Assembly (NCBI GenBank): GCA_900019385.1 | Contig: FIZJ01000007.1 | Span: forward strand, 2,796-66,795 | DNA length: 64,000 nt | Direction: 5' to 3' | DNA from: an uncultured Clostridia bacterium | GTDB taxonomy: Bacteria > Bacillota > Limnochordia > Darwinibacteriales > DTU012 | Shown here: positions 1-64,000 of the stretch, one piece after another | Layout: each line of letters opens with the position of its first letter | Position numbering within the stretch: the stretch's first letter is position 1 | Made by a program: the position numbers and the translations under genes | The notes under the pieces: generated by a model | Database searches by the model: none | Told to the model about the DNA's origin: nothing | The model's input: only the letters and a program-made list of their open reading frames with translations

Positions 1-2
1 TG

Positions 3-314
3 CGGCTGCTCCTTTGGCACCTCAACCAGATTCGCCTGGACTATTTCACCATCAATCTCCTTGGCGCCGCGGCAGCTGCTGTTTGCGGCTGGTTGTTCGG
101 CTTCGCAGGCACCCTTGTGAATTGGTGGATCATTGCTTTCGCCGCGATTATGCAGATGGTTCCAGGCCTGATTTTCACCAATGCGATCCGAGATTCAGCG
201 GCTGGAGATCTGGTTTCGGGCAGCAGCCGCGGTGTGGAAGCTTTCAGCATTGTCACGGCCTTGGCCTGCGGTGCCGGCGCGGTCCTGATCCTGCTCGGGA
301 GACTGGGGGGCTGA
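3..314 (+). CDS. Threonine/serine exporter (ThrE/YjjP-like) family membrane protein, 3'-terminal part. The gene starts upstream of the window.
   Basis: Frame 3 is open from the window edge with no stop and encodes hydrophobic membrane-protein sequence (…GWLFGFAGTLVNWWIIAFAAIMQMVPGLIFTNAIRDSAAGDL…). It resembles the DUF1212 half of two-part ThrE-type exporters. It is immediately followed by the DUF3815-type partner. Confidence 0.5.
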   Translation, partial: RLLLWHLNQIRLDYFTINLLGAAAAAVCGWLFGFAGTLVNWWIIAFAAIMQMVPGLIFTNAIRDSAAGDLVSGSSRGVEAFSIVTALACGAGAVLILLGRLGG

Positions 315-318
315 GTTT

Positions 319-750
319 ATGATTGCGAAGACAATATTCGCCGTGATTGCCACAGCTTCGTTCGGGATCCTCTTCAACATCCGAGGATTGAACCTGATAC
401 TGGCAGGAATCAACGGCGGGCTGGGCTACCTGATCGTCAGCGTCAGCACTGCCGGAGGTGCTGAAACGTACATCGGCATGTTTCTGGCAAGTATAGCGAT
501 GACCGCCTTGGCCGAAATTCTGGCCCGGTACCGCAAAGCGCCGGCCACTGTTTTTCTGGCAGCCGCTTTGATTCCCATTGTTCCAGGCGGGCGCCTGTTC
601 AACTTCGTACTGCACTTGCTGGAGGGAGATTACCAAACGGCAGCAGCCGACGGAATTACCACACTGCTTGAAGCCGGTGCGATCGCTGTTGGCATAATCG
701 CTGTTTCTTCGTTTACGAAGGTGTTTTTAGCAAGGATCCGGAAAAAATAG
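319..750 (+). CDS. Threonine/serine exporter family protein (YjjB/DUF3815-like small membrane subunit)
   Basis: 143-aa ORF with four predicted TM helices (MIAKTIFAVIATASFGILFNIRGLN…). It starts 5 nt after the previous gene, as in the YjjP-YjjB two-part arrangement. Confidence 0.5.
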   Translation: MIAKTIFAVIATASFGILFNIRGLNLILAGINGGLGYLIVSVSTAGGAETYIGMFLASIAMTALAEILARYRKAPATVFLAAALIPIVPGGRLFNFVLHLLEGDYQTAAADGITTLLEAGAIAVGIIAVSSFTKVFLARIRKK

Positions 751-867
751 GCCCTGGACAACATGGAATGTAAAAATTTTCACATTGCAAGGAATCAGGC
801 TGCGAAACAGGAAATATCTATATGGGAGTAGTAATCCCATGCCTGTAATCGAAAGGGAGGCTGTTAA

Positions 868-1689
868 ATGAACGTTATTGTCCGAGACACCTATGACGAA
901 ATGAGCAAAGCTGCAGCGGAGATTATCGCAGGGGTTGTGAAGGCCAAGCCAAACTGCGTAATCGGTTTGGCTACTGGAAGCACACCGATCGGGACATACA
1001 AAGAGCTGATCCGGATGCACAAAGAAGAAGGATTGGACTTTTCCCAAGTGCGGACCTTCAACTTGGATGAGTATCTCGGCTTGGGAATGGATCTCGGCAA
1101 ACCCTACCACCTTGATCAGAGCTATGCCCGCTTCATGTACGAGGAATTGTTCAAACACATCAACATCCCCAGAGAAAACTGGCTGGTGCCAGACGGATTG
1201 ACCGAGGACCCGGAAGCCTACTGCAAGTGGTATGAGGAGCAGATCGCCGCTGCCGGCGGCATCGACATTCAAGTCCTGGGCATCGGCGGCGATGGGCATT
1301 GGGGGTTCAACGAGCCGGGGTCGTCATTGGCAAGCAGGACTAGAGTGGTTGCTTTGACGCAGAAGACTCTCGACGACAATTACGAGTCATTTTATAAAAA
1401 AGCAGGATTCACGCGGGATCAGATGCCGAAATTTGCCATCACCATGGGCATCGGCACAATCCTGGAAGCCCGCAGCGCCATCATGCTGGCCAACGGCGCA
1501 CACAAAGCCGAGATCGTGGCCAAAGCCATCGAAGGGCCGATAACCGCCCAAATCACCGCCACTGCCATGCATCTGTTCAAGGGCAGCATGACTGTGATTC
1601 TGGATCGTGCGGCTGCGTCAAAACTGCAGCATCTTGATCATTACCTGCATACGGAAAGGGCATGGCAAGAAATGAGGAGCAAAGGCTAG
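868..1689 (+). CDS. nagB: Glucosamine-6-phosphate deaminase
   Basis: 273-aa ORF. Strong NagB hallmarks: GLATGSTP, NLDEY, LGIGGDGHWGFNEPGSS and a C-terminal HLH…VILDRAAAS stretch. AGGGAGG ribosome-binding site upstream. Confidence 0.88.
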   Translation: MNVIVRDTYDEMSKAAAEIIAGVVKAKPNCVIGLATGSTPIGTYKELIRMHKEEGLDFSQVRTFNLDEYLGLGMDLGKPYHLDQSYARFMYEELFKHINIPRENWLVPDGLTEDPEAYCKWYEEQIAAAGGIDIQVLGIGGDGHWGFNEPGSSLASRTRVVALTQKTLDDNYESFYKKAGFTRDQMPKFAITMGIGTILEARSAIMLANGAHKAEIVAKAIEGPITAQITATAMHLFKGSMTVILDRAAASKLQHLDHYLHTERAWQEMRSKG

Positions 1690-1719
1690 ATTCAGGCCTA
1701 AAGCCGCTTAACACGAGTG

Positions 1720-1756
1720 ACGGGGACAGTGGACGATCACTGTCCCGTTTTATTTG
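1720..1756 (+). terminator. Rho-independent terminator after nagB
   Basis: GGGACAGTG-gacgat-CACTGTCCC stem followed by GTTTTATTT. Confidence 0.65.
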
Positions 1757-2191
1757 GGCACTTGCGACAGGAGTCCGGCCTGGAAAGGTAGAACACACTA
1801 TCCAGCGCTCTTCACGGTGGAAGACGCGGCGTTTGGATTTATTGTCATGAAAAACGGTGCCACCATCTTTCTGGAATCCAGCTGGGCTTTGAATGCTTTG
1901 GAAGTTGGCGAAGCCCAGGCCACCTTGTGCGGCACTTTGGGCGGCACCGACATGCGCAGCGGCTTGATGATCAACGGCCAAAGACACGGCAGGCACTTCA
2001 TTGAGACTCCGGCGCTGGAGCAGGGTGGCGAATCCCCGAATCCCGGCGTTCTTGAAGTACAGGCGTTTTATGATGCGATCCTTAAAGGAAGGCCTTTGGT
2101 GGTCAAGCCTGAAGAAGCGCTGGTGGTGACTGAAATTTTTGAGGCAGTTTACGAATCGGGAAAAACCGGCCAGCCGGTGTTCTTTGATTAG
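1754..2191 (+). pseudogene. 5'-truncated remnant of a Gfo/Idh/MocA-family oxidoreductase (C-terminal domain only)
   Basis: The ORF encodes only the C-terminal alpha/beta domain (…FIVMKNGATIFLESSWALN…VVKPEEALVVTEIFEAVYESGKTGQPVFFD). No N-terminal Rossmann domain is found in any frame between the nagB terminator and this ORF. A full-length paralog lies at 51679-52755. Confidence 0.5.
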
Positions 2192-2197
2192 AAAGGA

Positions 2198-5100
2198 GTG
2201 GAGGCGGTGAACCTTAAAGAGTTCAAATCTCCGCCAAAGGAATACAGGGCTTCGCCTTTCTGGGCTTGGAATGACCAACTGGACCCGGACGAGCTGCGCC
2301 GGCAGGTGCGGGAACTGAAGCAGCAGTGTTTTGGCGGCTTTTTCATGCATGCCCGGGTAGGCCTAAAGACTGGTTATCTTTCGGAAGCATGGTTTTCATG
2401 TGTGGCGGCAGCCGTCGAAGAAGCCCAGCGGCAGGGTATGGAAGCCTGGCTGTATGATGAGGACCGCTGGCCGAGCGGCTGCGCGGGAGGGCTCGTCACT
2501 GCCGCCAATGATACGTTCAAAGCACGATGGCTGGTTATGCGCCCGGCCGCTTTGGCGGAGATCGGGACACTGCTCTCGGATCCAGATGTTGTGGCCCTGT
2601 TCCGCCTTGTTTTGGATGACGAGGGCCGCCTGATCGATACCGAACGGATTCAGAGCCCCAGCCAGCTGGATGGGCAATACGCGGCTGATCCTCGGGTATC
2701 TTACTGGCAGTTCCGGATGGAGTTTCAAAACCCCACCACCAACTCCAACGGCCATGGATATATCGATGTCCTGAACCCCGAGGCTGTGGCGGAGTTCATC
2801 CGGGTTACCCATGAACAGTATTACCAGCATGTAGGCGGGCACTTTGGCTCAACCATCCCCGGGGTGTTCGCCGATGAGCCCACCTACCGCAGCAAAGCAG
2901 AGGATTCGATCCCTTGGTCGCCGCTGCTTCCTGGTTATTTCCGCAGCGAACACGGCTGCGATCTCATCGATCATCTTCCGCTGCTGTTCTTTGAAGGCGG
3001 CTGCAGCGCCAAAATCCGCTACAGCTTCTACCGCACATTGACCAAAGCCTTTGTGTCCTGTTTTACCAAGCAGATTTACGATTGGTGCGAAGGACGAGGC
3101 TTGCAGTTCACCGGCCATTACTTAAGCGAGGACACACTGGTCAAACAGACCAATGCCATCGGCGCCGCCATGCCTCATTATCGGTACATGCATGCACCGG
3201 GGATCGATCACTTGGGGAACAACATCGCCGACAGCCTGACGCTCAAGCAGTGCGCGTCCGTCGGGAATCAATTCGGCCGCAAGCGCCTGCTCTGCGAAAT
3301 TTTCGGCGTGAGCGGGCATGCCATGACCTTTGAGGATCAGAAATGGATCGCCAATTTCCATTTCGCCCTGGGAATCACCTTCTTGTCGCAGCACTTGGTG
3401 CTCTATTCCATGACCGGCGACCGGAAAAGGGATTATCCGCCCACGTTCAGCTACCATCAGCCTTATTGGCCTTATTATCATAAAATCAATGACTATCTGG
3501 CCAGGGCCGGTTATTTCTGCTCGCAAGGCGATTACATCTGCGACACTCTGGTCCTGCATCCCATAGGCTCGGTCTGGGCCACGTTCGCGAGGCAGAAGGG
3601 GAAGCCCCTTTCCAGTAAGTACGACGCCGGATTGTTCAGGCTGCAGGATAGTTTGTTCAAAAGCCACATTCCCTTTGATTACGGCGATGAACTGATCATG
3701 GAAGACTGTGCCCGAGTGATCGAGGAGGAAGGGCACACCTTCCTGCAGGTTGGAAACGGCAAGTACAGCACAGTGATCGTGCCCCCGTCCTTGACTTGGA
3801 GCCGCAGCACGTACGGCCTGCTCAAAGCGTTCGCCAGCAAGGGAGGGCGGCTGCTCTTCGTCGGCGAAAGGCCGAGCTTGATCGATGGCGAACCAGGAGC
3901 CGGCGAGTGGGAAGAGCTCTGGCAGGAGCAAAGTGTGGCACTGGTTGCAGAAAACGATCCTCAGTCAACCGCAGTACTTAAGCAGTTCTGCCGGCGCCCT
4001 GTCGTGATCAGCGGAAGCGAGGACGGCCACATCTTGTTTCAAGCCCGCCGAGGCGAGGGCTGCTTATATCTGTTCATAACCAATACCAGCAGGGAGGCCG
4101 CTCACACCCTCACGTTGACAGTGCCGATCAAAGGCCGTGTCTACCGGTGCTGTTTTGAAACTGGAGAGATTGCCGAAGTGCAGCCGCGGGAAAAAAGAGA
4201 TCACCTGGAGTTGGAGCTGGTTTTGGCCCCCGCCGGCGCCCACGGGTATATTGTTGCCGAAGCAGAGTTGGAGATGGGCTGCAGCGGTTGGAAACATAGC
4301 GCCGCTGAACTGCGGATTCCTGCCGCAGGAGTGGAAGTGGTACCCTTGAGCAGCCAGTGGCAGTTTGAGCGTGTTCATAAAAACTCAATAACGCTGGATT
4401 ACTGCCGGTATATGATCGAATCCTCCGCTTGCGGTGAATCGGGCCAAGCTGGCTGGAGCGGCAGAATGCCAATCTGGCAGGCACGGCGCCGGCTGTGGCA
4501 CGCTGCGGGGCTCGACTGCTGCCAAGGCATCCAGCCTTGGGCGGTGCTGCCCCATAAAGAACAATTTCAAACACTGCCGGTACGTCTGCAGTTTGAGTTC
4601 TATGCGGACTATCTCCCTGGTGATCTGGGCGTCGTGATCGAAAACAGCCGCCATTGGCAGCTCAAGGTTAACGGTGTTGAGATCAGCACACAAACAGATA
4701 AGTTCCACTGGGACAAGCAGTTTGGGTTGGTGGACATCGCCAAGGCTGCGCGTCGGGGCAGGAACCTGATTGAACTTGCGGGCGGCTTCACATACGGCGT
4801 CGAGATTGAAGAGATTTATCTTGTGGGAGATTTTGCTCTCCGGCAGTGCGGCTATCAGGAATACCGATTGGTGCAGGAGCCCCGGCTTCTTACCGACGGC
4901 AGCTGGGTCTACCAGGGATATCCGTTCTATGCAGGAAACATGGTCTACGCCCAAGAGTTTGATCTGCGGGAAGCGGGCGGCAGCCGCGTCTGGATCAGGC
5001 TCAACCAGCCCAAGGGCACACTGTTCAGGGTGAAGGTGAACAATGGGGAATGGAAGTGCCTCATCTCCCAGCCGTGGGAAGTGGAGATCACCGGTGACTG

Positions 5101-5296
5101 TGTTCCAGGGAAGAACTTGCTGCAAATTGAGGTGGTGGGCTCGCTGCGGAACACATTCGGGCCGCTTCATCACCGCCTGCGGTCGCCGGCTTGGTGCGGG
5201 CCGAAGCAGTTTGAGGATGAATCGAGCTGGGTTGGAAACTATCAGTTTGAAGACTATGGGTTGATCGGCGGCGCTGAGTTGGTGGCGGCAAGATAA
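2198..5296 (+). CDS. Large cytoplasmic glycoside-hydrolase-like protein, CAZy family not assigned
   Basis: 1032-aa ORF with a GTG start; an alternative GTG lies at 2207. No signal peptide. N-terminal FWAWNDQLD motif and a C-terminal beta-sandwich resembling GH2/F5-8-type sugar-binding domains. Gene context is all CAZymes. Confidence 0.45.
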   Translation: MEAVNLKEFKSPPKEYRASPFWAWNDQLDPDELRRQVRELKQQCFGGFFMHARVGLKTGYLSEAWFSCVAAAVEEAQRQGMEAWLYDEDRWPSGCAGGLVTAANDTFKARWLVMRPAALAEIGTLLSDPDVVALFRLVLDDEGRLIDTERIQSPSQLDGQYAADPRVSYWQFRMEFQNPTTNSNGHGYIDVLNPEAVAEFIRVTHEQYYQHVGGHFGSTIPGVFADEPTYRSKAEDSIPWSPLLPGYFRSEHGCDLIDHLPLLFFEGGCSAKIRYSFYRTLTKAFVSCFTKQIYDWCEGRGLQFTGHYLSEDTLVKQTNAIGAAMPHYRYMHAPGIDHLGNNIADSLTLKQCASVGNQFGRKRLLCEIFGVSGHAMTFEDQKWIANFHFALGITFLSQHLVLYSMTGDRKRDYPPTFSYHQPYWPYYHKINDYLARAGYFCSQGDYICDTLVLHPIGSVWATFARQKGKPLSSKYDAGLFRLQDSLFKSHIPFDYGDELIMEDCARVIEEEGHTFLQVGNGKYSTVIVPPSLTWSRSTYGLLKAFASKGGRLLFVGERPSLIDGEPGAGEWEELWQEQSVALVAENDPQSTAVLKQFCRRPVVISGSEDGHILFQARRGEGCLYLFITNTSREAAHTLTLTVPIKGRVYRCCFETGEIAEVQPREKRDHLELELVLAPAGAHGYIVAEAELEMGCSGWKHSAAELRIPAAGVEVVPLSSQWQFERVHKNSITLDYCRYMIESSACGESGQAGWSGRMPIWQARRRLWHAAGLDCCQGIQPWAVLPHKEQFQTLPVRLQFEFYADYLPGDLGVVIENSRHWQLKVNGVEISTQTDKFHWDKQFGLVDIAKAARRGRNLIELAGGFTYGVEIEEIYLVGDFALRQCGYQEYRLVQEPRLLTDGSWVYQGYPFYAGNMVYAQEFDLREAGGSRVWIRLNQPKGTLFRVKVNNGEWKCLISQPWEVEITGDCVPGKNLLQIEVVGSLRNTFGPLHHRLRSPAWCGPKQFEDESSWVGNYQFEDYGLIGGAELVAAR

Positions 5297-5309
5297 CGAA
5301 AGGGTGCTG

Positions 5310-6230
5310 CTAGTAATTTCTGACAATAAGTTCCGAAATCAAGCCTCTTCCACGTCCATTGCAGTTTATGCTTCGCTTTGCGCGGACACGGTCAATAGTG
5401 AAACCTTGATAAAGACTGTCAAGAAAACTATCGTCAGCGTTTACCGCCTTTGGATCAGAATTGCTGAGCAGAAGCAGCGCTCCTATCTCGTCCAATTCTC
5501 GGAAATAGTGGGCTAGGCGAATCTGATCATCGTCTGTGAAATCATCCTTATTGTAGGTAGTGAAGCTGGCGGTTTTTGTCAGCGGACGGTAAGGCGGATC
5601 GAAATACCCTAAAGTTCCGGGGCCGATATAGGGCCTGGAACAGGTAAAATCGCCGCAGACCAGCTTGACGCCTGCCAATGCTCTGCTCACTGCTCTTATG
5701 TTGTCGGCATCACAGATTTTCGGCTTTTTATACCTGCCGTGGGGGACGTTGAACTCACCCTTGTGATTTTGACGAAACAAGCCGTTATAACAAGTCTTGT
5801 TTAGGAAAATCATATAGCTGGCCCGCACAATCCAGTCTTCGTTAAAAGACTGATAGTCAAATTGGTTCATCTGCTGGTTATATTGTTCCCGTATACCATA
5901 ATAAAACACTCGGCGCGCCTGGGAGCCCAATGCCAGATAGTCTCTTTCAAGCTTGCTCAAACACGCAATCAAAGCATCCGGTTCTTGCTGGACAACCTTA
6001 TAACCAAGTATCAATTCTCTGTTGATGTCAACCAAACAGGCATTTTCAATGACAAACATGCTCTTCAAATGAAAGAAAAAAGCTCCACCACCGATAAAGG
6101 GCTCCACATAGGTTTTGATTACGCCTGATTCTTTGATTTCACGCGGTAGACGGGCAGTCAACTCACGCAGCAGTTGGGTTTTACCTCCTGCCCACTTAAG
6201 AAAGGGTTTTGCCTGCACCGGTTTGTTCAC
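5310..6230 (-). CDS. dam: Dam-type (D12 class, alpha group) DNA N6-adenine methyltransferase, orphan
   Basis: 306-aa ORF with FLKWAGGK (AdoMet-binding motif I) and DPPY (motif IV) in alpha-group order. The gene is about 40% GC against about 60% flanking. Strong GGAGGAAGGGGGG ribosome-binding site. No restriction endonuclease nearby. Confidence 0.85.
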   Translation of the reverse strand: MNKPVQAKPFLKWAGGKTQLLRELTARLPREIKESGVIKTYVEPFIGGGAFFFHLKSMFVIENACLVDINRELILGYKVVQQEPDALIACLSKLERDYLALGSQARRVFYYGIREQYNQQMNQFDYQSFNEDWIVRASYMIFLNKTCYNGLFRQNHKGEFNVPHGRYKKPKICDADNIRAVSRALAGVKLVCGDFTCSRPYIGPGTLGYFDPPYRPLTKTASFTTYNKDDFTDDDQIRLAHYFRELDEIGALLLLSNSDPKAVNADDSFLDSLYQGFTIDRVRAKRSINCNGRGRGLISELIVRNY

Positions 6231-6371
6231 ATTGACCGCCCCCCTTCCTCCACAGTCATAAACAATGCCTCACTAATACCGGGGTGACACCAGTCTTGAA
6301 ATACAATTCAATGATATAATAGTCAATACCTGCCGTTGATAAGGAAATGGGGGACGACACTAATCAACGCC

Positions 6372-6416
6372 CGACATAAATAAAACCGCCCTGCGGCCTT
6401 GCGTCGAGGGCGGTTC
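6372..6416 (-). terminator. Rho-independent terminator of the AraC-corrinoid operon (minus strand)
   Basis: AACCGCCCT…AGGGCGGTT stem followed on the minus strand by TTTTATTTAT. Confidence 0.6.
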
Positions 6417-6426
6417 ATCAATTGTT

Positions 6427-7068
6427 TCACGCCATACTGGCACAGGCTTGAACAGCCACTTCCGCGGCGGACGCGGCATCAGGCGCGTAAAGGTCAGCGC
6501 CGATGCTGGCGCGGAATTGGTCGGTGACCGGCGCGCCGCCGATCATGATCTTGACCTTGTCTCTGATTCCCGCTGTTTTGGCGGCCTCCACGATCAGCTT
6601 CATTTCGTTCATGGTGGTTGTCAACAGCGCCGAACAGGCAATAATCTGCGCCTGCTCCTGAACAGCTGTCTCGATAAACTTCTCAACCGGCACATCAATA
6701 CCGAGGTCGATCACTTCGAGGCCTTTGCCTTCCATCATCATCCGCACCAGATTCTTGCCGATGTCATGGAGATCGCCCTTCACGGTGCCCAAGACCACTT
6801 TGCCTTTTGCCTTGACATCGTCCGAGACCAGCAGAGGCTTCAAAAGGGCGGTCCCGGCGTTCATGGCTCTAGCGGCAATCAGGACTTCCGGGACAAAAAT
6901 CTCGTTGTTTTTAAACTTGACACCGACAACGTCCATGCCGGCCATCAGGCCTTTTTCCAGAATCTCCTGGGCTGAAAACCCTTCGTCGATTGCCTGCTGC
7001 ACCAGTTCTTTGACAGCGCTGGCGTTTCCCTGCTGCAGTTTTAGGGAAATCTCATTCAGGATGCTCAT
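6427..7068 (-). CDS. Corrinoid (cobalamin-binding) protein, MtaC/MtbC-like: helical cap plus B12-binding Rossmann domain
   Basis: 213-aa ORF with the DxHxxG cobalamin-ligand motif (GDLHDIGKN) and the downstream glycine-rich MIGGAPV motif. GGAGGG ribosome-binding site. Co-oriented with, and 24 bp downstream of, the AraC gene. Confidence 0.8.
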   Translation of the reverse strand: MSILNEISLKLQQGNASAVKELVQQAIDEGFSAQEILEKGLMAGMDVVGVKFKNNEIFVPEVLIAARAMNAGTALLKPLLVSDDVKAKGKVVLGTVKGDLHDIGKNLVRMMMEGKGLEVIDLGIDVPVEKFIETAVQEQAQIIACSALLTTTMNEMKLIVEAAKTAGIRDKVKIMIGGAPVTDQFRASIGADLYAPDAASAAEVAVQACASMA

Positions 7069-7092
7069 CGTATACCCTCCAATACCAGTGTT

Positions 7093-8322
7093 TTATTTAA
7101 TCTGACCGCGTGTTTCCCTGAACTTGCCTGGAGTGGTTCCGGTCATTTTTTTGAACACCCGTGTGAAATAACTTTGGTCCTCAAACCCTACCAGGCTTGA
7201 TACGTCCGCCAGAGGGATAGCTTCGTTCACCAGCAGGTTTTTGCTCTTCTCGATCCGCACAGTGTTGAGATATGTGGTGAAATTGTAACCTGTTTCTTCC
7301 TTGAACAGCCTGCTGAAATAAGCCGGGCTTAAATGGACGTAGCTGGCTGCATCCTCGAGGGTTAGCCTTTCCATGTAGTTGTTGTTGGTGAATTCAATCG
7401 CCTTATATATTATATCCTTGTTTTTGACATTCTTAAAGTTAAACACACAGTCGGTGAAGCGGGTCAGGATTCTGGAGAGCCAGACGCTCAGCTCCTCAAT
7501 GTTGTGCAGGCGAGACACTTGGTTGAGGTATTGGTTGTTCAGACCGAAGATCTCTTCCTGTTCCGCCCCGCCTTCCATTGCCGCCCGGGAAAGAAGGACC
7601 ACAAGTTCCAACGACCGGTATTTTATATCCTCGAAGTCGTTTTGGCCGGTAAAAAACACGTAGCCCAGGATCTCGTTGAGCACTCGCAGGGATCCGGCTT
7701 TGTCGCCCACGGCCACATGTGAGATCAGCTCATTTTCCTTGTCGATTGGGTAATTCTTGTGTCTCGCCCCACCAAGGTAGGTTTGGGGATCGGAAGCGGG
7801 TATGGGGCTGTCCATAGGATCCGGCAAATGCCGTTTGTCATCTGCGGCTGCGTATCCGGCGAGCAGGTACAACAGTTCAGACAAGCTCGTAACCACATCA
7901 GGCTTGATTACCGGTATCTGATCCATGTGCGCTCTAAGCCGCCGCCGCGCTTTTTGATCCGGGATCTGCTGCTCGATGATTTCATCCAGCAGAAAGGCTT
8001 CCGGTTCTATCATCATCACCGGGCCGCCGACAAAAGCGCCCTTGAACTCCTCGCCGCGGTTGATGGGCGCCACCCAGTGAGTAAGCCCCATCGGGCAGAA
8101 GTAGATGTACCTGCCCCCAAACCGCTCCGCCTGATAACTGCCGTACAAATGGACGTTCGCACAATCGCACAAGTGGGCGAAACCATCCTGGACAGCTTCG
8201 CAGAACGGGCTGCAGCTTTTGAGGGCATGGTAGACAACGGACCCGGCGCCGTCGATAATGAAGCTGGAAACTCCCGTCGCCTTGCTGTAATGATCGATCC
8301 ACTGCCTGATCTCTTGAATCAT
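7093..8322 (-). CDS. AraC-family transcriptional regulator with an N-terminal PocR-type ligand-sensing domain
   Basis: 409-aa ORF. The C-terminal AraC helix-turn-helix pair is recognisable (…LEDAASYVHLSPAYFSRLFKEETG…IPLADVSSLVGFEDQSYFTRVFKKMTGTTP). The N-terminal ~200 aa resemble the PocR sensory domain. Confidence 0.75.
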   Translation of the reverse strand: MIQEIRQWIDHYSKATGVSSFIIDGAGSVVYHALKSCSPFCEAVQDGFAHLCDCANVHLYGSYQAERFGGRYIYFCPMGLTHWVAPINRGEEFKGAFVGGPVMMIEPEAFLLDEIIEQQIPDQKARRRLRAHMDQIPVIKPDVVTSLSELLYLLAGYAAADDKRHLPDPMDSPIPASDPQTYLGGARHKNYPIDKENELISHVAVGDKAGSLRVLNEILGYVFFTGQNDFEDIKYRSLELVVLLSRAAMEGGAEQEEIFGLNNQYLNQVSRLHNIEELSVWLSRILTRFTDCVFNFKNVKNKDIIYKAIEFTNNNYMERLTLEDAASYVHLSPAYFSRLFKEETGYNFTTYLNTVRIEKSKNLLVNEAIPLADVSSLVGFEDQSYFTRVFKKMTGTTPGKFRETRGQIK

Positions 8323-8462
8323 GTGCCCGCCCTTCCTTACCTTTCGGTTATATTCTAAACGATCCTGGAACCGGGATCAATGCGGCCGTGGAAAAAGTGC
8401 AGGGGAAAGGCGCCTTCGAGTAGAATAGACAAACAGGAACAAACCATGAGAGGGGAGACGCT

Positions 8463-9767
8463 ATGGGTTTCAAGCTTCGAGTTGGATTACTGGCAGTATT
8501 ATTGATATTGACATGTTCGCAGTTGGCAGGTGCGCAGTACAGCATTCCTCTCACTTCGCAGCGGGCATTCGAGGTTGCGGACAATATCATCGCCTGGCAG
8601 ACCGAGGCTGGTGGGTGGACCAAGAATACTGACTTCTCAAAGGTCATATACCAGCCGGGCATGTCCAGAGGAGAGCGGGCCATAAACGGCCAGGAAGCCG
8701 GGTGCTTCGACAACAATGCCAGCATCAACGAAATGAAGTTTCTAGCCATGATGTACGCACGGCACGGAATCGAGAAGTATCGGGACGCCGTCATCAAAGG
8801 CATCGACTGGATGCTGGACGCCCAGTACCCAAGCGGTGGCTGGCCGCAGTATTATCCGCTCATCGGCGGTTACCATGACAACGTGACCTTCAATGACGGC
8901 GCCATGATGAATGTGCTCAATTATATACAGGAGATCCTGAGGTACCGCGGGCTGTACGAGTTCTTGGGCGAAGAGCGCTTTGCCCGCCTGGAAGCCGCTT
9001 TGGAAAAAGGCATCGACTATATTCTCAAATCCCAGATCCGAGTCAACGGTTACCTCACAGCCTGGTGCCAGCAGCATGATCCAGTTACGTACGAACCGAA
9101 AATGGGGCGGAGCTATGAGCATCCGTCCATCGTCTCGGCGGAATCGGTCCCGATTGTGGAATTTTTGATGGCTCTGCCCGATCCGTCGGAAGAAGTGCGC
9201 CGGGCGATTGTGGGCGCGGTGGAGTGGTTTGAAATTTCCCAGCTGCCGAACGGCCAGTGGGCACGCTTTTACGATATTCAGTCCAATGTCCCGATCTTTT
9301 CGGGGCGGGACGGGATTATCCGCTATGACGTGAAAGACATCGAACTGGAGCGGCAGCAGGGTTACAGCTGGTTCAACGGCAGCGGCGGCAATCTATTGTC
9401 CAAGGCCCGGCGTGATGGGTACATTGACACGCTGCGGCAAAGCCTGCCCGATTACAAACCCCTCACCATCGATGTCTTCGCTGATCCGGCCGTTCCCAGG
9501 GTCATAAGCCCCAAGATCTGGCCCACTCAGACTGTAAGCGGCGTTCTCGCCGTCGAGGTCGAGATCTCCATGCGCAATCCGGAAAACCTGCGGGAAGTGG
9601 CCATCAAGATCAACAATCAAGAAATCTACCGCGGCAGCGATCTCCACATCCAGGTGCCGGTCGACACCACCGCGTTCCGCAATGGAACTTGCACCATCGC
9701 TGTAGAGACCACGACCACACTCGGGACATCCCTGTCCCACTACGTCAATTTCATTGTGGCAAATTAA
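8463..9767 (+). CDS. Secreted pectate lyase, PL10 family (PelA/Pel-15E type), with an extra C-terminal beta domain
   Basis: 434-aa ORF with a signal peptide (MGFKLRVGLLAVLLILTCSQLAGAQ). Motifs AWQTEAGGWTKN and YPSGGWPQYY are typical of (alpha/alpha)3-barrel PL10 lyases. Confidence 0.7.
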   Translation: MGFKLRVGLLAVLLILTCSQLAGAQYSIPLTSQRAFEVADNIIAWQTEAGGWTKNTDFSKVIYQPGMSRGERAINGQEAGCFDNNASINEMKFLAMMYARHGIEKYRDAVIKGIDWMLDAQYPSGGWPQYYPLIGGYHDNVTFNDGAMMNVLNYIQEILRYRGLYEFLGEERFARLEAALEKGIDYILKSQIRVNGYLTAWCQQHDPVTYEPKMGRSYEHPSIVSAESVPIVEFLMALPDPSEEVRRAIVGAVEWFEISQLPNGQWARFYDIQSNVPIFSGRDGIIRYDVKDIELERQQGYSWFNGSGGNLLSKARRDGYIDTLRQSLPDYKPLTIDVFADPAVPRVISPKIWPTQTVSGVLAVEVEISMRNPENLREVAIKINNQEIYRGSDLHIQVPVDTTAFRNGTCTIAVETTTTLGTSLSHYVNFIVAN

Positions 9768-9780
9768 AACCAGACAACAA

Positions 9781-9825
9781 GGCCAACTTCAAGCCCTGTG
9801 GACTTGCAAGTTGGCCTTTCTTTTT
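9781..9825. terminator. Bidirectional rho-independent terminator between the convergent PL10 and URO-D genes
   Basis: GGCCAACTT-gap-AAGTTGGCC hairpin followed by TTTCTTTTT. It overlaps the stop codon of the minus-strand gene. Confidence 0.6.
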
Positions 9826-10909
9826 ACACCGGCTCTTTCACGGCTTCAAACAGCGCCTCGATATTCGCCGGATCCACATCGGGAAGAATCGCTTCATGGC
9901 TCGGCGAGATAATCAGGCCAGTGGGGAAGATGCGTTTCAACTCCTGCACCTTGTCTTTGACCTGCTTAGGGGTGCCGTTGATCAAGAGCCACTGGGCGTC
10001 CACACCGCCGCAGAAAGAGACTTTGTCGCCGAAATCCCGCTTCAATCTCTCCGGTTCCATGTCTTTGGCCAAGGCCTGAATAGGATGGATGACATCGACG
10101 CCTGCGGCAATCAGATCGGGAATGACGGGATAGATTGATCCACAGGAATGATAAATAACCTTCAACCCGTAACTCTTGGCCTGTTCAATGAATTTCCTGG
10201 TACCCGGCATGACAAATTCCCGTATCGCATCCGGAGAGACCATCAATCCCCGCTGGCTGCCGAAGTCATTGCCGATCAGAATGGCGTCCAGCTTGCCTTT
10301 GGTGGCGCTGTAGAAGATCTCGTTGGCTTCAAGGTAGAACTGGGTGATGCGGTCGATTACAGCCCGGAACATTTCCGGCTCGGTCAGCATCTTCACCAGA
10401 GCGGTTTCCATGCCGAAGGCCGAACAGGCGTCTTGAAAGTGCGCCGACCACAAAACGCCCATGATTGGGTGGCCTGGCGGCGCGGCCTCCACCGCTCGGC
10501 GGCATCGGTCCGGATCAATATGTTTCGCCGGATCGGGCCAGTCGAAGTCATCAACGCGGCTGGGATCGGAATAGTCTTCAAAGAAGCCGGGCGCAGTCAG
10601 AGTCCTTTGATCGGGTGTGTTAGCCTTTTTGGCAAACTGAAGGGCGGTGTAAATCGCCTTGCTGTCGGGGGCGTCATAGGGGATCTCCACCGGATAGATG
10701 TCGTCCCCGATCTTTAGTTTCAGCTCGTCGATATCGCCGACGTCGAAATAGGCAAAGAGCCGTTCGCAGGCTTCCGGCACAGGCAGGCCAAGCCAAGACG
10801 CGGGCCTGTCCACCGGCCTTCTTTCCACTGTGGCGAAAAAACGTTCCTTAGGATCCATGGCATTCTTCCTTTCTCGCAGCAAATACCGGTCACTGAATTG
10901 ATTCACCAT
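9824..10909 (-). CDS. Uroporphyrinogen decarboxylase (URO-D)/MtaA-like family methyltransferase
   Basis: 361-aa ORF. N-terminal KERFFATVERRPVDRP and the HSCG motif (IYHSCGSIYPVIPDLIAAGVDVIHP) are characteristic of URO-D/MtaA/CmuA-family proteins. Confidence 0.72.
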   Translation of the reverse strand: MVNQFSDRYLLRERKNAMDPKERFFATVERRPVDRPASWLGLPVPEACERLFAYFDVGDIDELKLKIGDDIYPVEIPYDAPDSKAIYTALQFAKKANTPDQRTLTAPGFFEDYSDPSRVDDFDWPDPAKHIDPDRCRRAVEAAPPGHPIMGVLWSAHFQDACSAFGMETALVKMLTEPEMFRAVIDRITQFYLEANEIFYSATKGKLDAILIGNDFGSQRGLMVSPDAIREFVMPGTRKFIEQAKSYGLKVIYHSCGSIYPVIPDLIAAGVDVIHPIQALAKDMEPERLKRDFGDKVSFCGGVDAQWLLINGTPKQVKDKVQELKRIFPTGLIISPSHEAILPDVDPANIEALFEAVKEPV

Positions 10910-10955
10910 TTTTTAATAATCATTCGCTAAAATTAATCGATCCCCTTCAGCCGGG

Positions 10956-10984
10956 TTGAACTCCTCCGGTGGGCGTGCTATGCT
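10956..10984 (+). promoter_or_regulatory. Candidate sigma-A promoter for the FGE-BNR gene
   Basis: TTGAAC, 17-nt spacer, TATGCT; located about 30 nt upstream of the ribosome-binding site. Confidence 0.3.
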
Positions 10985-11015
10985 TTGAGTAAACCACTGG
11001 AAAGCGGGTGGATGA

Positions 11016-13226
11016 ATGATGATCGAGATGGTAAAAGTGGAAGCTGGTTCCTTTAAAATGGGCGGAGGCGATCTGAAAGACAGGCCCGACGCGCTCCCGG
11101 TGCATACGGTCACCATCACCAGGGATTTCTGGATCGCCAGGGAACCGATCAAATACGAACTCTTCGCCAGGTTTTGCCGCGAAGAGCTGGGAACTGAACC
11201 CGACGCCGAAAACTTATTGGGATATGTGGTCGGGATCAGCTGGCACGACGCAGACCGGTTCTGCGCCTGGCTCAGCGCCAAGACAGGACTGCCTTACCGC
11301 CTGCCTACCGAGGCGGAATGGGAGTACTGCGCCAGAAACAGCCGGCGCTTCGGGATTGACCGGATGTGTGACATGAATATCAGAGAATGGTGTTTTGACT
11401 GGTATGACGCATATAGTCCCGAAGAGCAGGCCGATCCGGCAGGTCCTGATTCAGGCATGTTCAAGGTTGTCCGGGGCGGCTTCCTGGACAACCCGGCCAA
11501 GTTCAACGCCTACTATTTGGATGTCTGGGCCAGGGGGTCGCTGCCGCCGCATTACCGGCATTTCCCGGGAGACCCCAACGATTTCGGCCGGCACAATGTG
11601 GGCTTTAGGGTTGTGCAGGCAGAGCCGGTGCAGACCAACGGGAAAAACGTTGTCATACCCCTGTCCCTCCATGTCCGGCAGCACCGTCCCCGGACTGAGA
11701 TCACTACCGAAAAGCCCTACTTTAGAAAGCGCCGTTTGTTTCCAATCCCGCCGGATACGGCCAGTCCCGAGGCTGTCAGGGCTTTTGGGCTAAATCCGCT
11801 TCTGCGCCACCACAACCATTCACCTGGGTTCGATGTGGCGCCGAATGGCGATTTGATTGTCTCAATCTATTCGTCCTACCACGAGTATGATCCGGAAGTG
11901 GGGCTGATGGGCGCAAGGCTGCGATATGGCGCCGATGAGTGGGAAATGCCGGATATCTGGCTGAACGCTGTGGGGGTCAACGACCACGCCCCTTTGCTTT
12001 TTACCGACCGCGACGGCACAATCTATCATTTCTGGGGATGGCCCCAATTAGACAATGCCTTTCCGTTTCAGTTCGTCTACTCCAAAGACAGCGGTGCCAC
12101 CTGGAGCCCGGTCCAGTTCCCGAAGTTCGCGGATCGGGCGGAGAAAGTGGCCAGCCAGCCTATCAATACGGTGGTCCATGCCGAAGACGGCTGGTACTAT
12201 GTGCCCTGCGATGTCCAGGGCGAGTCTGCCTCGATTTTGTGGCGCTCCATAGATTTGATCAACTGGGAGGTGCCGCGGGGCAAGACTGCGGGAAGGCACA
12301 GCGCTGTGGTGGAGCTCAAGGACGGCCGGCTGCTGGCGATAGGCGGCAAAAACACCAGCATCTACGGATACATGCCGCAGGCCATCTCCACCGATAAAGG
12401 CGACAGTTGGACAGTGAGCAAGACGCCGTTTCCGGCCATGAGCTCAGGCCAGCGCCCCTGTGTGATCCGGCTGCAGAGCGGAAGACTACTTTACTGCGGT
12501 GATTTTCAGAATAAGCAGGGTAACAGGCCGCCGGGCGCCGCCGAGGATCAATGGGGTTCGTTCGTCGCCTACTCGGAAGATGAAGGCGCGACCTGGAAGA
12601 TCAAAAAGCTGTGGGGCACTCAGCACAAGAAACAGGATCCGGCTCAATTGGGCGGAGCCCATACGCTGGGCTACAGCGTATGCCGGCAGTCGCCGGACGG
12701 GCTGATCCATGTCATCACCTCCAACAACCGGCCCTGCCTGCATCTTTGCTTCAACGAAGCGTGGCTCCTGGCCGACACCGACGGCATATGCCCGAGTGAC
12801 GAGGAACTGATGCGCGAGGACACGGTGGAAATCTCCAATGTCACAACTTATCAGGAGCGCTACGCCGACGGCGGCGTCAAATGTGTCTATTCCGGCGGCA
12901 CTGCTCCCGACGGGCGCTTCCTGCTCCACGGAGAAGAAAAATGGTATTATCCGTCGGGTGAATTGATGACTGAGGCGCGGTACCAGTTCGGCAGGCGCGT
13001 AGGCGCTTACACCCACTACAGCCCGGAAGGCCGCAAGATTTGGGAGTGGGAATACCTGGATGATCATGTTTCCCTCTACAAAACTTACTACACAAATGGC
13101 GGGCTCAGGACGGTAGGGCGTTACCGAAACCGAATCGCCGAAGGGTGGGCGGAACGATATGAGCCCGATGGGAAGCTGGCGGCCCGGGCTCTGTTTGAAA
13201 ACGGGGAGATCGTCAAGGTTGAATAG
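11016..13226 (+). CDS. Multidomain protein: FGE-sulfatase (SUMF1-type) domain + BNR/sialidase-like beta-propeller + MORN-like repeats
   Basis: 736-aa ORF. N-terminal ~200 aa carry formylglycine-generating-enzyme-family motifs (WCFDWY, RVVRGGFL, NVGFRVV). The middle has Asp-box/BNR repeats (SKDSGATW, SEDEGATW). The C-terminus has YwqK/MORN-type repeats. No signal peptide. Confidence 0.6.
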   Translation: MMIEMVKVEAGSFKMGGGDLKDRPDALPVHTVTITRDFWIAREPIKYELFARFCREELGTEPDAENLLGYVVGISWHDADRFCAWLSAKTGLPYRLPTEAEWEYCARNSRRFGIDRMCDMNIREWCFDWYDAYSPEEQADPAGPDSGMFKVVRGGFLDNPAKFNAYYLDVWARGSLPPHYRHFPGDPNDFGRHNVGFRVVQAEPVQTNGKNVVIPLSLHVRQHRPRTEITTEKPYFRKRRLFPIPPDTASPEAVRAFGLNPLLRHHNHSPGFDVAPNGDLIVSIYSSYHEYDPEVGLMGARLRYGADEWEMPDIWLNAVGVNDHAPLLFTDRDGTIYHFWGWPQLDNAFPFQFVYSKDSGATWSPVQFPKFADRAEKVASQPINTVVHAEDGWYYVPCDVQGESASILWRSIDLINWEVPRGKTAGRHSAVVELKDGRLLAIGGKNTSIYGYMPQAISTDKGDSWTVSKTPFPAMSSGQRPCVIRLQSGRLLYCGDFQNKQGNRPPGAAEDQWGSFVAYSEDEGATWKIKKLWGTQHKKQDPAQLGGAHTLGYSVCRQSPDGLIHVITSNNRPCLHLCFNEAWLLADTDGICPSDEELMREDTVEISNVTTYQERYADGGVKCVYSGGTAPDGRFLLHGEEKWYYPSGELMTEARYQFGRRVGAYTHYSPEGRKIWEWEYLDDHVSLYKTYYTNGGLRTVGRYRNRIAEGWAERYEPDGKLAARALFENGEIVKVE

Positions 13227-13265
13227 GATGAGGCCTTCGGTTTCCTATAAAATTTAGTTAACATA

Positions 13266-13294
13266 TTGACGAAAATTTAGCTAAACAGTAAACT
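13266..13294 (+). promoter_or_regulatory. Candidate promoter of the 13351→33971 operon, with embedded palindromic motifs
   Basis: TTGACG, 17 nt, TAAACT. The spacer contains the perfect palindrome TTTAGCTAAA. An upstream direct-repeat copy AAAATTTAGTTAAC lies at 13249-13262. Confidence 0.4.
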
Positions 13295-13350
13295 AAAGAT
13301 AGAGGCGCTCCTGATCAATACAAGATTATAGATTAGTTTGGAGGAATAGC

Positions 13351-14751
13351 ATGAAAAATGGTGTGATATTCGGCAACAGAAGCTTCTTTGCGGATGAGCT
13401 GTGTCTGGACGGGAGGAGGCGGCTGCTTGGAGTGCTGCAAGAGGCGGGTGTCACTCCTGTAATCCTGCCGGAAGACGTGGGAGCCTACGGGAGTGTGCAA
13501 AACCGGGAACAGGCCTTGAAGTGCGCCGCTTTGTTCAAGGAACACGATGATCTTAAGGGAGTGATCATATCCCTGCCCAACTTCGGCGATGAGAAATCCA
13601 TCGTCACCGTCCTTCGGGAAGCGAAAATCGATGTGCCGATTTTGGTCCATGCCTTCAACGACCACCTCGACAGACTCAACTATGAAAACCGCCGCGACAG
13701 TTTCTGCGGCAAAATCTCTGTCTGCAACAATCTGCGCCAATATGGGTTCAAGTTTACCCTGACCACCCTGCATACAGTAGATCCGGAAAGCCCTGTTTTC
13801 AAGCAGGACCTGCAGCGTTTTCTAGCTGTCTGCCGTGTTGTGGGCACGCTTAAGGGCGCTCGGATCGGGCTGGTGGGTGTAAGGCCCGCGGATTTCAACA
13901 CCGTCCGCTTCAGCGAAAAGATCCTGGAACACCACGGCATTTCTGTGGAACCAATCGGCCTGATTGATGTGATCGGCAAGATCGATGAGCTTGGCGACGC
14001 CGAAGCCCAACCGGCTGTGGAAGAAATCAAGGGTTACATGTCCACCGACAGTGTGCCGGAGGATGCCCTGGCGAAGATGGCCAAGCTTTTGGTTGTGCTG
14101 CGGGAGTGGGTCAGGGGCAATGATCTGCACGCAGTGGCCATCCAGTGCTGGGATTCGCTCCAGCGCTATCTGGGGATCAACTCCTGCGCTGTCATGAGCA
14201 TGCTTTCCCAAGCCGGTGTTCCGGCCGCTTGCGAAAGCGACGTCGCCGGCGCCGTCAGCATGCTGGCGCTGCAGGCGGCAAGCGGTATGCCCAGCGCTCT
14301 TGTCGACTGGAACAACAACTATGCCGATGATCCTGACCGTTTCGTCCTGTTCCACTGCGGCAACTTCGCCAAGGAGTTCTACGATTGCGCTTCCTGCCGG
14401 CCGGTGATCGATTACCCGCCGATTCTGGCCTCGACCCTGGGGCAGGAAAACACCTACGGTGCCATCGACGGCAGAATGAAGCCCGGCAAGGCAACCTTCG
14501 CCAGGATCACCACCGATGATCTCACTGGCACGATCCGGGCCTACTGTGCAGAAGGGCAGGTCACCGATGATTCTCTGGCCACTTTTGGTTCTTGGGGCGT
14601 GGTCAAGGTCCCGGGGCTGCAGAAACTGATGCGCTATATCTGTGAAAATGGGTTTGAACACCATGTGGCGATGAGTTTGGCCAGTGTGGCCGATGTCTTG
14701 GCGGAGGCATTGGGCAAGTACCTCGGCTGGGATGTCTATCATCACGCTTAG
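13351..14751 (+). CDS. L-fucose/L-arabinose isomerase-family sugar isomerase (FucI-like, about 470 aa type)
   Basis: 466-aa ORF with a GGAGG ribosome-binding site. It resembles the short FucI-like isomerase family. Its substrate cannot be assigned from sequence. Confidence 0.5.
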   Translation: MKNGVIFGNRSFFADELCLDGRRRLLGVLQEAGVTPVILPEDVGAYGSVQNREQALKCAALFKEHDDLKGVIISLPNFGDEKSIVTVLREAKIDVPILVHAFNDHLDRLNYENRRDSFCGKISVCNNLRQYGFKFTLTTLHTVDPESPVFKQDLQRFLAVCRVVGTLKGARIGLVGVRPADFNTVRFSEKILEHHGISVEPIGLIDVIGKIDELGDAEAQPAVEEIKGYMSTDSVPEDALAKMAKLLVVLREWVRGNDLHAVAIQCWDSLQRYLGINSCAVMSMLSQAGVPAACESDVAGAVSMLALQAASGMPSALVDWNNNYADDPDRFVLFHCGNFAKEFYDCASCRPVIDYPPILASTLGQENTYGAIDGRMKPGKATFARITTDDLTGTIRAYCAEGQVTDDSLATFGSWGVVKVPGLQKLMRYICENGFEHHVAMSLASVADVLAEALGKYLGWDVYHHA

Positions 14752-14765
14752 GCGGAGGGATTGGT

Positions 14766-15428
14766 GTGAAGAAACTGGTGGCGGTTTACACAGGGCAGGG
14801 GCTGGCGGAGCCTTTGGCGCGGTTGATCCAGGCTGAGCTGCCCAATGTCCAACTGGTGAATATTATCGATGACGGGCTGATTCATGATGTGATCAAAGCC
14901 AGTGGTGTGACCAAGCCCATCGCCAGGCGGCTGGTCAAGTACTATCAAATCGCGGCGGAGATCGGCGCCGATCTGATCTTAAACACTTGTTCGTCAGTGG
15001 GCGAAGTGGTTGAACTCGGCAGACAAATTGTGGATGTCCCGATTGTAAGAATTGATGAACCTATGGCCAGAGAGGCGGCGGCCAACTATCAAAGGATCGG
15101 AGTCATCGCCACTCTGCCGACGACACTAAGGCCTACAGCCAGGCTGGTCCAAGCTCAGGCTCACGCCATGGGCAGGGAAGTCACGATTGTGGACGGCCTT
15201 GCGGATGGGGCGTACCAGGCCTTGATCAGCGGCCGAGCAGAGGAGCATGACAAGCGGATCATGGATGTGGGGCGCAGCCTGGCCCAGAAAGTGGATTGCA
15301 TTGTCCTGGCCCAGGCTTCGATGATGAGGATGCAGCAAACCCTGGTAGAAGCGGCACAGCTTCCGGTCCTGTCAAGCCCGCCGTTGTGTGCGGCCTATCT
15401 TAAATCGCTGCTGGAGCGTGGCGGTTGA
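14766..15428 (+). CDS. Asp/Glu/hydantoin racemase-family protein (possible sugar epimerase/isomerase)
   Basis: 220-aa ORF with GTG start and a GGAGGGA ribosome-binding site. It has a two-Cys architecture (NTCSSVG…) like PF01177-type racemases. Confidence 0.45.
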   Translation: MKKLVAVYTGQGLAEPLARLIQAELPNVQLVNIIDDGLIHDVIKASGVTKPIARRLVKYYQIAAEIGADLILNTCSSVGEVVELGRQIVDVPIVRIDEPMAREAAANYQRIGVIATLPTTLRPTARLVQAQAHAMGREVTIVDGLADGAYQALISGRAEEHDKRIMDVGRSLAQKVDCIVLAQASMMRMQQTLVEAAQLPVLSSPPLCAAYLKSLLERGG

Positions 15429-16255
15429 TGCTGAGCCAAACTGTGAAAGAACTGGAGAAAACCGCGCGGCAGATCCGGCGCGACATTATCACCATGATTT
15501 ACCAGGCGGGGGATGGTCATCCCGGCCCGAGCTTGTCGTGCGCGGATCTGGTCACTGCGCTCTACTTCGCTGTCATGAATGTCGAACCGGCGGATCCGCA
15601 CTGGCCTCGGCGGGATCGCCTGATTCTCTCCAAAGGCCATGCATGTCCCGCGGTCTATGCCGCCTTGGCCAGAAAAGGCTACTTCGATGCCGCCGAGCTG
15701 CCCAGGCTGCGCAGTTTAGGCAGCATCCTCCAGGGACACCCTGATATGCTTAAGACGCCCGGGATTGATTTTAGCTCCGGCTCGCTGGGCAACGGGATCA
15801 GCGCCGGGCTGGGTATGGCTTTGGCCGCCAGAATCAGCGGGCTCGATTACCATACTTATGTTATTTGCGGTGACGGCGAGCTGCAGGAAGGTATAGTCTG
15901 GGAAGCGGCCATGGCTGCCAAACGCTATCAGGTTGGTAATTTAACCGTTCTGGTAGACTACAACGGTGTCCAAAGCGGGGGCCGGATCGAAGAGATCAGC
16001 GGTTTGGAGCCGCTTGTCCCCAAATGGGAAGCGTTCGGGTGGCACTGCCAGGAGATCGATGGCCATGACTTCACCGAGATCCTCACTGCCATTGCAGAGG
16101 CCAAAGCAGTGCCTGACAGGCCGTCGGTGATTGCGGCCCGCACCGTCAAAGGCAAAGGTGTCTCATTTATTGAAAACAACAATGCCTGGCACAAACGAGT
16201 GCCCACCAGAGAGGAATGGGAGCAGGCCATGAAAGAGTTGGGAGCTGAAGATTGA
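15428..16255 (+). CDS. Transketolase, N-terminal (TPP-binding) subunit of a split transketolase, copy 1
   Basis: GDGHPGPSLSCADL and SKGHACPAVYA motifs. The ATG overlaps the upstream stop (TGATG). Confidence 0.85.
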   Translation: MLSQTVKELEKTARQIRRDIITMIYQAGDGHPGPSLSCADLVTALYFAVMNVEPADPHWPRRDRLILSKGHACPAVYAALARKGYFDAAELPRLRSLGSILQGHPDMLKTPGIDFSSGSLGNGISAGLGMALAARISGLDYHTYVICGDGELQEGIVWEAAMAAKRYQVGNLTVLVDYNGVQSGGRIEEISGLEPLVPKWEAFGWHCQEIDGHDFTEILTAIAEAKAVPDRPSVIAARTVKGKGVSFIENNNAWHKRVPTREEWEQAMKELGAED

Positions 16256-17211
16256 TGCAGTACTCAAGCACCAGAGAGGCTTTTATCAACAGCCTGACTG
16301 AGCTCGCAGGCCGGAACCGGAAGATCGTCCTGGTCTGCGCCGATTCGGCGAAAGTGATCCGGGCCGATGGTTTTGCCGACCGGTTTCCCGAACGGTTCAT
16401 CGATGTAGGCATCGCAGAGCAGAATGCTGTGGCCTGCGCCTCCGGAATGGCGTCTTGCGGCCTTGTTCCTTTTGTCGCCACATATGCCGGGTTCATCACG
16501 ATGCGGGCCTGCGAACAAGTGCGGACTTTTGCGGCATATCCCAACCTCAACGTGAAGATGGTGGGGGCAAACGGCGGAATCGGCGCTGGAGAGCGTGAAG
16601 GTGTCACCCACCAGTTTTTCGAGGACTTGGGGATTCTCCGGACCATCCCCGGCGTCACCATCGTTGTTCCAGCCGATGCTTCCCAGGTGGGAAAAGCGGT
16701 GGAGGTGATCGCCGATATCCCGGGCCCAGCCTACATCCGAATCGGCAGCGGCCGCGATCCAGTCGTGTTTGACGAGGATCTCCCGTTTGAACTGGGTAAA
16801 ATCCGTATTCTTAAGGCGTACGGCGAGGATGTAGCCGTTTTTGTCAACGGGCACGCCATCCCCCGGGCCCTGGCGGCGGCAGAAGGCCTTAAGGCGCTTG
16901 GGATCAAGGCCATGGTGGTGGAAGTCCACACCCTCAAGCCTTTGGATTCGGAAGCCATCGCCGATGTGCTCAAGCTAACGGGAGCGGCAGTCACAGTCGA
17001 GGATCACAACATCATCGGCGGGCTGGGAAGCGCCGTTGCAGAGGTGATCGCCGAGCGCGCTCCGGTTCCCTTGTCCCGGATCGGGATAGAGGATCGGTTC
17101 CCCGAGTCCGGTGATGCGGAACAGCTCATGGACGCGTACGGATTAAGTGTTGATGATATTATGGATGCGTGCAGGCGCGCAGTGGGCAGAAAAGAAAGGA
17201 GATCATCATGA
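16255..17211 (+). CDS. Transketolase, C-terminal (pyrimidine-binding) subunit, copy 1
   Basis: Recognisable Pyr-binding and C-terminal transketolase domain sequence (…FIDVGIAEQNAV…). The start overlaps the upstream stop. Confidence 0.85.
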   Translation: MQYSSTREAFINSLTELAGRNRKIVLVCADSAKVIRADGFADRFPERFIDVGIAEQNAVACASGMASCGLVPFVATYAGFITMRACEQVRTFAAYPNLNVKMVGANGGIGAGEREGVTHQFFEDLGILRTIPGVTIVVPADASQVGKAVEVIADIPGPAYIRIGSGRDPVVFDEDLPFELGKIRILKAYGEDVAVFVNGHAIPRALAAAEGLKALGIKAMVVEVHTLKPLDSEAIADVLKLTGAAVTVEDHNIIGGLGSAVAEVIAERAPVPLSRIGIEDRFPESGDAEQLMDAYGLSVDDIMDACRRAVGRKERRSS

Positions 17212-18260
17212 GTCACGGCTACTTCCACAGGGTGGCCCGGCAAAGCCCCACCCGGCTTTGGATCAACAACCCCACTCAGGAGGAGGCCCGCAAAGCGATC
17301 GCCGCAGGAGCCATCAGCTGCACCACCAATCCTACATACACTGCCAAGATGCTCCAGGAAGAATCGGAAAAAGACGCTGTAATGGGCGTTATTGATCAAG
17401 TCACATCCACAGCCGGGGACGATGCCAAGGCGGCTTCGGAGATCCAGCGGCAGGTAATCAAGCCTTTGGTGGAAATTTTCTCTCCCCTTTACGCCAAAGA
17501 CCCGCATCAGGGTTTTGTCTCGATTCAAGGCGATCCTTACGCCGAGGATGACTATGCCAACATCGTCGAAGCAGCCTTGGCGGACCGGGCCTTGGGCGAA
17601 AATGTGATCGCCAAGATTCCGGTGACAGCGGCAGGGCTCAAGGCGATTGAACACTTGATTTGGGAAAATGTGCCGATTATCGCCACAGAGGTGATGGCCA
17701 TAAGCCAGGCCACAGCTGTGTGTGAACTGTACGAGCGCACCTGTGCAAGGACGGGCAGAAGGCCGCCGCTTTTTGTCACTCATATCACCGGGATTTTTGA
17801 CGAATACCTGCACAATCTGGCTTGTCAAGAAGAAATACCCATTGCCAAGGATATTCTATGGCAGGCTGGAACCATTGTGGCCCGCAAACAGTACAAACTG
17901 CTGAAAGAACGGGGATATCAAGTGACCATGCTCGGCGGTGGAGCCCGAGGCTTGCACCATTTCACCGAAATGGTCGGCGGCGACATCCATGTGACCATCA
18001 ACTGGCGGGGAGCCGCGGAGGAACTGGTGCGCCGGGATCCGCCGGTGGTCTACCGGATGGACACACCAATCCCTGACTACGCAGTCAACGAACTGCTGCG
18101 CATTCCCGTCTTCAGGATGGCTTTTGAGGAAGGCGGGCTGGCGGTGGAAGAGTTTGCCGATTACGGGCCTGTGCGCTATTTCCGCGATAGTTTCGAAGCT
18201 GGTTGGAGTGCTCTTTTGGAGGCGATTGCGGCACGGCGAAAAGAACAAGAAGGATCATGA
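17208..18260 (+). CDS. Transaldolase-family protein
   Basis: 350-aa ORF with an AAAGGAGA ribosome-binding site. SCTTNPT motif, as in the transaldolase/F6P-aldolase SxxT[ST]NP signature. Confidence 0.6.
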   Translation: MSHGYFHRVARQSPTRLWINNPTQEEARKAIAAGAISCTTNPTYTAKMLQEESEKDAVMGVIDQVTSTAGDDAKAASEIQRQVIKPLVEIFSPLYAKDPHQGFVSIQGDPYAEDDYANIVEAALADRALGENVIAKIPVTAAGLKAIEHLIWENVPIIATEVMAISQATAVCELYERTCARTGRRPPLFVTHITGIFDEYLHNLACQEEIPIAKDILWQAGTIVARKQYKLLKERGYQVTMLGGGARGLHHFTEMVGGDIHVTINWRGAAEELVRRDPPVVYRMDTPIPDYAVNELLRIPVFRMAFEEGGLAVEEFADYGPVRYFRDSFEAGWSALLEAIAARRKEQEGS

Positions 18261-18270
18261 AGGAGTGGGT

Positions 18271-18618
18271 ATGGCGATGGCCGAGAAAGAGTTTCACAAG
18301 CGTTTGCATGAAGAAAAGACAGTGGAGATGCTGCCGGGCGTTTTCCGCACCACTTTGGCGTACAATGGGGCGCTGATGCTGTGCCACTTTCACATGAAGA
18401 AGGGGGCCAAGATCCCTCTCCACAGCCATGAAGCGGCTCAAATCGGCTATGTGATCAAAGGGAAAGTGCGCTTTTTCACCAAGGATGGGCAGGATATCGT
18501 TGTCGAGCCCGGTTCCAGCTACGTCTTTGATTCCCGCCAAGAGCACGGCTCGGATGTGCTGGAGGATACAGAGCTGATCGAATGCTTCACCCCGATGCGG
18601 CCTGAGTACATTGTGTGA
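18271..18618 (+). CDS. Cupin-domain protein (possible sugar isomerase/epimerase)
   Basis: 115-aa ORF with a GGAGTGGG ribosome-binding site. His-rich two-motif cupin pattern (HSHEAAQIGYVIKG…EHG). Confidence 0.55.
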   Translation: MAMAEKEFHKRLHEEKTVEMLPGVFRTTLAYNGALMLCHFHMKKGAKIPLHSHEAAQIGYVIKGKVRFFTKDGQDIVVEPGSSYVFDSRQEHGSDVLEDTELIECFTPMRPEYIV

Positions 18619-18628
18619 GGTGCGTTTG

Positions 18629-19648
18629 ATGGAGATCAGCGTCACTGATGCGGCACAGAAGTATCTCACACCGTACAAGCTCGGGCGTCCGGTGTTGACA
18701 GGATCGGGACAAGCCGGAACTTTCGACGCTCTGGCTGTGGACTGTCCTTTTACCTTTTACCACAACGGTAGGTTTCACATGATGTATGTCGGGTTCGACG
18801 GGACTGGCTATCAGACGGGGCTGGCGGTGAGCGATGATCTGATCAGCTGGCGGCGCAAAGGGCCGATCCTGAAGCGGGATGATCATGTGGGCTGGGATCG
18901 GGTCGGCGCCGCAGGGACCTGGATTCTCAAGAGCACCAACTCCATATGGGATCTGCCCACGCTTAAAAAAGTGGATGGCAAATACTGGATGGTGTACCAT
19001 TCCTATCCCGAAGAGGGCTATGAGGCTGGCCCAGCCCAGATCGGCCTTGCCTGGAGCGAGGATCCGGAACTGATGGAGTGGCACCGTCTGCCTGAGCCGG
19101 TATTCTCCTGGAAGGATGGAGCGGACTGGGAGTGCGGCGGGCTGTACAAAGCCTGCCTGATTCAAGCGAACGGCCGCTATTATTTGTTTTACAACGCCAA
19201 AAACGCCAAGCCGAAAGGCTGGATTGAACAGATTGGAGTGGCGGAGTCCGGTGATCTGCTCAAGTGGCGGCGCTATGAGGGCAATCCCATCGTTAAAGTG
19301 TCGGAAGGCAGGTGGGACAGCCAGTTTTGCGCCGACCCGTATGTAGCCAGGGACGAAGATCGCTGGCTGATGTTCTACTACGGCTTCAACCGGCGGCATG
19401 CCCAGGACGGGATCGCCTTCTCAGACGATCTCTACAGCTGGGTCAAACACCCGGAGCCGATTTTGACCAACGGCCGAGAAGGGGAGATAGACCATTCTTA
19501 TGCCCACAAGCCGTCGGTTCTTTGCCATGACGGCGTTCTGTACCATTTTTACTGCGCCTGCCGCAAATACAGAGAAGGCGATCCGGTAAAAAGTCTCTGG
19601 GAGGAATTCCGGACCATCACCTTCGCTTCGTCTCGACCCATCGCCTAA
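18629..19648 (+). CDS. Five-bladed beta-propeller glycosidase/phosphorylase-like protein (GH130/DUF377- or GH43-like)
   Basis: 339-aa ORF. Repeated W/Y-rich blade motifs (…HMMYVGFDG…, …YWMVYHSY…, …YYLFYNAKN…, …WLMFYYGF…, …VLYHFYCAC…). No signal peptide. Confidence 0.4.
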   Translation: MEISVTDAAQKYLTPYKLGRPVLTGSGQAGTFDALAVDCPFTFYHNGRFHMMYVGFDGTGYQTGLAVSDDLISWRRKGPILKRDDHVGWDRVGAAGTWILKSTNSIWDLPTLKKVDGKYWMVYHSYPEEGYEAGPAQIGLAWSEDPELMEWHRLPEPVFSWKDGADWECGGLYKACLIQANGRYYLFYNAKNAKPKGWIEQIGVAESGDLLKWRRYEGNPIVKVSEGRWDSQFCADPYVARDEDRWLMFYYGFNRRHAQDGIAFSDDLYSWVKHPEPILTNGREGEIDHSYAHKPSVLCHDGVLYHFYCACRKYREGDPVKSLWEEFRTITFASSRPIA

Positions 19649-19670
19649 TATTTGTTTGTGAACGGAGGAA

Positions 19671-20507
19671 GTGATACCCTTGGCTGATCTGGGGCTTTTG
19701 ACCAAGAAAGCACTGCAGACCCGCATTGCCATTCTGAAGATGATTTACCAGGCGAAAGGCGGCCACATTGGAGGGGCCTTTTCCTGCACTGATATTTTGG
19801 TGACACTTTATTATGCCGTGATGCGCATCGATCCCCACAACCCCCGCTGGGAAGGCCGGGATCGGTTCGTTTTGAGCAAAGGCCACAGTGTGGAAGGACT
19901 GTACGCGATTTTGGCTGATTTGGGGTTTTTCCCCAAAGAGGAATTGGACTCTTACCGCGGTTTTCATTCGCGCTTGATCGGCCATCCCACAAACAGAGTA
20001 CCGGGGATCGAAGTGAACACCGGCGCCCTCGGGCACGGTTTGTCAGTGGGTGTGGGCATGGCGCTGGCTGGAAAAATGGACGGCAAAGACTACAAAGTCT
20101 ATGTCCTGATGGGCGATGGGGAACTGGCGGAAGGCTCGGTTTGGGAAGCGGCCATGGCCGGCAGCCATTACAAGCTGGACAATTTGATCGGGATTGTGGA
20201 CCGCAACCGGCTGCAGATCGGCGGCAGCACCGAGGATGTGATGGCCCTTGAGGACCTGAGAGCGAAGTGGCAGGCCTTCGGTTGGGAGGTTCTGGAGTGC
20301 GGCGGCCATGATTTCCAGAACCTGGTGGAGACATTCGGCAAAATCCCGGCTGTGTCTGGAAAGCCGCATGTGGTTATCGCCAATACCGTCAAGGGCAAAG
20401 GCGTCTCGTTCATGGAGCACCAGGCTGGATGGCACCACCGGGTCCCCAATGAGGAGGAGTACGCCCAGGCGCTGCAGGAGCTGGAGCATATGATGGGAGC
20501 GGTTTAA
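19671..20507 (+). CDS. Transketolase N-terminal subunit, copy 2
   Basis: KGGHIGGAFSCTDIL and SKGHSVEGLYA motifs. Paralog of 15428-16255. Confidence 0.85.
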   Translation: MIPLADLGLLTKKALQTRIAILKMIYQAKGGHIGGAFSCTDILVTLYYAVMRIDPHNPRWEGRDRFVLSKGHSVEGLYAILADLGFFPKEELDSYRGFHSRLIGHPTNRVPGIEVNTGALGHGLSVGVGMALAGKMDGKDYKVYVLMGDGELAEGSVWEAAMAGSHYKLDNLIGIVDRNRLQIGGSTEDVMALEDLRAKWQAFGWEVLECGGHDFQNLVETFGKIPAVSGKPHVVIANTVKGKGVSFMEHQAGWHHRVPNEEEYAQALQELEHMMGAV

Positions 20508-20509
20508 GT

Positions 20510-21454
20510 ATGAAGAAGACCAATAAAATGCCATGCCGGAAAGCGTTCACAGAAACTCTCTTGGAACTGGCCCGAAAAGACAGGGACATTGTCGCCCTGA
20601 CCAGCGATGCCAGGGGTTCCGTGACTTTGGAGCAGTTTGCCAAGGAACTGCCGGAGCAGTTTGTGGAAGTGGGCATTGCCGAGCAGAACTTGGTGGGAAT
20701 TGGGGCTGGTTTGGCCGCCTGCGGCAAGAAACCGTTTGTCTGCGGCCCCGCCTGTTTCCTTTCTGCCCGCAGCCTTGAGCAGGTCAAGGTGGATGTGGCC
20801 TACAGTGATTTGAATGTGAAGATAATTGCCGTAAGCGGTGGTGTCAGCTACGGGGCTTTGGGTTCGACCCATCACGCCGTCCATGACCTGGCGGTGATGC
20901 GGGCGATTCCCAACCTGACTGTCGTGCTGCCGTGCGACGTGCATCAGACCAGGAAGCTCACGGAAGCCCTGGTTGATTACAAAGGCCCGGTTTATGTGCG
21001 CATGGGCCGGGGAGCGGTCGCCGACGTGTACTCGGAAGCTCACGTTCCTTTCGCAATCGGGCGGGCCAATGTCCTTCTCGACGGCAAGGACCTGGCAATC
21101 ATCGCCGCGGGCGAGACGGTGCGCCACGCGCTGGATGCGGGCTTGGCCTTGAAAAAACAGGGTGTAAGCGCCCGGGTGATCGACATGCACACGATCAAAC
21201 CGCTGGATCAGGAAACAGTGCTGCAGGCTGCCTGTGACACTGGAAACCTGATCACTGTTGAAGAGCACAGCGTTTACGGCGGCCTTGGATCGGCCGTGGC
21301 CGAGTTGGTGGCCCAGAATTATCCGGTGCGGATGCGGATTCTGGGCATACCGGACGAGCCTGCCGTCACCGGAGAATCATCCCAGGTGTTCAAGTATTAT
21401 CAGCTGACAGGCGACGAGATCGTCCAGGCGGCCTTGGCCATGCTGGATGTGTGA
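20510..21454 (+). CDS. Transketolase C-terminal subunit, copy 2
   Basis: …FVEVGIAEQNLVG…; paralog of 16255-17211. Confidence 0.85.
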   Translation: MKKTNKMPCRKAFTETLLELARKDRDIVALTSDARGSVTLEQFAKELPEQFVEVGIAEQNLVGIGAGLAACGKKPFVCGPACFLSARSLEQVKVDVAYSDLNVKIIAVSGGVSYGALGSTHHAVHDLAVMRAIPNLTVVLPCDVHQTRKLTEALVDYKGPVYVRMGRGAVADVYSEAHVPFAIGRANVLLDGKDLAIIAAGETVRHALDAGLALKKQGVSARVIDMHTIKPLDQETVLQAACDTGNLITVEEHSVYGGLGSAVAELVAQNYPVRMRILGIPDEPAVTGESSQVFKYYQLTGDEIVQAALAMLDV

Positions 21455-21468
21455 AAGGAGACAGAAGT

Positions 21469-23367
21469 ATGAGTTTTGAATGGCGCCGCGGGCAAAATCA
21501 GCTTTATGCCGGTGAAGAGCTCATTGGGGAACTGTGCGTTGACCTTCCGGATAAGGCAGTCATTGAAGACAGTGCCGTGGACCAGATCAAACCTGGTGTG
21601 TTCAGGATAGATCTGTCGGTTCTTGTCAAGGAACCGGTGGAGCAGTTCCGGTTGGTTTTGGAGTTCAAAGCCCATTACCAGGCCGATTGGGCTATGATTC
21701 CCGCAGTCAGCTACAACGGGAATCATTGGGGCAGGGGGAACGAACCGAAAGGTTTCACGAAGGACGGTATCCCCTGGGCTTTTTCCTACAGCCGGGCATC
21801 GGTGCCGGGAGCCACTTACTCTGAAGGTTCCCGCTGGGCTGTGGGCCTGTTCGGGGATTTGCGCGCTTCGGACGCCCCGTTTTCCTGTTCACTGCTTCCC
21901 GAGCAGGAACAGGTGGTTCACCGCCTGATCTGGCCGGAAGAAGAAAGCCCTGACACCTATTATATGAAGAACCGGTACCAGGAAGGGTTTCAGCGGCAGA
22001 TCAGCCTGGACGCGGGTGCAAGATTCAAAGCTGGCGCCTATCTGGTCGCGGCGGAGGTGCGCACACCGAAGCTGTCCTATGGTCATCTGCTGGATTTCGC
22101 CTGGGAGGTGAACTATCACCGCCAAAAGCCCTGGTATTCCCCGGAAGAGCTGTGGCGCTTAGGCCTGCACTATGCCAAGCACAGCCTGTATGTGGAAGAA
22201 GGGATTTACCGCGGTTTTTCCAAAGGGCTGCGCTGGAACGGGGCAGAATGGCGCCTCAGGCCCACCGCCAGGTACCTGGCCGGCTGGACAGGGCAGAACA
22301 TATCGTTGGCCAATTCCATGATCCACAGCTATATCATGAGCGGCAGCGAGGAAGACCTACAGATCGGCCTCAACACTTTGCGGACATGGGCTGTCCATGC
22401 CCGCTTGGACAATGGACTGATTTACTGCTTGTTTGATCCGATCCTGGACGGAGGCGCGGAGAATGCTGTCCAGGATGCCTGCAACCTTTCGGATGCGGCA
22501 GTGAACTTTTTCGAAGCCTGGGAACTCTTAGGAAAGATCGGGTTTGAAGACGAGAGGGAACTGTGCAAAGAAACAGCCTTGGGCATCTGCGGCTTTGCCC
22601 TGTCACACCAGTTTCCCGACGGCAAGTTCGGCAAGTCTTGGAACAATGCCGGCGAATGTGTCGATCCCAACGGCACCATTGGCTGTTACCTGGTCCTGCC
22701 CTTGTTGAAGGCGTACCAAGTAACTGGGGAGCGGAAGTATTTGGACGGCGCCGTGCGCGGCTGGGAGTACTATGCCGAGAGCTTCTCAAAGGACGGCTAC
22801 ACCTCGGCTGCGGCGCTTGACACATACTGTATCGACAAGGAATCGGCGATTCCTCTGTTAAAGAGCAGCATCGCGCTTTATGGACTTACCCGGGAACAAA
22901 GGTATCTTGAGATGGCTGAACTGGCTTCATATTATCTGGCGAGCTGGCAGTGGCATTACACCGCGCCGTTCCCGGAAGGCACACCGCTTTTTGAAATGGG
23001 CTACGACACCTTTGGCGGCACATCTGTCTCCGCGCAGCATCATCACCTGGATCCCTTCGCCCTGGTGTTCGTGGAAGACTGGTTCAAACTTGCGGAATAC
23101 ACCAGCCGGGATATCTGGCGGCAGCGGGCAAAGGCCGTTTGGGCCAACGCCTCCATGGGCGTGTCCGACGGCTCGTTGGTGGTCAACGGAGTGCGAAGGC
23201 CAACCGGCAGCCAGGACGAAGGCTTTTTCCACACATATTGGGGAGCGCCCAACCAAAACACGGGCGATCCTATGGGCAATGTCAGTTATTGGCTGGTGGC
23301 CTGGCCAACCGCCTTCCGGCTGCAGGTGCTGCGTCGCTTGTCCGACTGGCGGCAGCTGACAGATTAG
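21469..23367 (+). CDS. Hypothetical protein of 632 aa, possibly an (alpha/alpha)-toroid glycoside hydrolase/lyase-like enzyme
   Basis: AAAGGAGA ribosome-binding site. No signal peptide. Aromatic-rich and helix-rich composition. No motif I can assign to a known family. Embedded in the sugar operon. Confidence 0.35.
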   Translation: MSFEWRRGQNQLYAGEELIGELCVDLPDKAVIEDSAVDQIKPGVFRIDLSVLVKEPVEQFRLVLEFKAHYQADWAMIPAVSYNGNHWGRGNEPKGFTKDGIPWAFSYSRASVPGATYSEGSRWAVGLFGDLRASDAPFSCSLLPEQEQVVHRLIWPEEESPDTYYMKNRYQEGFQRQISLDAGARFKAGAYLVAAEVRTPKLSYGHLLDFAWEVNYHRQKPWYSPEELWRLGLHYAKHSLYVEEGIYRGFSKGLRWNGAEWRLRPTARYLAGWTGQNISLANSMIHSYIMSGSEEDLQIGLNTLRTWAVHARLDNGLIYCLFDPILDGGAENAVQDACNLSDAAVNFFEAWELLGKIGFEDERELCKETALGICGFALSHQFPDGKFGKSWNNAGECVDPNGTIGCYLVLPLLKAYQVTGERKYLDGAVRGWEYYAESFSKDGYTSAAALDTYCIDKESAIPLLKSSIALYGLTREQRYLEMAELASYYLASWQWHYTAPFPEGTPLFEMGYDTFGGTSVSAQHHHLDPFALVFVEDWFKLAEYTSRDIWRQRAKAVWANASMGVSDGSLVVNGVRRPTGSQDEGFFHTYWGAPNQNTGDPMGNVSYWLVAWPTAFRLQVLRRLSDWRQLTD

Positions 23368-23381
23368 GGGAGGGACGCTGG

Positions 23382-24497
23382 ATGCAGTATGCCATGAAGT
23401 ATGTCGAGGACTGGGAGGCTGTCAAAGCCCGCTTTGCGGCCTGGTGGCAGGGAAAGAATCCCGGCCGGCCGCTGATGAGAATTGTCGCCAGGCGGGAACA
23501 GCCCCTTGAAGAGCTGGAGCCCGCTTGGAAAGCGAAGACATTTGTGGACAAACATCTGGAAGTGGAGCGGAAAGTGGTCAACATGCGGAACTACTGCCGC
23601 ACCCGCCGGTTTTTCGCCGAAGCGTTCCCTTCCTTGGATTTGAATATAGGCGCCGGATCGTTCGCCGTTTATCTGGGGCTGGAACCCATTTTTGATCAGA
23701 ACACGGTCTGGTTCCCGGAATGCATCGACGACTGGGACAGCTGGGGAGAATTCCGGTTTGATCCGGACAATCACTGGTGGCAGCGGCATTATCAGGCGAT
23801 CCGGCAGGCGGTGGAGCTCGCTCAAGGGGATTTTCTAGTCAACATCCCTGATATCATCGAAAACCTGGATATTCTCGCCGCCATGCGGGGGGCTCAAAAC
23901 CTCTGCTTAGATTTGATCGACCAGCCGGATGTGATCAAGGCCCGGCTGGAGCAGCTTGACGCTCTGTATTTCCAGTACTATGACCGCTTTTATGATTTGG
24001 TCAAGACTGAGGACGGCGGCAGCAGCTACACGACTTTCAGTATTTGGGGCCCGGGACGGACGGCCAAGATTCAGTGTGATTTTTCCGCCATGATCTCCCC
24101 GGCCCATTTCCGGGAATTTGTCCTGCCGTCCCTCAGGAAACAGTGCCTCAGCCTTGACTGCTCCCTTTACCACCTGGACGGGCCCGACGCAGTCAAGCAC
24201 GTGCCGGCTTTGATGGAAATCGAGGAACTGAACGCTCTGCAGTGGACACCCGGGGCAGGGCAGCCTGACGGAGGCAGCCCTCAATGGTTCCCGATTTATG
24301 ACCAGGTGATCGCCGCCGGCAAGTCATTGTGGATTATGTTCTCCGGGAAGCAGGGCAAATTCGATGATTGGACCGAGGCGGCGGACCGGATAGTGGAGCG
24401 CTACGGCCCGGAGAAACTATACTTCATCTTTCCGGAGATGTCGGAAAAAGAAGCGGAAGCCTTGATGGCGAAAGCAGAACGGGATTGGGCGAGGTAG
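23382..24497 (+). CDS. Divergent URO-D/MtaA-like family protein
   Basis: GGGAGGGA ribosome-binding site. Local similarity to the 9824-10909 protein (CDFSAMISPAHFREFVLPSLRK vs NDFGSQRGLMVSPDAIREFVMPGTRK). The HxxG region is replaced by LYHLDGPDAV. Confidence 0.4.
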   Translation: MQYAMKYVEDWEAVKARFAAWWQGKNPGRPLMRIVARREQPLEELEPAWKAKTFVDKHLEVERKVVNMRNYCRTRRFFAEAFPSLDLNIGAGSFAVYLGLEPIFDQNTVWFPECIDDWDSWGEFRFDPDNHWWQRHYQAIRQAVELAQGDFLVNIPDIIENLDILAAMRGAQNLCLDLIDQPDVIKARLEQLDALYFQYYDRFYDLVKTEDGGSSYTTFSIWGPGRTAKIQCDFSAMISPAHFREFVLPSLRKQCLSLDCSLYHLDGPDAVKHVPALMEIEELNALQWTPGAGQPDGGSPQWFPIYDQVIAAGKSLWIMFSGKQGKFDDWTEAADRIVERYGPEKLYFIFPEMSEKEAEALMAKAERDWAR

Positions 24498-24502
24498 AGG
24501 GT

Positions 24503-25822
24503 ATGAGCCTGAGTCTGATCGGTTTGATCGCTGACGACCTGACCGGTGCTATGGATGCGGGGATGCAGCTTCTCTCCAGGAGACTGGCGATCCACACCGC
24601 CTTGACGGTGGATGATGTGGAAGCTGTGATGGCTGGGGCGGATGTGGTTGTGGCCAACACTCAAAGCCGCAACATCGATCCCCACGCGGCATACAGGCAG
24701 GTTAGAACGGCACTGGACAAACTGGCAGCAGGCGGGTGCCGGGCTTGGTACAAGAAGATCGACTCGACCTTGAGAGGGAATATTGGTGCCGAGCTTAAGG
24801 CTGTCTTGGACAGCGGCGTCTTCGATTTGGTGATCACGGCGCCGGCTCTGCCTTACAATAAAAGGACGACCATCAATGGAATCCACTATGTGGACGGAGT
24901 GGAACTTGCCGAGATCGAACTGGCCAAGGATCCTTTCGCGCCCATTGCCTATTCGGAGATCGGGAGCATCATCAAGACTCAGTTTGAGGGGGAAGTCGGG
25001 CATTTGCCCCTGGACACTGTGCGCCGGGGGAGCGGGGCGCTTGCCGCGAAGGCGAAGGAGTATCTTGCTGCCGGAATCAAAGTGCTGACCGCCGACGCTG
25101 AAACAGAGCGGGATCTCAGGCAGATCGCCTCCGCCGCCGGTGTTTTGCCGTGCAGAGTTCTGTTGTGCGGTTCTGCGGGATTGTTTAGGTATCTTGATGA
25201 GGCTTACAGCCTCGCAAATCCGAGAGGAGAGGGCGAAAAGCCTAAAGTGGACAGGGAGCCTTATGCCCCGCCGGAAGGCGCGCCCGTGCTGGTCCTGTCG
25301 GGAAGCCCCGCCCAGATGTCCAAGCGGCAGATCCAGTATCTAGAGGACAGGCGGCCGGATACGGTTGTTGTCGCTGCTGACATCGCCGCCGTGCCCGAAG
25401 GGGAAGCGGCCGCCAAAACGATGGAGGTGATCAGTACGGTTATCGGCCACCTGCGGGCGGGTAAAAATGTGGCCCTGGACGCTGCCGGAACAAGCAAGGA
25501 AGCGATTCTCAGTCAGACGCGGGGCATGCGGGAGCAGCTTGACCGCTTTAGCTCGACAGTGCAGACACTGCTGCGGGACGCAGCCGCCGCTGCAGCAGCC
25601 CAAGTGCCTCTTGCTGCCTTGGTCCTTTTCGGCGGAGACACAGCAGTTGCGGTGCTGAAGCAGTTGGGGGGCCAGGGCATAGCCATCGTCAAAGAAATGG
25701 AGCCCTACATACCCTTAGGCAGATTGATCGGGGGAGCTTATGCCGGGCTGCTGGTTGTGACCAAAGCGGGCGGGTTCGGCAGTGAAGATTCTCTGCTTCG
25801 GATACTGGAAACGAGGGGATGA
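24503..25822 (+). CDS. Four-carbon acid sugar kinase family (DUF1537/DUF2090; OtnK/OiaK-like)
   Basis: N-terminal IADDLTGAMD motif typical of DUF1537 kinases. About 440 aa. Immediately upstream of a PdxA-family gene. Confidence 0.75.
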   Translation: MSLSLIGLIADDLTGAMDAGMQLLSRRLAIHTALTVDDVEAVMAGADVVVANTQSRNIDPHAAYRQVRTALDKLAAGGCRAWYKKIDSTLRGNIGAELKAVLDSGVFDLVITAPALPYNKRTTINGIHYVDGVELAEIELAKDPFAPIAYSEIGSIIKTQFEGEVGHLPLDTVRRGSGALAAKAKEYLAAGIKVLTADAETERDLRQIASAAGVLPCRVLLCGSAGLFRYLDEAYSLANPRGEGEKPKVDREPYAPPEGAPVLVLSGSPAQMSKRQIQYLEDRRPDTVVVAADIAAVPEGEAAAKTMEVISTVIGHLRAGKNVALDAAGTSKEAILSQTRGMREQLDRFSSTVQTLLRDAAAAAAAQVPLAALVLFGGDTAVAVLKQLGGQGIAIVKEMEPYIPLGRLIGGAYAGLLVVTKAGGFGSEDSLLRILETRG

Positions 25823-25829
25823 CAGCGCG

Positions 25830-26891
25830 ATGAACGAGCAATCCGTGATGGCAAAACTGATGGAGCAGGCAGCAGCCAAAGGCAGGCCGATTGTAGCTGT
25901 CTCCACCGGGGATCCTTCCGGAATCGGGCCGGAGATCTCAGTATCGGCCTTGCGGCATGAGGAGGTTTACCGAATCTGCCGCCCGTTTCTTATCGGCGAT
26001 TCAGCGGCTTTTTCCTCTTTGGATCTAAAGGGGTGGAGGCTCAATCCGGTCGAGCAGATCGGCGATATGCAGTTCCGCTTTGGAACTATCGATCTTTTAA
26101 ATATGAACCTGCTTCCAAGCGCGCCGCCGTTGGGTGTGGTCAACGCGGAATCAGGCAATGCATCGTTTCACTATGTGAAAAAAGCCATCGATCTGGCCAT
26201 GGCCAACGAGGTGGACGCCACGGTCACTGGACCGATCAGCAAAGAAGCGATCAACTTGGCTGGGCACCATTTCTCGGGGCATACAGAGATCTACGCCCAT
26301 TACACCAACAGCGAAGACTATGCCATGGTCTTGGCCCATGAGCATTTTCGGGTGATCCATGTTTCCACCCATGTGTCGCTGCGCCGGGCCTGCGATTTGG
26401 TGAAGAAAGGCCGGGTGCTGAAGGTGATTCAAATCGCAGACCAGGCCTGCCGCCGGCTGGGTATTGCCAAGCCCAGGATCGCGGTTGCAGGTCTGAATCC
26501 CCATGCAGGGGAAAATGGGCTGTTCGGGACTGAGGAGATCACAGAGATCATGCCGGCGATTGCCGAAGCCAGGGAACTGGGCATTGATGTGGATGGGCCG
26601 ATCCCTCCAGACACGGTTTTCCCGAAGCTGAACGGCAGACTGTACGACATCTGCGTCTGCATGTATCATGACCAGGGGCATATTCCCACCAAACTGCTGG
26701 GTTTCACTTGGGACCCTGCCCAAGGCAAGTGGCTTTCGGTGAGCGGTGTCAACATCACCATGGGCCTGCCGATCATCCGGGTCTCGGTCGACCACGGCAC
26801 AGCCTATGACATCGCCGGCAAGGGTGTGGCTTCTGACAGTTCGATGGTTAATGCCATTGCCTATGCTGTTCAGTTGGCCTTAAATCGATGA
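25830..26891 (+). CDS. PdxA-family NAD-dependent dehydrogenase (PdxA2-type; 4-phospho-acid-sugar dehydrogenase or oxidoisomerase)
   Basis: VSTGDPSGIGPEI, HAGENG and HDQGHIP motifs. Classic pairing with a DUF1537 kinase. Confidence 0.8.
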   Translation: MNEQSVMAKLMEQAAAKGRPIVAVSTGDPSGIGPEISVSALRHEEVYRICRPFLIGDSAAFSSLDLKGWRLNPVEQIGDMQFRFGTIDLLNMNLLPSAPPLGVVNAESGNASFHYVKKAIDLAMANEVDATVTGPISKEAINLAGHHFSGHTEIYAHYTNSEDYAMVLAHEHFRVIHVSTHVSLRRACDLVKKGRVLKVIQIADQACRRLGIAKPRIAVAGLNPHAGENGLFGTEEITEIMPAIAEARELGIDVDGPIPPDTVFPKLNGRLYDICVCMYHDQGHIPTKLLGFTWDPAQGKWLSVSGVNITMGLPIIRVSVDHGTAYDIAGKGVASDSSMVNAIAYAVQLALNR

Positions 26892-26908
26892 AGTTGGGAG
26901 ATGGTGGC

Positions 26909-27799
26909 ATGAAATTGTGCCGGGGTATCACAGCGGCGGTTGTGACTCCGTTCACCAAGAGTGAAGCAGTAAACTACAAGGAACTTCGCAGGCATGTACA
27001 GAGGATTATTGAGGCAGGGGTGCACGGGATCTTCTGCCTGGGGACGAACGGCGAGTTCTACGCCTTAAGCGAAAGAGAGAAATACCGCGTGGTGGAGACA
27101 GTGGTGGACGAAGTTAGCGGAAAGGTCCCGGTCTATGCCGGCTCGGGGGAGATCGCCACCCGGACCGTAATCAGGTTGACCAAGCGGTTCAAAAAGCTGG
27201 GTGCTGACGCTGTTTCCATTGTAACACCCTATTTTATCCACCCCACCCAGCACGAGCTGTACCATCACTACGGAAGAATCGCCGTGGAAACAGAGTTCCC
27301 TATCATTCTCTATAACATTCCCATGCGGACCAATGTCAAGTTGGAGCCGGAAACAGTGGCCAGATTGGCCGCTGGGTTTGAGAACATTATCGGAATCAAG
27401 GACTCGAGCGGCGATCTCAAGCTCACCCAGGCGTATATCGAGCAGACACCGGAACGCTTCGCTGTTATGGGAGGCAACGACGGTTTGATCCTCGATACAC
27501 TGCTTTTGGGCGGGACGGGAGCGATCGCCGCCACCGCCAACGTGATTCCGGAAATCCTGGTCAACATTTACCAGGCTTTTATGGAAGGGGATCTGGACAA
27601 AGCCAGGATGTGGCAGGACAGGGTGGCGCCGCTTAGGAAAGACTTCGCCCTGGGAACGTCCCCAGGGGTGATCAAAGTCCAGGCGAACCAGCGCGGATAT
27701 CCCGTAGGCCCCAGCCGGATGCCGATATTGTACGATGATCCGGAAGTGGTGGCCTTGATTGGAGAGAATTTGCGCCAGAATTACGGATTGGCAGACTGA
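26909..27799 (+). CDS. DapA/N-acetylneuraminate-lyase (DHDPS) family class I aldolase
   Basis: AAVVTPF, GTNGE and YNIP motifs. About 297 aa. Translationally coupled to PdxA2. Confidence 0.75.
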   Translation: MKLCRGITAAVVTPFTKSEAVNYKELRRHVQRIIEAGVHGIFCLGTNGEFYALSEREKYRVVETVVDEVSGKVPVYAGSGEIATRTVIRLTKRFKKLGADAVSIVTPYFIHPTQHELYHHYGRIAVETEFPIILYNIPMRTNVKLEPETVARLAAGFENIIGIKDSSGDLKLTQAYIEQTPERFAVMGGNDGLILDTLLLGGTGAIAATANVIPEILVNIYQAFMEGDLDKARMWQDRVAPLRKDFALGTSPGVIKVQANQRGYPVGPSRMPILYDDPEVVALIGENLRQNYGLAD

Positions 27800-27818
27800 T
27801 GGAAGGGTGGAAACGACA

Positions 27819-29801
27819 ATGAAGTTCAGATTAATGGGCTGGACCGTGCTTGTGGGCATGCTGCTGTTGGCGGCGCAGGGTTTTTGCGCGGCCGCGCTGG
27901 AACAAACGGGGCTTGAGCACTTGGCCGACAGTCCGCTGGGATTCGCCATAGTCGACAGCCTGGGCCAGAATGGTGTCACAGGCGGCGGCCGCGGCAAAGC
28001 TGTTGTGGTAACGGATTTCGCTGAGCTTCGCAAGTATGCCGCGAGCCCAGAGCCGCTGACAATCTTCATCAAAGGAACGATCTCCGGGCAGAGTGATCTG
28101 CAGGTCGCATCGAACAAGACACTCATCGGGATGGGGGCGGACGCCACAATAAAGGGCGCGGGTATCAAGGCGGACAACGCTTACAATATCATTATCCGCA
28201 ATTTGACGATCACAGAGGTGAGCCGTTCTTCCGACGCTATTGCGCTCCGCGGCTGCCACCACGTCTGGATCGACCACTGTGAACTGACCGGCGCCTCCGA
28301 CGGGCTTCTGGATTTCACCATTGGTTCAGACTACCTGACCGTTTCCTGGACAATCTTCCGCAACCATGACAAAGTCTCGCTCTTGAACTCTGGCACAAAC
28401 CACCCGGAGGACTACGGCAAGAACAAGGGCACATTCTACGGCAACTGGTTCGACAACACCGTCCAGCGCAACCCGAGAATCGGGTACGGCCTGGGACATA
28501 TTTTCAACAACTACTACAGCAACATCACAAGTTATGCTATCGGCACTCATACCCGAGCCAGGGTTTTGGCGGAGAACAACTATTTTCTCAATGTGAACAA
28601 CCCCTTCAGCCAGATGTACAGCGGAAATGACTGGGATGCCAACTACGGCGATATCGAGAGCAGAGGCAACATCTTCGACAAATCGCGGGGGAACACAACC
28701 GGAACCGGCCGGTCTTTTGATCCCGGCTTTTATTACGAATACGCTTTTGCCTTGTCTGAGGCGGCGGCGGTGCCGGGACTAATTATGGAAAAAGCCGGCC
28801 CTGGTGAGGAATACGGCCACCTGATTATTCCGGTGCCGGGCAACGGCGCTGTGGATGTCGCTGAAGGAGACTTGGAGCTGGCCTGGTTCGACACCAGGGA
28901 GGTTGAGGCCTGGCAGGTGTATCTAGGCACAGACGCGGGCTTGGATTATCTGGGCACTGTGACCGAACCGAGCTTCCAACTCAGCAATCTTCAGCCTGAT
29001 ACAGTCTACTTTTGGCGGGTGGACGCAGTGACTGCCCAAGGGACGATTACAGGATCGGTATGGCGGTTTAAGACTGTCCCGGCTCGGGCATCAAAGCCGC
29101 TGCCACAGGACGGCAGTATTGCTGCGCCTTTCGACCAGCTGAACGCCACGACAGTGAAGCCGGTGGAATTGAGCTGGGTACCGGGGTTGAACGCTGTGGC
29201 CCACGATGTTTATTTGGGCACAGGGGAGCAGCTGGGATCCGGGGATTACCTGGGCCGGGCGGTCAAGAATGTCTATGCGCCTGGGCGCCTTCAGCTTGGG
29301 ACGACTTATTTCTGGCGTGTGGACAGTGTCCTGCCAGACGGTTCAATCGTAGAAGGCGAGGTTTGGTGCTTTGCCCTGCCGATCGCTTATGCCAAGGCCG
29401 GCAGGCTTGAGGCGGAAGACATGGTGGTGGGCGGGCGCTATTTCCGCGAATTCCACTCCCGGGGCGGAGCCCTTGATGTGTCCAATCAATGGGTGATGAA
29501 GATCGAAGCGGGCGCAGGCAGCCTCAGTGCCGTCTGGAGTGATCCGGACACGGTCTGCGACATCAGCATCGCCTATCTGGACCAAAGCACCGGTGTGGGC
29601 ACGATTGCCTTGTACGTCAATGACACCTTGATAGATCGGTTTCTCGCCAACCAAAACACCGATCGGATCATGGTGCGGACCATCCCCAGCGTGCGCCTGC
29701 GCACCGGCGATGAAGTTCGGATTGAGGCGAACAGCCAGTCCAAGATGCTCACCCGCATCGATTACCTGGAATTCAAGCCCGCCGCCAAGCAGGGCGATTA
29801 G
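27819..29801 (+). CDS. Secreted pectate lyase PL1 with three FN3-like repeats and a C-terminal CBM (CBM35/6-like)
   Basis: Signal peptide present. vWIDH motif (HHVWIDHCELT) and RxPRxR-type motif (QRNPRIGYG). Repeated …YFWRVD…VWRFKT units. The C-terminal beta-sandwich starts with LEAED. Confidence 0.8.
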   Translation: MKFRLMGWTVLVGMLLLAAQGFCAAALEQTGLEHLADSPLGFAIVDSLGQNGVTGGGRGKAVVVTDFAELRKYAASPEPLTIFIKGTISGQSDLQVASNKTLIGMGADATIKGAGIKADNAYNIIIRNLTITEVSRSSDAIALRGCHHVWIDHCELTGASDGLLDFTIGSDYLTVSWTIFRNHDKVSLLNSGTNHPEDYGKNKGTFYGNWFDNTVQRNPRIGYGLGHIFNNYYSNITSYAIGTHTRARVLAENNYFLNVNNPFSQMYSGNDWDANYGDIESRGNIFDKSRGNTTGTGRSFDPGFYYEYAFALSEAAAVPGLIMEKAGPGEEYGHLIIPVPGNGAVDVAEGDLELAWFDTREVEAWQVYLGTDAGLDYLGTVTEPSFQLSNLQPDTVYFWRVDAVTAQGTITGSVWRFKTVPARASKPLPQDGSIAAPFDQLNATTVKPVELSWVPGLNAVAHDVYLGTGEQLGSGDYLGRAVKNVYAPGRLQLGTTYFWRVDSVLPDGSIVEGEVWCFALPIAYAKAGRLEAEDMVVGGRYFREFHSRGGALDVSNQWVMKIEAGAGSLSAVWSDPDTVCDISIAYLDQSTGVGTIALYVNDTLIDRFLANQNTDRIMVRTIPSVRLRTGDEVRIEANSQSKMLTRIDYLEFKPAAKQGD

Positions 29802-29826
29802 CCTGACAAGCTGAAGGAGGGGTAGC

Positions 29827-32103
29827 GTGAGATTGAGCAACAAATTCGTCCATGATCTGCTCGATTTTGATCTGCCCGAGACGGCGGAGGATGTTTTTTG
29901 GCTGGCGGGTAAGGCTTCGCGGGTTTGGGAACAGGATGGGGCGGTGATCATCGAGATTCCCTTTCAGGCCCAAACCCGGCCGAAACTGATGGCTGACAAG
30001 ACTGTGGCGCAGAAGCACTATCAGATGGTGGTGCGGGCTTACGGCAGCCAAATCGTGCGCTGCTCCATCGCTTTCGGCGGCAGACTGCCCCGTGATGAGG
30101 AGAATCCCATGATCGAATGGGATCCAACCTTGGCCCAGAACACGTTGAAGGCGCAAAAAACAGCAGAAGGCTGGGATATAACCGACAGCGGCGGCATTGT
30201 GCGGATGCGGATCATCACCGCGCCCAAACCTGTCAAGCACTGGAGTTCGCTGCTGCCGCCGCCGCAGGATTTCTTTGAGGCCAGCGTCTTACCGGACGGC
30301 GCTGCCGAAGTACCGTTCATGGCCTATGACACCTTTTCTCCGGGCCATATCGACTCTGCCTGCCTGGGGTATGTTGAGCGCGGTGGGCAGGCGCACCGGA
30401 GTGTGTTTTCCCTTCATGCCAAACCGGGCGAAAAATTCGCCGGCACAGGTGAAAGGTTCTTGGGCATGAACTTGGCGGGCACCACCTTGAACCTGGAGAA
30501 CGAAGACGCTGCCGGAGCCAACAGCCCCAGAGCATACAAAAACATCCCTTTCTATGTGTCCAGCCGCGGTTACGGGCTGCTGATCATGACTTCAAGCCAT
30601 GTGCGCCTGTCGCTGGCGGACATTTCCACCAGGGCTGCCCAAGGGTTGGTGGAAGGAGATTGTCTTGACTTGTTTTTCATCGGCGGCCGCTGTCTTGTGG
30701 AAATTGTCCGCAATTACCAGCGGATCACCGGTTTTCCCCGCCAAGTGCCGCTTTGGTCCTATGGGGTGTGGATGAGCCGGATGACGTATTTTTCCGCCGA
30801 TGAGACCTTGGAAGTTGTCCAAAGGCTGCGGGAGGGCCGCTTCCCTTGTGATGTGATCCACCTGGACACAGGCTGGTTCCGGAAAGACTGGCAGTGCGAC
30901 TGGCAGTTCAACGAGGAAAGATTTCCCGATCCCAAGGGTTACATGGATCAAATGCGGAGACTCGGGATCAGGATCTCACTTTGGCAAACACCAAATGTGG
31001 CCAAAAAGACAGATCTCTATGCCGAGGCCTGCGAAAAAGGCTATCTGCCCCGCAAGCGCGCGGCTTCGGGGGATGCGTCCAGCTTTGGCGATGTGGAGTA
31101 CGGCGGCCGGATCGACTACACCAACCCTGAAGCGGTGCGCTGGTACCAAGGGCTGTTGAAGCGGCTCTTTGATCTCGGGGCCGAGGTGATCAAAACGGAT
31201 TTTGGCGAGAAGATCGATGACAACGCCGTCTTTTACAACAACATGAGTTATGGGCAGCTTCATAACCTGTACGCCCTTTTGTACCAAAAAGCGGCTTTCG
31301 AGATTACCGAACAGGTTAAAGGCAAAGGCCGGGCAGTGATCTGGGCCCGGGCCGGATGGACTGGGTGCCAGCGGTACCCGGTGCACTGGAGCGGCGACTG
31401 CGCCGCCACCTGGGATGGATTGGCCGGGACCGTCAGGGCAGGCCTGCATGCCGGGTTGTCCGGGTTTGCTTTCTGGAGCCATGATGTGGGTGGTTTTCAC
31501 GGGCTTCCGGACTTTATGAACAGCTGGCCCGAGGATGAGCTTTATGTGCGCTGGACGCAGGTGGGCGCGTTTTCTTCCCATATGCGCTACCACGGCACTT
31601 CACCCCGGGAACCGTACGAGTATCCCATGGTGGCGGGCATTGTCCGGGAATGGCTTAAACTGCGCTATGCCTTGATCCCATATTTGTATGAACAGGGTTG
31701 TGAAGCGGTGGAAAGCGGTTATCCCATTTTCCGGGCGCTGATTTTCCACCATCAGCGTGATCCGTTCTGCTGGCACATCGATGATCAGTTCTACTGCGGC
31801 AGGAGCCTGTTGATTGCCCCAGTGCTGGACAAGGGGGGAATCCGGGATGTCTATCTTCCCGAGGGGCAGTGGACCGATTTCTGGACCGGCGATACCATTG
31901 AAGGGCCGGTACTGCTCAAGGGAGTCCGTTCTGAACTGGCGCGGATTCCAGTCTACGCGGTGACGGGCTCCGAGATTCCGGTTTATCCGGAGTTTGTGCA
32001 GCATACGGGAGAAATGGACTTGGGCAAAGTGGAGAAGCTTAAATTTGATCGATCCTACAAAGGTTTTAAAGCGTCTGTTTTGGGCAGGTTTATCAATCTA
32101 TAA
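29827..32103 (+). CDS. GH31 alpha-xylosidase (YicI-like)
   Basis: KTDFGE catalytic-nucleophile motif, HLDTGW and WSHDVGGF. 758 aa. No signal peptide. Confidence 0.85.
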   Translation: MRLSNKFVHDLLDFDLPETAEDVFWLAGKASRVWEQDGAVIIEIPFQAQTRPKLMADKTVAQKHYQMVVRAYGSQIVRCSIAFGGRLPRDEENPMIEWDPTLAQNTLKAQKTAEGWDITDSGGIVRMRIITAPKPVKHWSSLLPPPQDFFEASVLPDGAAEVPFMAYDTFSPGHIDSACLGYVERGGQAHRSVFSLHAKPGEKFAGTGERFLGMNLAGTTLNLENEDAAGANSPRAYKNIPFYVSSRGYGLLIMTSSHVRLSLADISTRAAQGLVEGDCLDLFFIGGRCLVEIVRNYQRITGFPRQVPLWSYGVWMSRMTYFSADETLEVVQRLREGRFPCDVIHLDTGWFRKDWQCDWQFNEERFPDPKGYMDQMRRLGIRISLWQTPNVAKKTDLYAEACEKGYLPRKRAASGDASSFGDVEYGGRIDYTNPEAVRWYQGLLKRLFDLGAEVIKTDFGEKIDDNAVFYNNMSYGQLHNLYALLYQKAAFEITEQVKGKGRAVIWARAGWTGCQRYPVHWSGDCAATWDGLAGTVRAGLHAGLSGFAFWSHDVGGFHGLPDFMNSWPEDELYVRWTQVGAFSSHMRYHGTSPREPYEYPMVAGIVREWLKLRYALIPYLYEQGCEAVESGYPIFRALIFHHQRDPFCWHIDDQFYCGRSLLIAPVLDKGGIRDVYLPEGQWTDFWTGDTIEGPVLLKGVRSELARIPVYAVTGSEIPVYPEFVQHTGEMDLGKVEKLKFDRSYKGFKASVLGRFINL

Positions 32104-32133
32104 TAAACAGCGGTAGAGGAAAGGAGCCGGGCC

Positions 32134-33216
32134 ATGAACACAATCCGCGAAGTAAACGTCTATTCCGCCACATCCCTGCTTTCACGGCCGATCGCCGACG
32201 CCACCCATGAGATTTCCGAAATCAAGTTCTATATTATGGAGGTCATCACCAACCGCGGAGTTGTCGGGCAGGGATACCTGCTGGCCTTCAACTACTCGCC
32301 TGGGGGTATTGAAGGAGCCCTGCGGGATATCAAAGAATTCGCGGAAGGCGGCCGGTACGATGTGAGCCAGACAGTAAGGCTCAAACAGGATTATGAGCGG
32401 GAAGCGGAATACTTTGGGAATTCCGGGCTGCAGCGCTGGGCAGCGGCGGTGCTCAATGTCGCCATGTGGGACGCTTGGGGCAAGACACTGGGCCAGCCAG
32501 TCTGGAAGCTGTTAGGCTCCGGCCCGGATAAAGTGCCGGTTTACGGCAGCGGCGGCTGGCTGTCGTACAGCGACGAAGAGCTGCTGGCGGAAGTGAAGGA
32601 CTATAAGAAGCGGGGGTTTACAGCCGTCAAGATCAAAGTTGGTTCCAAAGACATCGAACGGGACGTCGAGCGGCTGAAAAAATGCCGGGAAGCCTTGGGA
32701 GAAAGTGTCAAAATCATGATCGACGCCAACCAAGGCCTTGATGTGCCGACCGCGTTGAGACTGGCGGAAGCGGCCAAAACCATCGGTATACACTGGTTTG
32801 AGGAACCGATTGTCAACACCGACTATGCCGGGTATGAGCTGCTGCGGCACAAATGCGGCATTGCCATGGCCATGGGCGAACGGGAATACAGCACCGAGGC
32901 ATTGAAACACTTAATCAGCCGCAACGCGCTGGATTTGTGGCAGCCGGATCTGATCCGGCTGGGCGGGGTTGAGGAATGGCGCAGCTCGGCTGCGGTGGCC
33001 CAGGCGTACAATATCCCGGTACTGCCCCATTACTATACCGATTATGATGTGCCTTTGCTGTGCACCATCCCCAACGGCCGCGGAGCTGAATACTTCGCCT
33101 GGGTTGAGGATTTGATCGACAGCAAAATGGTGATCGAGAACGGCTTCGCCTATCCCCGCCAGGGCGCCGGGTGGGGCTTCCAGTTCCTGCCCCAGTATTT
33201 GCGAGAAGTGAAGTAG
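32134..33216 (+). CDS. Enolase-superfamily protein (mandelate racemase/acid-sugar dehydratase subgroup, for example L-fuconate or galactonate dehydratase-like)
   Basis: 360-aa ORF. KIKVG, a run of Asp/Glu metal ligands and …MIDANQG… are typical of MR-subgroup dehydratases. Confidence 0.72.
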   Translation: MNTIREVNVYSATSLLSRPIADATHEISEIKFYIMEVITNRGVVGQGYLLAFNYSPGGIEGALRDIKEFAEGGRYDVSQTVRLKQDYEREAEYFGNSGLQRWAAAVLNVAMWDAWGKTLGQPVWKLLGSGPDKVPVYGSGGWLSYSDEELLAEVKDYKKRGFTAVKIKVGSKDIERDVERLKKCREALGESVKIMIDANQGLDVPTALRLAEAAKTIGIHWFEEPIVNTDYAGYELLRHKCGIAMAMGEREYSTEALKHLISRNALDLWQPDLIRLGGVEEWRSSAAVAQAYNIPVLPHYYTDYDVPLLCTIPNGRGAEYFAWVEDLIDSKMVIENGFAYPRQGAGWGFQFLPQYLREVK

Positions 33217-33224
33217 GAGGCTGC

Positions 33225-33971
33225 ATGATGGTGGAGTTATTGGCTGGGCGGACAGGAATTGTCACCGGAGCATCGAGCGGTATTGGTTTTACCATCGCCA
33301 ATATGCTGGCGGAGGCAGGGGCTGTGGTCTACGGTGTCAGCCGCAGCGGCAGGCCCAAAGGGGACAGAGTGTATCATCGGCGGGTGTTCGGCGTCCAGGG
33401 TGATGTCACCGACTATGCCGCCATGGCAGAGATCGTGCGGGATATCGGTGCAAGTCGGGGCATTGATTTTCTGGTGAACAACGCCGGCATCACCGTCCGG
33501 CAGAGAGCGGAGCTGTTCAGTGACGCTGATTTCGACCGCATCCACCGAGTGAATGTCTACGCCGTTTTCAAGCTTTCCTGCCTGTGCTATCCATATCTGA
33601 AGGCGTCCAAGTTCGTGGGAAGAGTTGTCAACATTGCCTCCATGGCCGCTCACCAGGGATTTAGCGAGGTCGTCCCCTACTGTTCCAGCAAAGCCGCTGT
33701 GCTCGGACTCACCAGAGGCCTGGCTGTGGAGTGGCGCGGCGACAACGTATTGGTCAACTCTGTTTCCCCGGGCTGGTTTCCGTCGGAGCTGACCAAAGGT
33801 GTGATGGATCCGGAACGGAAAGAAAAAATCATCAATAAAATACCGCTCCGCCGTTTTGGCGATCCCGAGGCTGTGGGGGCCATGGTCCGCTTTCTGCTTT
33901 CAGATGACGCGCTGTACATTACCGGCCAGGACTTCGCGGTGGACGGCGGCGCTCTGGCCTTCGGCTTTTAG
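33225..33971 (+). CDS. Short-chain dehydrogenase/reductase (SDR) family oxidoreductase
   Basis: TGASSGIG cofactor motif, NNAG and YxxxK (YCSSK). Confidence 0.8.
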   Translation: MMVELLAGRTGIVTGASSGIGFTIANMLAEAGAVVYGVSRSGRPKGDRVYHRRVFGVQGDVTDYAAMAEIVRDIGASRGIDFLVNNAGITVRQRAELFSDADFDRIHRVNVYAVFKLSCLCYPYLKASKFVGRVVNIASMAAHQGFSEVVPYCSSKAAVLGLTRGLAVEWRGDNVLVNSVSPGWFPSELTKGVMDPERKEKIINKIPLRRFGDPEAVGAMVRFLLSDDALYITGQDFAVDGGALAFGF

Positions 33972-34017
33972 AAGTGTAAAATCCGGCGTCAGGATATTAA
34001 CAAATGGGAAAATACGC

Positions 34018-34046
34018 TTGATCTTTTTTAGGCATGCCGATATAAT
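34018..34046 (+). promoter_or_regulatory. Strong sigma-A promoter of the GH29 gene
   Basis: TTGATC, 17 nt, TATAAT. The perfect palindrome GTTTTGCAAAAC lies downstream at 34067-34078. A copy of the TTTACTAAA motif lies at 34088-34102. Confidence 0.5.
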
Positions 34047-34115
34047 TTACTTTAGAAGCAAAGCTTGTTTTGCAAAACGCCAGGTTAAAATTTACTAAAA
34101 TCTCAACAAGTTTAG

Positions 34116-35480
34116 GTGAGGGGATCTGGAGGGTGGAGATTGAGCGAAGGCAAAATCCGGGAAATGACGGGTGATGAGCTGAAGTCGATGCTGAAGAGCA
34201 ACATCCAGTTGAAGAGCCTGGGAGGTGTGAAACATCCCGGTTTGAGGCTGGAGGAGGAAGACCTTGCCTGGTGGCGGGCGGCCAAGTTCGGGATGTTCAT
34301 TCATTGGGGGCTCTATTCAATCCTGGGCCGGGGAGAATGGGTCATGCACAATGAGAAAATCCCAGCCGAGGAATACCGGAAACTAGCGGACGAGTTCAAC
34401 CCCAAAGCCTTTGATGCCGACCGCTGGGCTCAGATTGCCAAGGACGCAGGCATGCGCTATATGGTCATGGTAGCCCGGCATCACGACGGTTTCGCCCTTT
34501 GGGACAGCCCCGGCAGCTATCAAGAGTTTACCAGTGTGAAGACAGCCGCCAAACGCGACTTTGTCAAGGAATACGTCGAGGCGTGCCGCCGGGCAGGCCT
34601 GCGGGTCGGTTTGTACTACTCCCTCATGGACTGGCGTTTCCCAGGATACTTCAAGCCCAAGGAACTTCTGGACAGCGCCTTGTTAATGAAAAAACAGTGT
34701 TATGACCAAGTCCGGGAGCTGATGAGCCAGTACGGCAAGATCGACATTCTTTGGTACGACGGAGCTTGGCTTGCCCATCAGGGACACGATCCTGACGCCG
34801 CCTGGCTGTGGGAGCCGGTGCAGCTGAATCAGATGGCGCGGGAATACAACCCGAAACTGCTGATCAACCCCCGTTCCGGGTGGGAAGGGGATTTTTACTG
34901 CGACGAAGGGTCCCATCCCATAAAAGGCAGCATCATTCCCGTACCTTGGGAAAAATGCCTCTGCATCGGAAGCGGTCGGTCCTGGGGCTGGATCCCCGAG
35001 GATCCGGTGATGGAATTCGACGACGCCATCCGCATGTTTGTCAATGTGTGGGCGCGGGACGGCAATGTCCTGCTGAATGTTGGGCCTGACAAAGACGGTG
35101 TGATTCCTGAGGAAGCGGTCGCCAGGCTCCAGGAGATCGGAGCTTGGATGCGGGCGAACGGAGAAAGCATTTACGGCACCCGCGGCGGCCCGTTCCAGCC
35201 TGTGGACGATGTGTACGGCAGTACATACAAAGACAGCACGATTTATATACATATTCTCGATTGGGAACGTTTCAGCGGTTTGCGTCTGCCTCCGCTTGAG
35301 GGCAGGGTGGTGGGGTGCCGGACGATCGGCGGTGAAGCGCTTGAGTTTGAGCAAAACGACGGCGGCATCGCTGTTTCTGTCCCGGAAGCCTTGGCGGAGC
35401 CCCCAGATACCATCGTGGCCCTGGAACTTGACAGGCCAGTACCGAAGCTGCCTCAGGACAGAATTTCATTCACAGGATGA
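34116..35480 (+). CDS. GH29 alpha-L-fucosidase
   Basis: FGMFIHWGLYS hallmark motif. Start is either GTG at 34116 or TTG at 34140; the latter is better spaced from the GGAGGGTGGAG ribosome-binding site. Confidence 0.85.
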   Translation: MRGSGGWRLSEGKIREMTGDELKSMLKSNIQLKSLGGVKHPGLRLEEEDLAWWRAAKFGMFIHWGLYSILGRGEWVMHNEKIPAEEYRKLADEFNPKAFDADRWAQIAKDAGMRYMVMVARHHDGFALWDSPGSYQEFTSVKTAAKRDFVKEYVEACRRAGLRVGLYYSLMDWRFPGYFKPKELLDSALLMKKQCYDQVRELMSQYGKIDILWYDGAWLAHQGHDPDAAWLWEPVQLNQMAREYNPKLLINPRSGWEGDFYCDEGSHPIKGSIIPVPWEKCLCIGSGRSWGWIPEDPVMEFDDAIRMFVNVWARDGNVLLNVGPDKDGVIPEEAVARLQEIGAWMRANGESIYGTRGGPFQPVDDVYGSTYKDSTIYIHILDWERFSGLRLPPLEGRVVGCRTIGGEALEFEQNDGGIAVSVPEALAEPPDTIVALELDRPVPKLPQDRISFTG

Positions 35481-35514
35481 CAGATTCTCCCACCCGGCAG
35501 GACACGGTGTTTGG

Positions 35515-35543
35515 TTGACAGCTGTTGATAAATAGAGTAAAAT
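35515..35543 (+). promoter_or_regulatory. Sigma-A promoter upstream of substrate-binding protein gene 1
   Basis: TTGACA, 17 nt, TAAAAT. The extended core TAGAGTAAAATGTAAACA is shared with the promoter at 37103-37131. Confidence 0.45.
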
Positions 35544-35704
35544 GTAAACACCTCGCAAGAATTGATAAGAAAATATTAGGTAAACGTTAAGTACGATACA
35601 TATTTTGCCAGGCAGGGGGGTGGAAGGGCGGCATAGACCAAACCCCGAGCAGCACGTAGTTTTGGTGGCGCGTGTCAGTAAAATCATGGAGAGGTGAGCG
35701 AGCA

Positions 35705-37045
35705 ATGAAAAGGCTGATACCGATTCTGTTGTTTGTTTTGATATTCGCCGCGGCAGCCCACGCCGAGGAAGTCAAACAAGTTATGGATTTGGGCGGCCGA
35801 GTGATCCGCATTCAGACACAGTGGGGTGGAGACACTCCGCTCGGGCCGAGAGGGGCCTACAACTGGTATAACCCTGACGAAATGCTGAAAGCCCACATCG
35901 AGAAAGTGGAGAAGATGTTCAACTGCAAGATCGAGTTCGTGCTCGAAGGCAACCGGGCAGACGCTCTTGAGACACTGCGCCTCAGCGTTCTTGCCGGGGA
36001 TAGGCCGTTTGACTTTTTCCAGCATTCGATTACTCCCGCATTGATCGCGGAAGGGCTGATCCAACCGCTTAACGATTACATCGGGCCCGATTTCTACGAT
36101 GCATATCCTTCCTTGTTCCGCCGCCCTGACCCGAGAATCGGGGCCGCGGTAGGTGACACCATCTACACCTTTGAGTCGTCCAACACTTCACCGGGGACCA
36201 AGTACATCCTTTGGAACAAGAGCATGGTGGAAAGGGCGGGCGTTGAGAGCCTCTACGATATTTACGAACGGGGCGAGTGGACCTGGGAAACTTTTGAGGA
36301 TGTGCTCCACAAGCTGACCAGGGACACTGACGGCGACGGCATCACCAATGTGTGGGGCATCCGCAGCATCAATCTCAAGGATGAGATCATAGTCATGCTG
36401 GTGTCCAACAGCGCCCGGGTGACAAAGACCACTGAGGACGGCAAGATCGTCTTTGACCTGCTTAATCCCCATGTCATCGATACGCTCGAATTCATGCAGC
36501 GCCTGTATCGAGACGGCGTTTGGGCCCGGCGCGGCCAGGCCGAGCTCGATGGCGCGGCGATGACCATCGCCACCGGTACCGATGTCACCAGCAAAGGCTA
36601 TCAAGATCACATGGCGTTGATCGGCGATGAATTCGGCCTGATGCTTCCGCCGCAGGGTCCAAACGGCAAGAATGAGTTCAATATGTATGCGGCAGCTTCC
36701 GGCGCAATACCGGTCTACGTGGAAGATCCGGAAGTGATCATCGAAGTTGTCAGCGCGCTGTGGATGGTCAAGGAACCCTACATCGAAGACATGGCGGCCT
36801 GGGAACAGGCATACTGGGATCGCTACATCTGGGGCCTGCAGGATGAAGAGTCTTACAATTTCCTTGTAAACCCCGACGTCGTGCCGGTGTTCCTGCCGTC
36901 GCCGATTGAGCGGGAAATCCTGTTCCCCAGCAGCACTCCGCCAGTATTTAACAGAATCATCGTCAACGGCGAAAGCGCAACCTCCGTTTTGGCTGCGGAA
37001 CAGCCGGTATTCCAGGCCCAGCTTGATGAAATCCTGAAGCAGTAG
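35705..37045 (+). CDS. Extracellular solute-binding protein of a carbohydrate ABC transporter (CUT1/Lpl-type), copy 1
   Basis: Signal peptide (MKRLIPILLFVLIFAAAAHA). About 446 aa. Paralog of 44299-45639 with roughly 75% aa identity. Confidence 0.72.
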   Translation: MKRLIPILLFVLIFAAAAHAEEVKQVMDLGGRVIRIQTQWGGDTPLGPRGAYNWYNPDEMLKAHIEKVEKMFNCKIEFVLEGNRADALETLRLSVLAGDRPFDFFQHSITPALIAEGLIQPLNDYIGPDFYDAYPSLFRRPDPRIGAAVGDTIYTFESSNTSPGTKYILWNKSMVERAGVESLYDIYERGEWTWETFEDVLHKLTRDTDGDGITNVWGIRSINLKDEIIVMLVSNSARVTKTTEDGKIVFDLLNPHVIDTLEFMQRLYRDGVWARRGQAELDGAAMTIATGTDVTSKGYQDHMALIGDEFGLMLPPQGPNGKNEFNMYAAASGAIPVYVEDPEVIIEVVSALWMVKEPYIEDMAAWEQAYWDRYIWGLQDEESYNFLVNPDVVPVFLPSPIEREILFPSSTPPVFNRIIVNGESATSVLAAEQPVFQAQLDEILKQ

Positions 37046-37065
37046 CGCCTGGCGCCGACGAGTTA

Positions 37066-37105
37066 GACGGGAGAGTCCGCTTTGCCAAAAGCGGACTCCC
37101 TTTTG
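37066..37105 (+). terminator. Rho-independent terminator after substrate-binding protein gene 1
   Basis: Perfect inverted repeat GGGAGAGTCCGCTTTTG/CAAAAGCGGACTCCC followed by TTTTG. The T-tract overlaps the −35 of the next promoter. Confidence 0.65.
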
Positions 37106-37131
37106 ACATTATATATATAATATAGTAAAAT
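37103..37131 (+). promoter_or_regulatory. Sigma-A promoter of the NHL-Yip1 gene, and likely of the downstream ABC genes
   Basis: TTGACA, 17 nt (TTATATATATAATATAG), TAAAAT. TTAAGTAAATTG motif in the 5'UTR at 37164-37175. Confidence 0.5.
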
Positions 37132-37231
37132 GTAAGCAATTTAAGAATGAAACAAACGAACTGTTAAGTAAATTGTTTAGTTGTCTGTTTGGTCAGTGGC
37201 TGTCGACAGGTTTCGCCGAGGAGGACTCTTT

Positions 37232-39397
37232 ATGCAGCGCAGAGGGTGGCTAATTGCAATAGTACTGCCAGCCGTGATCATCATGAGCGCCGTTGTTTGT
37301 TCCAGCGGTGCCAATGCGGCATTGTACCCAAGCTATGTGTACAACTACTGGGGCATGGCGGTACCGATACCAGATCCTTATGTTCCCGTCCGGACGGTCA
37401 GCGGCATGGATCTGGGGGTTGGCGAGTTCAGGAACGCCCAGTATATTTTTACCGCACCCGACAACACTCTGTACATTGTCGATACCGGAAACCACCGGAT
37501 CATCAGAACCACCAGTGATTTTACTCTGATCGAAGTCATCCAGCAATTTGAGCGGGACGGCAAGATCGAGAAGTTCAACAATCCCCAGAGCGTCTTTGTG
37601 ACCAGCGACGGGCGTTTGTTTGTCGCGGACACGCAGAATGAGCGCATTGTCGCCTTCAACCCCGACGGCAGCTTTGCCTACACGATCGACGCGCCGCAGG
37701 TCGACATCCGCGAAATGCTGTCTGAGCACTTCCGGTTCCGGCCCAAGCGGATCGCCATCGATCCGGTGAACCGCCTCTATGTCACTGTGGAAGGGGTTAT
37801 CGACGGGATCATGCACATGTCCCTTGAAGGGGAGTTCCGGGGTTTCATGGGAGCCCCAAGGGTGACAAGGTCTCCTTGGGAATACTTCTGGTACCAAATC
37901 GCCTCCGAGGAACAAAGAGCCAGGATGCGGCTTCTGCTGCCCACGGAATTCAGTGCCATGGCCCTGGATGACATGGGGTTTATATATGCCACCGTCGCCT
38001 CTTCGGAAGTGGAAACCAATCTTTTTATCCGTAAACTCAGCCCAGCCGGCAGCGATGTGCTGAGGCGCAATGGTTTTTTCCCGCCCATGGGCGATCTTAG
38101 TGAAGGGACTAATAGTAGTATTGTCGGATACTCGAAGCTGATTGACATCATCGGCCGCGACTACGGCATGTACAGCGCCTTGGATCAGCTCAGGGGCAGA
38201 GTGTTCACTTATGACTACAACGGAAACCTCCTTTATGTCTTCGGCGGTATCGGCAACGGGATAGGGCTGTTTACCAGCCCCAGCTCTTTGGCGGAGCTTG
38301 ACGGCAGGCTGTTGGTCCTGGACAGCCGAGGCGCCAACTGTATCACTGTGTTTGAACCGACCGCCTATGCCCACACAATTCACAACGCAGTGCGCTATCA
38401 ATATGACGGCCTGTTTGCCGAGGCGACAGAGTACTGGTGGCAGGTTATAGCCATGAATCCAAACTACGAGCCGGCCTATTCTGGTGTGGCCGAAGCCTAC
38501 ATGCAGCAGAAGAACTACAAACAAGCGATGCATTACTACAGGCTCGGCAACAACCGTCCTGGGTATTCCCGAGCATATGCCGCTCTCAGGTTTGAGTTTG
38601 TGAACAAGAATTTCGGAACCATGATGACCACTTTCTTGGCGCTCATATTCTTGATCTACATCGCCAAAGCACAGTCCTGGGGCTCCAAGCTCAGGCGCAG
38701 GTACGTTCAATCAAAAATGGCGCGCTGGTTCGCCAGGCCCGAAGTGCAGCAGAATCCCGTCTATGCGTGGCTGAAGCGGACATGGTACGCTCTGTGCTAT
38801 GCCAGGCATGTGATGTTCCACCCCTTTGACGGGTTCTGGGATTTGAAGCATGAAAACAGGGGCACTGTCACCGCCGCCACCATCCTGCTGGTTTTGACTG
38901 TGTTGTCTTATGTCTTTACGACTCAGTACACGGGGTTTCTCTTCAATATCAGAAGGGTTGAAAGCATCAACATCATGGTAGAAGCCATCAGTATCGGCGT
39001 TCCCTTTTTCCTGTGGTGCGTGGTGAACTGGGCGCTGACTACGCTGATGGACGGGAAGGGCACAATGAAGGACATTTATATCGCGGCGGCCTACAGCCTT
39101 ACCCCCTTCCTGCTGGCGGCAGTGCCTCTGACGATTGTCAGCAACTACATCACCATTGACGAGGGCAAATTGTTCAACCTGGCGTACTCCATCCCTGTGA
39201 TTTGGACCTTTGCACTGCTGTTTTTGGGCACCGGGCTGACCCATGATTACAGCTTCGGCAAAATCATGTTCACCACCGCCGCAACCGTGGTGGGAATCGG
39301 CTTCGCCTGTTTTGTCGGCCTCCTATTTTTCGATGTGCTCGACAGGATGCTTAGGTTTGTCCAGGAAGTGTACCGCGAAATCACGCTGCGGCTGTGA
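37232..39397 (+). CDS. Membrane protein: secreted NHL-repeat beta-propeller + TPR-like region + C-terminal Yip1-type multi-pass membrane domain
   Basis: GAGGAGGA ribosome-binding site. Signal peptide. NHL repeats (…LYIVDTGNHRIIRT…, …LFVADTQNERIVAF…). At least five to six hydrophobic helices in the last ~250 aa. Confidence 0.55.
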   Translation: MQRRGWLIAIVLPAVIIMSAVVCSSGANAALYPSYVYNYWGMAVPIPDPYVPVRTVSGMDLGVGEFRNAQYIFTAPDNTLYIVDTGNHRIIRTTSDFTLIEVIQQFERDGKIEKFNNPQSVFVTSDGRLFVADTQNERIVAFNPDGSFAYTIDAPQVDIREMLSEHFRFRPKRIAIDPVNRLYVTVEGVIDGIMHMSLEGEFRGFMGAPRVTRSPWEYFWYQIASEEQRARMRLLLPTEFSAMALDDMGFIYATVASSEVETNLFIRKLSPAGSDVLRRNGFFPPMGDLSEGTNSSIVGYSKLIDIIGRDYGMYSALDQLRGRVFTYDYNGNLLYVFGGIGNGIGLFTSPSSLAELDGRLLVLDSRGANCITVFEPTAYAHTIHNAVRYQYDGLFAEATEYWWQVIAMNPNYEPAYSGVAEAYMQQKNYKQAMHYYRLGNNRPGYSRAYAALRFEFVNKNFGTMMTTFLALIFLIYIAKAQSWGSKLRRRYVQSKMARWFARPEVQQNPVYAWLKRTWYALCYARHVMFHPFDGFWDLKHENRGTVTAATILLVLTVLSYVFTTQYTGFLFNIRRVESINIMVEAISIGVPFFLWCVVNWALTTLMDGKGTMKDIYIAAAYSLTPFLLAAVPLTIVSNYITIDEGKLFNLAYSIPVIWTFALLFLGTGLTHDYSFGKIMFTTAATVVGIGFACFVGLLFFDVLDRMLRFVQEVYREITLRL

Positions 39398-39444
39398 TAC
39401 TTAGCGTCCGCGTTTCAGAAATTCTATTGCAGGGAGCGATCACC

Positions 39445-42297
39445 GTGTTAGGCCAACCAACCTATAGGAGGATACTGCTGAGTCTTACCTCGATACTGCT
39501 GCTTGCGGCCAGTCTCTCTGTCTGTGCCCAAGAGGGGGATTTCCAGCTTGTGGCCAGCAATGAATACCTTAACCTGTATATTGATCCGGTCACCACAGAA
39601 GTGGCTGTCGAGGACAAAGCCACACACACATTCTGGTACAGCAACCCGCAGGATCGCTTCAGCCAGAGAGGGCTGAACTTGGAGAGGTTGAGCAGCCAGT
39701 TCACAATTACACATCACTTTATCCGTTCAGGCGCGCCTGAGCTGGCGGAGAAGGAGAATTACCGCTTCAGCACTGTCTATGAGCAGTATGATATCCAGGA
39801 GATTGAGAACGGTGTCCGGATTGACTATACTTTGGTGGAACAGTGGCAGCCCCGGCATTACGTCCCTCGGATGATCAGCCAGGAGCGGATGGAGGCCCTT
39901 ATCTTTTCAGAGGATCCCGAGGTCCGGGCCGAACAGGAATCGGTATTATTAAATTATTATCATTTGATCATGCTCGCTCCCCTGGGTGACCGGAAGCCGT
40001 TGGAGATCGCCGGGTTCAACCATGAACGGGTGTTCGGCGAGTACGATCTGGTTGTGCTTAACAAGGATTATCAGGAACGGGAGCGCCAACTGGAGGCAAT
40101 GAAGGCGCAGGCGGCTCAGATGGCGGAAGACGCGCCGGAACGGGCTGACTTGGAGAGCCAGATCACCAAGCTTGAGAGCCAGCTGAACAAAGAAAAAACT
40201 GACATCATCAAACGCCTGGTCGAAAACCTGGTCGAGAGCCGGCAGGATATCGAAAAATCCGATTTTGTCACCTTCCAGGATGTGGCTCAGCTGGTAGGCA
40301 ACCCGACCTATCTTCTGCAGAAGGTGCCGCAGTTTACTCTGAACACCATCTATAATGTCTTGGCCGAGACCGACTATACACCGATCGAGTGCGGTGAAGA
40401 CCATGTGATGAACAACCTCGACCCGCTTCTGCCCAACGTGCAGATTTTCCATATCCCTCTGGAATACGTCCTGGACGGGCCGGAACTTCTGGTCCGGATT
40501 CCGGTCAAAGACGTGAAGTATCCGGTGGATGTGGAGGATGTTGTCGGGGAAAAGCATACATTCCCGCTTCTGACCATCAGAGTGCTTGAGTATTTTGGCG
40601 CCGCCGGAAAAGACAGTGAGGGATATATGCTGGTACCGGACGGCTCCGGCGCCCTGATCAATCTCAACAACGGACGCCTGGCGGGAGCGGCGTTCAACGA
40701 GCCGGTCTATGGGCCCGACGGTGCCCAGGACCAGCCCGCCGAGAAGCGGAGATACCCGGAGCAGACAGTCATGCCGGTATTCGGCATCAAGGACAATGAC
40801 AAGGCGCTGTTCGCCGTGATCGAGGAAGGTGCGTCCTTTGCCCGCGTCAGAGCGGACATTGCCGGCAGGATCAACGACTATAACCGGATTTTCGCCGAGT
40901 TTCAGCTGCTGGCCAACGGCAGAGTCGCTTTGAGTGAGAAGGCCAGCCACATAAGTTTCTCGGGATCGGCCGCTATCTATCAGCAGCGGATGTATGAAGG
41001 GGATATCGTGATCCGGTATTTCTTCTTGACCGGGGATGACGCGGACTACATCGGCATGGCCGATTCCTACCGCCGCTACTTGATGGATAAATACCAGCTG
41101 AAACCGCTTGAACCGGCAGAAGATGTTCCGTTCTTCCTGGAGTTGGTGGGAGGCATTGACACCATCGAACCGATTTTGGGAATCGCCCGGAAGGTGATCC
41201 GCCCCTTGACCACGTTCAACCAGGCGCAGGAGATTTTGCAGACTTTGTCGCAGCAGGGAATCAGCAATATTAAACTAAAGTATCTTGGTTGGCTCAGCGG
41301 CGGCATCCGCCATGATTACCCGGTTAGCGTCCAGGCTGAAAAAGCTTTGGGAGGAGCCAAGGCTTTCCAGGCGCTGGCGGAGTTCGCCAAGGCCAATGGA
41401 CATGAACTGTATCCAAGTGTAGGTTTTCAAAGTGTGTACCTGGGAAGCAAGCAGAACGGGTTCAATTCGAAACAGGATGCGGCCCGCGGGCTTAACAATC
41501 TTGCCGCGAGGCGTTATGAGTATTGGCTGGATACTTTCGACAGGGCCTATCCAGTCAGTTGGGTGCTTTCCCCCAGGATTCTGGGGGAGACGGTGGATCA
41601 GTTCCTGGCCAATTACCGTCAGTATGGAGTGCCTGGCCTGGCCTTGTTGGATCTGGCCCACGAGCTGAATTCCGACTTCAACAACGACGTAAGAAAGCTG
41701 GTTGACCGGGAACAGGCCTTGAACACTATCACGGAACAGCTGAAAAAGATGAAGAGCGTTGGTTACAAGCTGATGGTGGATTACGGCAACAGCTACGCCG
41801 TTCCCTATGCCGACGCCATAGTCAACATGCCGACGCATGGAAGCTCATACTATATTGTCGATGAAGAAATTCCCTTTTATCAAATTGTGCTGCACGGGCT
41901 GGTGCCGTATGCCGGAGAACCGATCAACCTGGCCGCCCATGGGCAAGACTCGTTCCTGAAAATGATCGAGACAGGAGGGTATCCTTATTTCATCGGCAGT
42001 TATCAGGAGTCTTCAATGGTGAAGGACACTGATTTCGCCTATCTATATTCACTGCATTACAACGACTGGCTCGAGCTTGCCGCAGAGATGTACCAAAAGG
42101 CGAATGCCGCCCTGAAGGGCATCCAGAACCTTAAGATCGTTGATCACCGCAAACTTGCGGACAATGTATACCAGACTATGTATGAAAACGGCCGGACGAT
42201 CATCGTCAATTACAATGACGATGCGGTCATGGTAGGAGATTGGCTGGTCGGCGGCAAAGACTTTGTTGTACTGGAGGGCATTGCTGATGCGAATTAG
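39445..42297 (+). CDS. Large secreted protein of unknown function (about 950 aa; coiled-coil segment; DUF5696-like from memory)
   Basis: Probable GTG start with an AGGGAG ribosome-binding site. Signal peptide/lipobox-like sequence (RRILLSLTSILLLAASLSVCAQ). Glu/Lys/Gln-rich coiled coil at about aa 200-270. No recognisable catalytic motifs. Confidence 0.4.
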   Translation: MLGQPTYRRILLSLTSILLLAASLSVCAQEGDFQLVASNEYLNLYIDPVTTEVAVEDKATHTFWYSNPQDRFSQRGLNLERLSSQFTITHHFIRSGAPELAEKENYRFSTVYEQYDIQEIENGVRIDYTLVEQWQPRHYVPRMISQERMEALIFSEDPEVRAEQESVLLNYYHLIMLAPLGDRKPLEIAGFNHERVFGEYDLVVLNKDYQERERQLEAMKAQAAQMAEDAPERADLESQITKLESQLNKEKTDIIKRLVENLVESRQDIEKSDFVTFQDVAQLVGNPTYLLQKVPQFTLNTIYNVLAETDYTPIECGEDHVMNNLDPLLPNVQIFHIPLEYVLDGPELLVRIPVKDVKYPVDVEDVVGEKHTFPLLTIRVLEYFGAAGKDSEGYMLVPDGSGALINLNNGRLAGAAFNEPVYGPDGAQDQPAEKRRYPEQTVMPVFGIKDNDKALFAVIEEGASFARVRADIAGRINDYNRIFAEFQLLANGRVALSEKASHISFSGSAAIYQQRMYEGDIVIRYFFLTGDDADYIGMADSYRRYLMDKYQLKPLEPAEDVPFFLELVGGIDTIEPILGIARKVIRPLTTFNQAQEILQTLSQQGISNIKLKYLGWLSGGIRHDYPVSVQAEKALGGAKAFQALAEFAKANGHELYPSVGFQSVYLGSKQNGFNSKQDAARGLNNLAARRYEYWLDTFDRAYPVSWVLSPRILGETVDQFLANYRQYGVPGLALLDLAHELNSDFNNDVRKLVDREQALNTITEQLKKMKSVGYKLMVDYGNSYAVPYADAIVNMPTHGSSYYIVDEEIPFYQIVLHGLVPYAGEPINLAAHGQDSFLKMIETGGYPYFIGSYQESSMVKDTDFAYLYSLHYNDWLELAAEMYQKANAALKGIQNLKIVDHRKLADNVYQTMYENGRTIIVNYNDDAVMVGDWLVGGKDFVVLEGIADAN

Positions 42298-43195
42298 GTT
42301 TTGGCCGCGCTTTACTCTGAGGCGGAAACGGGCGGTATGGGGGTACCTGTTTGTCAGCCCGTTCATCCTTGGTTTTATTGCCTTCTTCCTGGGGCCGATA
42401 GTCCAATCGATCATTTTTGCCTTTAACGAGCTTACCATCAAGGCGGCAGGTTTTGAGCTCACCTATGTGGGCTGGGAGAACTTCCGCTACGCGCTCCGGG
42501 TTGACCCGGATTTTGTCCGGGTGTTCACCGAGACAACGATCCAGATCCTGGTGGACCTGCCGGCCATCATCCTGTTCAGCTTCTTCGCGGCAAACCTTTT
42601 GAACCAGAAATTCCGCGGCCGGTGGATGGCAAGGGTGGTCTTCTTCCTGCCGGTGATCTTGACCGCGGGCATCGTTTACAGGTTCGAATCGGGGGACATT
42701 CTCACCGATGTCCTGGGTTATGTGCCGGACGAGACGGAAGTATTCTCTGTTTCCCGATCGATGATTGGATTGCTGTCGGTGTTGAGGATGCCGGCTTGGT
42801 TTGTGCAGTACATTCTGACGGCGGTGGAAAGAGTCCCGGACATCATCAAAGCTTCCGCCATACCGATTGTGGTGTTTTTGTCCGCCCTGCAGGGAATCCC
42901 TTCGTCGCTCTACGAGTGCGCCGCCATTGAGGGGGCGACCGGCTGGGAGACATTCTGGAAAATCACATTTCCTCTGGTGTCGCCGCTGTTTTTGACCAAC
43001 ATCATTTATATCATCGTGGATTCATTCACACGCCCCGGCAACACGTTGGTGGAGTTGATCAACGATTCGGCCTGGGGCCGGGGTATTTACGGGGTCAGTG
43101 TGGCGATGACCTGGATGTATTTTGGCGTGATTGCTGTCATCCTCGTACTGGTGTTCTTGCTCTTGGCCAGACGTGTCGTTTATATGGAGGAGTGA
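42287..43195 (+). CDS. Carbohydrate ABC transporter permease (LplB/MalF-like)
   Basis: GGAGGG ribosome-binding site. Six TM helices. About 300 aa. Confidence 0.8.
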   Translation: MRIRFWPRFTLRRKRAVWGYLFVSPFILGFIAFFLGPIVQSIIFAFNELTIKAAGFELTYVGWENFRYALRVDPDFVRVFTETTIQILVDLPAIILFSFFAANLLNQKFRGRWMARVVFFLPVILTAGIVYRFESGDILTDVLGYVPDETEVFSVSRSMIGLLSVLRMPAWFVQYILTAVERVPDIIKASAIPIVVFLSALQGIPSSLYECAAIEGATGWETFWKITFPLVSPLFLTNIIYIIVDSFTRPGNTLVELINDSAWGRGIYGVSVAMTWMYFGVIAVILVLVFLLLARRVVYMEE

Positions 43196-43201
43196 TTAAA
43201 C

Positions 43202-44176
43202 ATGGCCGCTGAACTGAGCCGCGATCTCGAAACAATGCCTAAGGTCCGCCGCAAGAGCAGGTTTTTCACTTCACACTTTTGGGCGGAAACACTGTGGGCC
43301 TTCGTTCGGGCTGTATTGGTCCTGGGAATCTGTTACATTATCGTCTATCCGCTCCTGATAAAGCTGTCATCGTCAATGATGACAGAAAAGGACATGTACG
43401 ACATGCTGGTGAAATGGATCCCCAGGAAACTGAACTATGAAAGCATTGTCCAGAACTACAGGCTGCTGTACGGTTTTATGGACTATCCGAAGGCTTTGTT
43501 CAACTCGCTGGTCTTGGCCACAACTGTCGCCCTGCTGCAGGTGGTTTCCAGCAGTTTGATCGGCTACGGCCTTGCCCGGTTTGACTTTTTCGGCAAGAAT
43601 CTGCTCTTTGCGCTGGTGATCCTCACCCTGTTGATCCCGCCGCAGATGATCATGGTGCCTTTGTTTCTGAATTTCCGGTTTTTCGACTTCTTTGGGATCA
43701 TGCCCAAATCCGTGAACTTGTTGGGGACTTACTGGCCTTTCATCCTGACTTCCATTACCGGCATGGGACTGCGCAACGGGTTCTTTATCTACATCATGCG
43801 CCAGGTGTTCAGGGGCCTGCCGAAAAGCCTGGAAGAGGCGGCTTTGGTGGACGGAGCCGGGCAGTTCAGGACTTTTTTGACTATAATGGTGCCTGGGGCG
43901 GCTTCGGCCATGCTGGTTGTATTCTTGTTTGCCTTCGTTTGGCAGTACAACGACTACCAGTTTACCCGCATGTACCTGTCCAACACCGCGCCGCTGCTGC
44001 CGTTTTCCCTGGAGCGGTTGACGCGGACCTTTGATGTGGAGCAGTATTCCAAAGAGTATATCTCGATTCTCAACAATACCGGTATGATCATGTTCATCAC
44101 ACCGCTGCTGTTGCTTTATGGGTTTCTGCAGAGATACTTCATTGAAAGTATCGAGCGGACTGGTATTGTCGGCTGA
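43202..44176 (+). CDS. Carbohydrate ABC transporter permease (LplC/MalG-like)
   Basis: Six TM helices. About 320 aa. Follows the first permease by 6 nt. Confidence 0.8.
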   Translation: MAAELSRDLETMPKVRRKSRFFTSHFWAETLWAFVRAVLVLGICYIIVYPLLIKLSSSMMTEKDMYDMLVKWIPRKLNYESIVQNYRLLYGFMDYPKALFNSLVLATTVALLQVVSSSLIGYGLARFDFFGKNLLFALVILTLLIPPQMIMVPLFLNFRFFDFFGIMPKSVNLLGTYWPFILTSITGMGLRNGFFIYIMRQVFRGLPKSLEEAALVDGAGQFRTFLTIMVPGAASAMLVVFLFAFVWQYNDYQFTRMYLSNTAPLLPFSLERLTRTFDVEQYSKEYISILNNTGMIMFITPLLLLYGFLQRYFIESIERTGIVG

Positions 44177-44298
44177 CCGAAGGCTGTGACAGGGGAGGTG
44201 ATTGGCGAGCACCACTTCTGCAGTATTGGGTGAGCTTTTAAAGGGCTTGAAAAGTACTGCTGTGCAATAATCAATACTAACAAAGAGGTGACTGATCT

Positions 44299-45639
44299 AT
44301 GAAAAAACTGATTCCGGTTTTGCTGCTGCTAGTGATCGTTTTCGCTGCAAGCGCCAAGGCTGCCGAAACACCCAAGATTGATTTGGGCGGCCGGACGATC
44401 CGCATTCAATGCCAATGGTACAACATCACACCCTTAGGGCCGCGGGGCGCTTACAACTGGTATGAACCCGATGAAATACTGAAAGCGCATATCGAGTCGG
44501 TAGAAAAGATGTTCAACTGCAAGATCGAGTTTGTCCAACAAGGCAATGCCGCAGATGCCCTGGAAACACTGCGGTTGGCTGTTTTGGCCGGAGATCAGCC
44601 GTTTGATTTCTTCGCCATTCAAATCAGCCCGGCCGTGATTGCCGACGGATTGATTCATCCGCTGAACGACTACATAGGCCCGGACTTCTACGATGCTTAT
44701 CCCAAGCTGTTTAGGCGGCCGGATCCCCGTATCGGCGCAAGTGTGGGCGATACAATCTACACCTTTGAATACAACAACCACTCGTCGGAAGCCAGGTATT
44801 TGGTGTGGAACAAGAGCCTGTTTGAAAGGGAAGGTGTGGAAAGCCTCTACGACATCTTTGAGCGGGGCGAATGGACCTGGGCCAAGTTCGAAGAGGTGCT
44901 CCATGCTCTGACCAAGGACAAAGACGGCGACGGTATCACTGATCAGTGGGGCATTAGAAGTGTCAACCTCCGGGATGAGATCATCGTCATGCTGGTGTCC
45001 AACAGCGCAAGGGTGTCGAAGACCACCGAAGATGGGAAGATTGTCTTTGACCTGCTCAACCCCCATGTGATTGAAACTGTGGAATTCATGCAGCGCCTGT
45101 ACAGCGACGGTGTCTGGGCGCGGCGCGGCCAGGCCGAGCTTGGCGATGCGGCCATGACGATCCAGATCGGCACCGAAATCTCCGGCAGGTCGTACCAAGA
45201 GCACTTCCAGACCATCGGCGACGAGTGGGGGCTGATGCTGCCGGCGCAGGGCCCGAACGGCAAGAACGAGTTCAACATGTTTGTCGATGCCAGAGGCGCT
45301 ATTCCGATTTATGTGGAAGATCCTGCCGCAATCATTGAAGTGGTCAGTGCCCTGTGGCAGATCAAGGAACCTTATATCGAGGATATGGAAGCCTGGGAGC
45401 AGACTTATTGGGAACGGTACGCATCGGGCTTGTTTGACTACGAGTCCTTTGAGCTGCTCAGTAATCCGCCGGTGACACCCGTGTTCCTGCCTACCCAGCT
45501 TGAACGCTCAATTCTGTTTGAGAGCAGCAATCCGCAGGCGTTCGTCAGAATCATTGTCAACGGTGAAAGCGCGACCAGCGTCCTCGCCGCTGAGCAGCCG
45601 GTATGGCAGGCGCAGCTGGATGAGATTCTCAAGCAGTAG
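44299..45639 (+). CDS. Extracellular solute-binding protein of the carbohydrate ABC transporter, copy 2
   Basis: Signal peptide (MKKLIPVLLLLVIVFAASAKA). Collinear with copy 1 along its full length. Confidence 0.72.
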   Translation: MKKLIPVLLLLVIVFAASAKAAETPKIDLGGRTIRIQCQWYNITPLGPRGAYNWYEPDEILKAHIESVEKMFNCKIEFVQQGNAADALETLRLAVLAGDQPFDFFAIQISPAVIADGLIHPLNDYIGPDFYDAYPKLFRRPDPRIGASVGDTIYTFEYNNHSSEARYLVWNKSLFEREGVESLYDIFERGEWTWAKFEEVLHALTKDKDGDGITDQWGIRSVNLRDEIIVMLVSNSARVSKTTEDGKIVFDLLNPHVIETVEFMQRLYSDGVWARRGQAELGDAAMTIQIGTEISGRSYQEHFQTIGDEWGLMLPAQGPNGKNEFNMFVDARGAIPIYVEDPAAIIEVVSALWQIKEPYIEDMEAWEQTYWERYASGLFDYESFELLSNPPVTPVFLPTQLERSILFESSNPQAFVRIIVNGESATSVLAAEQPVWQAQLDEILKQ

Positions 45640-45693
45640 CAGTCCTGCGGTTTGAGCAGCAGAACTGCGTTTGCTGAAATCTGAAGCACGGTG

Positions 45694-45725
45694 TTAAAGT
45701 CCGCTTCCGGCAGGAGCGGACTTTA
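45694..45725 (+). terminator. Terminator-like hairpin after substrate-binding protein gene 2
   Basis: TTAAAGTCCGCT…AGCGGACTTTAA stem. The AGTCCGC/GCGGACT core is shared with the terminator at 37066-37105. The trailing T-tract is weak. Confidence 0.4.
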
Positions 45726-45749
45726 ATGCTCAAAGAAGAGGGGATGAAG

Positions 45750-47774
45750 ATGAAGTACGGCGTTTCGTATTATCCGGAACACAAGGATCAGGCTGAAATC
45801 GGCCATGATATCGCCCTGATGAAAGAGTTGGGCGTCAATCTGGCGCGGATGGGCGAGTTCGCCTGGTGCAAGTTTGAACCCCGGGAAGGGGAGTATGACT
45901 TTGCCTGGCTTGACCCAGTGATCGAACAGCTGGGGGAGAACGGGATCCAGACCATTGTCTGCACTCCGACTGCCTGCCCTCCGGCTTGGCTTGTGGAAAA
46001 GCACCCGGAGATCCTTTATGTGGACAACCGGGGAGTGGCCAGGCCCTTTGGCGGCAGGCGGCATTATTGTTACAACAACCCGGTCTATCGAGAGTACTCC
46101 CGCAGGATTGCCGAGGCGGTGGCCGCCCACTATGGGGACAACCCCTACGTTTACGCCTTCCAGATTGACAATGAACTGGCTCAGGAGGGGACAGGCCGGT
46201 GCCGCTGCCCGGTGTGCCGGGAGAAATTCCAGAGATGGCTTGAGGCCAAGTATGGGACGATAACCGAGCTAAACAGGAGAATGGGCACAATCTTCTGGGG
46301 CCAGGTTTATGATCATTTCGGCCAGATCCATCCCCCGGTGAACACTATTGAACCTAACACCGCACAGGCCATCCCCGCTTACTTTGAGAACCCGTCGCTG
46401 CGCCTGGATTTCGAGCGTTTCTGCAGCGAGTCCAATATTGAGTATCAAAACATCCAAAGAGATGCGATCAAAGCATACACCGACAAGCCGACAACCACCA
46501 ACGCCACAGGTTTGGCCACCAACAGCATCGATTATTACAGAGCCTTTCAGAATCTGGATGTGTACGCTTTCGACTATTACCCCAACCTGCGAGAGGGCAT
46601 GATCAGTTCCTTCCCGTATGCCCATGCGCGAGGGGTTTGCAATAAGGACTTCTGGCTGCTGGAGTTCGTTTCCGGCGGCGGCCACGGACTCTGGGGTTCA
46701 GGCAGGCTGCAGCCGTACCCCGGCGCCCTGCGCCAGGCGGCCGTCCATGCCTTCGCCGCCGGAGCGGATTTGGTGGCGCATTTTCAGTTTAGGACCTTCC
46801 CGTTTGGGGCGGAACAGCTGAACTATGCCATCGTGGATATCGACGGGATCCCCAGGCGCCGGTTCTACGAAATGCAGGCCGCCGCCAAGGATCTGAGGCA
46901 GCTTGGCTTGACACTGAAGAATTCCTACTTTGAGAACGAAGTTGCCGTCTTGTTCGATTATGATTCACTGTGGGCGCTGAAGATCAAGCCCATCGCCAAG
47001 GATTTCGACTACGCGCATTTCTGCGGCGAGTTCTACCACCAGCTGACCAGGCTGGGTGTGGGAGTCGATGTGATCTCGTTCGATCACGATCTGGACAAAT
47101 ACAAGGTTGTGATCGTCCCAGCCCCCATGATTATGAGCGAAGCGTTCAAGCGGCGTTTGAAACAATACGTCTACAACGGAGGCGTTTTATTATCCACGTT
47201 TCTTGCGGGGGTGAAAAACCTGGACAATCTGGGGATCACCGAGTCCCTGCCTTGTGGGCTTACTGATCTGTTCGGGATCAGAGTCGGGGAAGTGGAACCG
47301 GTGGTGGAGAGCACAGCCGCCGCTGTCACCCTGGACACCGGCACCGGCTGTGCCCGGGGTATGAACAGGTACTGGGCGGAAACCCTCGAACCAAACGGGG
47401 CGGAGCTGATCGGCACATACACCGGCAACTTCCGGGAAGGTATCGGTGTTATCAGCAAAAACAGCTACGGCAAGGGCACAGCATATTACCTGGGCACAGG
47501 CCTGGAGCCGGATCTTCTGAAAACCCTCTTGAAGAGGGTTGTGGAGGAAGGCGGGGTTGCCGGGCTGCCGTTCGCGGTCCCAGAGGGTGTGGAAGTGCTT
47601 GTGCGGAAGTACAACCACCAAAATTTGTACTGCATCTTCAATTTCTGCAAAGAACCAGCGGCAGTGGAGCTTGAGCGAGCCTACCACGATGTCCTGCGGG
47701 GCGCTGCTGTCGATGGGCTGGCGGAACTGCCGCCGAAAGGGTATCTGTTCTTATTGGAGGAGGGATGGGATTGA
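45750..47774 (+). CDS. GH42 beta-galactosidase (YesZ/BgaB-like)
   Basis: YGVSYYPEH start. Cys cluster GRCRCPVCREK (GH42 Zn site). IDNE acid/base region. AGAGGGGA ribosome-binding site. Confidence 0.85.
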   Translation: MKYGVSYYPEHKDQAEIGHDIALMKELGVNLARMGEFAWCKFEPREGEYDFAWLDPVIEQLGENGIQTIVCTPTACPPAWLVEKHPEILYVDNRGVARPFGGRRHYCYNNPVYREYSRRIAEAVAAHYGDNPYVYAFQIDNELAQEGTGRCRCPVCREKFQRWLEAKYGTITELNRRMGTIFWGQVYDHFGQIHPPVNTIEPNTAQAIPAYFENPSLRLDFERFCSESNIEYQNIQRDAIKAYTDKPTTTNATGLATNSIDYYRAFQNLDVYAFDYYPNLREGMISSFPYAHARGVCNKDFWLLEFVSGGGHGLWGSGRLQPYPGALRQAAVHAFAAGADLVAHFQFRTFPFGAEQLNYAIVDIDGIPRRRFYEMQAAAKDLRQLGLTLKNSYFENEVAVLFDYDSLWALKIKPIAKDFDYAHFCGEFYHQLTRLGVGVDVISFDHDLDKYKVVIVPAPMIMSEAFKRRLKQYVYNGGVLLSTFLAGVKNLDNLGITESLPCGLTDLFGIRVGEVEPVVESTAAAVTLDTGTGCARGMNRYWAETLEPNGAELIGTYTGNFREGIGVISKNSYGKGTAYYLGTGLEPDLLKTLLKRVVEEGGVAGLPFAVPEGVEVLVRKYNHQNLYCIFNFCKEPAAVELERAYHDVLRGAAVDGLAELPPKGYLFLLEEGWD

Positions 47775-50488
47775 TGAAGCAAGCACTGATCCTGACTGGT
47801 GGGGAAGTTGGCAGAAGGATTGAGTTCGGCATCAGCCTGCTTGAGCAGGGACTGGCACAGGCGGGTTATGATGTGAGGCGGGAAACTCTCATCGATCAGT
47901 TCCACAGCTACCGCGGTTTCGACGGCGACAAGATTTACGTTGGCTGCAGAGGCCGGGATCCGTTCATCGCATGGCTCGAAGAACAGGAAGTGCTGCTTTA
48001 CCACGGCCCGGAGCCGGGCAAGGAAGGCTTCTACTTGGAATCCTGCCCAGGGCGGCTCACCGTGGTGGTTGGGGGAGATGATACCGGCACTGTTTACGGC
48101 TGCCGGGAACTGGCAGGCCGCATCGCCCGTGAAGGGTCGCTCCCCACGAACCTGGCCTTCTATGACGCGCCCGCGTTCAAACTGCGGGGACCCTGCCTGG
48201 GGCTGCAGAAAACTAAGATCGAGCCGCCGCGGCTGACGTATGAATACCCGATCACCCCGGATCGGTTCCCCTGGTTCTACGACAAAGAGCTGTGGCGTGT
48301 GTTCCTGGACCGTATGGTGGATTACCGCTGCAACGTGCTCTATTTGTGGAGCGGCCATCCTTTTTCTTCACTGGTCAAGCTCGAAGAGTACCCCGAAGCG
48401 CTGGAAGTCTCGGAAGAGGAGTACGAGCTCAACCGCGCCATGTTCCGCTGGCTGACGGAGGAATGCGACCGCCGGGGGATTTGGGTTGTGCTCAAATTCT
48501 ACAATATCCACATTCCGTACCCCTTTGCCGTAAAGCACGGCCTGGAACAGCGCCAGGCAAGGATTCACCCTTTGGTGGCCGATTACACCGCCAAATCGAT
48601 TGTTGAATTCATCAAATCTTTTCCCAACATTGGACTCATGGTTTGCCTGGGTGAAGCCCTCCGCGGTTACGACAACAAGACCGAATGGTTCGTCAAGACG
48701 ATCATCCCGGCGGTCAAGGAGGGCATGCGGCAAGCTGGGATTGGGGAAGAGCCGCCGATCATCCTCCGGGCTCACGACTGCGATCCTTTCGCTGCGATCG
48801 CAGGGGCCGAAGAGCTTTATTCCAACCTGTACACCATGTGGAAGTACAACGGCGAAAGCCTGACCACCTATTACCCCAGAGGCAGCTGGCAGAGGCAGCA
48901 CAAAGCATTGAGCGGGATGAAGTCGACGCACATCATCAATGTGCATGTTCTGGCCAATCTGGAGCCTTTCCGCTACAACGCCGTGAATTTTATTCAAAAA
49001 AGCATGCAGGCCGCCAAGTACCGACTGGGCGGCAACGGACTGCATTTGTACCCCCTCTTCTATTGGGACTGGCCTTACGCTCCGGACAAGGCTGAACCGA
49101 GAATGCTGCAGCTGGACCGGGACTGGATGTGGTACGAAGCCTGGTTCCGCTATGCCTGGAACCCGGAACGGGATGAAAAGGATGAGTCCCTGTATTGGAC
49201 GAAACGAGTGGGAGAGCATTACCAGATCGACAGCCAAGCCGCCGGACTCCTGGTGGAGGCGATGAACAGCGCCGGGCAGATCGCCCCGAAGATCCTGGGC
49301 AGGATCGGCATCACCGAAGGCAACCGCCAGACGTTCAGCCTGGGTATGACCTTAAGTCAGATCACCAATGTCAACCGCTATGGCCCCAACCGGGAGCTGT
49401 GGCATTCGGTGGCCAGAGCCGGAGAACAGCCCGATGACTACATCACGAAAGAACTGGCAGGCCGGCCCCATGTCGGTGAGACACCTTATGATATGATAGA
49501 AGAAGTGAAGGCCGACGCCGAGGCGGCTTTAAGCAAGTGCGAACAGGCTTTTGGCCTTATTAACGAACCCTGCTTGGAGCTCCGCCGCATCAAGAGCGAT
49601 ATTGAGGCGCTGTACCATCTGACCCGGTTTTATTGTTTCAAACTGGAAGCAGGTATGGAAGTCTTGAAGTACAAGTATACAATGGATGAACAGTTTAGGG
49701 GCGATTTTTCCCTCCTGGACAAAGCCGAAGGGCTGCTGGCCCAGAGCCTTGAGGCCTACAAAAAGCTTACGGCAATCACCGAGCGGACTTATCTTTATGC
49801 CAACAGCCTCCAGACCAGGCACCGCAAAATTCCGTTCCCCGACGGTGAGTTGTATGACCATTGGCGCCAGTGCCTGCCGGAATATGAACGGGAGTATGAG
49901 AACTTCCGCCGCAATATCGCCAGGCTCAAAGCAGGCGATCTGCCCCAGTTCGAGGCTGGTGCCCAATCATCCCTACCGGAAGCCCCGTTCAAGCTGTTGG
50001 GCAGCGACTGCGAGCTGTACAAGGTGGTGAAAGGGGAGAAACTCTTCACAGACGGGGATCAGATTATCTATGATGTGATTAAGCCCTTGGAAGGCCTCAC
50101 AGGCATCCGCATGGCCCATGCCCATGCCCGGAGCGCAGGGTGCAGCATCAAGATCGAACTGCCTGAGGACAGCCAGATTCTGATTGGGTATATCAAAGAA
50201 AGAGATCCAAAATGGCTGCAGGCGCCTGAATTGGAGACCAATGCCCACGCCGACGACCGGGGTGGTGTGAAAGTACGGTTCAAGAACGCAATCAACGCCA
50301 GCAGCTGCCCACCCATTGACATTCACGCTCTCCAGTATGAAAAGGGAGTCCACGAACTATACTTCGGCACAGGCAGCTATCTGGTCGTGGGAGTGATCCC
50401 CAAAGCCGCGAACCTCGACGCTTATGCCGGAAAGCACAAATACGACGGGCCGGAAACCCTCGATTGGCTGTACTACAGTCTAGACTAA
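47774..50488 (+). CDS. Large glycoside-hydrolase-like protein, family unassigned (architecture reminiscent of GH67/GH89/GH115: N-terminal alpha/beta domain + TIM barrel + helical C-terminus)
   Basis: About 904-aa ORF with a GGAGGAGGG ribosome-binding site. No signal peptide. Trp-rich. Located in the CAZyme operon. Confidence 0.35.
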   Translation: MKQALILTGGEVGRRIEFGISLLEQGLAQAGYDVRRETLIDQFHSYRGFDGDKIYVGCRGRDPFIAWLEEQEVLLYHGPEPGKEGFYLESCPGRLTVVVGGDDTGTVYGCRELAGRIAREGSLPTNLAFYDAPAFKLRGPCLGLQKTKIEPPRLTYEYPITPDRFPWFYDKELWRVFLDRMVDYRCNVLYLWSGHPFSSLVKLEEYPEALEVSEEEYELNRAMFRWLTEECDRRGIWVVLKFYNIHIPYPFAVKHGLEQRQARIHPLVADYTAKSIVEFIKSFPNIGLMVCLGEALRGYDNKTEWFVKTIIPAVKEGMRQAGIGEEPPIILRAHDCDPFAAIAGAEELYSNLYTMWKYNGESLTTYYPRGSWQRQHKALSGMKSTHIINVHVLANLEPFRYNAVNFIQKSMQAAKYRLGGNGLHLYPLFYWDWPYAPDKAEPRMLQLDRDWMWYEAWFRYAWNPERDEKDESLYWTKRVGEHYQIDSQAAGLLVEAMNSAGQIAPKILGRIGITEGNRQTFSLGMTLSQITNVNRYGPNRELWHSVARAGEQPDDYITKELAGRPHVGETPYDMIEEVKADAEAALSKCEQAFGLINEPCLELRRIKSDIEALYHLTRFYCFKLEAGMEVLKYKYTMDEQFRGDFSLLDKAEGLLAQSLEAYKKLTAITERTYLYANSLQTRHRKIPFPDGELYDHWRQCLPEYEREYENFRRNIARLKAGDLPQFEAGAQSSLPEAPFKLLGSDCELYKVVKGEKLFTDGDQIIYDVIKPLEGLTGIRMAHAHARSAGCSIKIELPEDSQILIGYIKERDPKWLQAPELETNAHADDRGGVKVRFKNAINASSCPPIDIHALQYEKGVHELYFGTGSYLVVGVIPKAANLDAYAGKHKYDGPETLDWLYYSLD

Positions 50489-50507
50489 CCATAGGAGGCA
50501 GTATGGG

Positions 50508-51653
50508 ATGACTTCAAAAGAAAGAGTGTTGAAAACCATCGCCCATCAGGAACCGGATCGTGTCCCGGTCGGGGAATGGGGCATCGATCACGACCATGTG
50601 AGCAAGATTATCGGCCGTCACACCTATTACCGCAACCGGAAAGATGAAACCATCGCGCTGTGGGAAGGGAGGCGGGACGAAGTTGTTCAAAGCTACAAGG
50701 AAGACTACGAAGAACTGGTGGAAAAGCTGGAGTACGATATCATCACCGTTGACTTGGTCCCTCCCAAGGGTTATGTCCATCCCGATCCGCCTCGAAAGGT
50801 AGGCGACGGAGTTTGGGAAGACTCCCGAGGCAGAATCTACAAGTATGCTGCCAGCAACGACTCGATTGTCTGTGTCGACAACCGGAGCCAGGGGAAAGAG
50901 GCAATCACCGAGGAAGACATCAAGCGGCGCTTCGAGAGGCTGGAGCAGCTTGACGACTCCATCTTTGAGCTGGTGGACTACTTTGGCGGCAAGTATGGGA
51001 AGGAAAAGGCGGTCTTGTTCCGCGGCATCGACATCTACGACACTCTGATGGGAATCTTCGGCGGCAGCCAGGAGCATCAGCTGATCCTGCCGCTGCTTGC
51101 CCCCGATGAGATCAAAAAGATGTACGATTATGCCATCGCCTACAACAAAAAGTTGATCGAACACTGCGCCAGGCACAATGTGCTCATCTGCATGCAGGGC
51201 AAAGACTTCGGCATGAACAACGCCACGATTATGTCCCCTACCGTGATCCGCGACATTTTCGTGCCCCTGATCAAACAGGTAAACGCCTTGACCGAAGCCC
51301 ACGGCATGATTCCGTTCTTCCACTGCTGCGGCAACATCTGGGCCATTCTCGACGATTTTGTGGCGGCAGGGTACAAAGGTTACCAGTCAATCCAGGAGAC
51401 AGCCGGTATGGACACCAGGCTGGTGAAGGAGAAATACGGCGATGTCCTCACCCTCTGGACCGGAATCCAGTGCGAGACTCTGGTTGAGGGCACCATGGAA
51501 CAGGCCGAGGAGGAAGTGCGCCAAAACCTGGAGTTCCTCATGCCCGGCGGCGGGTTCATTTTCGGCTCCACCAACTCGGTGCAGTATGGAGCCAAGACAG
51601 ACAACTACCTCAAAGCGCTGGAAGTGGTGCGGAAATACGGTGCATACCGCTGA
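50508..51653 (+). CDS. URO-D/MtaA-like family methyltransferase
   Basis: N-terminal KERVLKTIAHQEPDRVPV and the HCCG motif (FFHCCGNIWAILDDFVAAGYKGYQ) are typical of uroporphyrinogen-decarboxylase-family methylcobamide transferases. Confidence 0.75.
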   Translation: MTSKERVLKTIAHQEPDRVPVGEWGIDHDHVSKIIGRHTYYRNRKDETIALWEGRRDEVVQSYKEDYEELVEKLEYDIITVDLVPPKGYVHPDPPRKVGDGVWEDSRGRIYKYAASNDSIVCVDNRSQGKEAITEEDIKRRFERLEQLDDSIFELVDYFGGKYGKEKAVLFRGIDIYDTLMGIFGGSQEHQLILPLLAPDEIKKMYDYAIAYNKKLIEHCARHNVLICMQGKDFGMNNATIMSPTVIRDIFVPLIKQVNALTEAHGMIPFFHCCGNIWAILDDFVAAGYKGYQSIQETAGMDTRLVKEKYGDVLTLWTGIQCETLVEGTMEQAEEEVRQNLEFLMPGGGFIFGSTNSVQYGAKTDNYLKALEVVRKYGAYR

Positions 51654-51678
51654 TGCCGACGAATAGGGGGAATCGTCA

Positions 51679-52755
51679 ATGAAAGACAGGTTGACTCTGG
51701 GTGTCCTGGGTTTGGGAGAAGGCAGGAGCATTATTTCCGCCTGCCTTGCAAGCGACTTGTGGGAGTTGGGCAGCATCTGCGACATCGACGAAGAGGTGTG
51801 CCGCGCCAGGGCGGCTGAGTTTGGCTTGGACAAGTACACTACCTCATACCAAGATCTGCTTGATGACCCGGATATAGATGTGATCGGCATCTACACACCG
51901 GACCAACTGCATGGGCGGCATATCAGAATGGCGCTGGAAGCAGGCAAGCATGTGATCTGCACCAAACCGCTCCTTGTTGATCTGGGCGAAGCCAAAGAAC
52001 TCCTGGATGTGCAGCGGTGTACGGGGAAGGCGGTGTTTGTCGGCCAGAGTTCCCGCTATTTTGAGCCGATGATCAGGCAGCGCCGCGATTTCGAAGCTGG
52101 CCGCCACGGCGAACTTCTCACTTTGGAAACCCATTATGTGACCGATGCCCGCTGGTTTCTGCAGAAAAGCTGGAGCCGGACATCAGGCTTTTCCTGGCTG
52201 TACAATTTCATGAACCACGCTGTGGATCTGGCAGTGTGGTACCTGCCGGATGTCGAAGAAGTGTATGCCGCGGGGATTGTCAGTGAAAACAGCAAAGAGT
52301 GGAACTTGACTGTTCCCGACACGATCAAGGCTGTCCTCAAAAGCAGGCGGGGCATTTGCGCCGGTGTTTCCGGCATCTATGCCGCCCCCACCCTGGGAAG
52401 TGAGGTGGAGCAGTCGATCAGCTGCACATTGAGGGGCACCAAAGGGATCAGCCGGGCGGGATACCCCAAACTGAGGTATTATACGAATTTTGCGCCGGTC
52501 AAGAAGACGGCGGACCTCCACACATATGATCAACTGCACAGGTATTACTTCCGTTTTGAGGCGGAAACACACCATGCGGGAGAATACCAGAACTACATCG
52601 AAGATTTTGCCAGGTGCCTGGCGCAGGGCACAGCCCCCAAACCGGATCTGGAGGAGGGCATCCGCACCATCGCTGTTCTGGAGGCGATTGATGAATCAAT
52701 TAAGACCGGCAAGGTTGTCAAAGTGGATGATGTTTTGGCCAGGTATCTGATCTGA
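51679..52755 (+). CDS. Gfo/Idh/MocA-family NAD(P)-dependent oxidoreductase
   Basis: N-terminal Rossmann domain (LGVLGLGEGRS…) plus the C-terminal alpha/beta domain. 358 aa. Confidence 0.8.
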   Translation: MKDRLTLGVLGLGEGRSIISACLASDLWELGSICDIDEEVCRARAAEFGLDKYTTSYQDLLDDPDIDVIGIYTPDQLHGRHIRMALEAGKHVICTKPLLVDLGEAKELLDVQRCTGKAVFVGQSSRYFEPMIRQRRDFEAGRHGELLTLETHYVTDARWFLQKSWSRTSGFSWLYNFMNHAVDLAVWYLPDVEEVYAAGIVSENSKEWNLTVPDTIKAVLKSRRGICAGVSGIYAAPTLGSEVEQSISCTLRGTKGISRAGYPKLRYYTNFAPVKKTADLHTYDQLHRYYFRFEAETHHAGEYQNYIEDFARCLAQGTAPKPDLEEGIRTIAVLEAIDESIKTGKVVKVDDVLARYLI

Positions 52756-52779
52756 CCAGGATGGAAAAGGAGGGTCGCC

Positions 52780-54576
52780 ATGGAGGATCCAATCCGCTAC
52801 ATCGGCTTGGAGAAGGCGGATATCCGCTTTTATGACGGAGCGCTCCGGCACGCGGTGGGAGCCAAGCACTACCAGGTGGTGCGGGCGAACCGGGAACACC
52901 CGGAGTCACAAGAAGATTACGGTTGGACGTACAACCACGCTCCGATGCTTTGTTACTGGAATGAACATTTCTGGATCGAATACCTCAGCAATCCGGTGAG
53001 CGAGCACCTGCCGCCTTCCCACACCCTGTTGACCTGGTCCCGGGATGGGGAGACCTGGTCCAAGCCAGTTGTGATCTTTCCCCAATACGCGCTTCCGGAA
53101 GGGGTCTACACCGGCCCCAAAAAAGAACTGATCAAGCCCGGCGACACCGCTGTCATGCATCAGCGCATGGGTTTTTACGTTTCCCAAGAGGGCAGGCTGT
53201 TGGTGTTGGGTTTTTACGGGGTGTCGCCTGATGTTCACACCAGCCCCAACAACGGGTACGGCATCGCCCGGGTGGTGCGGGAGGTGTACCGGGATTTCAC
53301 CTTCTCGCCGGTTTATGTGATCCGCTACAACGAATCCGGTGGGTTTAGGCCCGAGCACGTGCCGTTTCCGTTTTACACAGCAAGCAGCGATCCGGGCTTT
53401 GTCAAGGCATGCGGCGAACTGCTGGCCAACAGATTGATCGTGCGCCAATGGTGGGAAGAGCAGCGCTTTGACACTGAACTCTTCCCCCAGCCGAGCCGGC
53501 AGGCGTTTTGCTTTTACACTCTGCCCGACGGCAGGGTGGCAGGGCTGTACAAAAACGCCCTGGTGAACTTCAGTTCCGATGGAGGAAAAACCTGGAGCGA
53601 TTTTGTCCGCTGCCGCACCATCGAGACTTCCACTGGCAAGATGTGGGGAGAAAAAACCAGCGACGGCAGGTACGCTCTGGTCTACAACCCTTCCACCGAC
53701 AGCATGCACCGCTGGCCCCTGGCAGTGGCGGCCAGCGACGACGGCATCAACTACGACAACCTCTTGGCGTTAACCTTTCATGTGCCGCCGACACGGTATG
53801 CCGGATGGGCCAAAAATCTGGGGCCTCAGTATGTGCGGGGTATCTGTGAAGGTTACCCGAAACCTGATGACGGGCATTTGTGGCTCACCTACAGCATGAA
53901 CAAAGAAGATATCTGGGTGTGCAAAGTGCCTGTGCCCATCACTGGAGAGGAAATAGAGCCGGTGGATGAGGATTTCACCGATGCAAGGCTTATTAAATGG
54001 AACATCTACTCGCCCAAATGGTGCCGGGTCTATGTCTGCCCTGCAGAAAAACGGCTGGTGCTCACTGACAGTGATCCATATGATCAAGCCATTGCCGAGC
54101 GGGTGTTCGTCAAATCGGCGGGTGTCACGGTGACAGCGCGGATCATTCCCGACAGTGTCGGCCTTGCCGGGCTGTATGTCGATCTCGCCGATGCCCGGGG
54201 TTCAGTCCCGGTGAGGTTGGTGTTCAAGCACGATCAGCGCCTGTACGTCAAAGGCAACGGTGTCTACCATGATCTGGGCAGGTTTGAGCTGGGTAAAGCC
54301 TATGATGTGACCATCAAGGCCGATTGCGCCGCCAACCAGTTCACTGTGGCCGCCGCATGCGGCGGAGAGATGCTTGTGAATAAAGCGTTCATGTTCAACG
54401 CTTCCGTTCATGCGCTGGAAAGGCTGGTGTTCCACACCAAGCGGCGGGTGAACTACTATGATCTAGAGGCGAACGGCAAGGACGGTTCCATGCCGGATCT
54501 GCCCGGCGCCGGCACACGCCGGCAGGAGACCAGATTCTCGATCGCGGTGGTCAAAACCGCGGATCACCGACTCTAG
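52780..54576 (+). CDS. BNR/Asp-box (sialidase-fold) glycoside-hydrolase-like protein, cytoplasmic
   Basis: Asp-box motifs (SRDGETWS, SSDGGKTWS). Six-bladed-propeller-like composition. No signal peptide. Confidence 0.5.
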   Translation: MEDPIRYIGLEKADIRFYDGALRHAVGAKHYQVVRANREHPESQEDYGWTYNHAPMLCYWNEHFWIEYLSNPVSEHLPPSHTLLTWSRDGETWSKPVVIFPQYALPEGVYTGPKKELIKPGDTAVMHQRMGFYVSQEGRLLVLGFYGVSPDVHTSPNNGYGIARVVREVYRDFTFSPVYVIRYNESGGFRPEHVPFPFYTASSDPGFVKACGELLANRLIVRQWWEEQRFDTELFPQPSRQAFCFYTLPDGRVAGLYKNALVNFSSDGGKTWSDFVRCRTIETSTGKMWGEKTSDGRYALVYNPSTDSMHRWPLAVAASDDGINYDNLLALTFHVPPTRYAGWAKNLGPQYVRGICEGYPKPDDGHLWLTYSMNKEDIWVCKVPVPITGEEIEPVDEDFTDARLIKWNIYSPKWCRVYVCPAEKRLVLTDSDPYDQAIAERVFVKSAGVTVTARIIPDSVGLAGLYVDLADARGSVPVRLVFKHDQRLYVKGNGVYHDLGRFELGKAYDVTIKADCAANQFTVAAACGGEMLVNKAFMFNASVHALERLVFHTKRRVNYYDLEANGKDGSMPDLPGAGTRRQETRFSIAVVKTADHRL

Positions 54577-54604
54577 GAAAAAGCGGGGGAGGTTTCAAGC
54601 AGTC

Positions 54605-56704
54605 ATGATTAATGATCATCTGTCTTATCAAGGGCGCAGCCTGCGCATACTGCCCGGGAAGCTGCTTTTAGGCCCTACGGGCAGAAGGCTGTTCGTGGAT
54701 TACCTGGAGAAAGAGCCGGGGTTTTCCGGGCGCATTGATTTCATCCACACAATCAATCTCACCGGCTTGTTCCGGATCAGGTGCACCGCGGTGAACAGCT
54801 ACGAAGAAGCGGAAACCACCTGGTACCCGAGCATGCTTGTGATGAAGCTGGACAATCCGAAGGTATCCCTGACCGAGACCAAGTTCGTCACCTGGGACGA
54901 CTGTGCCGTATCCTGCCAGCGCTGGGTCAACAAGACCAGCCAACCCATGGAACTCAAGCTCGAGGTGGAGGCGGCGCTGTGTGAAACTGGAGTGGACGCA
55001 GGCACTGGCTGCCTCACTCTGGTGTCTCCTAAAACAGAACACGGTTTTGCAGTCGGCGCCGCCATTAGGAGCGATATCGGCCTGGAAAAAGGGCCTCTCC
55101 GTGTTGAGCCCGGTGAAAGCGTAGAGTTTGTTGTGGCCGCTGCCGTCGGCAACCTGGAGGTCGAGGATCTGGGCAGCATCGCGCGGCGAGCGGTGGATTT
55201 CTTCGCCGACGGCGTGGATTATATCGCCCGGCACAATGAGGAATACGAGAGTTTCTTCCGGGATGTTCCCTACTTTGAGTCCAATGATATGGTGCTGAAC
55301 AAAACCTGGCACTACCGCTGGTTTGTCCTCAGGCACAACCTGGCGCAGCCGGACTATGGTTTCCTGCAGGGGATGGTGATGTACGAAGGGCGCTCCCATA
55401 AAAAATCGAAGCGGCCTTTATCCAGCAGCGGCTGGGGATTTGCCAAACTGATCAACCTGTCCACCCCCCTTCACTTGACGGATATGCGCTGGCACGGCAG
55501 CCGGCAGATCGCTTACGACATGATCCGGAACATGGTCAGCAATGTGGAGGAAAACGGCCTCTTCTGCTGCGCCTATGTGGACAGGCGGCTCCACTCCTTT
55601 GCCAACTACGGGGTGTGGGCGATCTATCAGTTCTATCTGGTTGACGGCAGCAAGGAGTTTGTCAAAGAGCTGCTGCCCCGGTTGAAGGATGTGGTGGCGA
55701 ACGAAACCAGAGTGTATTCCCGGGATGATTACCTCCAGATAGAGGTGAAGCACAACCGGACAGGCAAGGAGTATCAGCCGAGCTACTGGTATTTCCACGG
55801 CTTTCCCGACAACCCGAAGGATCCTGCCGGATACACGCCGCTGAAAAGAGTCGACCGCTCCGTATACCACTTTAAGAACGTCTTGGGCCTGGCACGGCTG
55901 TGCCGGGCGGTGGGGGATCCGGACTATGCCATGTATGAGCAGGAAGCGGAGGAGATCAAACAGGATATCCTCAACAAGATGTGGGATCCGGAAACCGAGT
56001 TTTTCTATGACCTCCACCATGAGACCGACGCCAAAGCCATGGTCAAGAATATTGTCGGAGTCTACCCCCACTGGGCGGCGATCACTGGGAAAGAGCACCT
56101 GGGCGGCTTGAGAAAGCTGTTCGATCCAGCCTATTTCCATACAGCCTGCCCCTTCCCGTCGGTGGCTCGGGACTGCAGGGCTTACCGTCCGGAAGGGGGC
56201 TGGATGGGCCGGTTGATCAAAGGCCGGAACGGCTGTGTCTGGTGCGGGCCGTCCTGGCCGTATACAACCGGAGTGGCCATCGACGCTATCGGCATAGAGA
56301 GCAAGCGCAACGGCCACTGCTTTGACAAAGAATTTGCCTATTACCTCCGGGAGTATTCGCTGCAGCATTTCCGGGATCGGGACCTGGCCAAACCTTACCT
56401 GGTGGAGCATTACCACGGTGAAACGGGAGAACCGATCAGCGACGAGCCGGATTACAACCATTCATTTTATATCGACTTGATCATGTCGCATGTCGCCGGG
56501 ATCACCTTTGCCGAAAACGGCATCAGTTTTGATCCGATCGATGTGGGCCTGGAGTATTTCATCCTGGATCGAGTCCGAATCGGCAGTGACACCTACCGCA
56601 TCACCTTCAAGGCCCAGGGCTGCCTGGACCCCAGGGCGGCGGAGCTTGAGGAAGGGTACAATGTCTATAGGAATGGAGTCAGGATCCATGGAAGGGGAAA
56701 TTAG
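54605..56704 (+). CDS. Putative (alpha/alpha)6-barrel glycoside hydrolase (GH63/GH78/GH116-like), family unassigned
   Basis: 699-aa ORF with an N-terminal beta-sandwich and a helix-rich C-terminal half (…CGPSWPYTTGVAIDAI…). Context only; no diagnostic motif recognised. Confidence 0.35.
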   Translation: MINDHLSYQGRSLRILPGKLLLGPTGRRLFVDYLEKEPGFSGRIDFIHTINLTGLFRIRCTAVNSYEEAETTWYPSMLVMKLDNPKVSLTETKFVTWDDCAVSCQRWVNKTSQPMELKLEVEAALCETGVDAGTGCLTLVSPKTEHGFAVGAAIRSDIGLEKGPLRVEPGESVEFVVAAAVGNLEVEDLGSIARRAVDFFADGVDYIARHNEEYESFFRDVPYFESNDMVLNKTWHYRWFVLRHNLAQPDYGFLQGMVMYEGRSHKKSKRPLSSSGWGFAKLINLSTPLHLTDMRWHGSRQIAYDMIRNMVSNVEENGLFCCAYVDRRLHSFANYGVWAIYQFYLVDGSKEFVKELLPRLKDVVANETRVYSRDDYLQIEVKHNRTGKEYQPSYWYFHGFPDNPKDPAGYTPLKRVDRSVYHFKNVLGLARLCRAVGDPDYAMYEQEAEEIKQDILNKMWDPETEFFYDLHHETDAKAMVKNIVGVYPHWAAITGKEHLGGLRKLFDPAYFHTACPFPSVARDCRAYRPEGGWMGRLIKGRNGCVWCGPSWPYTTGVAIDAIGIESKRNGHCFDKEFAYYLREYSLQHFRDRDLAKPYLVEHYHGETGEPISDEPDYNHSFYIDLIMSHVAGITFAENGISFDPIDVGLEYFILDRVRIGSDTYRITFKAQGCLDPRAAELEEGYNVYRNGVRIHGRGN

Positions 56705-59700
56705 CGTGACCGGTCGCGATTTGTTTGCGGAAATCGGCCTGACAGAGCACCCGGCCCAAAACGAGCAGTTGGTGGAAATTACGCCCATACCGCTTGAAAA
56801 GCATTATCTTCCGGCGGCAGCCCTGAAGGCCGATCCAGTCCGAGAACTGCCCTATGGGGAAAAGCTGCGGCTGTTTAAGGCGGAGCTTGCGGCATTAAGA
56901 GCGAAATACACTCCGTTTTTGCAGAATCATGTGCCCGATCCCCCCTTGCAAAGGCACAGGCTGCCCCTTGAGCGATTTCAGTTCCGGTATCATACTGAAG
57001 ACGACACCAACTTCGCCTTTGTCCTGGAAGGGCGCGGCAGTTGGGAACAGGTAGTGATTCCCGATTACCGCGGCCCGGCTGGGGTGGACGGGAGATGGAC
57101 CGGCTATTACCGCACCGAATTCACTTTCACTAGAACAGAAGGCAGAAGGGTTTACATTGTCTTTAAAGGTGTGGACTATATCGCCAATGTCTACCTGAAC
57201 AACAAATGGATCGGTTCGCATGAGGGTTTCTTCGCCCCCTTCGAATTTGACGTCACCGATACAATCCGGGAGCACAATGTGCTGGTGGTGGAAGTCAAGA
57301 ACGATTATCCCACGTTGGGTGTCCAGGAGATGCCGATTCTGGACGGAGACAAAATCTATGCCGCCACCGGCCCCGGCTGGGATGATCCTGAGGTGGGCTG
57401 GCACCACTGCCCGCCGGGGGCGGGAATCTACAACCAGGTTTACCTGGAGGAGCGCTCAGGGTTGTTTGTCCATGATGTCTTCATCCGCCCCGACATTGAC
57501 AGCGGCACCATCGAGGCCTGGATCGATATTTTCAGCAGCAGCGGCCGGCTGGAGCAGGATTTCGTCATTGATTTGGAAGTATATCCCCGCAATTTCCCCG
57601 AGCCGGTGAAACTCGCCGAGACTATCGCCGTGCCGTATGCCGGCCCGGGCGTGAACTATTACCGCTACCGTTTTCCCTTCAATGACTTCCGGCTTTGGGA
57701 ACCGGAGAGCCCATGGCTGTACACTGCCCGAATCAAGGTCAGCAAAGACGGGCGGCTTTTGGATGTGCGGGACCGGAATTTCGGCATGCGCAAGTTCCAC
57801 ATGGATGAGACCGGTTCGCCAAAAGGGACGCTTTACTTGAACAACCGCCCGGTTATCCTCAGAGGCGCCAACGAAATGGGCCATCTGCAGCAGTGTGTGA
57901 TCCGCGGCGATTTCGATCAGCTGATCGATGACATCCTCATCGCCAAACTGGCGCATCTGAACTATTTCCGCATCACCCAGCGCCCGGTTCAGGAAGAGAT
58001 TTACGATTACTGCGACATGCTGGGCATGATGCACCAGTGTGACCTGCCGTTGTTCGGCACACTCCGGCGCAGTCAGTTTTACGAGGCCATCAGGCAGGTT
58101 GGGGAAATGGAGCGGCTGATCCGCAGCCACCCTTCATCGATCATGGTCACTTTTATCAACGAACCCGTCGCCATCCGCACGCACCCCAACCCCAAGCACA
58201 AGTACAACCGCCGCTACCGGGAAAAGGCTCACCGGCACTTGTTCCGGCAGGAGCTGGAATACTTCTTCCAGGCCGCCCGCAAAGCGGTTGCTTTGGAAAA
58301 CCCGGATAGGGTTGTGAAAAACGTGGAAGGGGACTATGATCCACCGACCTTGGAAGGCCTGCCTGATTTCCACTGCTACTGCATGTGGTACACCAACCAC
58401 GCCGTACCCTTGGGCAAGCTCCACAAAGGGTACCTGCCGGCGGTGAAACGGGGTTGGAAGGTGGCCTGCGGTGAATATGGGACTGAAGGGCTGGACAACT
58501 ATGAAGTGATGGCCAAGCACTATCCCCGGGAGTGGCTGCCGGAAAGCGAGAATCATCCGTGGCACCCGGATCGGATCGTCAAAGCCCAGACATACCTGAT
58601 GCACGGCGACTGGTTTCCGGAGCAGAACCGCATCAAGGATTGGATTGCCGCGAGCCAAAAGCATCAAGCCTTGGCTGCCAAGCTAATGACCGACGCCTTC
58701 CGCAGACGGAGCGATCTGCTGATTGCCACCGCCATTCATCTTTTGATCGATGCTTGGCCGGCAGGTTGGATGAAAGCTTTGGTGGGAGTGGACCGGGTGC
58801 CGAAGCCTGCCTACTTCGCTTACAGGGAAAGCCTGGCGCCGGTAAGGGTCAATCTCAGGACCGATCGGCTGCGGGTGTACAGCGGCGAGACAATTGAGGC
58901 TGAAGTATGGGTCTTGAATGACACACCGGAGGCGGGGCGCGGGAGGATAACCGTCACTGTGCGGGATACCCGCACTGATTACCAGTCGTTTGCCCAAGAG
59001 TGTGATATTGCGCCTGTGACAGCGGCCTACAGCGGCTCGGTCCGGTTCGAGGTTCCTGATCTGCCTGACCGGAGCTGCCTTTACCTGGACGCGGCCCTCT
59101 TTGACGGCACCGGCAAGATAATCAACCAGGAGCGCATGACCTTGACGGTTTTTAACCGGCATGCCAATGGAAAAGGCACCGGTGGAAGGAAAACCGCGTA
59201 TCTGGGGGAGGGTGCCCGACGGCTGCTCCTGAGCCTTAATCAGGACGCGGCGTTTTTTGGTGAAGGTGACGACGCCGATGTGATCGTAGTGTCTGCAGGC
59301 GAGGAACTGGGGGTGAATCAAGAGCGGCTGTCCGAAGCGATCGGCCGCGGCGCCCATGTGCTTGTGGTCCGGGAGAACGACCAGCCGCTGAAGTTTGAGC
59401 TTTTGGGGCAGGTTTTCACATCAAAGGCGATGACTCCGGTGTATTTTGCCGCCGCCGACACAGAGGCGGAAGTGATGCGGCCGTTCGCAGCCGATGACTT
59501 TTCCTATTGGTACAGCGCCGAGAAGGACATGATCGACTTCACCGCCGACAGCCACATCATCGGCGAAGGGCTGGCGCCGTTGGTCTTCACTTACCACAAG
59601 AAACAGGAGCCTGGCTTGGGCGGCAAACCCAGGCTGCCTATCGTAGGGACGCTGCGGACGGGAGCCGGAAGGCTTACCGTATGCAGCCTGCCTCTTGCAG

Positions 59701-59765
59701 GCAGATTAGGGTTCAATCCACCGCTGGATCGGCTGCTGTTGGCTTTGATACATCAGCTTGATTGA
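56661..59765 (+). CDS. GH2-family glycoside hydrolase (beta-galactosidase/beta-mannosidase/glucuronidase-like)
   Basis: GH2 sugar-binding jelly roll (FKGVDYIANVYLNNKWIGSHEGFFAPFEFDVTD…NVLVVEV). NEP acid/base region (FINEPV). Start is ambiguous: ATGs at 56661, 56673 and 56688 all overlap the upstream gene. Confidence 0.62.
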   Translation: MSIGMESGSMEGEISVTGRDLFAEIGLTEHPAQNEQLVEITPIPLEKHYLPAAALKADPVRELPYGEKLRLFKAELAALRAKYTPFLQNHVPDPPLQRHRLPLERFQFRYHTEDDTNFAFVLEGRGSWEQVVIPDYRGPAGVDGRWTGYYRTEFTFTRTEGRRVYIVFKGVDYIANVYLNNKWIGSHEGFFAPFEFDVTDTIREHNVLVVEVKNDYPTLGVQEMPILDGDKIYAATGPGWDDPEVGWHHCPPGAGIYNQVYLEERSGLFVHDVFIRPDIDSGTIEAWIDIFSSSGRLEQDFVIDLEVYPRNFPEPVKLAETIAVPYAGPGVNYYRYRFPFNDFRLWEPESPWLYTARIKVSKDGRLLDVRDRNFGMRKFHMDETGSPKGTLYLNNRPVILRGANEMGHLQQCVIRGDFDQLIDDILIAKLAHLNYFRITQRPVQEEIYDYCDMLGMMHQCDLPLFGTLRRSQFYEAIRQVGEMERLIRSHPSSIMVTFINEPVAIRTHPNPKHKYNRRYREKAHRHLFRQELEYFFQAARKAVALENPDRVVKNVEGDYDPPTLEGLPDFHCYCMWYTNHAVPLGKLHKGYLPAVKRGWKVACGEYGTEGLDNYEVMAKHYPREWLPESENHPWHPDRIVKAQTYLMHGDWFPEQNRIKDWIAASQKHQALAAKLMTDAFRRRSDLLIATAIHLLIDAWPAGWMKALVGVDRVPKPAYFAYRESLAPVRVNLRTDRLRVYSGETIEAEVWVLNDTPEAGRGRITVTVRDTRTDYQSFAQECDIAPVTAAYSGSVRFEVPDLPDRSCLYLDAALFDGTGKIINQERMTLTVFNRHANGKGTGGRKTAYLGEGARRLLLSLNQDAAFFGEGDDADVIVVSAGEELGVNQERLSEAIGRGAHVLVVRENDQPLKFELLGQVFTSKAMTPVYFAAADTEAEVMRPFAADDFSYWYSAEKDMIDFTADSHIIGEGLAPLVFTYHKKQEPGLGGKPRLPIVGTLRTGAGRLTVCSLPLAGRLGFNPPLDRLLLALIHQLD

Positions 59766-59816
59766 TTTAGCTCTGCTGTTTCAGGCCTGTTCGGGCCGTG
59801 GATTTTACTAAACATG

Positions 59817-59845
59817 TTGACGAAATTTTAGTAAATTGGTAAACT
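59817..59845 (+). promoter_or_regulatory. Candidate promoter of the LacI-family regulator gene, with flanking inverted AT-rich motifs
   Basis: TTGACG, 17 nt, TAAACT. TTTTACTAAAC at 59803-59813 and its near-inverse ATTTTAGTAAATT at 59824-59836 bracket the −35. Same architecture as 13266-13294. Confidence 0.4.
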
Positions 59846-59881
59846 ATATACAAAACCAGTGGTTGAACTGAGGTTGATCTA

Positions 59882-60895
59882 ATGAAGAGAAAAGTGAGCG
59901 TGCAAGAAATAGCAAAATTGGCCAATGTATCGCCGGCCACCGTCTCCAACGCCCTGAACAACAAACCGGGTGTCAGCGAAAGCACCAGGAACCGGATCAA
60001 GAGCATCGCCCAAGAACTGGGGTACAAGAAAACCCGGGAGCGGAGCAAGCATTCGGCAATCCGGATCATCATCTACAAGCGGAGTGGGCTGGTAGTGGCC
60101 GATACACCTTTTTTCGCCTATTTGATCGAAGGGCTGCATCAGCAGTGCCGGGCCGCAAAGCTGGAAATGCTGATGACCCACATCACCAAAGACGAGGGAG
60201 ACTATCTCAATCAGATCGCCGAAATCGAGCAGGACGGGGTTATGGGCTACGTGATTCTGGCCACGGAAATGCTGGATGAAGATTTTGCCCTGTTCACCGA
60301 TTTGAAACAGCCGGTGGTTTTCCTGGATTCATGTTTTCCGTATGAAAATCAGGATTTTGTTTTAATCAACAACATTCAAGGCGCATATGTGGCTGTAAAG
60401 CATTTGATCGACGAAGGGCACAAGAAAATCGGTTATCTCCAGAGTTCAGTGTTTATCAACAATTTTGGCGAACGGGAGCAGGGCTTTACCCAGGCGCTGC
60501 GGAACCACAACCTGGAAGTGGACCGGAACCTGTGGTTCCAGCTGGAACCTACCCTGGACGGTTCTTACCGGGATATGAAGGAGATACTGGCCAAAGGCGG
60601 CTACCAGCTGCCCACAGCGTTCTTCGCCGACAATGACATCATCGCTTTCGGGGCCATGAGTGCCCTCAAGGAGTTCGGCATCCGCATCCCTCAGGATGTG
60701 TCCATTGTCGGTTTCGACGACATGCCGTATTGTGAGATCTCGGATCCGAAGCTGACGACCATTCACGTCAACAAGCAGCAGTTGGGTGCCGCCGCGGTGA
60801 AGCGGCTGGTGGAAAAGATCAACAACTGCAGGACCACTCAGAAGATAGCCGTCAATGTTGATTTGGTGAAACGGCACAGTGTGATGAAGCTTTAA
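59882..60895 (+). CDS. LacI-family transcriptional regulator
   Basis: N-terminal helix-turn-helix (VSVQEIAKLANVSPATVSNALNN) plus a periplasmic-binding-fold sugar-binding domain. 337 aa. Confidence 0.85.
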   Translation: MKRKVSVQEIAKLANVSPATVSNALNNKPGVSESTRNRIKSIAQELGYKKTRERSKHSAIRIIIYKRSGLVVADTPFFAYLIEGLHQQCRAAKLEMLMTHITKDEGDYLNQIAEIEQDGVMGYVILATEMLDEDFALFTDLKQPVVFLDSCFPYENQDFVLINNIQGAYVAVKHLIDEGHKKIGYLQSSVFINNFGEREQGFTQALRNHNLEVDRNLWFQLEPTLDGSYRDMKEILAKGGYQLPTAFFADNDIIAFGAMSALKEFGIRIPQDVSIVGFDDMPYCEISDPKLTTIHVNKQQLGAAAVKRLVEKINNCRTTQKIAVNVDLVKRHSVMKL

Positions 60896-60914
60896 CGCAG
60901 AAGACAGGAGTGAT

Positions 60915-62396
60915 GTGCCGGTGGAGCAGTATATACTTACCATTGATCAGAGCACATCCGGAACAAAAGGCCTGTTGGTGAACGGGCAGGGGCAAATCGC
61001 CGCCAAGCATTGGCAGCCCCACCGCCAAATCTACCCCCAGCCGGGGTGGGTGGAGCATGATCCGGAAGAGATATATGCCAGCGTGCTGGCAGTGGCGGAG
61101 CAGCTGATTCGCGACAATTGTGTCGATCCCGCTTCCATCCTGGGCGTGAGCATAACCAACCAGCGGGAGACAGTAGTGCTATGGGACAAATCCACCGGTA
61201 AACCGGTGTACAACGCCGTTGTCTGGCAGTGCACGCGGGGCGGACAGATCTGCGCAGCCCTCAAGGATTCAGGCTGTGAAGGCGAAGTGCGGCGGCGCAC
61301 CGGTTTAGTGATCGACCCGTATTTTTCCGCAAGTAAGATCCAGTGGATCCTGGAGCACTCGGAAGGTGCGGCTGACAGGCTTGATCAGCTGCTGTTCGGC
61401 ACCATCGACTCCTGGCTGATCTGGAAACTGACCAATGGAGCAGTGCATGCCACGGATTATTCCAATGCCTCCCGCACCATGCTGTACAATATCCGGGAAC
61501 TGAAATGGGATCCATATCTGTTTGACTTGTTCAAGATCCCCGTAAACCTGGCGCCGGAAGTCCGTTCTTCCAACGCCAAGTTCGGGTCCACGGATCTCGC
61601 CGGAATTCTGCCGCGGCCGATTCCCATATGCGGGGTAATAGGCGATTCGCAGGCTGCCCTTTTCGGGCAGGGGTGCGTTGAAAGCGGTATGGCGAAAGTC
61701 ACATACGGCACCGGTTCGTCGATTGTCCTGAATATCGGGAAGCAGTGCCAACTGCCGCCGGACGGTATTGTCACATCGCTTGCCTGGGGAATCGACGGTG
61801 TGGTGGACTACATATTCGAGGGCAATGTCCACTGTTCCGGAAAAACGATCGAATGGATAGTCAATACGCTGGGGCTGATTGACGACGCCGAAAGTTCTGA
61901 CACTCTAGCCCGCTCGGTGGAGGACAACGGCGGAGTCTACCTGGTCCCGGCTTTTGTCGGATTAGGGGCGCCTTATTGGAACAGCGACGTCCAGGCAGCG
62001 GTTTTCGGCCTAACCTTCAACACTACCAAAGCCCACATTGTTCGGGCCGGGCTGGAGAGCATCGCCTACCAGATTTATGATGTCCTGGCCTGCATGCAGC
62101 AGGACAGTTCTCTCCAGTATGTCAAGGCCGATGGCGGCGCCAGCCGGAACAGTTTTCTGATGCAGTTCCAGGCGGATATTCTGCAGCTGCCGGTGGCGAC
62201 ACTGCCTTATAGAGAGCTGTCGGCGCTGGGTGCAAGTTACATGGGCGGCTTGGGCCTCGGCGTCTGGACGCTTGCGGAGTTAAGCAGCCTTCAGGCCGAT
62301 CCCCGAATCTACCACCCCCGGATGTCCCTGGAAGAGAGGGACCGGATGCTTGGTGGATGGAAAGAGGCGGTTGGCAGATTAATCGCCAGGAAGTAA
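60915..62396 (+). CDS. FGGY-family carbohydrate kinase (glycerol kinase-like; possibly a ketose kinase such as fuculokinase)
   Basis: N-terminal YILTIDQSTSGTKG and a C-terminal DGGAS…N region typical of FGGY kinases. 493 aa. GTG start. Confidence 0.78.
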   Translation: MPVEQYILTIDQSTSGTKGLLVNGQGQIAAKHWQPHRQIYPQPGWVEHDPEEIYASVLAVAEQLIRDNCVDPASILGVSITNQRETVVLWDKSTGKPVYNAVVWQCTRGGQICAALKDSGCEGEVRRRTGLVIDPYFSASKIQWILEHSEGAADRLDQLLFGTIDSWLIWKLTNGAVHATDYSNASRTMLYNIRELKWDPYLFDLFKIPVNLAPEVRSSNAKFGSTDLAGILPRPIPICGVIGDSQAALFGQGCVESGMAKVTYGTGSSIVLNIGKQCQLPPDGIVTSLAWGIDGVVDYIFEGNVHCSGKTIEWIVNTLGLIDDAESSDTLARSVEDNGGVYLVPAFVGLGAPYWNSDVQAAVFGLTFNTTKAHIVRAGLESIAYQIYDVLACMQQDSSLQYVKADGGASRNSFLMQFQADILQLPVATLPYRELSALGASYMGGLGLGVWTLAELSSLQADPRIYHPRMSLEERDRMLGGWKEAVGRLIARK

Positions 62397-62408
62397 AGGA
62401 GGATCAAG

Positions 62409-64000
62409 TTGGAACACGCATTGACCTTGTGGTATGAGAAGCCGGCGGAGAAGTGGGTGGAAGCGCTGCCCATCGGCAACGGCCGTCTGGGAGCCATGAT
62501 TTTCGGCGAACCTAAGACGGAACATCTGCAGGTGAATGAAGAAACCATCTGGACTGGAAAGCCCCACGATTATGCCCGCAAAGGGGCTTATTTGTATCTG
62601 GACACTATACGAAAACTGATTGCGGAAGGCAGGCAGAAAGAAGCGGAGGAACTGGCCATGGATAAGTTCATGAGCGATCCTCTCCGCCAGAAGGAGTATC
62701 AGCCGTTTTGCGACTTGTATCTGGACTTTGGGGCTGTTGATCCGGCAGAAGTCGAATCATACCGCCGGGCCCTGGACCTGGATCAAGCACTGGCCACAGT
62801 CGACTTCTCCTATCAAGGTGTCCAATACCATCGGGAATACCTGGCAAGCCACCCCCACCAGGCTATCGCTGTGCATTTAAGCGCCGACAAACCGGGCATG
62901 ATCAGTTTTTCAGCGGCCTTGGGCAGTGCCCACGAAGAAGTGGAAGCAACCGCCGATGGGGAAGGGCTGGTGCTGAAGGGAAGGGTACAGCCTGACGGGA
63001 TTCGTTTTCAAGCTCAGGTGGTTGTCAAGGCCGTGGGCGGGACAGTGACGGCTGTATCTGACTCCGGGCAGCCTCGGATTGAGGTCAGAGCTGCCGATTC
63101 AGCCGCTGTCCTGTTGGTCGGGGCCAGCAGTTTTGTCAGCTACCGGGATATCAGCGCCGATCCGGCAGGCCGCTGTGCAGCGTATCTGGAAGGCCTGCAT
63201 GGTGTTGATTACAACCAAATAAAAGCGGCGCACATCGAAGATTACCAGAAGTTGTTCAGGAAAGTGTCGTTCGAACTCGGCGCCACATCCCTTGATCAGC
63301 CAACCGACCGACGCATCGCCAATTTCGACCCGGTTAGGGATCCACATCTTGTCACGCTGTACTTTCAGTTCGGCCGCTATCTGATGATTTCCGGATCCCG
63401 CCCGGGAGGGCTGCCCCTGAATCTGCAGGGAATCTGGAATGATCAGCTAAACCCCCCGTGGGGCAGCAAATATACCTGCAACATCAATCTGGAGATGAAC
63501 TACTGGCCGGCGGAAGCGGCGAATCTTGCTCCCTGTCACCAGCCCTTGTTCGACCTTTTAAAGGTGCTGCACCAGACAGGCGCGTCCGTGGCCAAAGAGC
63601 ATTACAACTGCCGCGGCTGGGTGCTGCACCACAACACAGATATTTGGGGCGGGGCGGCGCCGATCAACCACTCCGACCACGGCATCTGGCCGACGGGAGG
63701 AGCCTGGCTCTGCAGCCATATCTGGCAGCATTACCTTTACCACCAGGACCGGGTTTTCCTAGCCGAATACTATCCTATCATGAGGGACGCGGCTCTGTTT
63801 TTCGTCGATTTCCTGGTGGAAGACGAAAAGACAGGGTGGCTGATCAGCACGCCTTCCAACTCGCCGGAACAGGGCGGGTTGGTTGCCGGGCCAACCATGG
63901 ATCACCAGATTATCAGGGAACTGATGCGCAATTGCATTGAAGCAAGTGTGATCCTGGACTGCGACGCTGATCTCCGCAGCCGGTGGCAGGAGATTGTGGA
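62409..64000 (+). CDS. GH95 alpha-L-fucosidase (1,2-alpha-L-fucosidase/alpha-L-galactosidase family), 5' part. Continues past the window end.
   Basis: TTG start after an AAAGGAGGA ribosome-binding site. LWYEKPAEKWVEALPIGNGRLGAMIFG and NINLEMNYWPAE motifs are diagnostic for GH95. The frame is open to position 64000. Confidence 0.8.
   Translation, partial: MEHALTLWYEKPAEKWVEALPIGNGRLGAMIFGEPKTEHLQVNEETIWTGKPHDYARKGAYLYLDTIRKLIAEGRQKEAEELAMDKFMSDPLRQKEYQPFCDLYLDFGAVDPAEVESYRRALDLDQALATVDFSYQGVQYHREYLASHPHQAIAVHLSADKPGMISFSAALGSAHEEVEATADGEGLVLKGRVQPDGIRFQAQVVVKAVGGTVTAVSDSGQPRIEVRAADSAAVLLVGASSFVSYRDISADPAGRCAAYLEGLHGVDYNQIKAAHIEDYQKLFRKVSFELGATSLDQPTDRRIANFDPVRDPHLVTLYFQFGRYLMISGSRPGGLPLNLQGIWNDQLNPPWGSKYTCNINLEMNYWPAEAANLAPCHQPLFDLLKVLHQTGASVAKEHYNCRGWVLHHNTDIWGGAAPINHSDHGIWPTGGAWLCSHIWQHYLYHQDRVFLAEYYPIMRDAALFFVDFLVEDEKTGWLISTPSNSPEQGGLVAGPTMDHQIIRELMRNCIEASVILDCDADLRSRWQEIV

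What the first reader, a model, noticed from the sequence alone, without database searches (positions are those of the whole stretch)
6427..10909. Corrinoid protein + PocR-AraC regulator + URO-D/MtaA-like methyltransferase inside a plant-glycan locus: candidate cobalamin-dependent sugar O-demethylation system
Seen in sequence: a stand-alone corrinoid protein with the His-on motif GDLHDIGKN is co-transcribed with a PocR-domain AraC regulator. Three uroporphyrinogen-decarboxylase-family proteins, a family that includes methyl-transfer enzymes in corrinoid-dependent systems, lie at 9824-10909 (−), 50508-51653 (+) and, more divergent, 23382-24497 (+). Established knowledge: MtaA-type URO-D-family enzymes together with MtaC-type corrinoid proteins form corrinoid methyltransferase systems, for example methanol:CoM transfer and bacterial O-demethylases. 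Inference: pectin and hemicellulose carry methyl-ether sugars (4-O-methylglucuronate, 2-O-methyl-fucose and 2-O-methyl-xylose of RG-II, 3-O-methyl-rhamnose), and I know of no dedicated demethylation route for them in Gram-positive bacteria. A corrinoid methyltransferase I / corrinoid-protein module among these CAZymes would fit that role. No methyltransferase II (pterin-binding) or reductive activator (RACo) is visible in the window, so they may be encoded elsewhere. Alternative: the corrinoid protein could act with the AraC regulator as a B12- or light-sensing regulatory pair, a split CarH-like logic.
Basis: partly seen in the sequence, partly recalled or inferred. Interest (0 to 1): 0.78.

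Follow-up and report, generated by a model that had tools for sequence, protein, structure and literature searches.

The report
Candidate B12-dependent sugar demethylation system
A pectin (rhamnogalacturonan-II) degradation locus of an anaerobic-digester bacterium carries a vitamin-B12 carrier protein, its regulator and three MtaA-like enzymes that most likely strip methyl groups off methylated plant sugars and pass them on, probably to homocysteine, which would explain how the "indigestible" methyl sugars of pectin are used.

Summary
6427-7068(-) is a methyltransferase-type corrinoid protein. It forms a two-gene operon with a PocR-AraC regulator at 7093-8322(-). URO-D-superfamily proteins lie at 9824-10909(-), 50508-51653(+) and 23382-24497(+). 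The third is recognisable only by predicted fold. None is HemE.

One correction: a + strand PL10 gene separates the first URO-D gene from the pair, so that gene is a separate transcription unit.

The missing parts lie elsewhere in this 2.17-Mb genome. Contig C49 has a second carrier, a His-Cys-Cys MtaA-like enzyme, a MetH-activation-like protein and RACo. Contig C11 has a homocysteine methyltransferase domain.

Comparative evidence supports corrinoid-dependent methyl transfer:
- The 23382 family occurs naturally fused to B12-binding domains in four architectures, with either a homocysteine or a pterin methyltransferase module. A GH31 gene was nearby wherever context was examined, often with GH141.
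- The 9824 family is 57-88% identical across five phyla. It sits with rhamnose-type mutarotase and transporter, GH29 and GH31 genes, and repeatedly with corrinoid modules.
- In 201 Bacteroidales genomes, all 18 carrying either family have a corrinoid partner, against 26 of 183 others.
- A predicted complex of the 9824 enzyme with the carrier passed its controls.

The substrates (2-O-methyl-xylose and 2-O-methyl-fucose of RG-II) are inferred, not shown. Verdict: new variant of a known kind, high interest.

The parts
6427..7068 (-). Stand-alone corrinoid (cobalamin) carrier protein, 213 aa, P0001. Cap domain plus Rossmann B12 domain. DxHxxG (His101), SALLTTT and GGAP motifs.
   Evidence: Pfam PF02607 and PF02310. 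NCBIfam MtgC and pyl_corrinoid are the best models. PDB 1Y80 at E 5e-61. 90-91% identical in same-genus relatives. Orthologs in sister genera lie in RACo / MtaA-like modules.
7093..8322 (-). PocR-domain AraC-family regulator, 409 aa, P0002, MtaR-like. First gene of the two-gene operon.
   Evidence: PF10114 and PF12833. Homologs in the same class sit in RACo - PocR-AraC - carrier - URO-D clusters. The E. limosum mta operon begins mtaR-mtaC1 (PMC13602510).
6382..6400 (-). Terminator-like hairpin plus T-run after the carrier gene.
8352..8380 (-). Promoter-like site (TTGATC-17-TAGAAT) upstream of the regulator, in the divergent region shared with the PL10 gene.
   Evidence: Conserved in L010, L011, L087 and L088.
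8463..9767 (+). Secreted PL10 pectate lyase. It separates the operon from the URO-D gene and is divergent from the regulator. It is a possible target of the regulator (inference).
   Evidence: PF09492 at 318 bits. Synteny is kept in L010, L011, L087, L088 and L125.
9824..10909 (-). URO-D-superfamily enzyme P0003 (probable start 10861). Candidate methyltransferase I for a methylated 6-deoxyhexose, proposed to be 2-O-methyl-L-fucose. Invariant H254-S-C256-G, H275 and S337-H338-E339.
   Evidence: PF01208. MtaA alignment of the HxC motif. Invariant residues. Fold. Gene context. Co-occurrence with a carrier. Predicted complex with P0001: ipSAE 0.67 against best control 0.00.
9777..9799 (-). Terminator-like site after the URO-D gene. 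Together with the intervening + strand PL10 gene, it marks a transcription unit separate from the carrier operon.
23382..24497 (+). Divergent URO-D-fold protein P0006 (no Pfam family). Invariant H264-L-D266-G. Candidate methyltransferase I linked to GH31, proposed substrate 2-O-methyl-D-xylose or its fucose disaccharide.
   Evidence: AlphaFold plus Foldseek. 35-46% identical to the domain fused to corrinoid, homocysteine-MT or pterin modules. Adjacent to GH31 in many lineages.
50508..51653 (+). URO-D-family protein P0005 (H-C-C motif, no third ligand). Role open. Included as a possible third methyltransferase I.
   Evidence: PF01208 at 39 bits. MtaA models score above hemE. Contexts elsewhere are sugar ABC transporters, GH4 and an esterase, with no carrier nearby.
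29827..32103 (+). GH31 glycosidase (alpha-xylosidase-like). It is the family that accompanies P0006 homologs elsewhere.
   Evidence: 47-57% identical to the GH31 genes next to P0006-family genes.
34116..35480 (+). GH29 alpha-L-fucosidase. It is the family that accompanies P0003 homologs in 14 of 62 loci.

Best explanation
The window holds the substrate-facing half of a distributed corrinoid methyltransferase system. The system removes O-methyl groups from the methyl-ether sugars of rhamnogalacturonan-II.

**Proposed mechanism**
1. Glycosidases of the locus (GH31, GH29, GH95 and others) release methylated sugars or the 2-O-Me-Xyl-alpha-1,3-Fuc disaccharide.
2. URO-D-fold enzymes act as methyltransferases I. 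P0006 is proposed for the xylose methyl ether, P0003 for a methylated 6-deoxyhexose such as 2-O-Me-fucose, and P0005 is a possible third.
3. A metal site (His-x-Asp in P0006; His-x-Cys...His/Glu in P0003) polarises the ether oxygen. Co(I) of the carrier P0001 takes the methyl group.
4. Methyl-Co(III) is discharged to a thiol. The candidates are the His-Cys-Cys MtaA-like enzyme on contig C49 and the homocysteine S-methyltransferase domain on C11, which would make methionine.
5. RACo and a MetH-activation-like protein on C49 re-reduce oxidised carrier.
6. The MtaR-like PocR-AraC regulator switches on the carrier, and perhaps the divergent PL10 gene.

**Shown:** the domain identities, the operon signals, the genome inventory, the fusions, and the context and co-occurrence statistics.

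**Inferred:** the substrates, the direction of transfer, the acceptor, the regulator's ligand and targets, and which carrier serves which enzyme.
For: **Domains and motifs**
- The carrier is a methyltransferase-type corrinoid protein.
- All URO-D paralogs score higher on MtaA/CmuA models than on hemE.
- The metal motifs differ as expected. C49 has H-x-C...C. P0003 has H-x-C...H-E. P0006, C18 and C21 have H-x-D. PMC10418091 states that His-Cys-Cys marks S-methyltransferases of this superfamily, and that replacement of Cys by carboxylates marks O-methyltransferases.

**Genome inventory**
- C49 carries a carrier, an MtaA-like URO-D, a Met_synt_B12-like protein and RACo.
- C11 carries a homocysteine-methyltransferase domain, 36% identical to the one in the Bacteroidia locus.
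- No MetE, MTHFR or MtaB was found at 97.7% completeness.

**Natural fusions of the P0006 family**
- P0006 domain + S-methyl_trans + cap + B12: L120, L122, P0367.
- The same with a weak pterin region: L121.
- P0006 domain + cap + B12: P0368.
- Pterin_bind + cap + B12 + P0006 domain: P0386, 46% identical to P0006, E 1e-125.
- The HLDG, GGCCG and DLHDIG motifs are intact in L120 and L121.

**Gene context**
- A GH31 gene lies beside or near P0006-family genes in every locus examined, often with GH141.
- GH141 BT1002 releases 2-O-Me-Xyl-alpha-1,3-Fuc from RG-II (PMC10154630).
- Neighbours of P0003 orthologs in 62 loci from five phyla: rhaM 25, RhaT 20, GH29 14, GH31 10, corrinoid protein 6-7. The corrinoid-containing arrangements are independent of one another.

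**Co-occurrence in 201 Bacteroidales genomes**
- 13 of 13 with P0003 orthologs and 9 of 9 with P0006-family genes have a corrinoid partner.
- For either family the count is 18 of 18, against 26 of 183 other genomes (Fisher 5e-14).

**Synteny and descent of the carrier**
- Same-genus synteny is kept, and the carrier stays in the locus even where no PocR-AraC is detected (L125).
- Orthologs of the carrier in sister genera sit in RACo - activation-like - MtaA-like - carrier modules.

**Predicted complex.** P0003 with P0001 scored ipSAE 0.67, best of 3 controls 0.00. In the tool's calibration, 58 of 80 solved complexes and 2 of 110 mismatched pairs reached the mark. The runs agree in at least 89% of contacts and the partner's pLDDT is at least 86. 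The interface uses invariant barrel-top residues and the NEIFVPEVL cap region. MT1-carrier complexes of related systems have been solved, so the pass may reflect family likeness.
Against: - No activity, substrate or expression data exist. The RNA-library contigs were uninformative.
- About nine in ten P0003 loci have no corrinoid gene within 10 kb.
- P0005 homologs show no corrinoid link.
- Every NCBIfam match is below its curated cut-off.
- Removal of a methyl group from an aliphatic sugar ether by Co(I) has no characterised precedent that I could find.
- P0003 keeps one Cys in its metal site, so an S- or Se-methyl substrate is not excluded.
- The genome shows no CobS and no cobalamin riboswitch, so the cofactor would have to be imported.
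- The genome counts involve related species, so the Fisher values overstate independence.
Confidence: 0.55

Rival explanations
1. The PocR-AraC / carrier pair is mainly regulatory. Like mtaR-mtaC1 at the head of acetogen methanol operons, the regulator, perhaps with the corrinoid protein as a sensor of B12 or methyl status, controls pectin genes such as the divergent PL10. Any methyl transfer by the URO-D enzymes would then use the C49 carrier.
For: - The same gene pair heads the E. limosum mta cluster, where mtaC1 is distinct from the catalytic mtaC2.
- The pair shares a divergent promoter region with PL10, and that region is conserved.
- A second carrier sits in the core module on C49.
Against: - The carrier's orthologs (80-82% identity) in sister genera are the carriers of RACo / MtaA-like modules.
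- In same-genus G240 the carrier stays in the locus with no detectable PocR-AraC.
- The carrier is more conserved (90-91%) than the regulator (73-78%).
- It has no Trp, so no Wx9EH motif, and its CarH model score is 28 against a cut-off of 400.
- It passed the complex test with P0003.
Confidence: 0.15
2. It is a corrinoid methyl-transfer system, but the methyl donors are not sugar ethers. Candidates are methanol from pectin methyl esters, methoxylated aromatics such as ferulate-type compounds bound to pectin, or methyl-sulfur and methyl-selenium compounds as proposed for mlp clusters.
For: - The Bacteroidia locus L008 also carries an MtaB homolog at 409 bits.
- All characterised URO-D-superfamily methyltransferases I act on aryl ethers or on S/Se/halide methyl compounds.
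- P0003 and P0005 retain Cys ligands.
Against: - No MtaB was found in this genome.
- P0003 orthologs are flanked by monosaccharide transporters (RhaT, Rbs-type ABC), rhaM mutarotase and GH29, with no aromatic or sulfur genes.
- The P0006 family follows GH31 and GH141 in every locus examined.
Confidence: 0.15
3. The URO-D-fold proteins are not methyltransferases. They would be cofactor-less or metal-dependent enzymes of unusual-sugar catabolism, for example decarboxylation of aceric acid or uronates. Their proximity to the corrinoid operon here would be coincidental.
For: - The fold cannot separate decarboxylase from methyltransferase: HemE and MtaA score alike.
- Most P0003 and all sampled P0005 loci lack a nearby carrier.
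- RG-II contains a branched carboxy-sugar.
Against: - Four fusion architectures join the P0006 family to corrinoid domains.
- 18 of 18 genomes with either family have a corrinoid partner.
- The HxC / HxD metal motifs align with the MtaA zinc site.
- The hemE model scores 21 bits.
- The predicted complex passed its controls.
Confidence: 0.07

Closest known systems
Bacterial corrinoid O-demethylase systems (MtvABC, OdmABCD, VdmB; methyltransferase I, corrinoid protein, methyltransferase II, activating enzyme)
   Same: Multi-component logic. Some methyltransferases I are of the URO-D superfamily (PMC10418091). The carrier is MtaC-like and the activator is RACo-type. Several substrate-specific methyltransferases I share carriers.
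   Different: Known substrates are aryl methyl ethers. Here the context points to aliphatic sugar methyl ethers. The genes are scattered in CAZyme loci rather than forming one operon. This genome has no complete pterin-type methyltransferase II and no MTHFR or Wood-Ljungdahl context. The acceptor is probably a thiol or homocysteine.
Methanol methyltransferase system MtaABC with the regulator MtaR (Eubacterium limosum, methanogens)
   Same: A PocR-AraC regulator is followed by a corrinoid protein at the head of the cluster. MtaA is the nearest solved relative of the URO-D paralogs (4AY7). Zinc activates an aliphatic C-O bond in MtaB (recalled).
   Different: No MtaB was found in this genome. 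The URO-D proteins here are proposed as donors (methyltransferase I), not as the acceptor-side MtaA. All MtaA model scores are far below cut-off.
Cobalamin-dependent methionine synthase MetH
   Same: Homocysteine domain, cap plus B12 domain, and an activation-domain-like protein. The Bacteroidales fusions are MetH-like chains. The DLHDIGKN loop is identical to that of the carrier.
   Different: In the fusions the methyl-donor module is the P0006-type URO-D-fold domain, either instead of the pterin domain or added to it. In this genome the modules are separate genes and the pterin half is truncated.
Type 1 mlp gene clusters (Kountz and Balskus, PMC10418091)
   Same: MtaA-like proteins, a corrinoid protein and RACE, without a tetrahydrofolate methyltransferase, in non-methanogens. 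The C49 module resembles them and has His-Cys-Cys.
   Different: The mlp clusters are tied to sulfur and selenium genes and all their Mlps are His-Cys-Cys. P0003 and P0006 have altered ligands and sit among sugar and CAZyme genes.
Cytochrome P450 6-O-methyl-D-galactose demethylase of marine porphyran degraders (PMC6292453)
   Same: The only characterised dedicated sugar O-demethylation route. It too is encoded in polysaccharide utilisation loci and unblocks further catabolism.
   Different: It is oxidative and O2-dependent, and it releases formaldehyde. The system proposed here is anaerobic, works by nucleophilic Co(I) chemistry and conserves the methyl group.
Folate-independent methionine synthases MesA and MesB (recalled from Price et al. 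2021; not checked here)
   Same: Methionine is made from a methyl-corrinoid protein without methyl-folate.
   Different: Those are core-MetE-type enzymes. Here the homocysteine module is MetH-type (PF02574) and the methyl source is proposed to be plant methyl sugars.

Membership tests
Methyltransferase-cognate corrinoid proteins (MtaC/MttC/MtgC type; TIGR02370) | Four-helix cap (PF02607) plus Rossmann B12 domain (PF02310) in a chain of about 210 aa | tested here: met
   76 and 93.5 bits, both above cut-off. 1Y80 at E 5e-61; MttC 7XCN at 3e-45.
Methyltransferase-cognate corrinoid proteins (MtaC/MttC/MtgC type; TIGR02370) | DxHxxG...SxL...GG base-off/His-on motif | tested here: met
   D99-L-H101-D-I-G104, S146-A-L148 and G177-G178 are invariant in alignment A2.
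Methyltransferase-cognate corrinoid proteins (MtaC/MttC/MtgC type; TIGR02370) | Curated model score reached | tested here: not met
   TIGR02370 scores 201 against a cut-off of 215. MtgC_2 scores 228 against 370. It is close to these named subfamilies but not an equivalog of any.
Methyltransferase-cognate corrinoid proteins (MtaC/MttC/MtgC type; TIGR02370) | Binds a corrinoid and cycles between Co(I) and CH3-Co(III) | not testable with these tools
   Needs protein chemistry.
MtaA/CmuA family methylcobamide:thiol methyltransferases (TIGR01463) | URO-D TIM-barrel fold | tested here: met
   P0003: PF01208 and Foldseek 4AY7 at E 3e-13. P0006: Foldseek 4AY8 at E 1e-8.
MtaA/CmuA family methylcobamide:thiol methyltransferases (TIGR01463) | His-Cys-Cys zinc site | tested here: not met
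   P0003 has H254, C256 and H338/E339. P0006 has H264 and D266. P0005 has H-C-C with no third ligand. Only the C49 paralog has H-x-C...C.
MtaA/CmuA family methylcobamide:thiol methyltransferases (TIGR01463) | Curated model score reached | tested here: not met
   P0003 scores 53 against 235. P0005 scores 25. P0006 has no match.
Uroporphyrinogen decarboxylase HemE (TIGR01464) | Curated model score reached | tested here: not met
   P0003 scores 21 bits against 303. P0005 and P0006 have no hit. C49 scores 46 and C18 scores 64.
Four-component corrinoid O-demethylase systems | Methyltransferase I, carrier, methyltransferase II and ATP-dependent activator all encoded | tested here: inconclusive
   Methyltransferase I candidates and the carrier are in the window. 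RACo is on C49 (268 bits). Candidates for methyltransferase II are the C49 MtaA-like protein and the C11 homocysteine domain. No complete pterin-type methyltransferase II was found.
Four-component corrinoid O-demethylase systems | Physical or functional coupling of methyltransferase I to a corrinoid domain | tested here: met
   For the P0006 family: four fusion architectures. For P0003: a predicted complex at 0.67 against 0.00, plus co-occurrence. The P0003 evidence is supportive only.
Four-component corrinoid O-demethylase systems | Demethylates an O-methyl substrate | not testable with these tools
   The substrate is inferred from the GH31, GH141, GH29, rhaM and RhaT context.
MtaR-type PocR-AraC regulators | N-terminal PocR domain plus C-terminal AraC HTH, encoded beside corrinoid methyltransferase genes | tested here: met
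   Homologs lie in RACo - PocR-AraC - carrier - URO-D clusters. MtaR is described in PMC13602510.
MtaR-type PocR-AraC regulators | Ligand and regulon | not testable with these tools
   Only a conserved promoter region was seen.
CarH-type B12 photoreceptor/repressor | Curated CarH model score. The Wx9EH motif is a hallmark recalled from the literature, not taken from a tool result. | tested here: not met
   CarH model scores 28.5 against a cut-off of 400. P0001 contains no tryptophan. The DNA-binding protein is a separate AraC-type chain.
MetH | Homocysteine, pterin, cap/B12 and activation modules in one chain | tested here: not met
   In this genome the homocysteine domain plus half a pterin domain (454 aa, C11), the carriers and the activation-like protein are separate genes. 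The system may work like MetH but is not a member.

The most novel reading that the evidence does not exclude
Anaerobic pectin degraders in several phyla carry a previously unrecognised class of B12-dependent enzymes. These are URO-D-fold sugar-ether methyltransferases, either free-standing or fused into MetH-like chains. They demethylate 2-O-methyl-xylose and 2-O-methyl-fucose of rhamnogalacturonan-II and channel the methyl group into methionine, or into methyl-tetrahydrofolate in the pterin-fused form. This would unblock the one RG-II linkage that Bacteroides thetaiotaomicron cannot cleave. It would also make plant methyl ethers a methyl source for organisms such as this one, in which MTHFR, MetE and a complete MetH were not found.
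Probability: 0.35. Interest if true: 0.9.

Novelty: new variant of a known kind. Interest (0 to 1): 0.8.

Why it matters
- **An open question in pectin breakdown.** RG-II is the most complex plant glycan. The fate of its methyl-ether sugars is unknown, and the 2-O-Me-Xyl-alpha-1,3-Fuc disaccharide is the only RG-II linkage that the model gut bacterium leaves uncut (recalled, not checked here).
- **New chemistry.** An anaerobic, B12-dependent sugar O-demethylase would be a new reaction class for carbohydrate catabolism. The only known route is an O2-dependent P450.
- **Corrinoid cross-feeding.** It would give a concrete reason why fibre degraders that cannot make corrinoids still depend on them.
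- **One-carbon metabolism.** It would link plant cell-wall methyl groups to methionine and one-carbon metabolism in guts and digesters.
- **Annotation.** It would give function to two large unannotated or mis-annotated protein families. Sources currently name them 'uroporphyrinogen decarboxylase family', 'trimethylamine corrinoid protein 2' or '5-methyltetrahydrofolate--homocysteine methyltransferase'.
- **Testability.** The natural fusions provide single-polypeptide enzymes that should be easy to assay.

Tried and rejected
- **RNA evidence.** Six metatranscriptome runs from anaerobic digesters hold the stretch. Their contigs span 4-11 kb across convergent and divergent genes at flat depth. 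They show neither transcription units nor induction.
- **Rfam.** A scan of the window found nothing. A genome search found no cobalamin riboswitch.
- **Literature.** Searches for corrinoid- or cobalamin-dependent sugar demethylation found nothing relevant. The terms covered RG-II methyl sugars, URO-D with 4-O-methyl, and folate-independent methionine synthesis from O-demethylases. The paper on the likely clade (Ca. Darwinibacteriales) mentions pectin but no corrinoid system.
- **Sequence search for P0006.** Searching the P0006 profile against the PDB by sequence gave nothing significant. Only fold comparison worked.
- **GH141 test.** The 638-aa protein upstream of P0006 is not GH141.
- **P0005 neighbourhoods.** Three were examined and gave no corrinoid link.
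- **Methanol route.** No MtaB was found in the genome, so this route was set aside for this organism.
- **Regulator binding sites.** I did not pursue them beyond one alignment of the divergent promoter regions.
- **First neighbour survey.** The first look at P0003 neighbours suggested the corrinoid link was weak (5 of 35 long loci). Genome-level co-occurrence and the fusions reversed that impression.
- **Ndeh et al. 2017.** The paper could not be fetched. The GH141 and GH139 activities are cited from the review PMC10154630.

Full report
**1. What is in the window**

The ORF map and Pfam scans show a large plant-glycan locus of RG-II type:
- GH106 (2198-5296), PL10 (8463-9767) and an FGE-sulfatase/BNR protein.
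- A short fucose-isomerase-like gene, two split transketolase pairs and a transaldolase.
- GH43, and a DUF1537 kinase with PdxA and DHDPS.
- PL1, GH31, GH29, ABC sugar transporters, DUF5696 and GH42.
- A BT_1020-like (GH143-type) protein, GH2, FGGY and GH95.

Inside it, 6427-7068(-) encodes a 213-aa corrinoid protein with a PF02607 cap, a PF02310 Rossmann domain and the motif GDLHDIGKN at residues 98-106. 7093-8322(-) encodes a PocR plus AraC-HTH regulator.

The two genes are 24 nt apart. A GGAGG site precedes the carrier's ATG. The only terminator-like hairpin follows the carrier (6400-6382). A promoter-like site upstream of the regulator (8380-8352) is conserved in relatives. A two-gene operon is therefore well supported by sequence.

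9824-10909(-) and 50508-51653(+) match PF01208 at 93 and 39 bits. 23382-24497(+) has no family match. Its AlphaFold model (pLDDT 94.2) hits MtaA (4AY8, 4AY7) and then HemE structures.

One correction is needed. The PL10 gene on the + strand lies between the operon and the 9824 gene, and that gene has its own terminator-like site. The 9824 gene is therefore co-located with the pair, not co-transcribed.

None of the paralogs is HemE. P0003 scores 21 bits against a cut-off of 303, and the MtaA/CmuA models always score higher, though below their own cut-offs.

**2. The rest of the system is elsewhere in the genome**

The window lies in a 2.17-Mb assembly of 71 contigs, 97.7% complete. It holds five PF01208 genes plus P0006, two stand-alone corrinoid proteins and one RACo.

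Contig C49 carries, in order, a carrier, a URO-D protein (181 bits), a weak Met_synt_B12-like ORF and RACo with Fer2, Raco_middle and RACo_C_ter domains. Contig C11 carries the only PF02574 homocysteine S-methyltransferase domain. It is followed by half a pterin-binding domain, 454 aa in all.

MtaB, MetE, MTHFR, CobS and a cobalamin riboswitch were not found.

An alignment of the paralogs shows different metal motifs at the MtaA zinc positions:
- C49: H-N-C...C.
- P0003: H254-S-C256...H338-E339, invariant in 60 orthologs.
- P0005: H-C-C, with no third ligand.
- C18, C21 and P0006: H-x-D.

Kountz and Balskus state that His-Cys-Cys marks S-methyltransferases of this superfamily. In O-methyltransferases, Cys is replaced by carboxylates or by non-ligands. 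On that rule the genome has one acceptor-side (thiol) enzyme and five O-type enzymes. All five sit in sugar loci.

**3. Evidence from other genomes**

*(a) The P0003 family.* It is unusually conserved: 57-88% identity across Bacillota, Bacteroidota, Spirochaetota, Lentisphaerota and Verrucomicrobiota. Unbiased clustering of neighbours in 62 loci gave these counts:
- rhaM-type mutarotase: 25.
- RhaT: 20.
- GH29: 14.
- AraC: 13.
- LacI: 11.
- Rbs-type monosaccharide ABC transporters: 10.
- GH31: 10.
- MFS: 7.
- Corrinoid protein: 6-7.

The corrinoid-containing loci have different, independent arrangements:
- The window type occurs in L010 and L011.
- A Bacteroidia locus (L008) has MtaB, GH31, a P0006 homolog, a P0003 homolog, a homocysteine methyltransferase, a carrier, an activation-like protein and GH141.
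- A Bacteroides MAG and Clostridium thailandense (with RACo) each have their own arrangement, as do others.

Where the carrier is not nearby, it is elsewhere in the genome, in one of three cluster types:
- carrier, MtaA-like URO-D and activation-like protein;
- homocysteine methyltransferase, carrier and activation-like protein;
- in C. grantii, PocR-AraC, RACo, activation-like protein, URO-D and carrier.

*(b) Co-occurrence in Bacteroidales.* In an even sample of 201 genomes, 13 have a P0003 ortholog and all 13 have a stand-alone carrier, against 28 of 188 others. Nine have a P0006-family gene and all nine have a corrinoid partner. For either family the count is 18 of 18 against 26 of 183 (Fisher 5e-14). 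The species are related, so the p-values overstate independence, but the all-or-none pattern is clear.

*(c) Natural fusions, the strongest result.* In three of those genomes the P0006-type domain is the N-terminus of a 1002-1249-aa chain. After it come S-methyl_trans, a weak pterin region in one case, and the cap and B12 domains. The motifs HLDG, GGCCG and DLHDIGKN are intact in the two fusions examined.

A search of 1.84 billion representatives found further architectures:
- P0367: the same chain.
- P0368: P0006 domain + cap + B12.
- P0386: Pterin_bind/MtrH-like + cap + B12 + P0006 domain, 46% identical to P0006 over its whole length.
- P0373: homocysteine methyltransferase + cap + B12.

Four architectures thus join this family to a corrinoid domain, and to either a homocysteine-type or a pterin-type methyltransferase II. 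This is the layout of a complete corrinoid methyltransferase, with the P0006 domain in the donor (methyltransferase I) position.

*(d) Context of the P0006 family.* A GH31 gene lay beside or within a few kb of the P0006-family gene wherever context was examined, often with GH141. GH141 BT1002 releases 2-O-methyl-D-xylose-alpha-1,3-L-fucose from RG-II chain A, and GH139 BT0984 is the 2-O-methyl-fucosidase (PMC10154630). A 2026 RG-II preprint mentions neither demethylation nor GH31.

*(e) A predicted complex.* P0003 with P0001 scored ipSAE 0.67 (runs 0.68, 0.64, 0.67), against 0.00 for the best of three controls. In the tool's calibration, 58 of 80 solved complexes and 2 of 110 mismatched pairs reached the mark. 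The runs agree in at least 89% of contacts and the partner's pLDDT is at least 86. The contacts involve invariant barrel-top residues and the NEIFVPEVL cap region. Related MT1-carrier complexes have been solved, so this shows likeness to such pairs, not proof of binding.

**4. The regulator and the carrier**

PocR-AraC regulators are the usual regulators of corrinoid methyltransferase modules. In E. limosum the methanol cluster begins mtaR-mtaC1. In other families of this organism's class, homologs (37-39% identity) sit in RACo - PocR-AraC - carrier - URO-D clusters.

Orthologs of P0001 (80-82% identity) in sister genera are the carriers of RACo - activation-like - MtaA-like - carrier modules. 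In one case the module lies next to a short MetH. In same-genus G240 the carrier remains between GH106 and the PL10/URO-D genes although no PocR-AraC was detected. In same-genus G239 neither P0003 nor P0001 was found.

The carrier has no tryptophan, so it lacks the CarH Wx9EH motif (a recalled hallmark), and it scores 28 against 400 on the CarH model. I therefore read P0001 as a working methyl carrier that this genus recruited to the RG-II locus. A purely regulatory role is a minor rival.

**5. Mechanism proposed**

Glycosidases release methylated sugars or the Me-Xyl-Fuc disaccharide. P0006 acts beside GH31, and P0003 acts beside GH29, rhaM and RhaT elsewhere. Each binds the ether oxygen at its metal site, and Co(I) of the carrier attacks the methyl carbon. 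Methyl-Co(III) is then discharged to a thiol. The candidates are homocysteine, through the C11 domain, or an unknown thiol through the C49 His-Cys-Cys enzyme. RACo and the activation-like protein repair Co(II).

No MTHFR, MetE or complete MetH was found in the genome. The methyl group may therefore feed methionine synthesis, but auxotrophy is equally possible.

Everything about substrates, direction and acceptor is inference. P0005 has no support beyond family membership and location.

**6. Comparison, novelty and verdict**

The system works like the bacterial O-demethylase and methanol methyltransferase systems, and like MetH. It fails membership tests for MtaA/CmuA (score and zinc ligands), HemE, CarH and single-chain MetH. 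Its carrier falls just below the TIGR02370 cut-off.

I found no paper describing corrinoid-dependent demethylation of sugars. The only characterised sugar O-demethylase in the library is the aerobic P450 for 6-O-methyl-galactose.

I rate it a new variant of a known kind. Confidence in the general mechanism is about 0.55. Interest is high because the hypothesis is now directly testable with single-chain natural fusions and with cultivable carriers.

**7. Origin of the organism**

The organism comes from anaerobic digesters. It belongs to a small class, with 95 species held. A P0005 homolog at 81% identity is named Candidatus Wallacebacter cryptica. This suggests, but does not prove, the Limnochordia / Ca. 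Darwinibacteriales (MBA03) clade.

Noticed in passing
window 21451-23367 (+): A 638-aa protein with no Pfam family. Its stop overlaps the start region of P0006. The nearest protein-atlas clusters are GH76/GH127-like (score 0.98), which suggests an unclassified (alpha/alpha)6 glycosidase. It is not GH141.
   Followed up: partly
window 47765-50488 (+): A 907-aa protein with no Pfam family, directly upstream of the URO-D paralog P0005. The nearest atlas clusters carry GH20b- or GH67N-type N-terminal domains. If it is a glucuronidase-like enzyme, P0005 could act on 4-O-methyl-glucuronate. This is only a lead.
   Followed up: partly
window 11016-13226 (+): An unusual 736-aa protein: an FGE-sulfatase-like N-terminus, a BNR_2 sialidase-like propeller and a MORN repeat. 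It is divergent from the URO-D gene. Its synteny with the fucose-isomerase-like gene is kept in L011.
   Followed up: no
window 5310-6230 (-): A Dam-type N6-adenine DNA methyltransferase (PF02086, 175 bits) lies between GH106 and the carrier operon. No restriction partner was seen nearby.
   Followed up: no
window 15425-17211 and 19671-21454 (+); 24368-27799 (+): Two split transketolase pairs, a transaldolase, a DUF1537 acid-sugar kinase, PdxA and DHDPS. The set resembles branched-sugar (apiose-type) and acid-sugar catabolism and fits an RG-II locus.
   Followed up: no
own genome G000: C11:164139-165503 (-); whole genome: No MetE, MTHFR, CobS or cobalamin riboswitch was found. The only homocysteine methyltransferase is a 454-aa MetH fragment (homocysteine domain plus half a pterin domain). 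Sister genera have MetH of about 800 aa. The organism is either a methionine and B12 auxotroph or depends on methyl-corrinoid donors.
   Followed up: partly
own genome G000: C18:5716-6759 and C21:14926-16071: Two further URO-D paralogs with an H-x-D motif. One lies next to ABC permeases and a xylose-isomerase-like TIM barrel. The other lies next to a protein with a galactose-binding-like domain. They could be further sugar-linked methyltransferases I.
   Followed up: partly
L008 (Bacteroidia MS502-39, BNTV01000002.1) 5189-6565: An MtaB homolog (409 bits on the MtaB model, below its cut-off of 720) sits in a Bacteroidia RG-II-type locus. It lies beside GH31, both URO-D families, a homocysteine methyltransferase and a carrier. 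This suggests methanol or a further ether may also be a methyl donor there.
   Followed up: no
L121 (G141:C29) 4110-7859; P0386 (L128 886-3813): Fusion proteins that keep a pterin-type module as well as the P0006-type domain. Such enzymes might accept methyl groups from both methyl-folate and the alternative donor, or pass sugar methyl groups to folate.
   Followed up: partly
L128 65-601: A DUF2284 protein is encoded just upstream of the P0386 fusion. Its role is unknown.
   Followed up: no

What the first reader, a model, noticed from the sequence alone, without database searches (positions are those of the whole stretch)
6427..10909. Corrinoid protein + PocR-AraC regulator + URO-D/MtaA-like methyltransferase inside a plant-glycan locus: candidate cobalamin-dependent sugar O-demethylation system
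Seen in sequence: a stand-alone corrinoid protein with the His-on motif GDLHDIGKN is co-transcribed with a PocR-domain AraC regulator. Three uroporphyrinogen-decarboxylase-family proteins, a family that includes methyl-transfer enzymes in corrinoid-dependent systems, lie at 9824-10909 (−), 50508-51653 (+) and, more divergent, 23382-24497 (+). Established knowledge: MtaA-type URO-D-family enzymes together with MtaC-type corrinoid proteins form corrinoid methyltransferase systems, for example methanol:CoM transfer and bacterial O-demethylases. Inference: pectin and hemicellulose carry methyl-ether sugars (4-O-methylglucuronate, 2-O-methyl-fucose and 2-O-methyl-xylose of RG-II, 3-O-methyl-rhamnose), and I know of no dedicated demethylation route for them in Gram-positive bacteria. 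A corrinoid methyltransferase I / corrinoid-protein module among these CAZymes would fit that role. No methyltransferase II (pterin-binding) or reductive activator (RACo) is visible in the window, so they may be encoded elsewhere. Alternative: the corrinoid protein could act with the AraC regulator as a B12- or light-sensing regulatory pair, a split CarH-like logic.
Basis: partly seen in the sequence, partly recalled or inferred. Interest (0 to 1): 0.78.

Follow-up and report, generated by a model that had tools for sequence, protein, structure and literature searches.

The report
Corrinoid methyl-transfer genes in a pectin locus
An anaerobic-digester bacterium keeps a vitamin-B12 carrier protein, its regulator and three MtaA-like enzymes inside its gene cluster for the complex pectin rhamnogalacturonan II, and the same pairing recurs in other phyla, so this is a credible but untested oxygen-free route for removing the methyl-ether groups of plant sugars.

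Summary
The window encodes an MtaC-type corrinoid protein (CP1, 6427-7068 -) with the GDLHDIGKN His-on motif. Upstream, 24 nt away on the same strand, lies a PocR+AraC regulator (7093-8322 -). There are three URO-D-fold proteins: UroA (9824-10858 -), UroB (50508-51653 +) and UroC (23382-24497 +). UroC is missed by Pfam but confirmed by profile comparison and by fold.

The surrounding locus degrades rhamnogalacturonan II (GH138, GH143, GH106, apiose-type catabolic genes).

PocR-AraC followed by a corrinoid protein is a widespread pair in corrinoid methyltransferase clusters, which argues against a CarH-like sensor. UroA orthologues (60-88% identical, 29 phyla) sit beside sugar transporters, rhamnose-type mutarotase and fucosidases. 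In several independent lineages they share operons with a corrinoid protein, RACo, an MtaB-like protein or a homocysteine methyltransferase. A predicted UroA-CP1 complex passed its controls (0.69 against 0.01).

The substrate is inferred, not shown: most likely 2-O-methyl-fucose or 2-O-methyl-xylose. Corrinoid proteins are not regular neighbours of UroA or UroC (about 3-18% against 2% background). No prior report was found.

The parts
6427..7068 (-). CP1: stand-alone MtaC/MtgC-type corrinoid protein with a four-helix cap, a Rossmann B12 domain and the motif D99-x-H101-x-x-G104
   Evidence: Pfam B12-binding_2 and B12-binding. 1y80 at E 5e-61. Invariant D99, H101, G104, S146-x-L148 and G177-G178 in alignment A2. 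NCBIfam best hits are MtgC at 228 bits and pyl_corrinoid at 201 bits, against CarH at 28 bits.
7093..8322 (-). PocR-domain AraC-type regulator (MtaR-like). It is the only PocR-domain protein found in this genome.
   Evidence: Pfam PocR and HTH_18. Homologues of 33-52% identity lie inside RACo-PocR-CP-MtaA-like operons. tblastn finds only the AraC part elsewhere in the genome.
8323..8462 (.). Divergent intergenic region between the regulator and the pectate lyase gene, with a promoter-like site for the PocR-CP1 unit at 8380-8352 (-)
   Evidence: This is a consensus match only; the count of such sites is not above chance.
8463..9767 (+). Pec_lyase-family pectate lyase sitting between the regulator and UroA; part of the block conserved within the genus
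   Evidence: Pfam PF09492 at E 9e-95. The block UroA | lyase | PocR-CP1 is kept in G003 and in G004, the latter with different flanks.
9824..10858 (-). UroA: URO-D-fold, MtaA-like protein and candidate O-methyl-sugar:corrinoid methyltransferase (the ORF runs to 10909; the likely start is 10858)
   Evidence: Pfam URO-D. The only PDB sequence hit is MtaA 4ay7, with H-x-C aligned. The model has pLDDT 88 and its top fold hit is MtaA. H237, C239, H258, C283, H321 and E322 are invariant. The complex with CP1 scores 0.69 against 0.01 for the best control.
9777..9799 (-). Terminator-like hairpin just after the UroA stop codon
6382..6400 (-). Terminator-like hairpin just after the CP1 stop codon
23382..24497 (+). 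UroC: remote URO-D-fold protein with H264-x-D266 in place of H-x-C, followed by OtnK-, PdxA- and DHDPS-like genes
   Evidence: hhalign probability 92% against the UroA family. The model has pLDDT 95 and matches only HemE and MtaA at the top. Its orthologue (35% identical) lies next to GH31 and to the CP/homocysteine-methyltransferase module in L014 and L053.
50508..51653 (+). UroB: URO-D-family protein with H-C-C, 20 nt downstream of the GH138 gene and upstream of a GFO oxidoreductase and GH143
   Evidence: Pfam URO-D at 39 bits. NCBIfam best hit is MtaA. Motif. GH138 identified.
47765..50488 (+). GH138 RG-II alpha-galacturonidase homologue (context marker)
   Evidence: BPa0997 (6hzf) at E 9e-203.
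52780..54576 (+). BT_1020-like beta-propeller (GH143-type) with a sialidase-like CBM (context marker for RG-II)
   Evidence: PF24067 at E 1e-95.
13351..14751 (+). Fucose_iso_C-family sugar isomerase. The same family lies next to the UroA orthologue in Mahella and next to the corrinoid module in L053.
29827..32103 (+). GH31 (alpha-xylosidase-type). Its orthologue is adjacent to the UroC-like gene in two other lineages.
34116..35480 (+). GH29 alpha-L-fucosidase. GH29 genes neighbour UroA orthologues in five other loci.

Best explanation
The block is the locus-resident part of a dispersed corrinoid-dependent methyl-transfer system that removes O-methyl groups from sugars released from rhamnogalacturonan II. 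The proposed sequence of events is as follows. (1) The MtaR-like PocR-AraC regulator switches on itself and CP1. (2) CP1 carries a cobamide in the base-off/His-on form. (3) UroA, an MtaA-fold enzyme with a conserved His-x-Cys...His/Glu metal site, docks on CP1. It moves the methyl group of an imported O-methyl 6-deoxyhexose onto Co(I), freeing the plain sugar for isomerase/kinase catabolism. The most likely substrate is 2-O-methyl-L-fucose from RG-II chain B. (4) UroC probably does the same for a second methyl sugar; 2-O-methyl-D-xylose is the best guess because of the GH31 link. UroB may serve a third. (5) Methyl-Co(III)-CP1 is unloaded by an enzyme encoded elsewhere. The best candidates are the truncated MetH on contig C11, which would yield methionine, and the canonical MtaA-type enzyme on C49. 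The truncated MetH has a homocysteine domain and half a pterin domain but no B12 domain. (6) RACo and a MetH-activation-like protein on C49 rescue oxidised Co(II). Shown by computation: the domain identities, the folds, the presence of the other parts in the genome, cross-phylum gene linkage, and a complex model that passes its controls. Inferred: the direction of methyl transfer, the sugar substrates and the acceptor.
For: The rest of the system is in the same genome. Contig C49 carries CP2, a full-length MtaA-like URO-D protein with H-x-C...C, a Met_synt_B12-like protein and RACo. Contig C11 carries a 454-aa protein with S-methyl_trans and half a Pterin_bind domain.

By elimination, no MtaB, MtrH or MttB was found. 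The six URO-D-superfamily proteins are therefore the only recognisable catalytic partners for the two corrinoid proteins. Five of the six lie in sugar loci.

The regulator fits this picture. PocR-AraC homologues lie inside RACo-PocR-CP-MtaA-like operons in the same order. They neighbour 55 of 79 loci holding CP1 relatives, and RACo neighbours 34 of the 79. MtaR of E. limosum has the same architecture and activates the mta operon (PMC13602510).

UroA orthologues are linked to corrinoid genes in independent lineages:
- L014: MtaB-like, GH31, UroC-like, UroA, rhaM, RhaT, SSF, a homocysteine methyltransferase, CP, an activation-domain protein, GH141 and GH78.
- L142: UroA-rhaM-RACo beside GH78.
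- L168: rhaM, a monosaccharide ABC transporter, UroA, MtaB-like and CP.
- L173: activation-domain protein, CP, UroA, rhaM, RhaT.
- L170: UroA followed by RACo.

The corrinoid module also sits in RG-II-type loci elsewhere: L053 (GH141, activation-domain protein, MtaA-like, CP, homocysteine methyltransferase, SSF, UroC-like, GH31) and L150 (GH143 ... CP-DHDPS-PdxA-OtnK-...-GH28).

Sugar-level context for UroA: rhaM in 12 of 39 loci, monosaccharide ABC or RhaT/MFS transporters, and GH29 in 5 loci.

The complex model gives ipSAE 0.69 (three runs: 0.67, 0.69, 0.70) against a best control of 0.01. Partner pLDDT is at least 85 and at least 83% of contacts are shared between runs. That mark was reached by 58 of 80 solved complexes and 2 of 110 mismatched pairs. 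The interface uses the CP1 cap helix 55-67 and the H101 loop against invariant UroA residues 201-208.

Co-occurrence: every UroA-carrying genome checked has a stand-alone corrinoid protein. This covers G031, G032, G033, G098, G099, G138 and G162, and G001, G003 and G004 within the genus. In the genus, G002 lacks UroA, CP1 and PocR together and has a full 820-aa MetH. G000 and G003 have the truncated form, and G001 a homocysteine-domain-only form.
Against: A corrinoid protein is not a regular neighbour. For UroA, PF02310 lies within 10 kb in 9/189, 6/33 and 3/75 carriers by likeness band (the <20% band had under 5 carriers tried), against 6/300 at random places. For UroC the figures are 6/93, 9/129 and 3/75 (the 60+% band had under 5 tried), against 6/300. 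Many UroA loci hold only a transporter and a mutarotase.

Most CP1 relatives are not in CAZyme loci. Some PocR-CP pairs sit alone among housekeeping genes, so CP1 may be a general methyl carrier.

UroA scores far below the curated MtaA/CmuA cut-offs (54 against 235-244 bits). The third zinc ligand of MtaA, a Cys, is aligned with a His.

No corrinoid methyltransferase is known to cleave an aliphatic sugar methyl ether. Alkoxide is a poorer leaving group than phenolate (established chemistry).

No rhaM homologue was found in this genome. No cobalamin riboswitch and no CobS were found either, so the cofactor must be imported.

The stand-alone-CP co-occurrence is weak statistically: the base rate is about 24/64 in one Bacteroidia family. 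UroB orthologue contexts show no corrinoid genes.
Confidence: 0.55

Rival explanations
1. CP1 and its regulator are a general methyl-carrier module of a split, folate-independent methionine synthase (CP1 plus the truncated MetH on C11). Their position next to UroA in the pectin locus is an accident of genome arrangement in one genus. On this reading the URO-D-like proteins are sugar-pathway enzymes that do not use CP1, or are methyltransferases of other specificity.
For: PocR-CP pairs stand alone among housekeeping genes in several Clostridia, and a homocysteine methyltransferase lies near CP1 relatives in 4 of 79 loci. MetH is truncated in G000 and G003. Adjacency of a corrinoid protein to UroA or UroC is low across genera. 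The block is conserved only within one genus.
Against: UroA orthologues are directly adjacent to a corrinoid protein, RACo or an MtaB-like protein in at least five unrelated loci. The complex model passes its controls. The genome holds no other recognisable loader for the corrinoid proteins. Two other lineages place the CP/homocysteine-methyltransferase module inside RG-II-type loci. This rival also overlaps the main model, which already lets CP1 be unloaded by the truncated MetH.
Confidence: 0.17
2. The methyl donor is methanol released from pectin methyl esters, not sugar methyl ethers. On this reading the URO-D-fold proteins act as MtaA-type second methyltransferases that unload methyl-CP.
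For: MtaB-like genes (the methanol:corrinoid methyltransferase family) sit next to UroA and a corrinoid protein in L014 and L168. UroA's nearest solved relative is MtaA, a second-step enzyme. Pectin degradation liberates methanol (established knowledge).
Against: No MtaB was found in this genome, which is 97.7% complete. No pectin methylesterase family appeared among the window proteins scanned. UroA is tied to sugar transporters, a mutarotase and fucosidases rather than to a common acceptor pathway. L173 has CP, UroA, a mutarotase and a transporter without MtaB.
Confidence: 0.1
3. The URO-D-fold proteins are corrinoid-independent enzymes acting on unusual RG-II sugars such as aceric acid, Dha or Kdo, for example as decarboxylases or other TIM-barrel sugar-converting enzymes.
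For: The founding member of the fold is a cofactor-free decarboxylase. Most family members have no corrinoid gene nearby. UroC, UroE and UroF have H-x-D instead of H-x-C. UroC is followed by acid-sugar-type genes of the OtnK, PdxA and DHDPS families.
Against: The hemE model scores 21 bits against a cut-off of 303 for UroA, and the MtaA models score higher. The N-terminal half of UroA does not match the URO-D model. See also the operons with CP/RACo/MtaB and the complex model.
Confidence: 0.1
4. CP1 and the AraC regulator form a B12- or light-sensing regulatory pair (a split CarH-like logic) that controls the glycan locus.
For: The two genes are co-transcribed. B12-binding domains do act as sensors in CarH and AerR (established knowledge). 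No cobalamin riboswitch was found in the genome.
Against: CP1 scores 228 bits on the MtgC model and 201 on the methyltransferase corrinoid-protein model, against 28 bits on CarH (cut-off 400). Relatives of the pair lie with RACo, which is needed only for catalytic Co(I) cycling, in 34 of 79 loci, and with URO-D-type methyltransferases. The characterised homologue MtaR regulates a methyltransferase operon.
Confidence: 0.04

Closest known systems
Methanol methyltransferase system MtaB/MtaC/MtaA, with the regulator MtaR in methylotrophic acetogens (Eubacterium limosum; PMC13602510)
   Same: A PocR+AraC activator is encoded with an MtaC-type corrinoid protein. A URO-D-fold MtaA-like enzyme carries the H-x-C metal motif. 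A reductive activator is present in the genome. MtaB-like genes accompany UroA in some other lineages.
   Different: This genome has no MtaB. The genes are scattered through sugar loci rather than forming one operon. UroA is far below the MtaA family cut-offs and has His in place of the third Cys ligand. No Wood-Ljungdahl or CoM context was identified. The donor is presumed to be a sugar methyl ether.
Bacterial aryl methyl-ether O-demethylases (Acetobacterium dehalogenans Odm, Moorella Mtv, Desulfitobacterium hafniense Dhaf_4610-4612). This comparison rests on my own knowledge and was not tested here.
   Same: The logic has four parts: a substrate-specific methyltransferase I, a corrinoid protein, a methyltransferase II and an activating enzyme. 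It achieves anaerobic ether cleavage by methyl transfer to Co(I).
   Different: Those systems act on phenyl methyl ethers and hand the methyl group to tetrahydrofolate through a dedicated second enzyme. Here there is no complete pterin-binding enzyme. The presumed substrate is an aliphatic sugar ether, and the parts are dispersed.
Cobalamin-dependent methionine synthase MetH
   Same: CP1 resembles the MetH cap and B12 domains (E 4e-30 to 1bmt). The genome has a homocysteine-binding domain protein and a MetH-activation-like protein.
   Different: The modules are separate proteins. The pterin domain is only half present, and the B12 domain is missing from the homocysteine protein. That implies a methyl donor other than methyl-tetrahydrofolate.
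Cytochrome P450 6-O-methyl-D-galactose demethylase of marine porphyran degraders. This comparison rests on my own knowledge and was not tested here.
   Same: A sugar O-demethylation step is encoded inside a polysaccharide utilisation locus.
   Different: That reaction is oxidative and needs O2, and the enzyme belongs to an unrelated protein family. The system here would work without oxygen.

Membership tests
Pfam URO-D superfamily (PF01208) | Match to the family model above the gathering score, or the URO-D (beta/alpha)8 fold | tested here: met
   UroA scores 93 bits (residues 133-359) and UroB 39 bits, against a cut-off of 23.9. UroC has no HMM hit, but hhalign gives probability 92% and only HemE and MtaA lead its fold search.
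HemE, true uroporphyrinogen decarboxylase (TIGR01464) | Score above the equivalog cut-off over the full length | tested here: not met
   UroA scores 21 bits against a cut-off of 303. UroB and UroC have no hit.
MtaA/CmuA methylcobamide methyltransferases (TIGR01463, NF004889) | Score above the subfamily cut-off | tested here: not met
   UroA scores 52.6 and 54.3 bits against 235 and 244. UroB scores 25-29 bits. Even the C49 paralogue scores only 92-122 bits.
MtaA/CmuA methylcobamide methyltransferases | Zinc site His-x-Cys ... Cys | tested here: inconclusive
   H237-x-C239 of UroA aligns with H-x-C of 4ay7. The third Cys aligns with the invariant H321-E322. UroD2 on C49 has all three ligands. 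UroC, UroE and UroF have H-x-D. Metal binding was not testable.
MtaC/MttC/MtgC-type methyltransferase corrinoid proteins | B12-binding_2 cap plus B12-binding Rossmann domain, with DxHxxG, SxL and GG motifs | tested here: met
   The curated subfamily model TIGR02370 scores 201.2 bits, just under its cut-off of 215.3.
Four-component corrinoid O-demethylase/methyltransferase system | A reductive activator (RACo or equivalent) in the genome | tested here: met
   A 598-aa protein with Fer2, Raco_middle and RACo_C_ter lies on C49 next to CP2.
Four-component corrinoid O-demethylase/methyltransferase system | A pterin-binding methyltransferase II (methyl-corrinoid to tetrahydrofolate) | tested here: not met
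   The only Pterin_bind match covers positions 7-117 of the 244-position model, at the end of the truncated MetH. There is no MtrH.
Four-component corrinoid O-demethylase/methyltransferase system | Methyl transfer from substrate to Co(I) by the methyltransferase I | not testable with these tools
   The only indirect evidence is gene linkage and a complex model scoring 0.69 against 0.01 for the best control.
MtaR-type regulators | N-terminal PocR domain, C-terminal AraC helix-turn-helix, encoded with the corrinoid methyltransferase genes | tested here: met
   Ligand and target promoters are not testable here.
CarH/AerR-type B12 sensors | Match to the CarH model; a DNA-binding domain fused to or partnered with a sensor-type B12 domain | tested here: not met
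   CarH scores 28.5 bits against a cut-off of 400. CP1 has no DNA-binding domain.
Rhamnogalacturonan II utilisation locus | RG-II-specific glycosidase families (GH138, GH143, GH106) | tested here: met

The most novel reading that the evidence does not exclude
Anaerobic polysaccharide degraders in many phyla strip the methyl-ether groups from plant cell-wall sugars (2-O-methyl-fucose and 2-O-methyl-xylose of RG-II, and possibly other methyl sugars) with URO-D-fold, corrinoid-dependent methyltransferases. The UroA-type family is found in about 700 of 36,000 genera and the UroC-type in about 1,500. The methyl group would pass by way of a free-standing corrinoid protein to homocysteine, through a MetH stripped of its folate and B12 modules. 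In lineages with an MtaB-like partner it might instead be released as methanol. Plant glycan methyl groups would then feed methionine synthesis directly and make RG-II use dependent on B12.
Probability: 0.4. Interest if true: 0.85.

Novelty: new variant of a known kind. Interest (0 to 1): 0.74.

Why it matters
From my own knowledge, RG-II carries two methyl-ether sugars, and one methyl-xylose linkage is the only bond left uncut by the Bacteroides thetaiotaomicron RG-II enzyme set. The only sugar O-demethylase I know of needs oxygen. A corrinoid route would explain how strict anaerobes in digesters, guts and sediments finish these sugars. It would extend corrinoid methyltransferase chemistry from aryl ethers, methanol and methylamines to aliphatic sugar ethers. 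It would tie fibre degradation to vitamin B12 cross-feeding; this organism appears unable to make cobamides. It would also give a function to two very large groups annotated only as 'uroporphyrinogen decarboxylase family protein'. The claim is directly testable with a handful of purified proteins.

Tried and rejected
- Expression evidence: six metatranscriptome libraries hold the stretch. The laid contigs span 10-50 kb in one piece, so they may be carried-over DNA and say nothing about transcription.
- Own-genome searches that found nothing: MtrH, MtaB, MttB, cobalamin riboswitch RF00174 and CobS. The genome is 97.7% complete, so absence is likely but not proven.
- tblastn with Bacteroidia rhaM found no mutarotase homologue in the genome.
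- The B12-binding match on C16 is a B12-binding radical SAM protein (DUF4080), unrelated to this system.
- A census of corrinoid-protein neighbours for UroA and UroC gave only a roughly threefold enrichment. I had expected tight linkage. It tested PF02310 only, so it misses RACo and MtaB neighbours.
- The class-level search was limited to 95 genomes, with UroA essentially confined to one genus, so no within-class statistics were possible.
- The genomes behind L013 (Mahella) and L140 are not held and could not be checked for corrinoid proteins.
- The two UroB orthologue contexts inspected showed no corrinoid genes.
- Seven literature searches for a corrinoid- or cobalamin-dependent sugar demethylase, or for URO-D-family genes in RG-II or polysaccharide loci, found nothing relevant. 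Another search on 2-O-methyl-xylose in RG-II found only general reviews. The library holds open-access papers only.
- Promoter and terminator scans are not above chance in number.

Full report
**What is in the window.** The finding's ORFs are real.
- CP1 (6427-7068, -) is a 213-aa protein with the B12-binding_2 cap and the B12-binding Rossmann domain. It contains GDLHDIGKN. It is closest to the Moorella corrinoid protein 1y80 (E 5e-61), followed by MttC, MtmC, MetH and MtaC.
- Twenty-four bases upstream on the same strand lies a 409-aa PocR+AraC regulator.
- A Pec_lyase-family pectate lyase on the + strand separates this pair from UroA (-).
- UroA's homologues are about 344 aa long, so its start is probably at 10858.
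- UroB (50508-51653) matches URO-D weakly.
- UroC (23382-24497) has no Pfam or NCBIfam hit. A profile comparison with the UroA family gives 92% probability. A confident model (pLDDT 95) matches only HemE and MtaA structures at the top.

**The setting.** The window is a rhamnogalacturonan II locus, not just a general plant-glycan locus.
- The 907-aa ORF just upstream of UroB is a GH138 homologue of BPa0997 (E 9e-203).
- The locus also holds a BT_1020-type propeller (E 1e-95), GH106, PL1, GH31, GH29, GH42 and GH2.
- It has two split transketolases with a transaldolase, and OtnK-, PdxA- and DHDPS-like genes, as expected for catabolism of apiose and acid sugars.
- The genome is a 2.17 Mb, 97.7% complete assembly. 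The same DNA occurs in anaerobic-digester metagenomes of several studies.

**The missing parts are elsewhere in the genome.**
- Contig C49 carries, in a row, a second corrinoid protein (59% identical to CP1), a full-length MtaA-like URO-D protein (181 bits) with the complete H-x-C...C motif, a protein with weak similarity to the MetH activation domain, and a RACo reductive activator.
- Contig C11 carries a 454-aa protein made of a homocysteine S-methyltransferase domain plus only the first half of a pterin-binding domain, with no B12 domain.
- Two further URO-D-like genes lie next to sugar ABC permeases (C18) and a GH35 gene (C21).
- MtaB, MtrH and MttB were not found.
- The two corrinoid proteins therefore have no recognisable catalytic partners other than six URO-D-superfamily proteins and the truncated MetH. 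Five of those six proteins are in sugar loci.

**The regulator-carrier pair.**
- In genomes of the same order, PocR-AraC homologues (33-39% identical) sit inside operons of the form (activation-like)-RACo-PocR/AraC-corrinoid protein-MtaA-like.
- Among 79 loci holding CP1 relatives (63-91% identical; Clostridia, Oscillospiraceae, Spirochaetes and others), a PocR-AraC gene is nearby in 55, usually directly upstream. RACo is nearby in 34, and URO-D-type genes in most.
- MtaR of Eubacterium limosum has the same architecture and activates the methanol methyltransferase operon (PMC13602510).
- CP1 scores 228 bits on an MtgC model and 28 bits on CarH.
- This makes a B12/light sensor pair unlikely. 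It identifies the pair as the regulator and methyl carrier of a corrinoid methyltransferase system.
- Some PocR-CP pairs stand alone among housekeeping genes. CP1 is therefore best seen as a general carrier, with specificity residing in the loading enzymes.

**UroA.**
- The family is strikingly conserved, at 60-88% identity across Bacillota, Bacteroidota, Planctomycetota, Verrucomicrobiota, Spirochaetota and others. There are about 699 carrier genera in 29 phyla.
- It is not HemE: 21 bits against a cut-off of 303. It is nearer to MtaA but far below that family's cut-offs.
- Its only PDB sequence hit and its top fold hit are MtaA 4ay7. H237-x-C239 is aligned to the zinc motif, and the invariant H321-E322 sits where MtaA has its third Cys.
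- Its neighbours point to a free monosaccharide of the 6-deoxyhexose type:
  - a rhamnose-type mutarotase, rhaM, in 12 of 39 loci;
  - monosaccharide ABC transporters with nothing else nearby (Moduliflexus, Vecturithrix);
  - RhaT/MFS transporters;
  - GH29, GH78, GH106 and GH138 genes;
  - a Fucose_iso_C-family isomerase.

**Links between UroA and corrinoid genes.** A census found a B12-binding gene within 10 kb in only 9/189, 6/33 and 3/75 carriers by likeness band, against 6/300 at random places. Linkage is therefore the exception. The exceptions, however, are informative and independent:
- L014 (Bacteroidia): MtaB-like, GH31, UroC-like, UroA, rhaM, RhaT, SSF, a 292-aa homocysteine methyltransferase, a corrinoid protein, an activation-domain protein, GH141 and GH78.
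- L142: UroA-rhaM-RACo next to GH78.
- L168: rhaM, ABC transporter, UroA, MtaB-like and a corrinoid protein as a tight operon.
- L173: activation-domain protein, corrinoid protein, UroA, rhaM and RhaT.
- L170: UroA followed by RACo.
- On the same contigs as UroA in two further genomes, the corrinoid protein sits in RG-II-type clusters: L053, with GH141, homocysteine methyltransferase, UroC-like and GH31; and L150, with GH143, DHDPS/PdxA/OtnK and GH28.

Every UroA-carrying genome I could check has a stand-alone corrinoid protein: seven outside the genus and three relatives within it. In one Bacteroidia family the three closest orthologues of the locus corrinoid protein are exactly the three UroA carriers. 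The base rate of stand-alone corrinoid proteins there is about 24/64, so this is weak support.

**Predicted binding.** A complex model of UroA with CP1 scored ipSAE 0.69 (runs 0.67, 0.69 and 0.70) against 0.01 for the best of three controls. Partner pLDDT was at least 85 and at least 83% of contacts were shared between runs. That mark was reached by 58 of 80 solved complexes and 2 of 110 mismatched pairs. The interface joins the CP1 cap helix (55-67) and the H101 loop to invariant UroA residues 201-208 at the barrel mouth. This supports binding but does not show it. The model may draw on solved corrinoid-protein complexes.

**UroC and UroB.**
- UroC belongs to a large family (about 1,476 genera; 2,245 representative clusters) with an invariant H-x-D at the position of H-x-C.
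- Its orthologue is next to GH31 and the corrinoid/homocysteine methyltransferase module in two loci. Across genera, corrinoid neighbours are again rare: 6/93, 9/129 and 3/75 against 6/300.
- UroB orthologues (60-86% identical) occur in Clostridia and Planctomycetota. The two contexts inspected had sugar genes but no corrinoid genes. More distant UroB-like genes do neighbour CP1 relatives. UroB is the least supported of the three.

**The acceptor.** Within the genus the state of MetH tracks the system.
- G002 lacks UroA, CP1 and the PocR regulator and has a normal 820-aa MetH.
- G000 and G003 have the form without a B12 domain and with half a pterin domain.
- G001 has a homocysteine-domain-only form.
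- Together with the stand-alone homocysteine methyltransferases in L014, L053 and near RACo in Moduliflexus, this suggests methyl-CP is unloaded onto homocysteine.
- The sample is small and the genomes are related, so this is an inference.
- The MtaA-type enzyme on C49 is an alternative outlet.
- Where an MtaB-like protein accompanies UroA, release of the methyl group as methanol is conceivable. That is speculation.

**Weighing.**
- I put about 0.9 on CP1 and the regulator belonging to a corrinoid methyltransferase system.
- I put about 0.7 on UroA working with a corrinoid protein.
- I put about 0.55 on the whole model, with methylated RG-II sugars as donors.
- The specific sugar assignments are guesses from neighbours: UroA for 2-O-methyl-fucose, UroC for 2-O-methyl-xylose.
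- The main counter-arguments are the low general adjacency, the dispersed organisation, the sub-threshold family scores and the chemical difficulty of an aliphatic ether.
- Eight searches of the held literature found no report of such a system.
- I file it as a new variant of a known kind: familiar corrinoid methyl-transfer machinery with a new substrate class and a new genomic setting.

Noticed in passing
window 5310-6230 (-): A Dam-type D12 N6-adenine DNA methyltransferase gene (E 3e-51), with no visible restriction partner, is wedged between GH106 and CP1. It is present at the same place in G003 and L152 but absent in G004 and L151, so it looks like a variable insertion.
   Followed up: partly
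own genome, contig C11:164142-165503 (L017:6140-7504 -): MetH is truncated to a homocysteine domain plus half a pterin-binding domain (454 aa), with obg directly downstream. G003 has the same form. G001 has the homocysteine domain only. G002, which lacks UroA, CP1 and PocR, has a full 820-aa MetH.
   Followed up: partly
own genome (whole): No cobalamin riboswitch and no CobS were found, although the genome has two corrinoid proteins, RACo and a B12-binding radical SAM enzyme. The organism probably imports complete cobamides, and how uptake is regulated is unclear.
   Followed up: partly
L168:5922-13162; also L167 and L174 (related metagenome contigs): A compact operon encodes rhaM, a monosaccharide ABC transporter, UroA, an MtaB-like protein and a corrinoid protein; the MtaB-like and corrinoid-protein genes overlap. 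An MtaB-family protein in a sugar operon is unexpected. It may be a second loader, or it may release the methyl group as methanol.
   Followed up: partly
window 39394-42297 (+) and 37181-39397 (+): A 967-aa DUF5696 protein (E 9e-204 to PF18952, no PDB relative) follows an NHL/TPR/Yip1 membrane protein and precedes ABC permeases. The trio moves together in G004 and lies next to UroA there. DUF5696 may be an unassigned RG-II enzyme.
   Followed up: no
window 11016-13226 (+): An unusual fusion combines an FGE-sulfatase-like domain, a BNR_2 sialidase-like propeller and a MORN repeat. It is transcribed divergently from UroA and conserved in the genus.
   Followed up: no
window 15425-21454 (+): Two pairs of split transketolase genes flank a transaldolase-like gene and a GH43/GH32-like propeller, next to a Fucose_iso_C-family isomerase and an Asp/Glu-racemase-family protein. 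This is probably an apiose (apulose-phosphate transketolase) route, duplicated.
   Followed up: no
window 21451-23367 (+): A 638-aa protein directly upstream of UroC has no Pfam hit and no PDB relative. It is conserved (65% identical) in L153.
   Followed up: no
window 24368-24497: The listed OtnK-like ORF overlaps the end of UroC by 130 nt. Its true start is probably further downstream.
   Followed up: no
window 13316 (intergenic, upstream of the isomerase gene): Contigs of three sequencing runs carry a 14-nt insertion (AATACAAGATTATA) here relative to the window. This is strain variation in a likely promoter region.
   Followed up: no
L065, L067, L069, L105 (Clostridia MAGs): The PocR-AraC/corrinoid-protein pair occurs on its own among housekeeping genes (TyrRS, HIGH_NTase1, RNase J), sometimes near a short homocysteine methyltransferase. 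This hints at a widespread split methionine-synthase-like use of this carrier.
   Followed up: partly
L142:11181-12251 (+): A 356-aa protein with no Pfam hit follows UroA-rhaM-RACo. It may be a further unrecognised component of the system.
   Followed up: no

What the first reader, a model, noticed from the sequence alone, without database searches (positions are those of the whole stretch)
6427..10909. Corrinoid protein + PocR-AraC regulator + URO-D/MtaA-like methyltransferase inside a plant-glycan locus: candidate cobalamin-dependent sugar O-demethylation system
Seen in sequence: a stand-alone corrinoid protein with the His-on motif GDLHDIGKN is co-transcribed with a PocR-domain AraC regulator. 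Three uroporphyrinogen-decarboxylase-family proteins, a family that includes methyl-transfer enzymes in corrinoid-dependent systems, lie at 9824-10909 (−), 50508-51653 (+) and, more divergent, 23382-24497 (+). Established knowledge: MtaA-type URO-D-family enzymes together with MtaC-type corrinoid proteins form corrinoid methyltransferase systems, for example methanol:CoM transfer and bacterial O-demethylases. Inference: pectin and hemicellulose carry methyl-ether sugars (4-O-methylglucuronate, 2-O-methyl-fucose and 2-O-methyl-xylose of RG-II, 3-O-methyl-rhamnose), and I know of no dedicated demethylation route for them in Gram-positive bacteria. A corrinoid methyltransferase I / corrinoid-protein module among these CAZymes would fit that role. 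No methyltransferase II (pterin-binding) or reductive activator (RACo) is visible in the window, so they may be encoded elsewhere. Alternative: the corrinoid protein could act with the AraC regulator as a B12- or light-sensing regulatory pair, a split CarH-like logic.
Basis: partly seen in the sequence, partly recalled or inferred. Interest (0 to 1): 0.78.

Follow-up and report, generated by a model that had tools for sequence, protein, structure and literature searches.

The report
B12 methyl-carrier module inside a pectin locus
A vitamin-B12 methyl-carrier protein and its regulator sit inside a gene cluster for breaking down a complex plant pectin (RG-II), next to three enzymes of the methyltransferase fold; this fits, but does not prove, an unknown route for stripping methyl groups from methylated plant sugars.

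Summary
Window 6427-7068(-) encodes a stand-alone corrinoid protein of the methyltransferase type: a cap domain plus a Rossmann B12-binding domain, with the His-on motifs DxHxxG, SxL and GG. Its closest solved structure is the Moorella corrinoid protein 1y80. A PocR-AraC activator sits 24 bp upstream on the same strand, and a terminator follows the corrinoid gene, so the two likely form a two-gene operon. There are three URO-D-fold (MtaA/CmuA-like) proteins at 9824-10858(-), 50508-51653(+) and 23382-24497(+). The third was shown by an AlphaFold model that matches MtaA and UROD structures. All of this lies in a large cluster for degrading RG-II, a complex pectin. Across the genus the corrinoid always stays in this cluster. 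Outside the genus, however, the AraC–corrinoid pair is a widespread Clostridial module found in other contexts, usually with Cys-rich MtaA-like enzymes and a RACo activator. The best current reading: a corrinoid methyl-carrier that, in this genus, was recruited into RG-II breakdown. The most likely partner is UroD3, whose zinc site is H-x-D, the pattern of enzymes that act on oxygen methyl groups. Its role may be to remove methyl groups from 2-O-methyl sugars. This is inferred and untested. Confidence is moderate-low.

The parts
6427..7068 (-). Stand-alone MtaC/MttC-type corrinoid (cobalamin) methyl-carrier protein, 213 aa
   Evidence: B12-binding_2 + B12-binding; PDB 1y80 E=5e-61; His-on motif DxHxxG invariant in 30 homologues
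7093..8322 (-). PocR-sensor AraC-family activator, first gene of the AraC–corrinoid operon
   Evidence: PocR + HTH_18; TransRegPocR NCBIfam; upstream of the corrinoid in most related loci
7069..7092 (-). 24-bp intergenic region with RBS (GGAGGG) before the corrinoid start codon
   Evidence: sequence
6382..6400 (-). Intrinsic terminator-like hairpin 27 bp after the corrinoid stop; ends the two-gene operon
   Evidence: terminator scan; sequence
9824..10858 (-). UroD1: URO-D-fold MtaA/CmuA-like protein, 344 aa (alternative upstream start at 10909); zinc motif H-S-C...(S)H; separate transcription unit with its own terminator at 9777-9799
   Evidence: Pfam URO-D; TIGR01463 below cut-off; Zn-site alignment; terminator scan
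23382..24497 (+). UroD3: divergent URO-D-fold protein, 371 aa, invariant YHLDG (H-x-D) motif; in a + strand run of RG-II/tetronate genes; candidate corrinoid partner
   Evidence: AF2 model + Foldseek to 4ay8/UROD; Atlas; homologues; complex model 0.87 vs controls 0.00
50508..51653 (+). UroD2: third URO-D-fold MtaA-like protein (H-C-C...N) at the far end of the cluster
   Evidence: Pfam URO-D E=6e-10; NCBIfam MtaA-like below cut-off; Zn site
2198..5296 (+). GH106 alpha-L-rhamnosidase; its adjacency to the corrinoid is conserved in all four genus members (context)
   Evidence: Pfam
47765..50488 (+). Alpha-D-galacturonidase (RG-II marker enzyme), part of the surrounding RG-II catabolic cluster (context)
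   Evidence: NCBIfam NF049878 E=2e-286
8463..9767 (+). PelA-type pectate lyase between the AraC–corrinoid operon and UroD1 (context)
   Evidence: Pfam Pec_lyase E=9e-95

Best explanation
The AraC–corrinoid pair forms a two-gene, substrate-inducible operon.
- The PocR-domain AraC activator senses a small methylated molecule. The PocR domain is known to sense small hydrocarbon derivatives, as in MtaR of the Eubacterium limosum methanol operon. The activator drives expression of the corrinoid protein.
- The corrinoid protein is a cobalamin methyl carrier of the MtaC/MttC type. It is reduced to Co(I) by a RACo-type activase encoded elsewhere in the genome (contig C49). It is then methylated by a URO-D-fold methyltransferase I.

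In this genus the module has been captured inside an RG-II/pectin catabolic island. There its most plausible methyl donors are the O-methyl sugars of RG-II: 2-O-methyl-L-fucose and 2-O-methyl-D-xylose, whose 2-O-methyl blocks isomerisation by FucI/XylA-type enzymes.
- The best MT-I candidate is UroD3 (23382-24497). Its zinc site has the H-x-D pattern seen in O-methyltransferases, and it sits in the RG-II operon.
- UroD1 is a second candidate.
- The methyl would go on to THF, or to homocysteine through the MetH-like Hcy/pterin protein on contig C11.

Shown: the fold and motifs of every part, the operon structure, the conserved co-location within the genus, and the absence of MtaB, MttB and MtrH. 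Inferred: the substrate, the pairing with UroD3, the acceptor and the sugar O-demethylation itself.
For: - Corrinoid: canonical MT-type fold and motifs.
- Operon: AraC immediately upstream, RBS, terminator after the corrinoid.
- PocR-AraC plus corrinoid mirrors the mtaR–mtaC1 arrangement of acetogen methanol operons (PMC13602510).
- RG-II context: alpha-D-galacturonidase, BT1020-like, GH29, GH106, FucI, DUF1537 kinase/PdxA-family.
- In all four genus genomes the corrinoid lies in the RG-II cluster next to GH106.
- UroD3 has the URO-D fold and an invariant H-x-D zinc motif. The carboxylate substitution is linked to O-methyltransferases in PMC10418091.
- UroD3-family relatives recur in RG-II-like and sugar loci in other genera.
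- A complex model docks the corrinoid's cofactor face (the DxHxxG loop and GGAP) onto UroD3's barrel: 0.87 vs best control 0.00, contact agreement ≥95%, partner pLDDT 93.
- The genome has a RACo.
- The genes appear in anaerobic-digester metatranscriptome contigs.
Against: - Outside this genus the AraC–corrinoid module (70-82% identity, ~80 loci) occurs without RG-II genes. There it is usually with Cys-zinc MtaA-like enzymes, RACo, DUF2284 and CobW, which suggests a generic C1 (possibly S- or Se-methyl) function.
- No URO-D gene is co-transcribed with the corrinoid.
- UroD3 relatives elsewhere lack adjacent corrinoid genes.
- G036 lost the AraC but kept the corrinoid.
- No THF-dependent MT-II (MeTr/MtrH) is present.
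- The complex-model pass may reflect generic corrinoid–TIM-barrel docking learned from solved MT complexes.
- Aliphatic methyl ethers are harder to cleave than the aryl ethers of known O-demethylases.
- No substrate or activity data.
Confidence: 0.35

Rival explanations
1. Generic C1 module hitch-hiking in the RG-II island. The AraC–corrinoid unit is a widespread Clostridial methyl-transfer module for a small methylated compound (methanol, a methyl-thiol or a methyl-selenide). Its partners are Cys-zinc MtaA-like enzymes and RACo. In this genus it merely landed inside the RG-II cluster by recombination, with no functional link to RG-II sugars.
For: - The module is conserved in ~80 loci lacking RG-II genes, usually next to HxC...C MtaA-like enzymes, RACo, DUF2284 and CobW.
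- The PocR domain senses small hydrocarbon derivatives.
- A type-1 MGC-like module (corrinoid + HNC...C Mlp + RACo) exists on contig C49 of the same genome. The corrinoid paralogue there is 59% identical.
- The genome has pectin methylesterases releasing methanol.
Against: - The corrinoid stays in the RG-II cluster in all four genus members, despite rearrangement and loss of the AraC in G036.
- Methanol use needs MtaB, which is absent.
- The nearest URO-D enzymes (UroD1, UroD3) lack the Cys-Cys zinc site of S/Se methyltransferases.
Confidence: 0.3
2. The URO-D-fold proteins of the cluster (UroD1, UroD3) are corrinoid-independent sugar enzymes of the URO-D fold. URO-D itself is a cofactor-free decarboxylase, so these could be, for example, decarboxylases of RG-II acidic sugars such as aceric acid or Dha. 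The corrinoid protein is unrelated to them.
For: - UroD3- and UroD1-like relatives sit in glycan/sugar loci of other genera without corrinoid genes, sometimes two URO-D-fold genes per sugar operon.
- UroD1's third zinc-site position carries a His that aligns with the His of UROD's C-terminal GHG region.
Against: - Their closest characterised relatives are methyltransferases (MtaA 4ay7/4ay8, TIGR01463) rather than HemE.
- The H-x-C/D zinc motif is typical of methyltransferases.
- The complex model favours a corrinoid–UroD3 interface.
Confidence: 0.2
3. The corrinoid protein is the cobalamin module of a split methionine synthase. It works with the MetH-like homocysteine/pterin protein on contig C11, and the AraC regulates it.
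For: - The genome has a 454-aa Hcy S-methyltransferase plus pterin protein without a B12 domain.
- The corrinoid matches the metH B12 region (NCBIfam E=2e-43).
Against: - The corrinoid scores much better with MtaC/MtgC-type corrinoid models (E=1e-67).
- No MetH activation domain is adjacent.
- PocR-AraC regulation and placement in an RG-II cluster are not expected for methionine synthesis.
Confidence: 0.1
4. A split CarH-like B12/light-sensing regulatory pair: the corrinoid protein with adenosylcobalamin controls the AraC.
For: The two genes are adjacent and co-directional. The CarH model matches weakly.
Against: - CarH is a single fused MerR-HTH/B12 protein; the TransRegCarH score is 28.5 vs a cut-off of 400.
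- The corrinoid is a typical MT-carrier cap+Rossmann protein, best matched by MtaC/MttC/MtgC.
- The AraC already has its own ligand-sensing PocR domain.
Confidence: 0.03

Closest known systems
Acetogen methanol operon mtaR-mtaC1-...-mtaB-mtaC2-mtaA (Eubacterium limosum; PMC13602510)
   Same: - The first gene is a PocR-domain AraC activator (MtaR), followed by a stand-alone corrinoid protein.
- A URO-D-family MtaA-like MT-II is present.
- Substrate-inducible.
   Different: - No MtaB methanol MT-I in the genome.
- No URO-D gene in the operon.
- Sits in an RG-II sugar cluster.
Phenyl-methyl-ether O-demethylase systems (MtvABC of Moorella; OdmABCD of Acetobacterium; MtoABCD of Methermicoccus; PMC8630106)
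   Same: Three parts are shared: a URO-D-superfamily MT-I with a non-Cys (carboxylate) zinc-site substitution (UroD3 H-x-D), a small stand-alone corrinoid protein (~22 kDa) and an ATP-dependent RACo activator.
   Different: - Genes are scattered rather than in one operon; the RACo is on another contig.
- No THF-dependent MT-II.
- The candidate substrates are aliphatic sugar methyl ethers rather than aromatic methoxy groups (inferred).
Type 1 mlp gene cluster (MGC; Kountz & Balskus, PMC10418091)
   Same: Corrinoid protein, MtaA-like URO-D methyltransferases and a RACE/RACo activator, no MT-II, in anaerobic Bacillota.
   Different: - MGC Mlps have His-Cys-Cys zinc sites; UroD1 and UroD3 do not.
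- The window module has an AraC regulator and no RACE.
- The genome's own C49 module fits MGCs better.
Chloromethane CmuAB and CdmBC, and the DCM mec cassette (PMC13222342, bioRxiv 2021.08.30.458270)
   Same: URO-D-superfamily MT-I with a corrinoid protein; the mec cassette has a PocR-domain sensor.
   Different: Halomethane substrates. CmuA is a fused MT/corrinoid protein. The mec sensor is a histidine kinase, not AraC.

Membership tests
MtaC/MttC/MtgC-type methyltransferase corrinoid protein (TIGR02370) | N-terminal cap (B12-binding_2) plus Rossmann B12-binding domain | tested here: met
   Pfam E=2.4e-21 and 1e-26
MtaC/MttC/MtgC-type methyltransferase corrinoid protein (TIGR02370) | His-on DxHxxG...SxL...GG motifs | tested here: met
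   DLHDIG, SAL, GGAP invariant in 30 homologues
MtaC/MttC/MtgC-type methyltransferase corrinoid protein (TIGR02370) | Score above the curated cut-off | tested here: not met
   201.2 vs 215.3 bits, close to it
MtaA/CmuA family methyltransferase (TIGR01463) | URO-D TIM-barrel fold | tested here: met
   UroD1 and UroD2 by Pfam; UroD3 by AF2/Foldseek
MtaA/CmuA family methyltransferase (TIGR01463) | Score above the curated cut-off | tested here: not met
   UroD1 53 bits, UroD2 25 bits vs 235; UroD3 no hit
MtaA/CmuA family methyltransferase (TIGR01463) | His-Cys-Cys zinc site (S-methyltransferases) | tested here: not met
   UroD1 H-S-C...H; UroD3 H-L-D; UroD2 H-C-C...N; the C49 Mlp has it
Phenolic O-demethylase system (MtvB/OdmB MT-I + corrinoid + MT-II + activator) | URO-D-superfamily MT-I with a carboxylate substitution in the zinc site | tested here: met
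   UroD3 invariant YHLDG; criterion from PMC10418091
Phenolic O-demethylase system (MtvB/OdmB MT-I + corrinoid + MT-II + activator) | THF-dependent MT-II (MeTr/MtrH-like) in the system | tested here: not met
   No MtrH; only a MetH-like Hcy/pterin protein
Phenolic O-demethylase system (MtvB/OdmB MT-I + corrinoid + MT-II + activator) | RACo/RamA-type activator | tested here: met
   Present in the genome on contig C49, not in the window
Phenolic O-demethylase system (MtvB/OdmB MT-I + corrinoid + MT-II + activator) | Activity on methyl ethers | not testable with these tools
   Needs enzyme assays
Type 1 mlp gene cluster (PMC10418091) | Corrinoid + RACE + Mlp2 and Mlp3 with HCC zinc sites, clustered | tested here: not met
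   Window module lacks RACE and HCC Mlps; the C49 module partly fits
Acetogen methanol MtaABC operon | MtaB methanol:corrinoid MT-I | tested here: not met
   No PF12176 in the genome
Acetogen methanol MtaABC operon | PocR-AraC (MtaR) first gene followed by a corrinoid gene | tested here: met
   comparison with PMC13602510
CarH-type B12 photoreceptor regulator | Single protein fusing an HTH and a B12 domain | tested here: not met
   Separate genes; TransRegCarH 28.5 vs cut-off 400

The most novel reading that the evidence does not exclude
Anaerobic Clostridia degrade RG-II with a dedicated cobalamin-dependent sugar O-demethylase. A URO-D-fold MT-I with a carboxylate zinc site (UroD3-type, 23382-24497) moves the 2-O-methyl of 2-O-Me-fucose and/or 2-O-Me-xylose onto a stand-alone corrinoid protein, which a RACo reactivates. 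The UroD3 family, which recurs in RG-II-like loci of several genera, would be a new class of carbohydrate-active methyltransferases that use a corrinoid protein encoded elsewhere in the genome.
Probability: 0.25. Interest if true: 0.8.

Novelty: new variant of a known kind. Interest (0 to 1): 0.55.

Why it matters
The methyl-ether sugars of pectin RG-II and of xylan (2-O-Me-Fuc, 2-O-Me-Xyl, 4-O-Me-GlcA) resist fermentation, and no bacterial route to demethylate them is known. The closest gut-Bacteroides work does not report one, and my literature search found none. A corrinoid-dependent ether-cleaving route in digester and gut Clostridia would do three things:
- complete the RG-II degradation pathway;
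- explain why B12-dependent methyl-transfer parts sit in pectin loci;
- feed sugar methyl groups into C1 metabolism (acetogenesis or methionine), linking plant-wall breakdown to methyl and B12 economies in anaerobic digesters.
If the rival holds instead, the result is still useful: it would show that a widespread Clostridial PocR-AraC–corrinoid module was captured into a polysaccharide island.

Tried and rejected
- Rfam scan of the whole window found no cobalamin riboswitch or other RNA family.
- Pfam, NCBIfam and PDB sequence searches did not detect UroD3 as URO-D; only the language-model search and structure prediction did.
- Searched the genome for MtaB, MttB and MtrH: none. Pterin-binding gave only the MetH-like Hcy/pterin protein.
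- Laying metatranscriptome contigs cannot show co-transcription: the RNA contigs span the AraC–corrinoid region and neighbours, but contigs do not define transcripts.
- The class-level co-occurrence test is confounded by family: 20 of 23 UroD3-family genomes carry an MtaC-like corrinoid vs 20 of 72 without, but the contrast is mostly between families and absent within family f9. I treat it as no evidence.
- Literature search for microbial 2-O-methyl-fucose demethylation found nothing relevant.
- The complex prediction pass is reported as support, not proof. No control with another TIM-barrel partner was possible, and corrinoid–TIM-barrel docking may be learned from solved methyltransferase complexes.
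- The CarH-like regulatory-pair alternative was considered and rejected: there is no HTH–B12 fusion, and the corrinoid is a typical MT carrier.


Full report
WHAT IS THERE

The window is 64 kb of a 2.17-Mb, 71-contig genome (97.7% complete) of a Clostridia/Bacillota organism. Its DNA is found in anaerobic-digester and biogas metatranscriptomes. Around the finding lies a large RG-II/pectin catabolic cluster:
- NF049878 alpha-D-galacturonidase (47765-50488, E=2e-286);
- BT1020-like propeller, MGH1-like GH, GH2, GH29 fucosidase, GH106 rhamnosidase, GH42, GH43, GH31, two pectate lyases;
- fucose isomerase, split transketolases and transaldolase;
- a DUF1537-type four-carbon sugar-acid kinase with a PdxA-family dehydrogenase (tetronate/apionate-type genes; this is an inference from family knowledge);
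- ABC transporters, LacI and an FGGY kinase.

THE FINDING'S PARTS

Corrinoid protein (6427-7068, -; 213 aa). It has the B12-binding_2 cap plus a Rossmann B12-binding domain. Its best PDB match is the Moorella corrinoid protein 1y80 (E=5e-61), then the trimethylamine and monomethylamine corrinoid proteins. NCBIfam places it with the MtgC/MtbC/pyl_corrinoid methyltransferase corrinoid proteins, just below their cut-offs. The His-on DxHxxG motif (GDLHDIGKN), SxL and GG motifs are invariant in 30 homologues.

AraC regulator (7093-8322, -). It has a PocR sensory domain plus an AraC HTH; NCBIfam best is TransRegPocR. It ends 24 bp before the corrinoid start. There is an RBS, and a strong terminator-like hairpin lies 27 bp after the corrinoid stop, so AraC→corrinoid is most likely a two-gene operon. 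The Dam-like DNA methyltransferase downstream (5310-6230) is separate and variable within the genus.

URO-D-fold proteins:
- UroD1 (9824-10858, -; 344 aa from the internal Met used by most cluster members): URO-D E=2e-26, MtaA/CmuA-like well below cut-off, weak match to the MtaA-like 4ay7. It is a separate transcription unit with its own terminator and is separated from the AraC by the PelA gene on the other strand.
- UroD2 (50508-51653, +): weak URO-D.
- UroD3 (23382-24497, +; the true start is at 23382, not at the upstream TTG at 23139): no HMM hit, but the Atlas language model places it in URO-D clusters, and homologues are named 'trimethylamine corrinoid protein 2'. An AlphaFold2 model built with a 30-sequence MSA (A1; pLDDT 93.5, pTM 0.90) matches 4ay8/4ay7 MtaA-like methyltransferases and UROD structures (Foldseek E~1e-8, TM~0.6).

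ZINC SITES

In MtaA-family methyltransferases zinc is bound by His-x-Cys and a downstream Cys. The 4ay7 'LHICGN' and 'APGCG' motifs align to the C49 Mlp. Kountz & Balskus (PMC10418091) link His-Cys-Cys to S- or Se-methyltransferases and carboxylate substitutions to O-methyltransferases. In the window:
- UroD1 is H-S-C ... (S)H, with His in place of the third Cys. It belongs to a large Clostridial subfamily with a His there.
- UroD3 has an invariant YHLDG, i.e. H-x-D, a carboxylate at the Cys position.
- UroD2 is H-C-C ... N.
- By contrast, the genome's contig-C49 Mlp is a canonical HNC...C.
This reading of zinc ligands is an inference from alignments.

THE REST OF THE GENOME

The genome has:
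- one RACo (AcsV-like) on contig C49, clustered with a second corrinoid protein (59% identical to the window corrinoid), an HNC...C MtaA-like Mlp and a 271-aa protein. This is a type-1-MGC-like module.
- five URO-D-fold proteins; those on C18 and C21 have H-x-D zinc sites.
- a MetH-like homocysteine/pterin protein lacking a B12 domain on contig C11.
- three pectin methylesterases.
- no MtaB, MttB or MtrH.

RELATIVES AND CONTEXT

The corrinoid family is strikingly conserved (70-82% identity) in ~80 Clostridial and related MAG loci. In most of them a PocR-AraC lies just upstream. Common neighbours are MtaA/CmuA-like enzymes with Cys-zinc sites, RACo (34 loci), DUF2284, CobW and DUF1638. RG-II genes are absent outside the window's genus. 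So the AraC–corrinoid pair is a generic methyl-transfer module, not a pectin one.

Within the genus (G034, G036, G037 plus this genome), the picture is different:
- The corrinoid always lies in the RG-II cluster and always next to GH106.
- One member, G036, has lost the AraC entirely but kept the corrinoid.
- UroD1 and UroD3 orthologues are conserved in the genus.
- UroD1's 37-45% relatives in other genera sit among sugar genes without corrinoid neighbours.
- UroD3's 56-67% relatives also sit without corrinoid neighbours: in an RG-II-like cluster sharing the window's core genes (BT1020-like, MGH1, GH2, PL, Yip1, DUF5696); in a LacI/SBP/permease/PfkB/FGGY sugar operon with a second URO-D; and near GH123/GH2.
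- A class-level presence/absence count is confounded by family and is not used as evidence.

COMPLEX MODEL

The corrinoid (A2) and UroD3 (A1) were modelled together: score 0.87 vs best control 0.00, three runs in agreement, partner pLDDT 93. Corrinoid residues 55-67, the DLHDIG loop (100-106), 150 and GGAP (179-182) contact UroD3 residues 171-179, 237-242, 272 and 291-293. This is the cofactor face one expects for MT-I/corrinoid docking. It supports binding but does not show it, and may reflect generic docking learned from solved methyltransferase complexes.

HOW IT MOST LIKELY WORKS (inferred)

The PocR-AraC senses a small methylated molecule and switches on the corrinoid gene. The corrinoid, reduced to Co(I) by the genome's single RACo, accepts a methyl from a URO-D-fold MT-I. 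In this genus the best candidate is UroD3, whose carboxylate zinc site suits an oxygen leaving group. The most plausible donors are the 2-O-methyl sugars of RG-II: their 2-O-methyl group would block FucI/XylA-type isomerisation and so must be removed before catabolism. The methyl would then pass to THF, or to homocysteine via the C11 MetH-like protein. None of the chemistry is shown.

RIVALS

- The module is a generic C1 (methanol, methyl-S or methyl-Se) system that hitch-hiked into the island (0.3).
- The URO-D-fold proteins are corrinoid-independent sugar enzymes (0.2).
- The corrinoid serves a split MetH (0.1).
- A CarH-like regulatory pair (rejected, 0.03).

VERDICT

It is countered by the broad non-pectin distribution of the AraC–corrinoid core.

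Noticed in passing
window 5310-6230 (-): D12-class N6-adenine DNA methyltransferase (Dam-like, E=3e-51) directly downstream of the corrinoid operon. Present at this spot in G034 but not in G036/G037, suggesting a variable insertion.
   Followed up: partly
genome contig C49 (L096:1184-5451): A second corrinoid module: corrinoid (59% identical to the window corrinoid), an HNC...C MtaA-like Mlp, a 271-aa protein with a weak MetH-activation-domain match, and an AcsV/RACo activator. It resembles a type 1 mlp gene cluster (methyl-Se/S) and is conserved in G037 contig C50.
   Followed up: partly
genome contig C11 (L095:1429-2793, -): MetH-like protein with homocysteine S-methyltransferase and pterin-binding domains but no B12 domain: a split methionine synthase whose cobalamin partner is not identified.
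   Followed up: partly
window 21451-23367 (+): 638-aa protein with no Pfam or NCBIfam hit, directly upstream (15 bp) of UroD3 in the same + strand RG-II operon.
   Followed up: no
window 24368-26891 (+): SBD_N+NBD_C (DUF1537-type four-carbon acid sugar kinase) and PdxA-family dehydrogenase, typical of tetronate/apionate catabolism; candidate apiose (RG-II) pathway genes.
   Followed up: no
window 11016-13226 (+): Unusual fusion of an FGE-sulfatase (formylglycine-generating enzyme-like) domain with BNR/Asp-box repeats and a MORN repeat in one 736-aa protein.
   Followed up: no
window 9824-10909 (-): UroD1 start ambiguity: a 361-aa ORF from the ATG at 10909 versus the 344-aa form from 10858 used by most identical-cluster members (299 contigs).
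   Followed up: yes
genome contigs C8 and C53: Three pectin methylesterase (CE8) genes, yet no MtaB: pectin-derived methanol is probably not used by a canonical methanol methyltransferase.
   Followed up: partly
genome contigs C18 and C21: Two further URO-D-fold proteins with H-x-D (carboxylate) zinc-site motifs, outside the window; possible additional O-methyltransferase candidates.
   Followed up: partly
genome contig C49 RACo: the genome search reported one TGA inside a 601-aa open frame for the RACo, while the 598-aa ORF at L096:3655-5451 is intact; the stop presumably lies upstream of the true start, but this was not checked.
   Followed up: no
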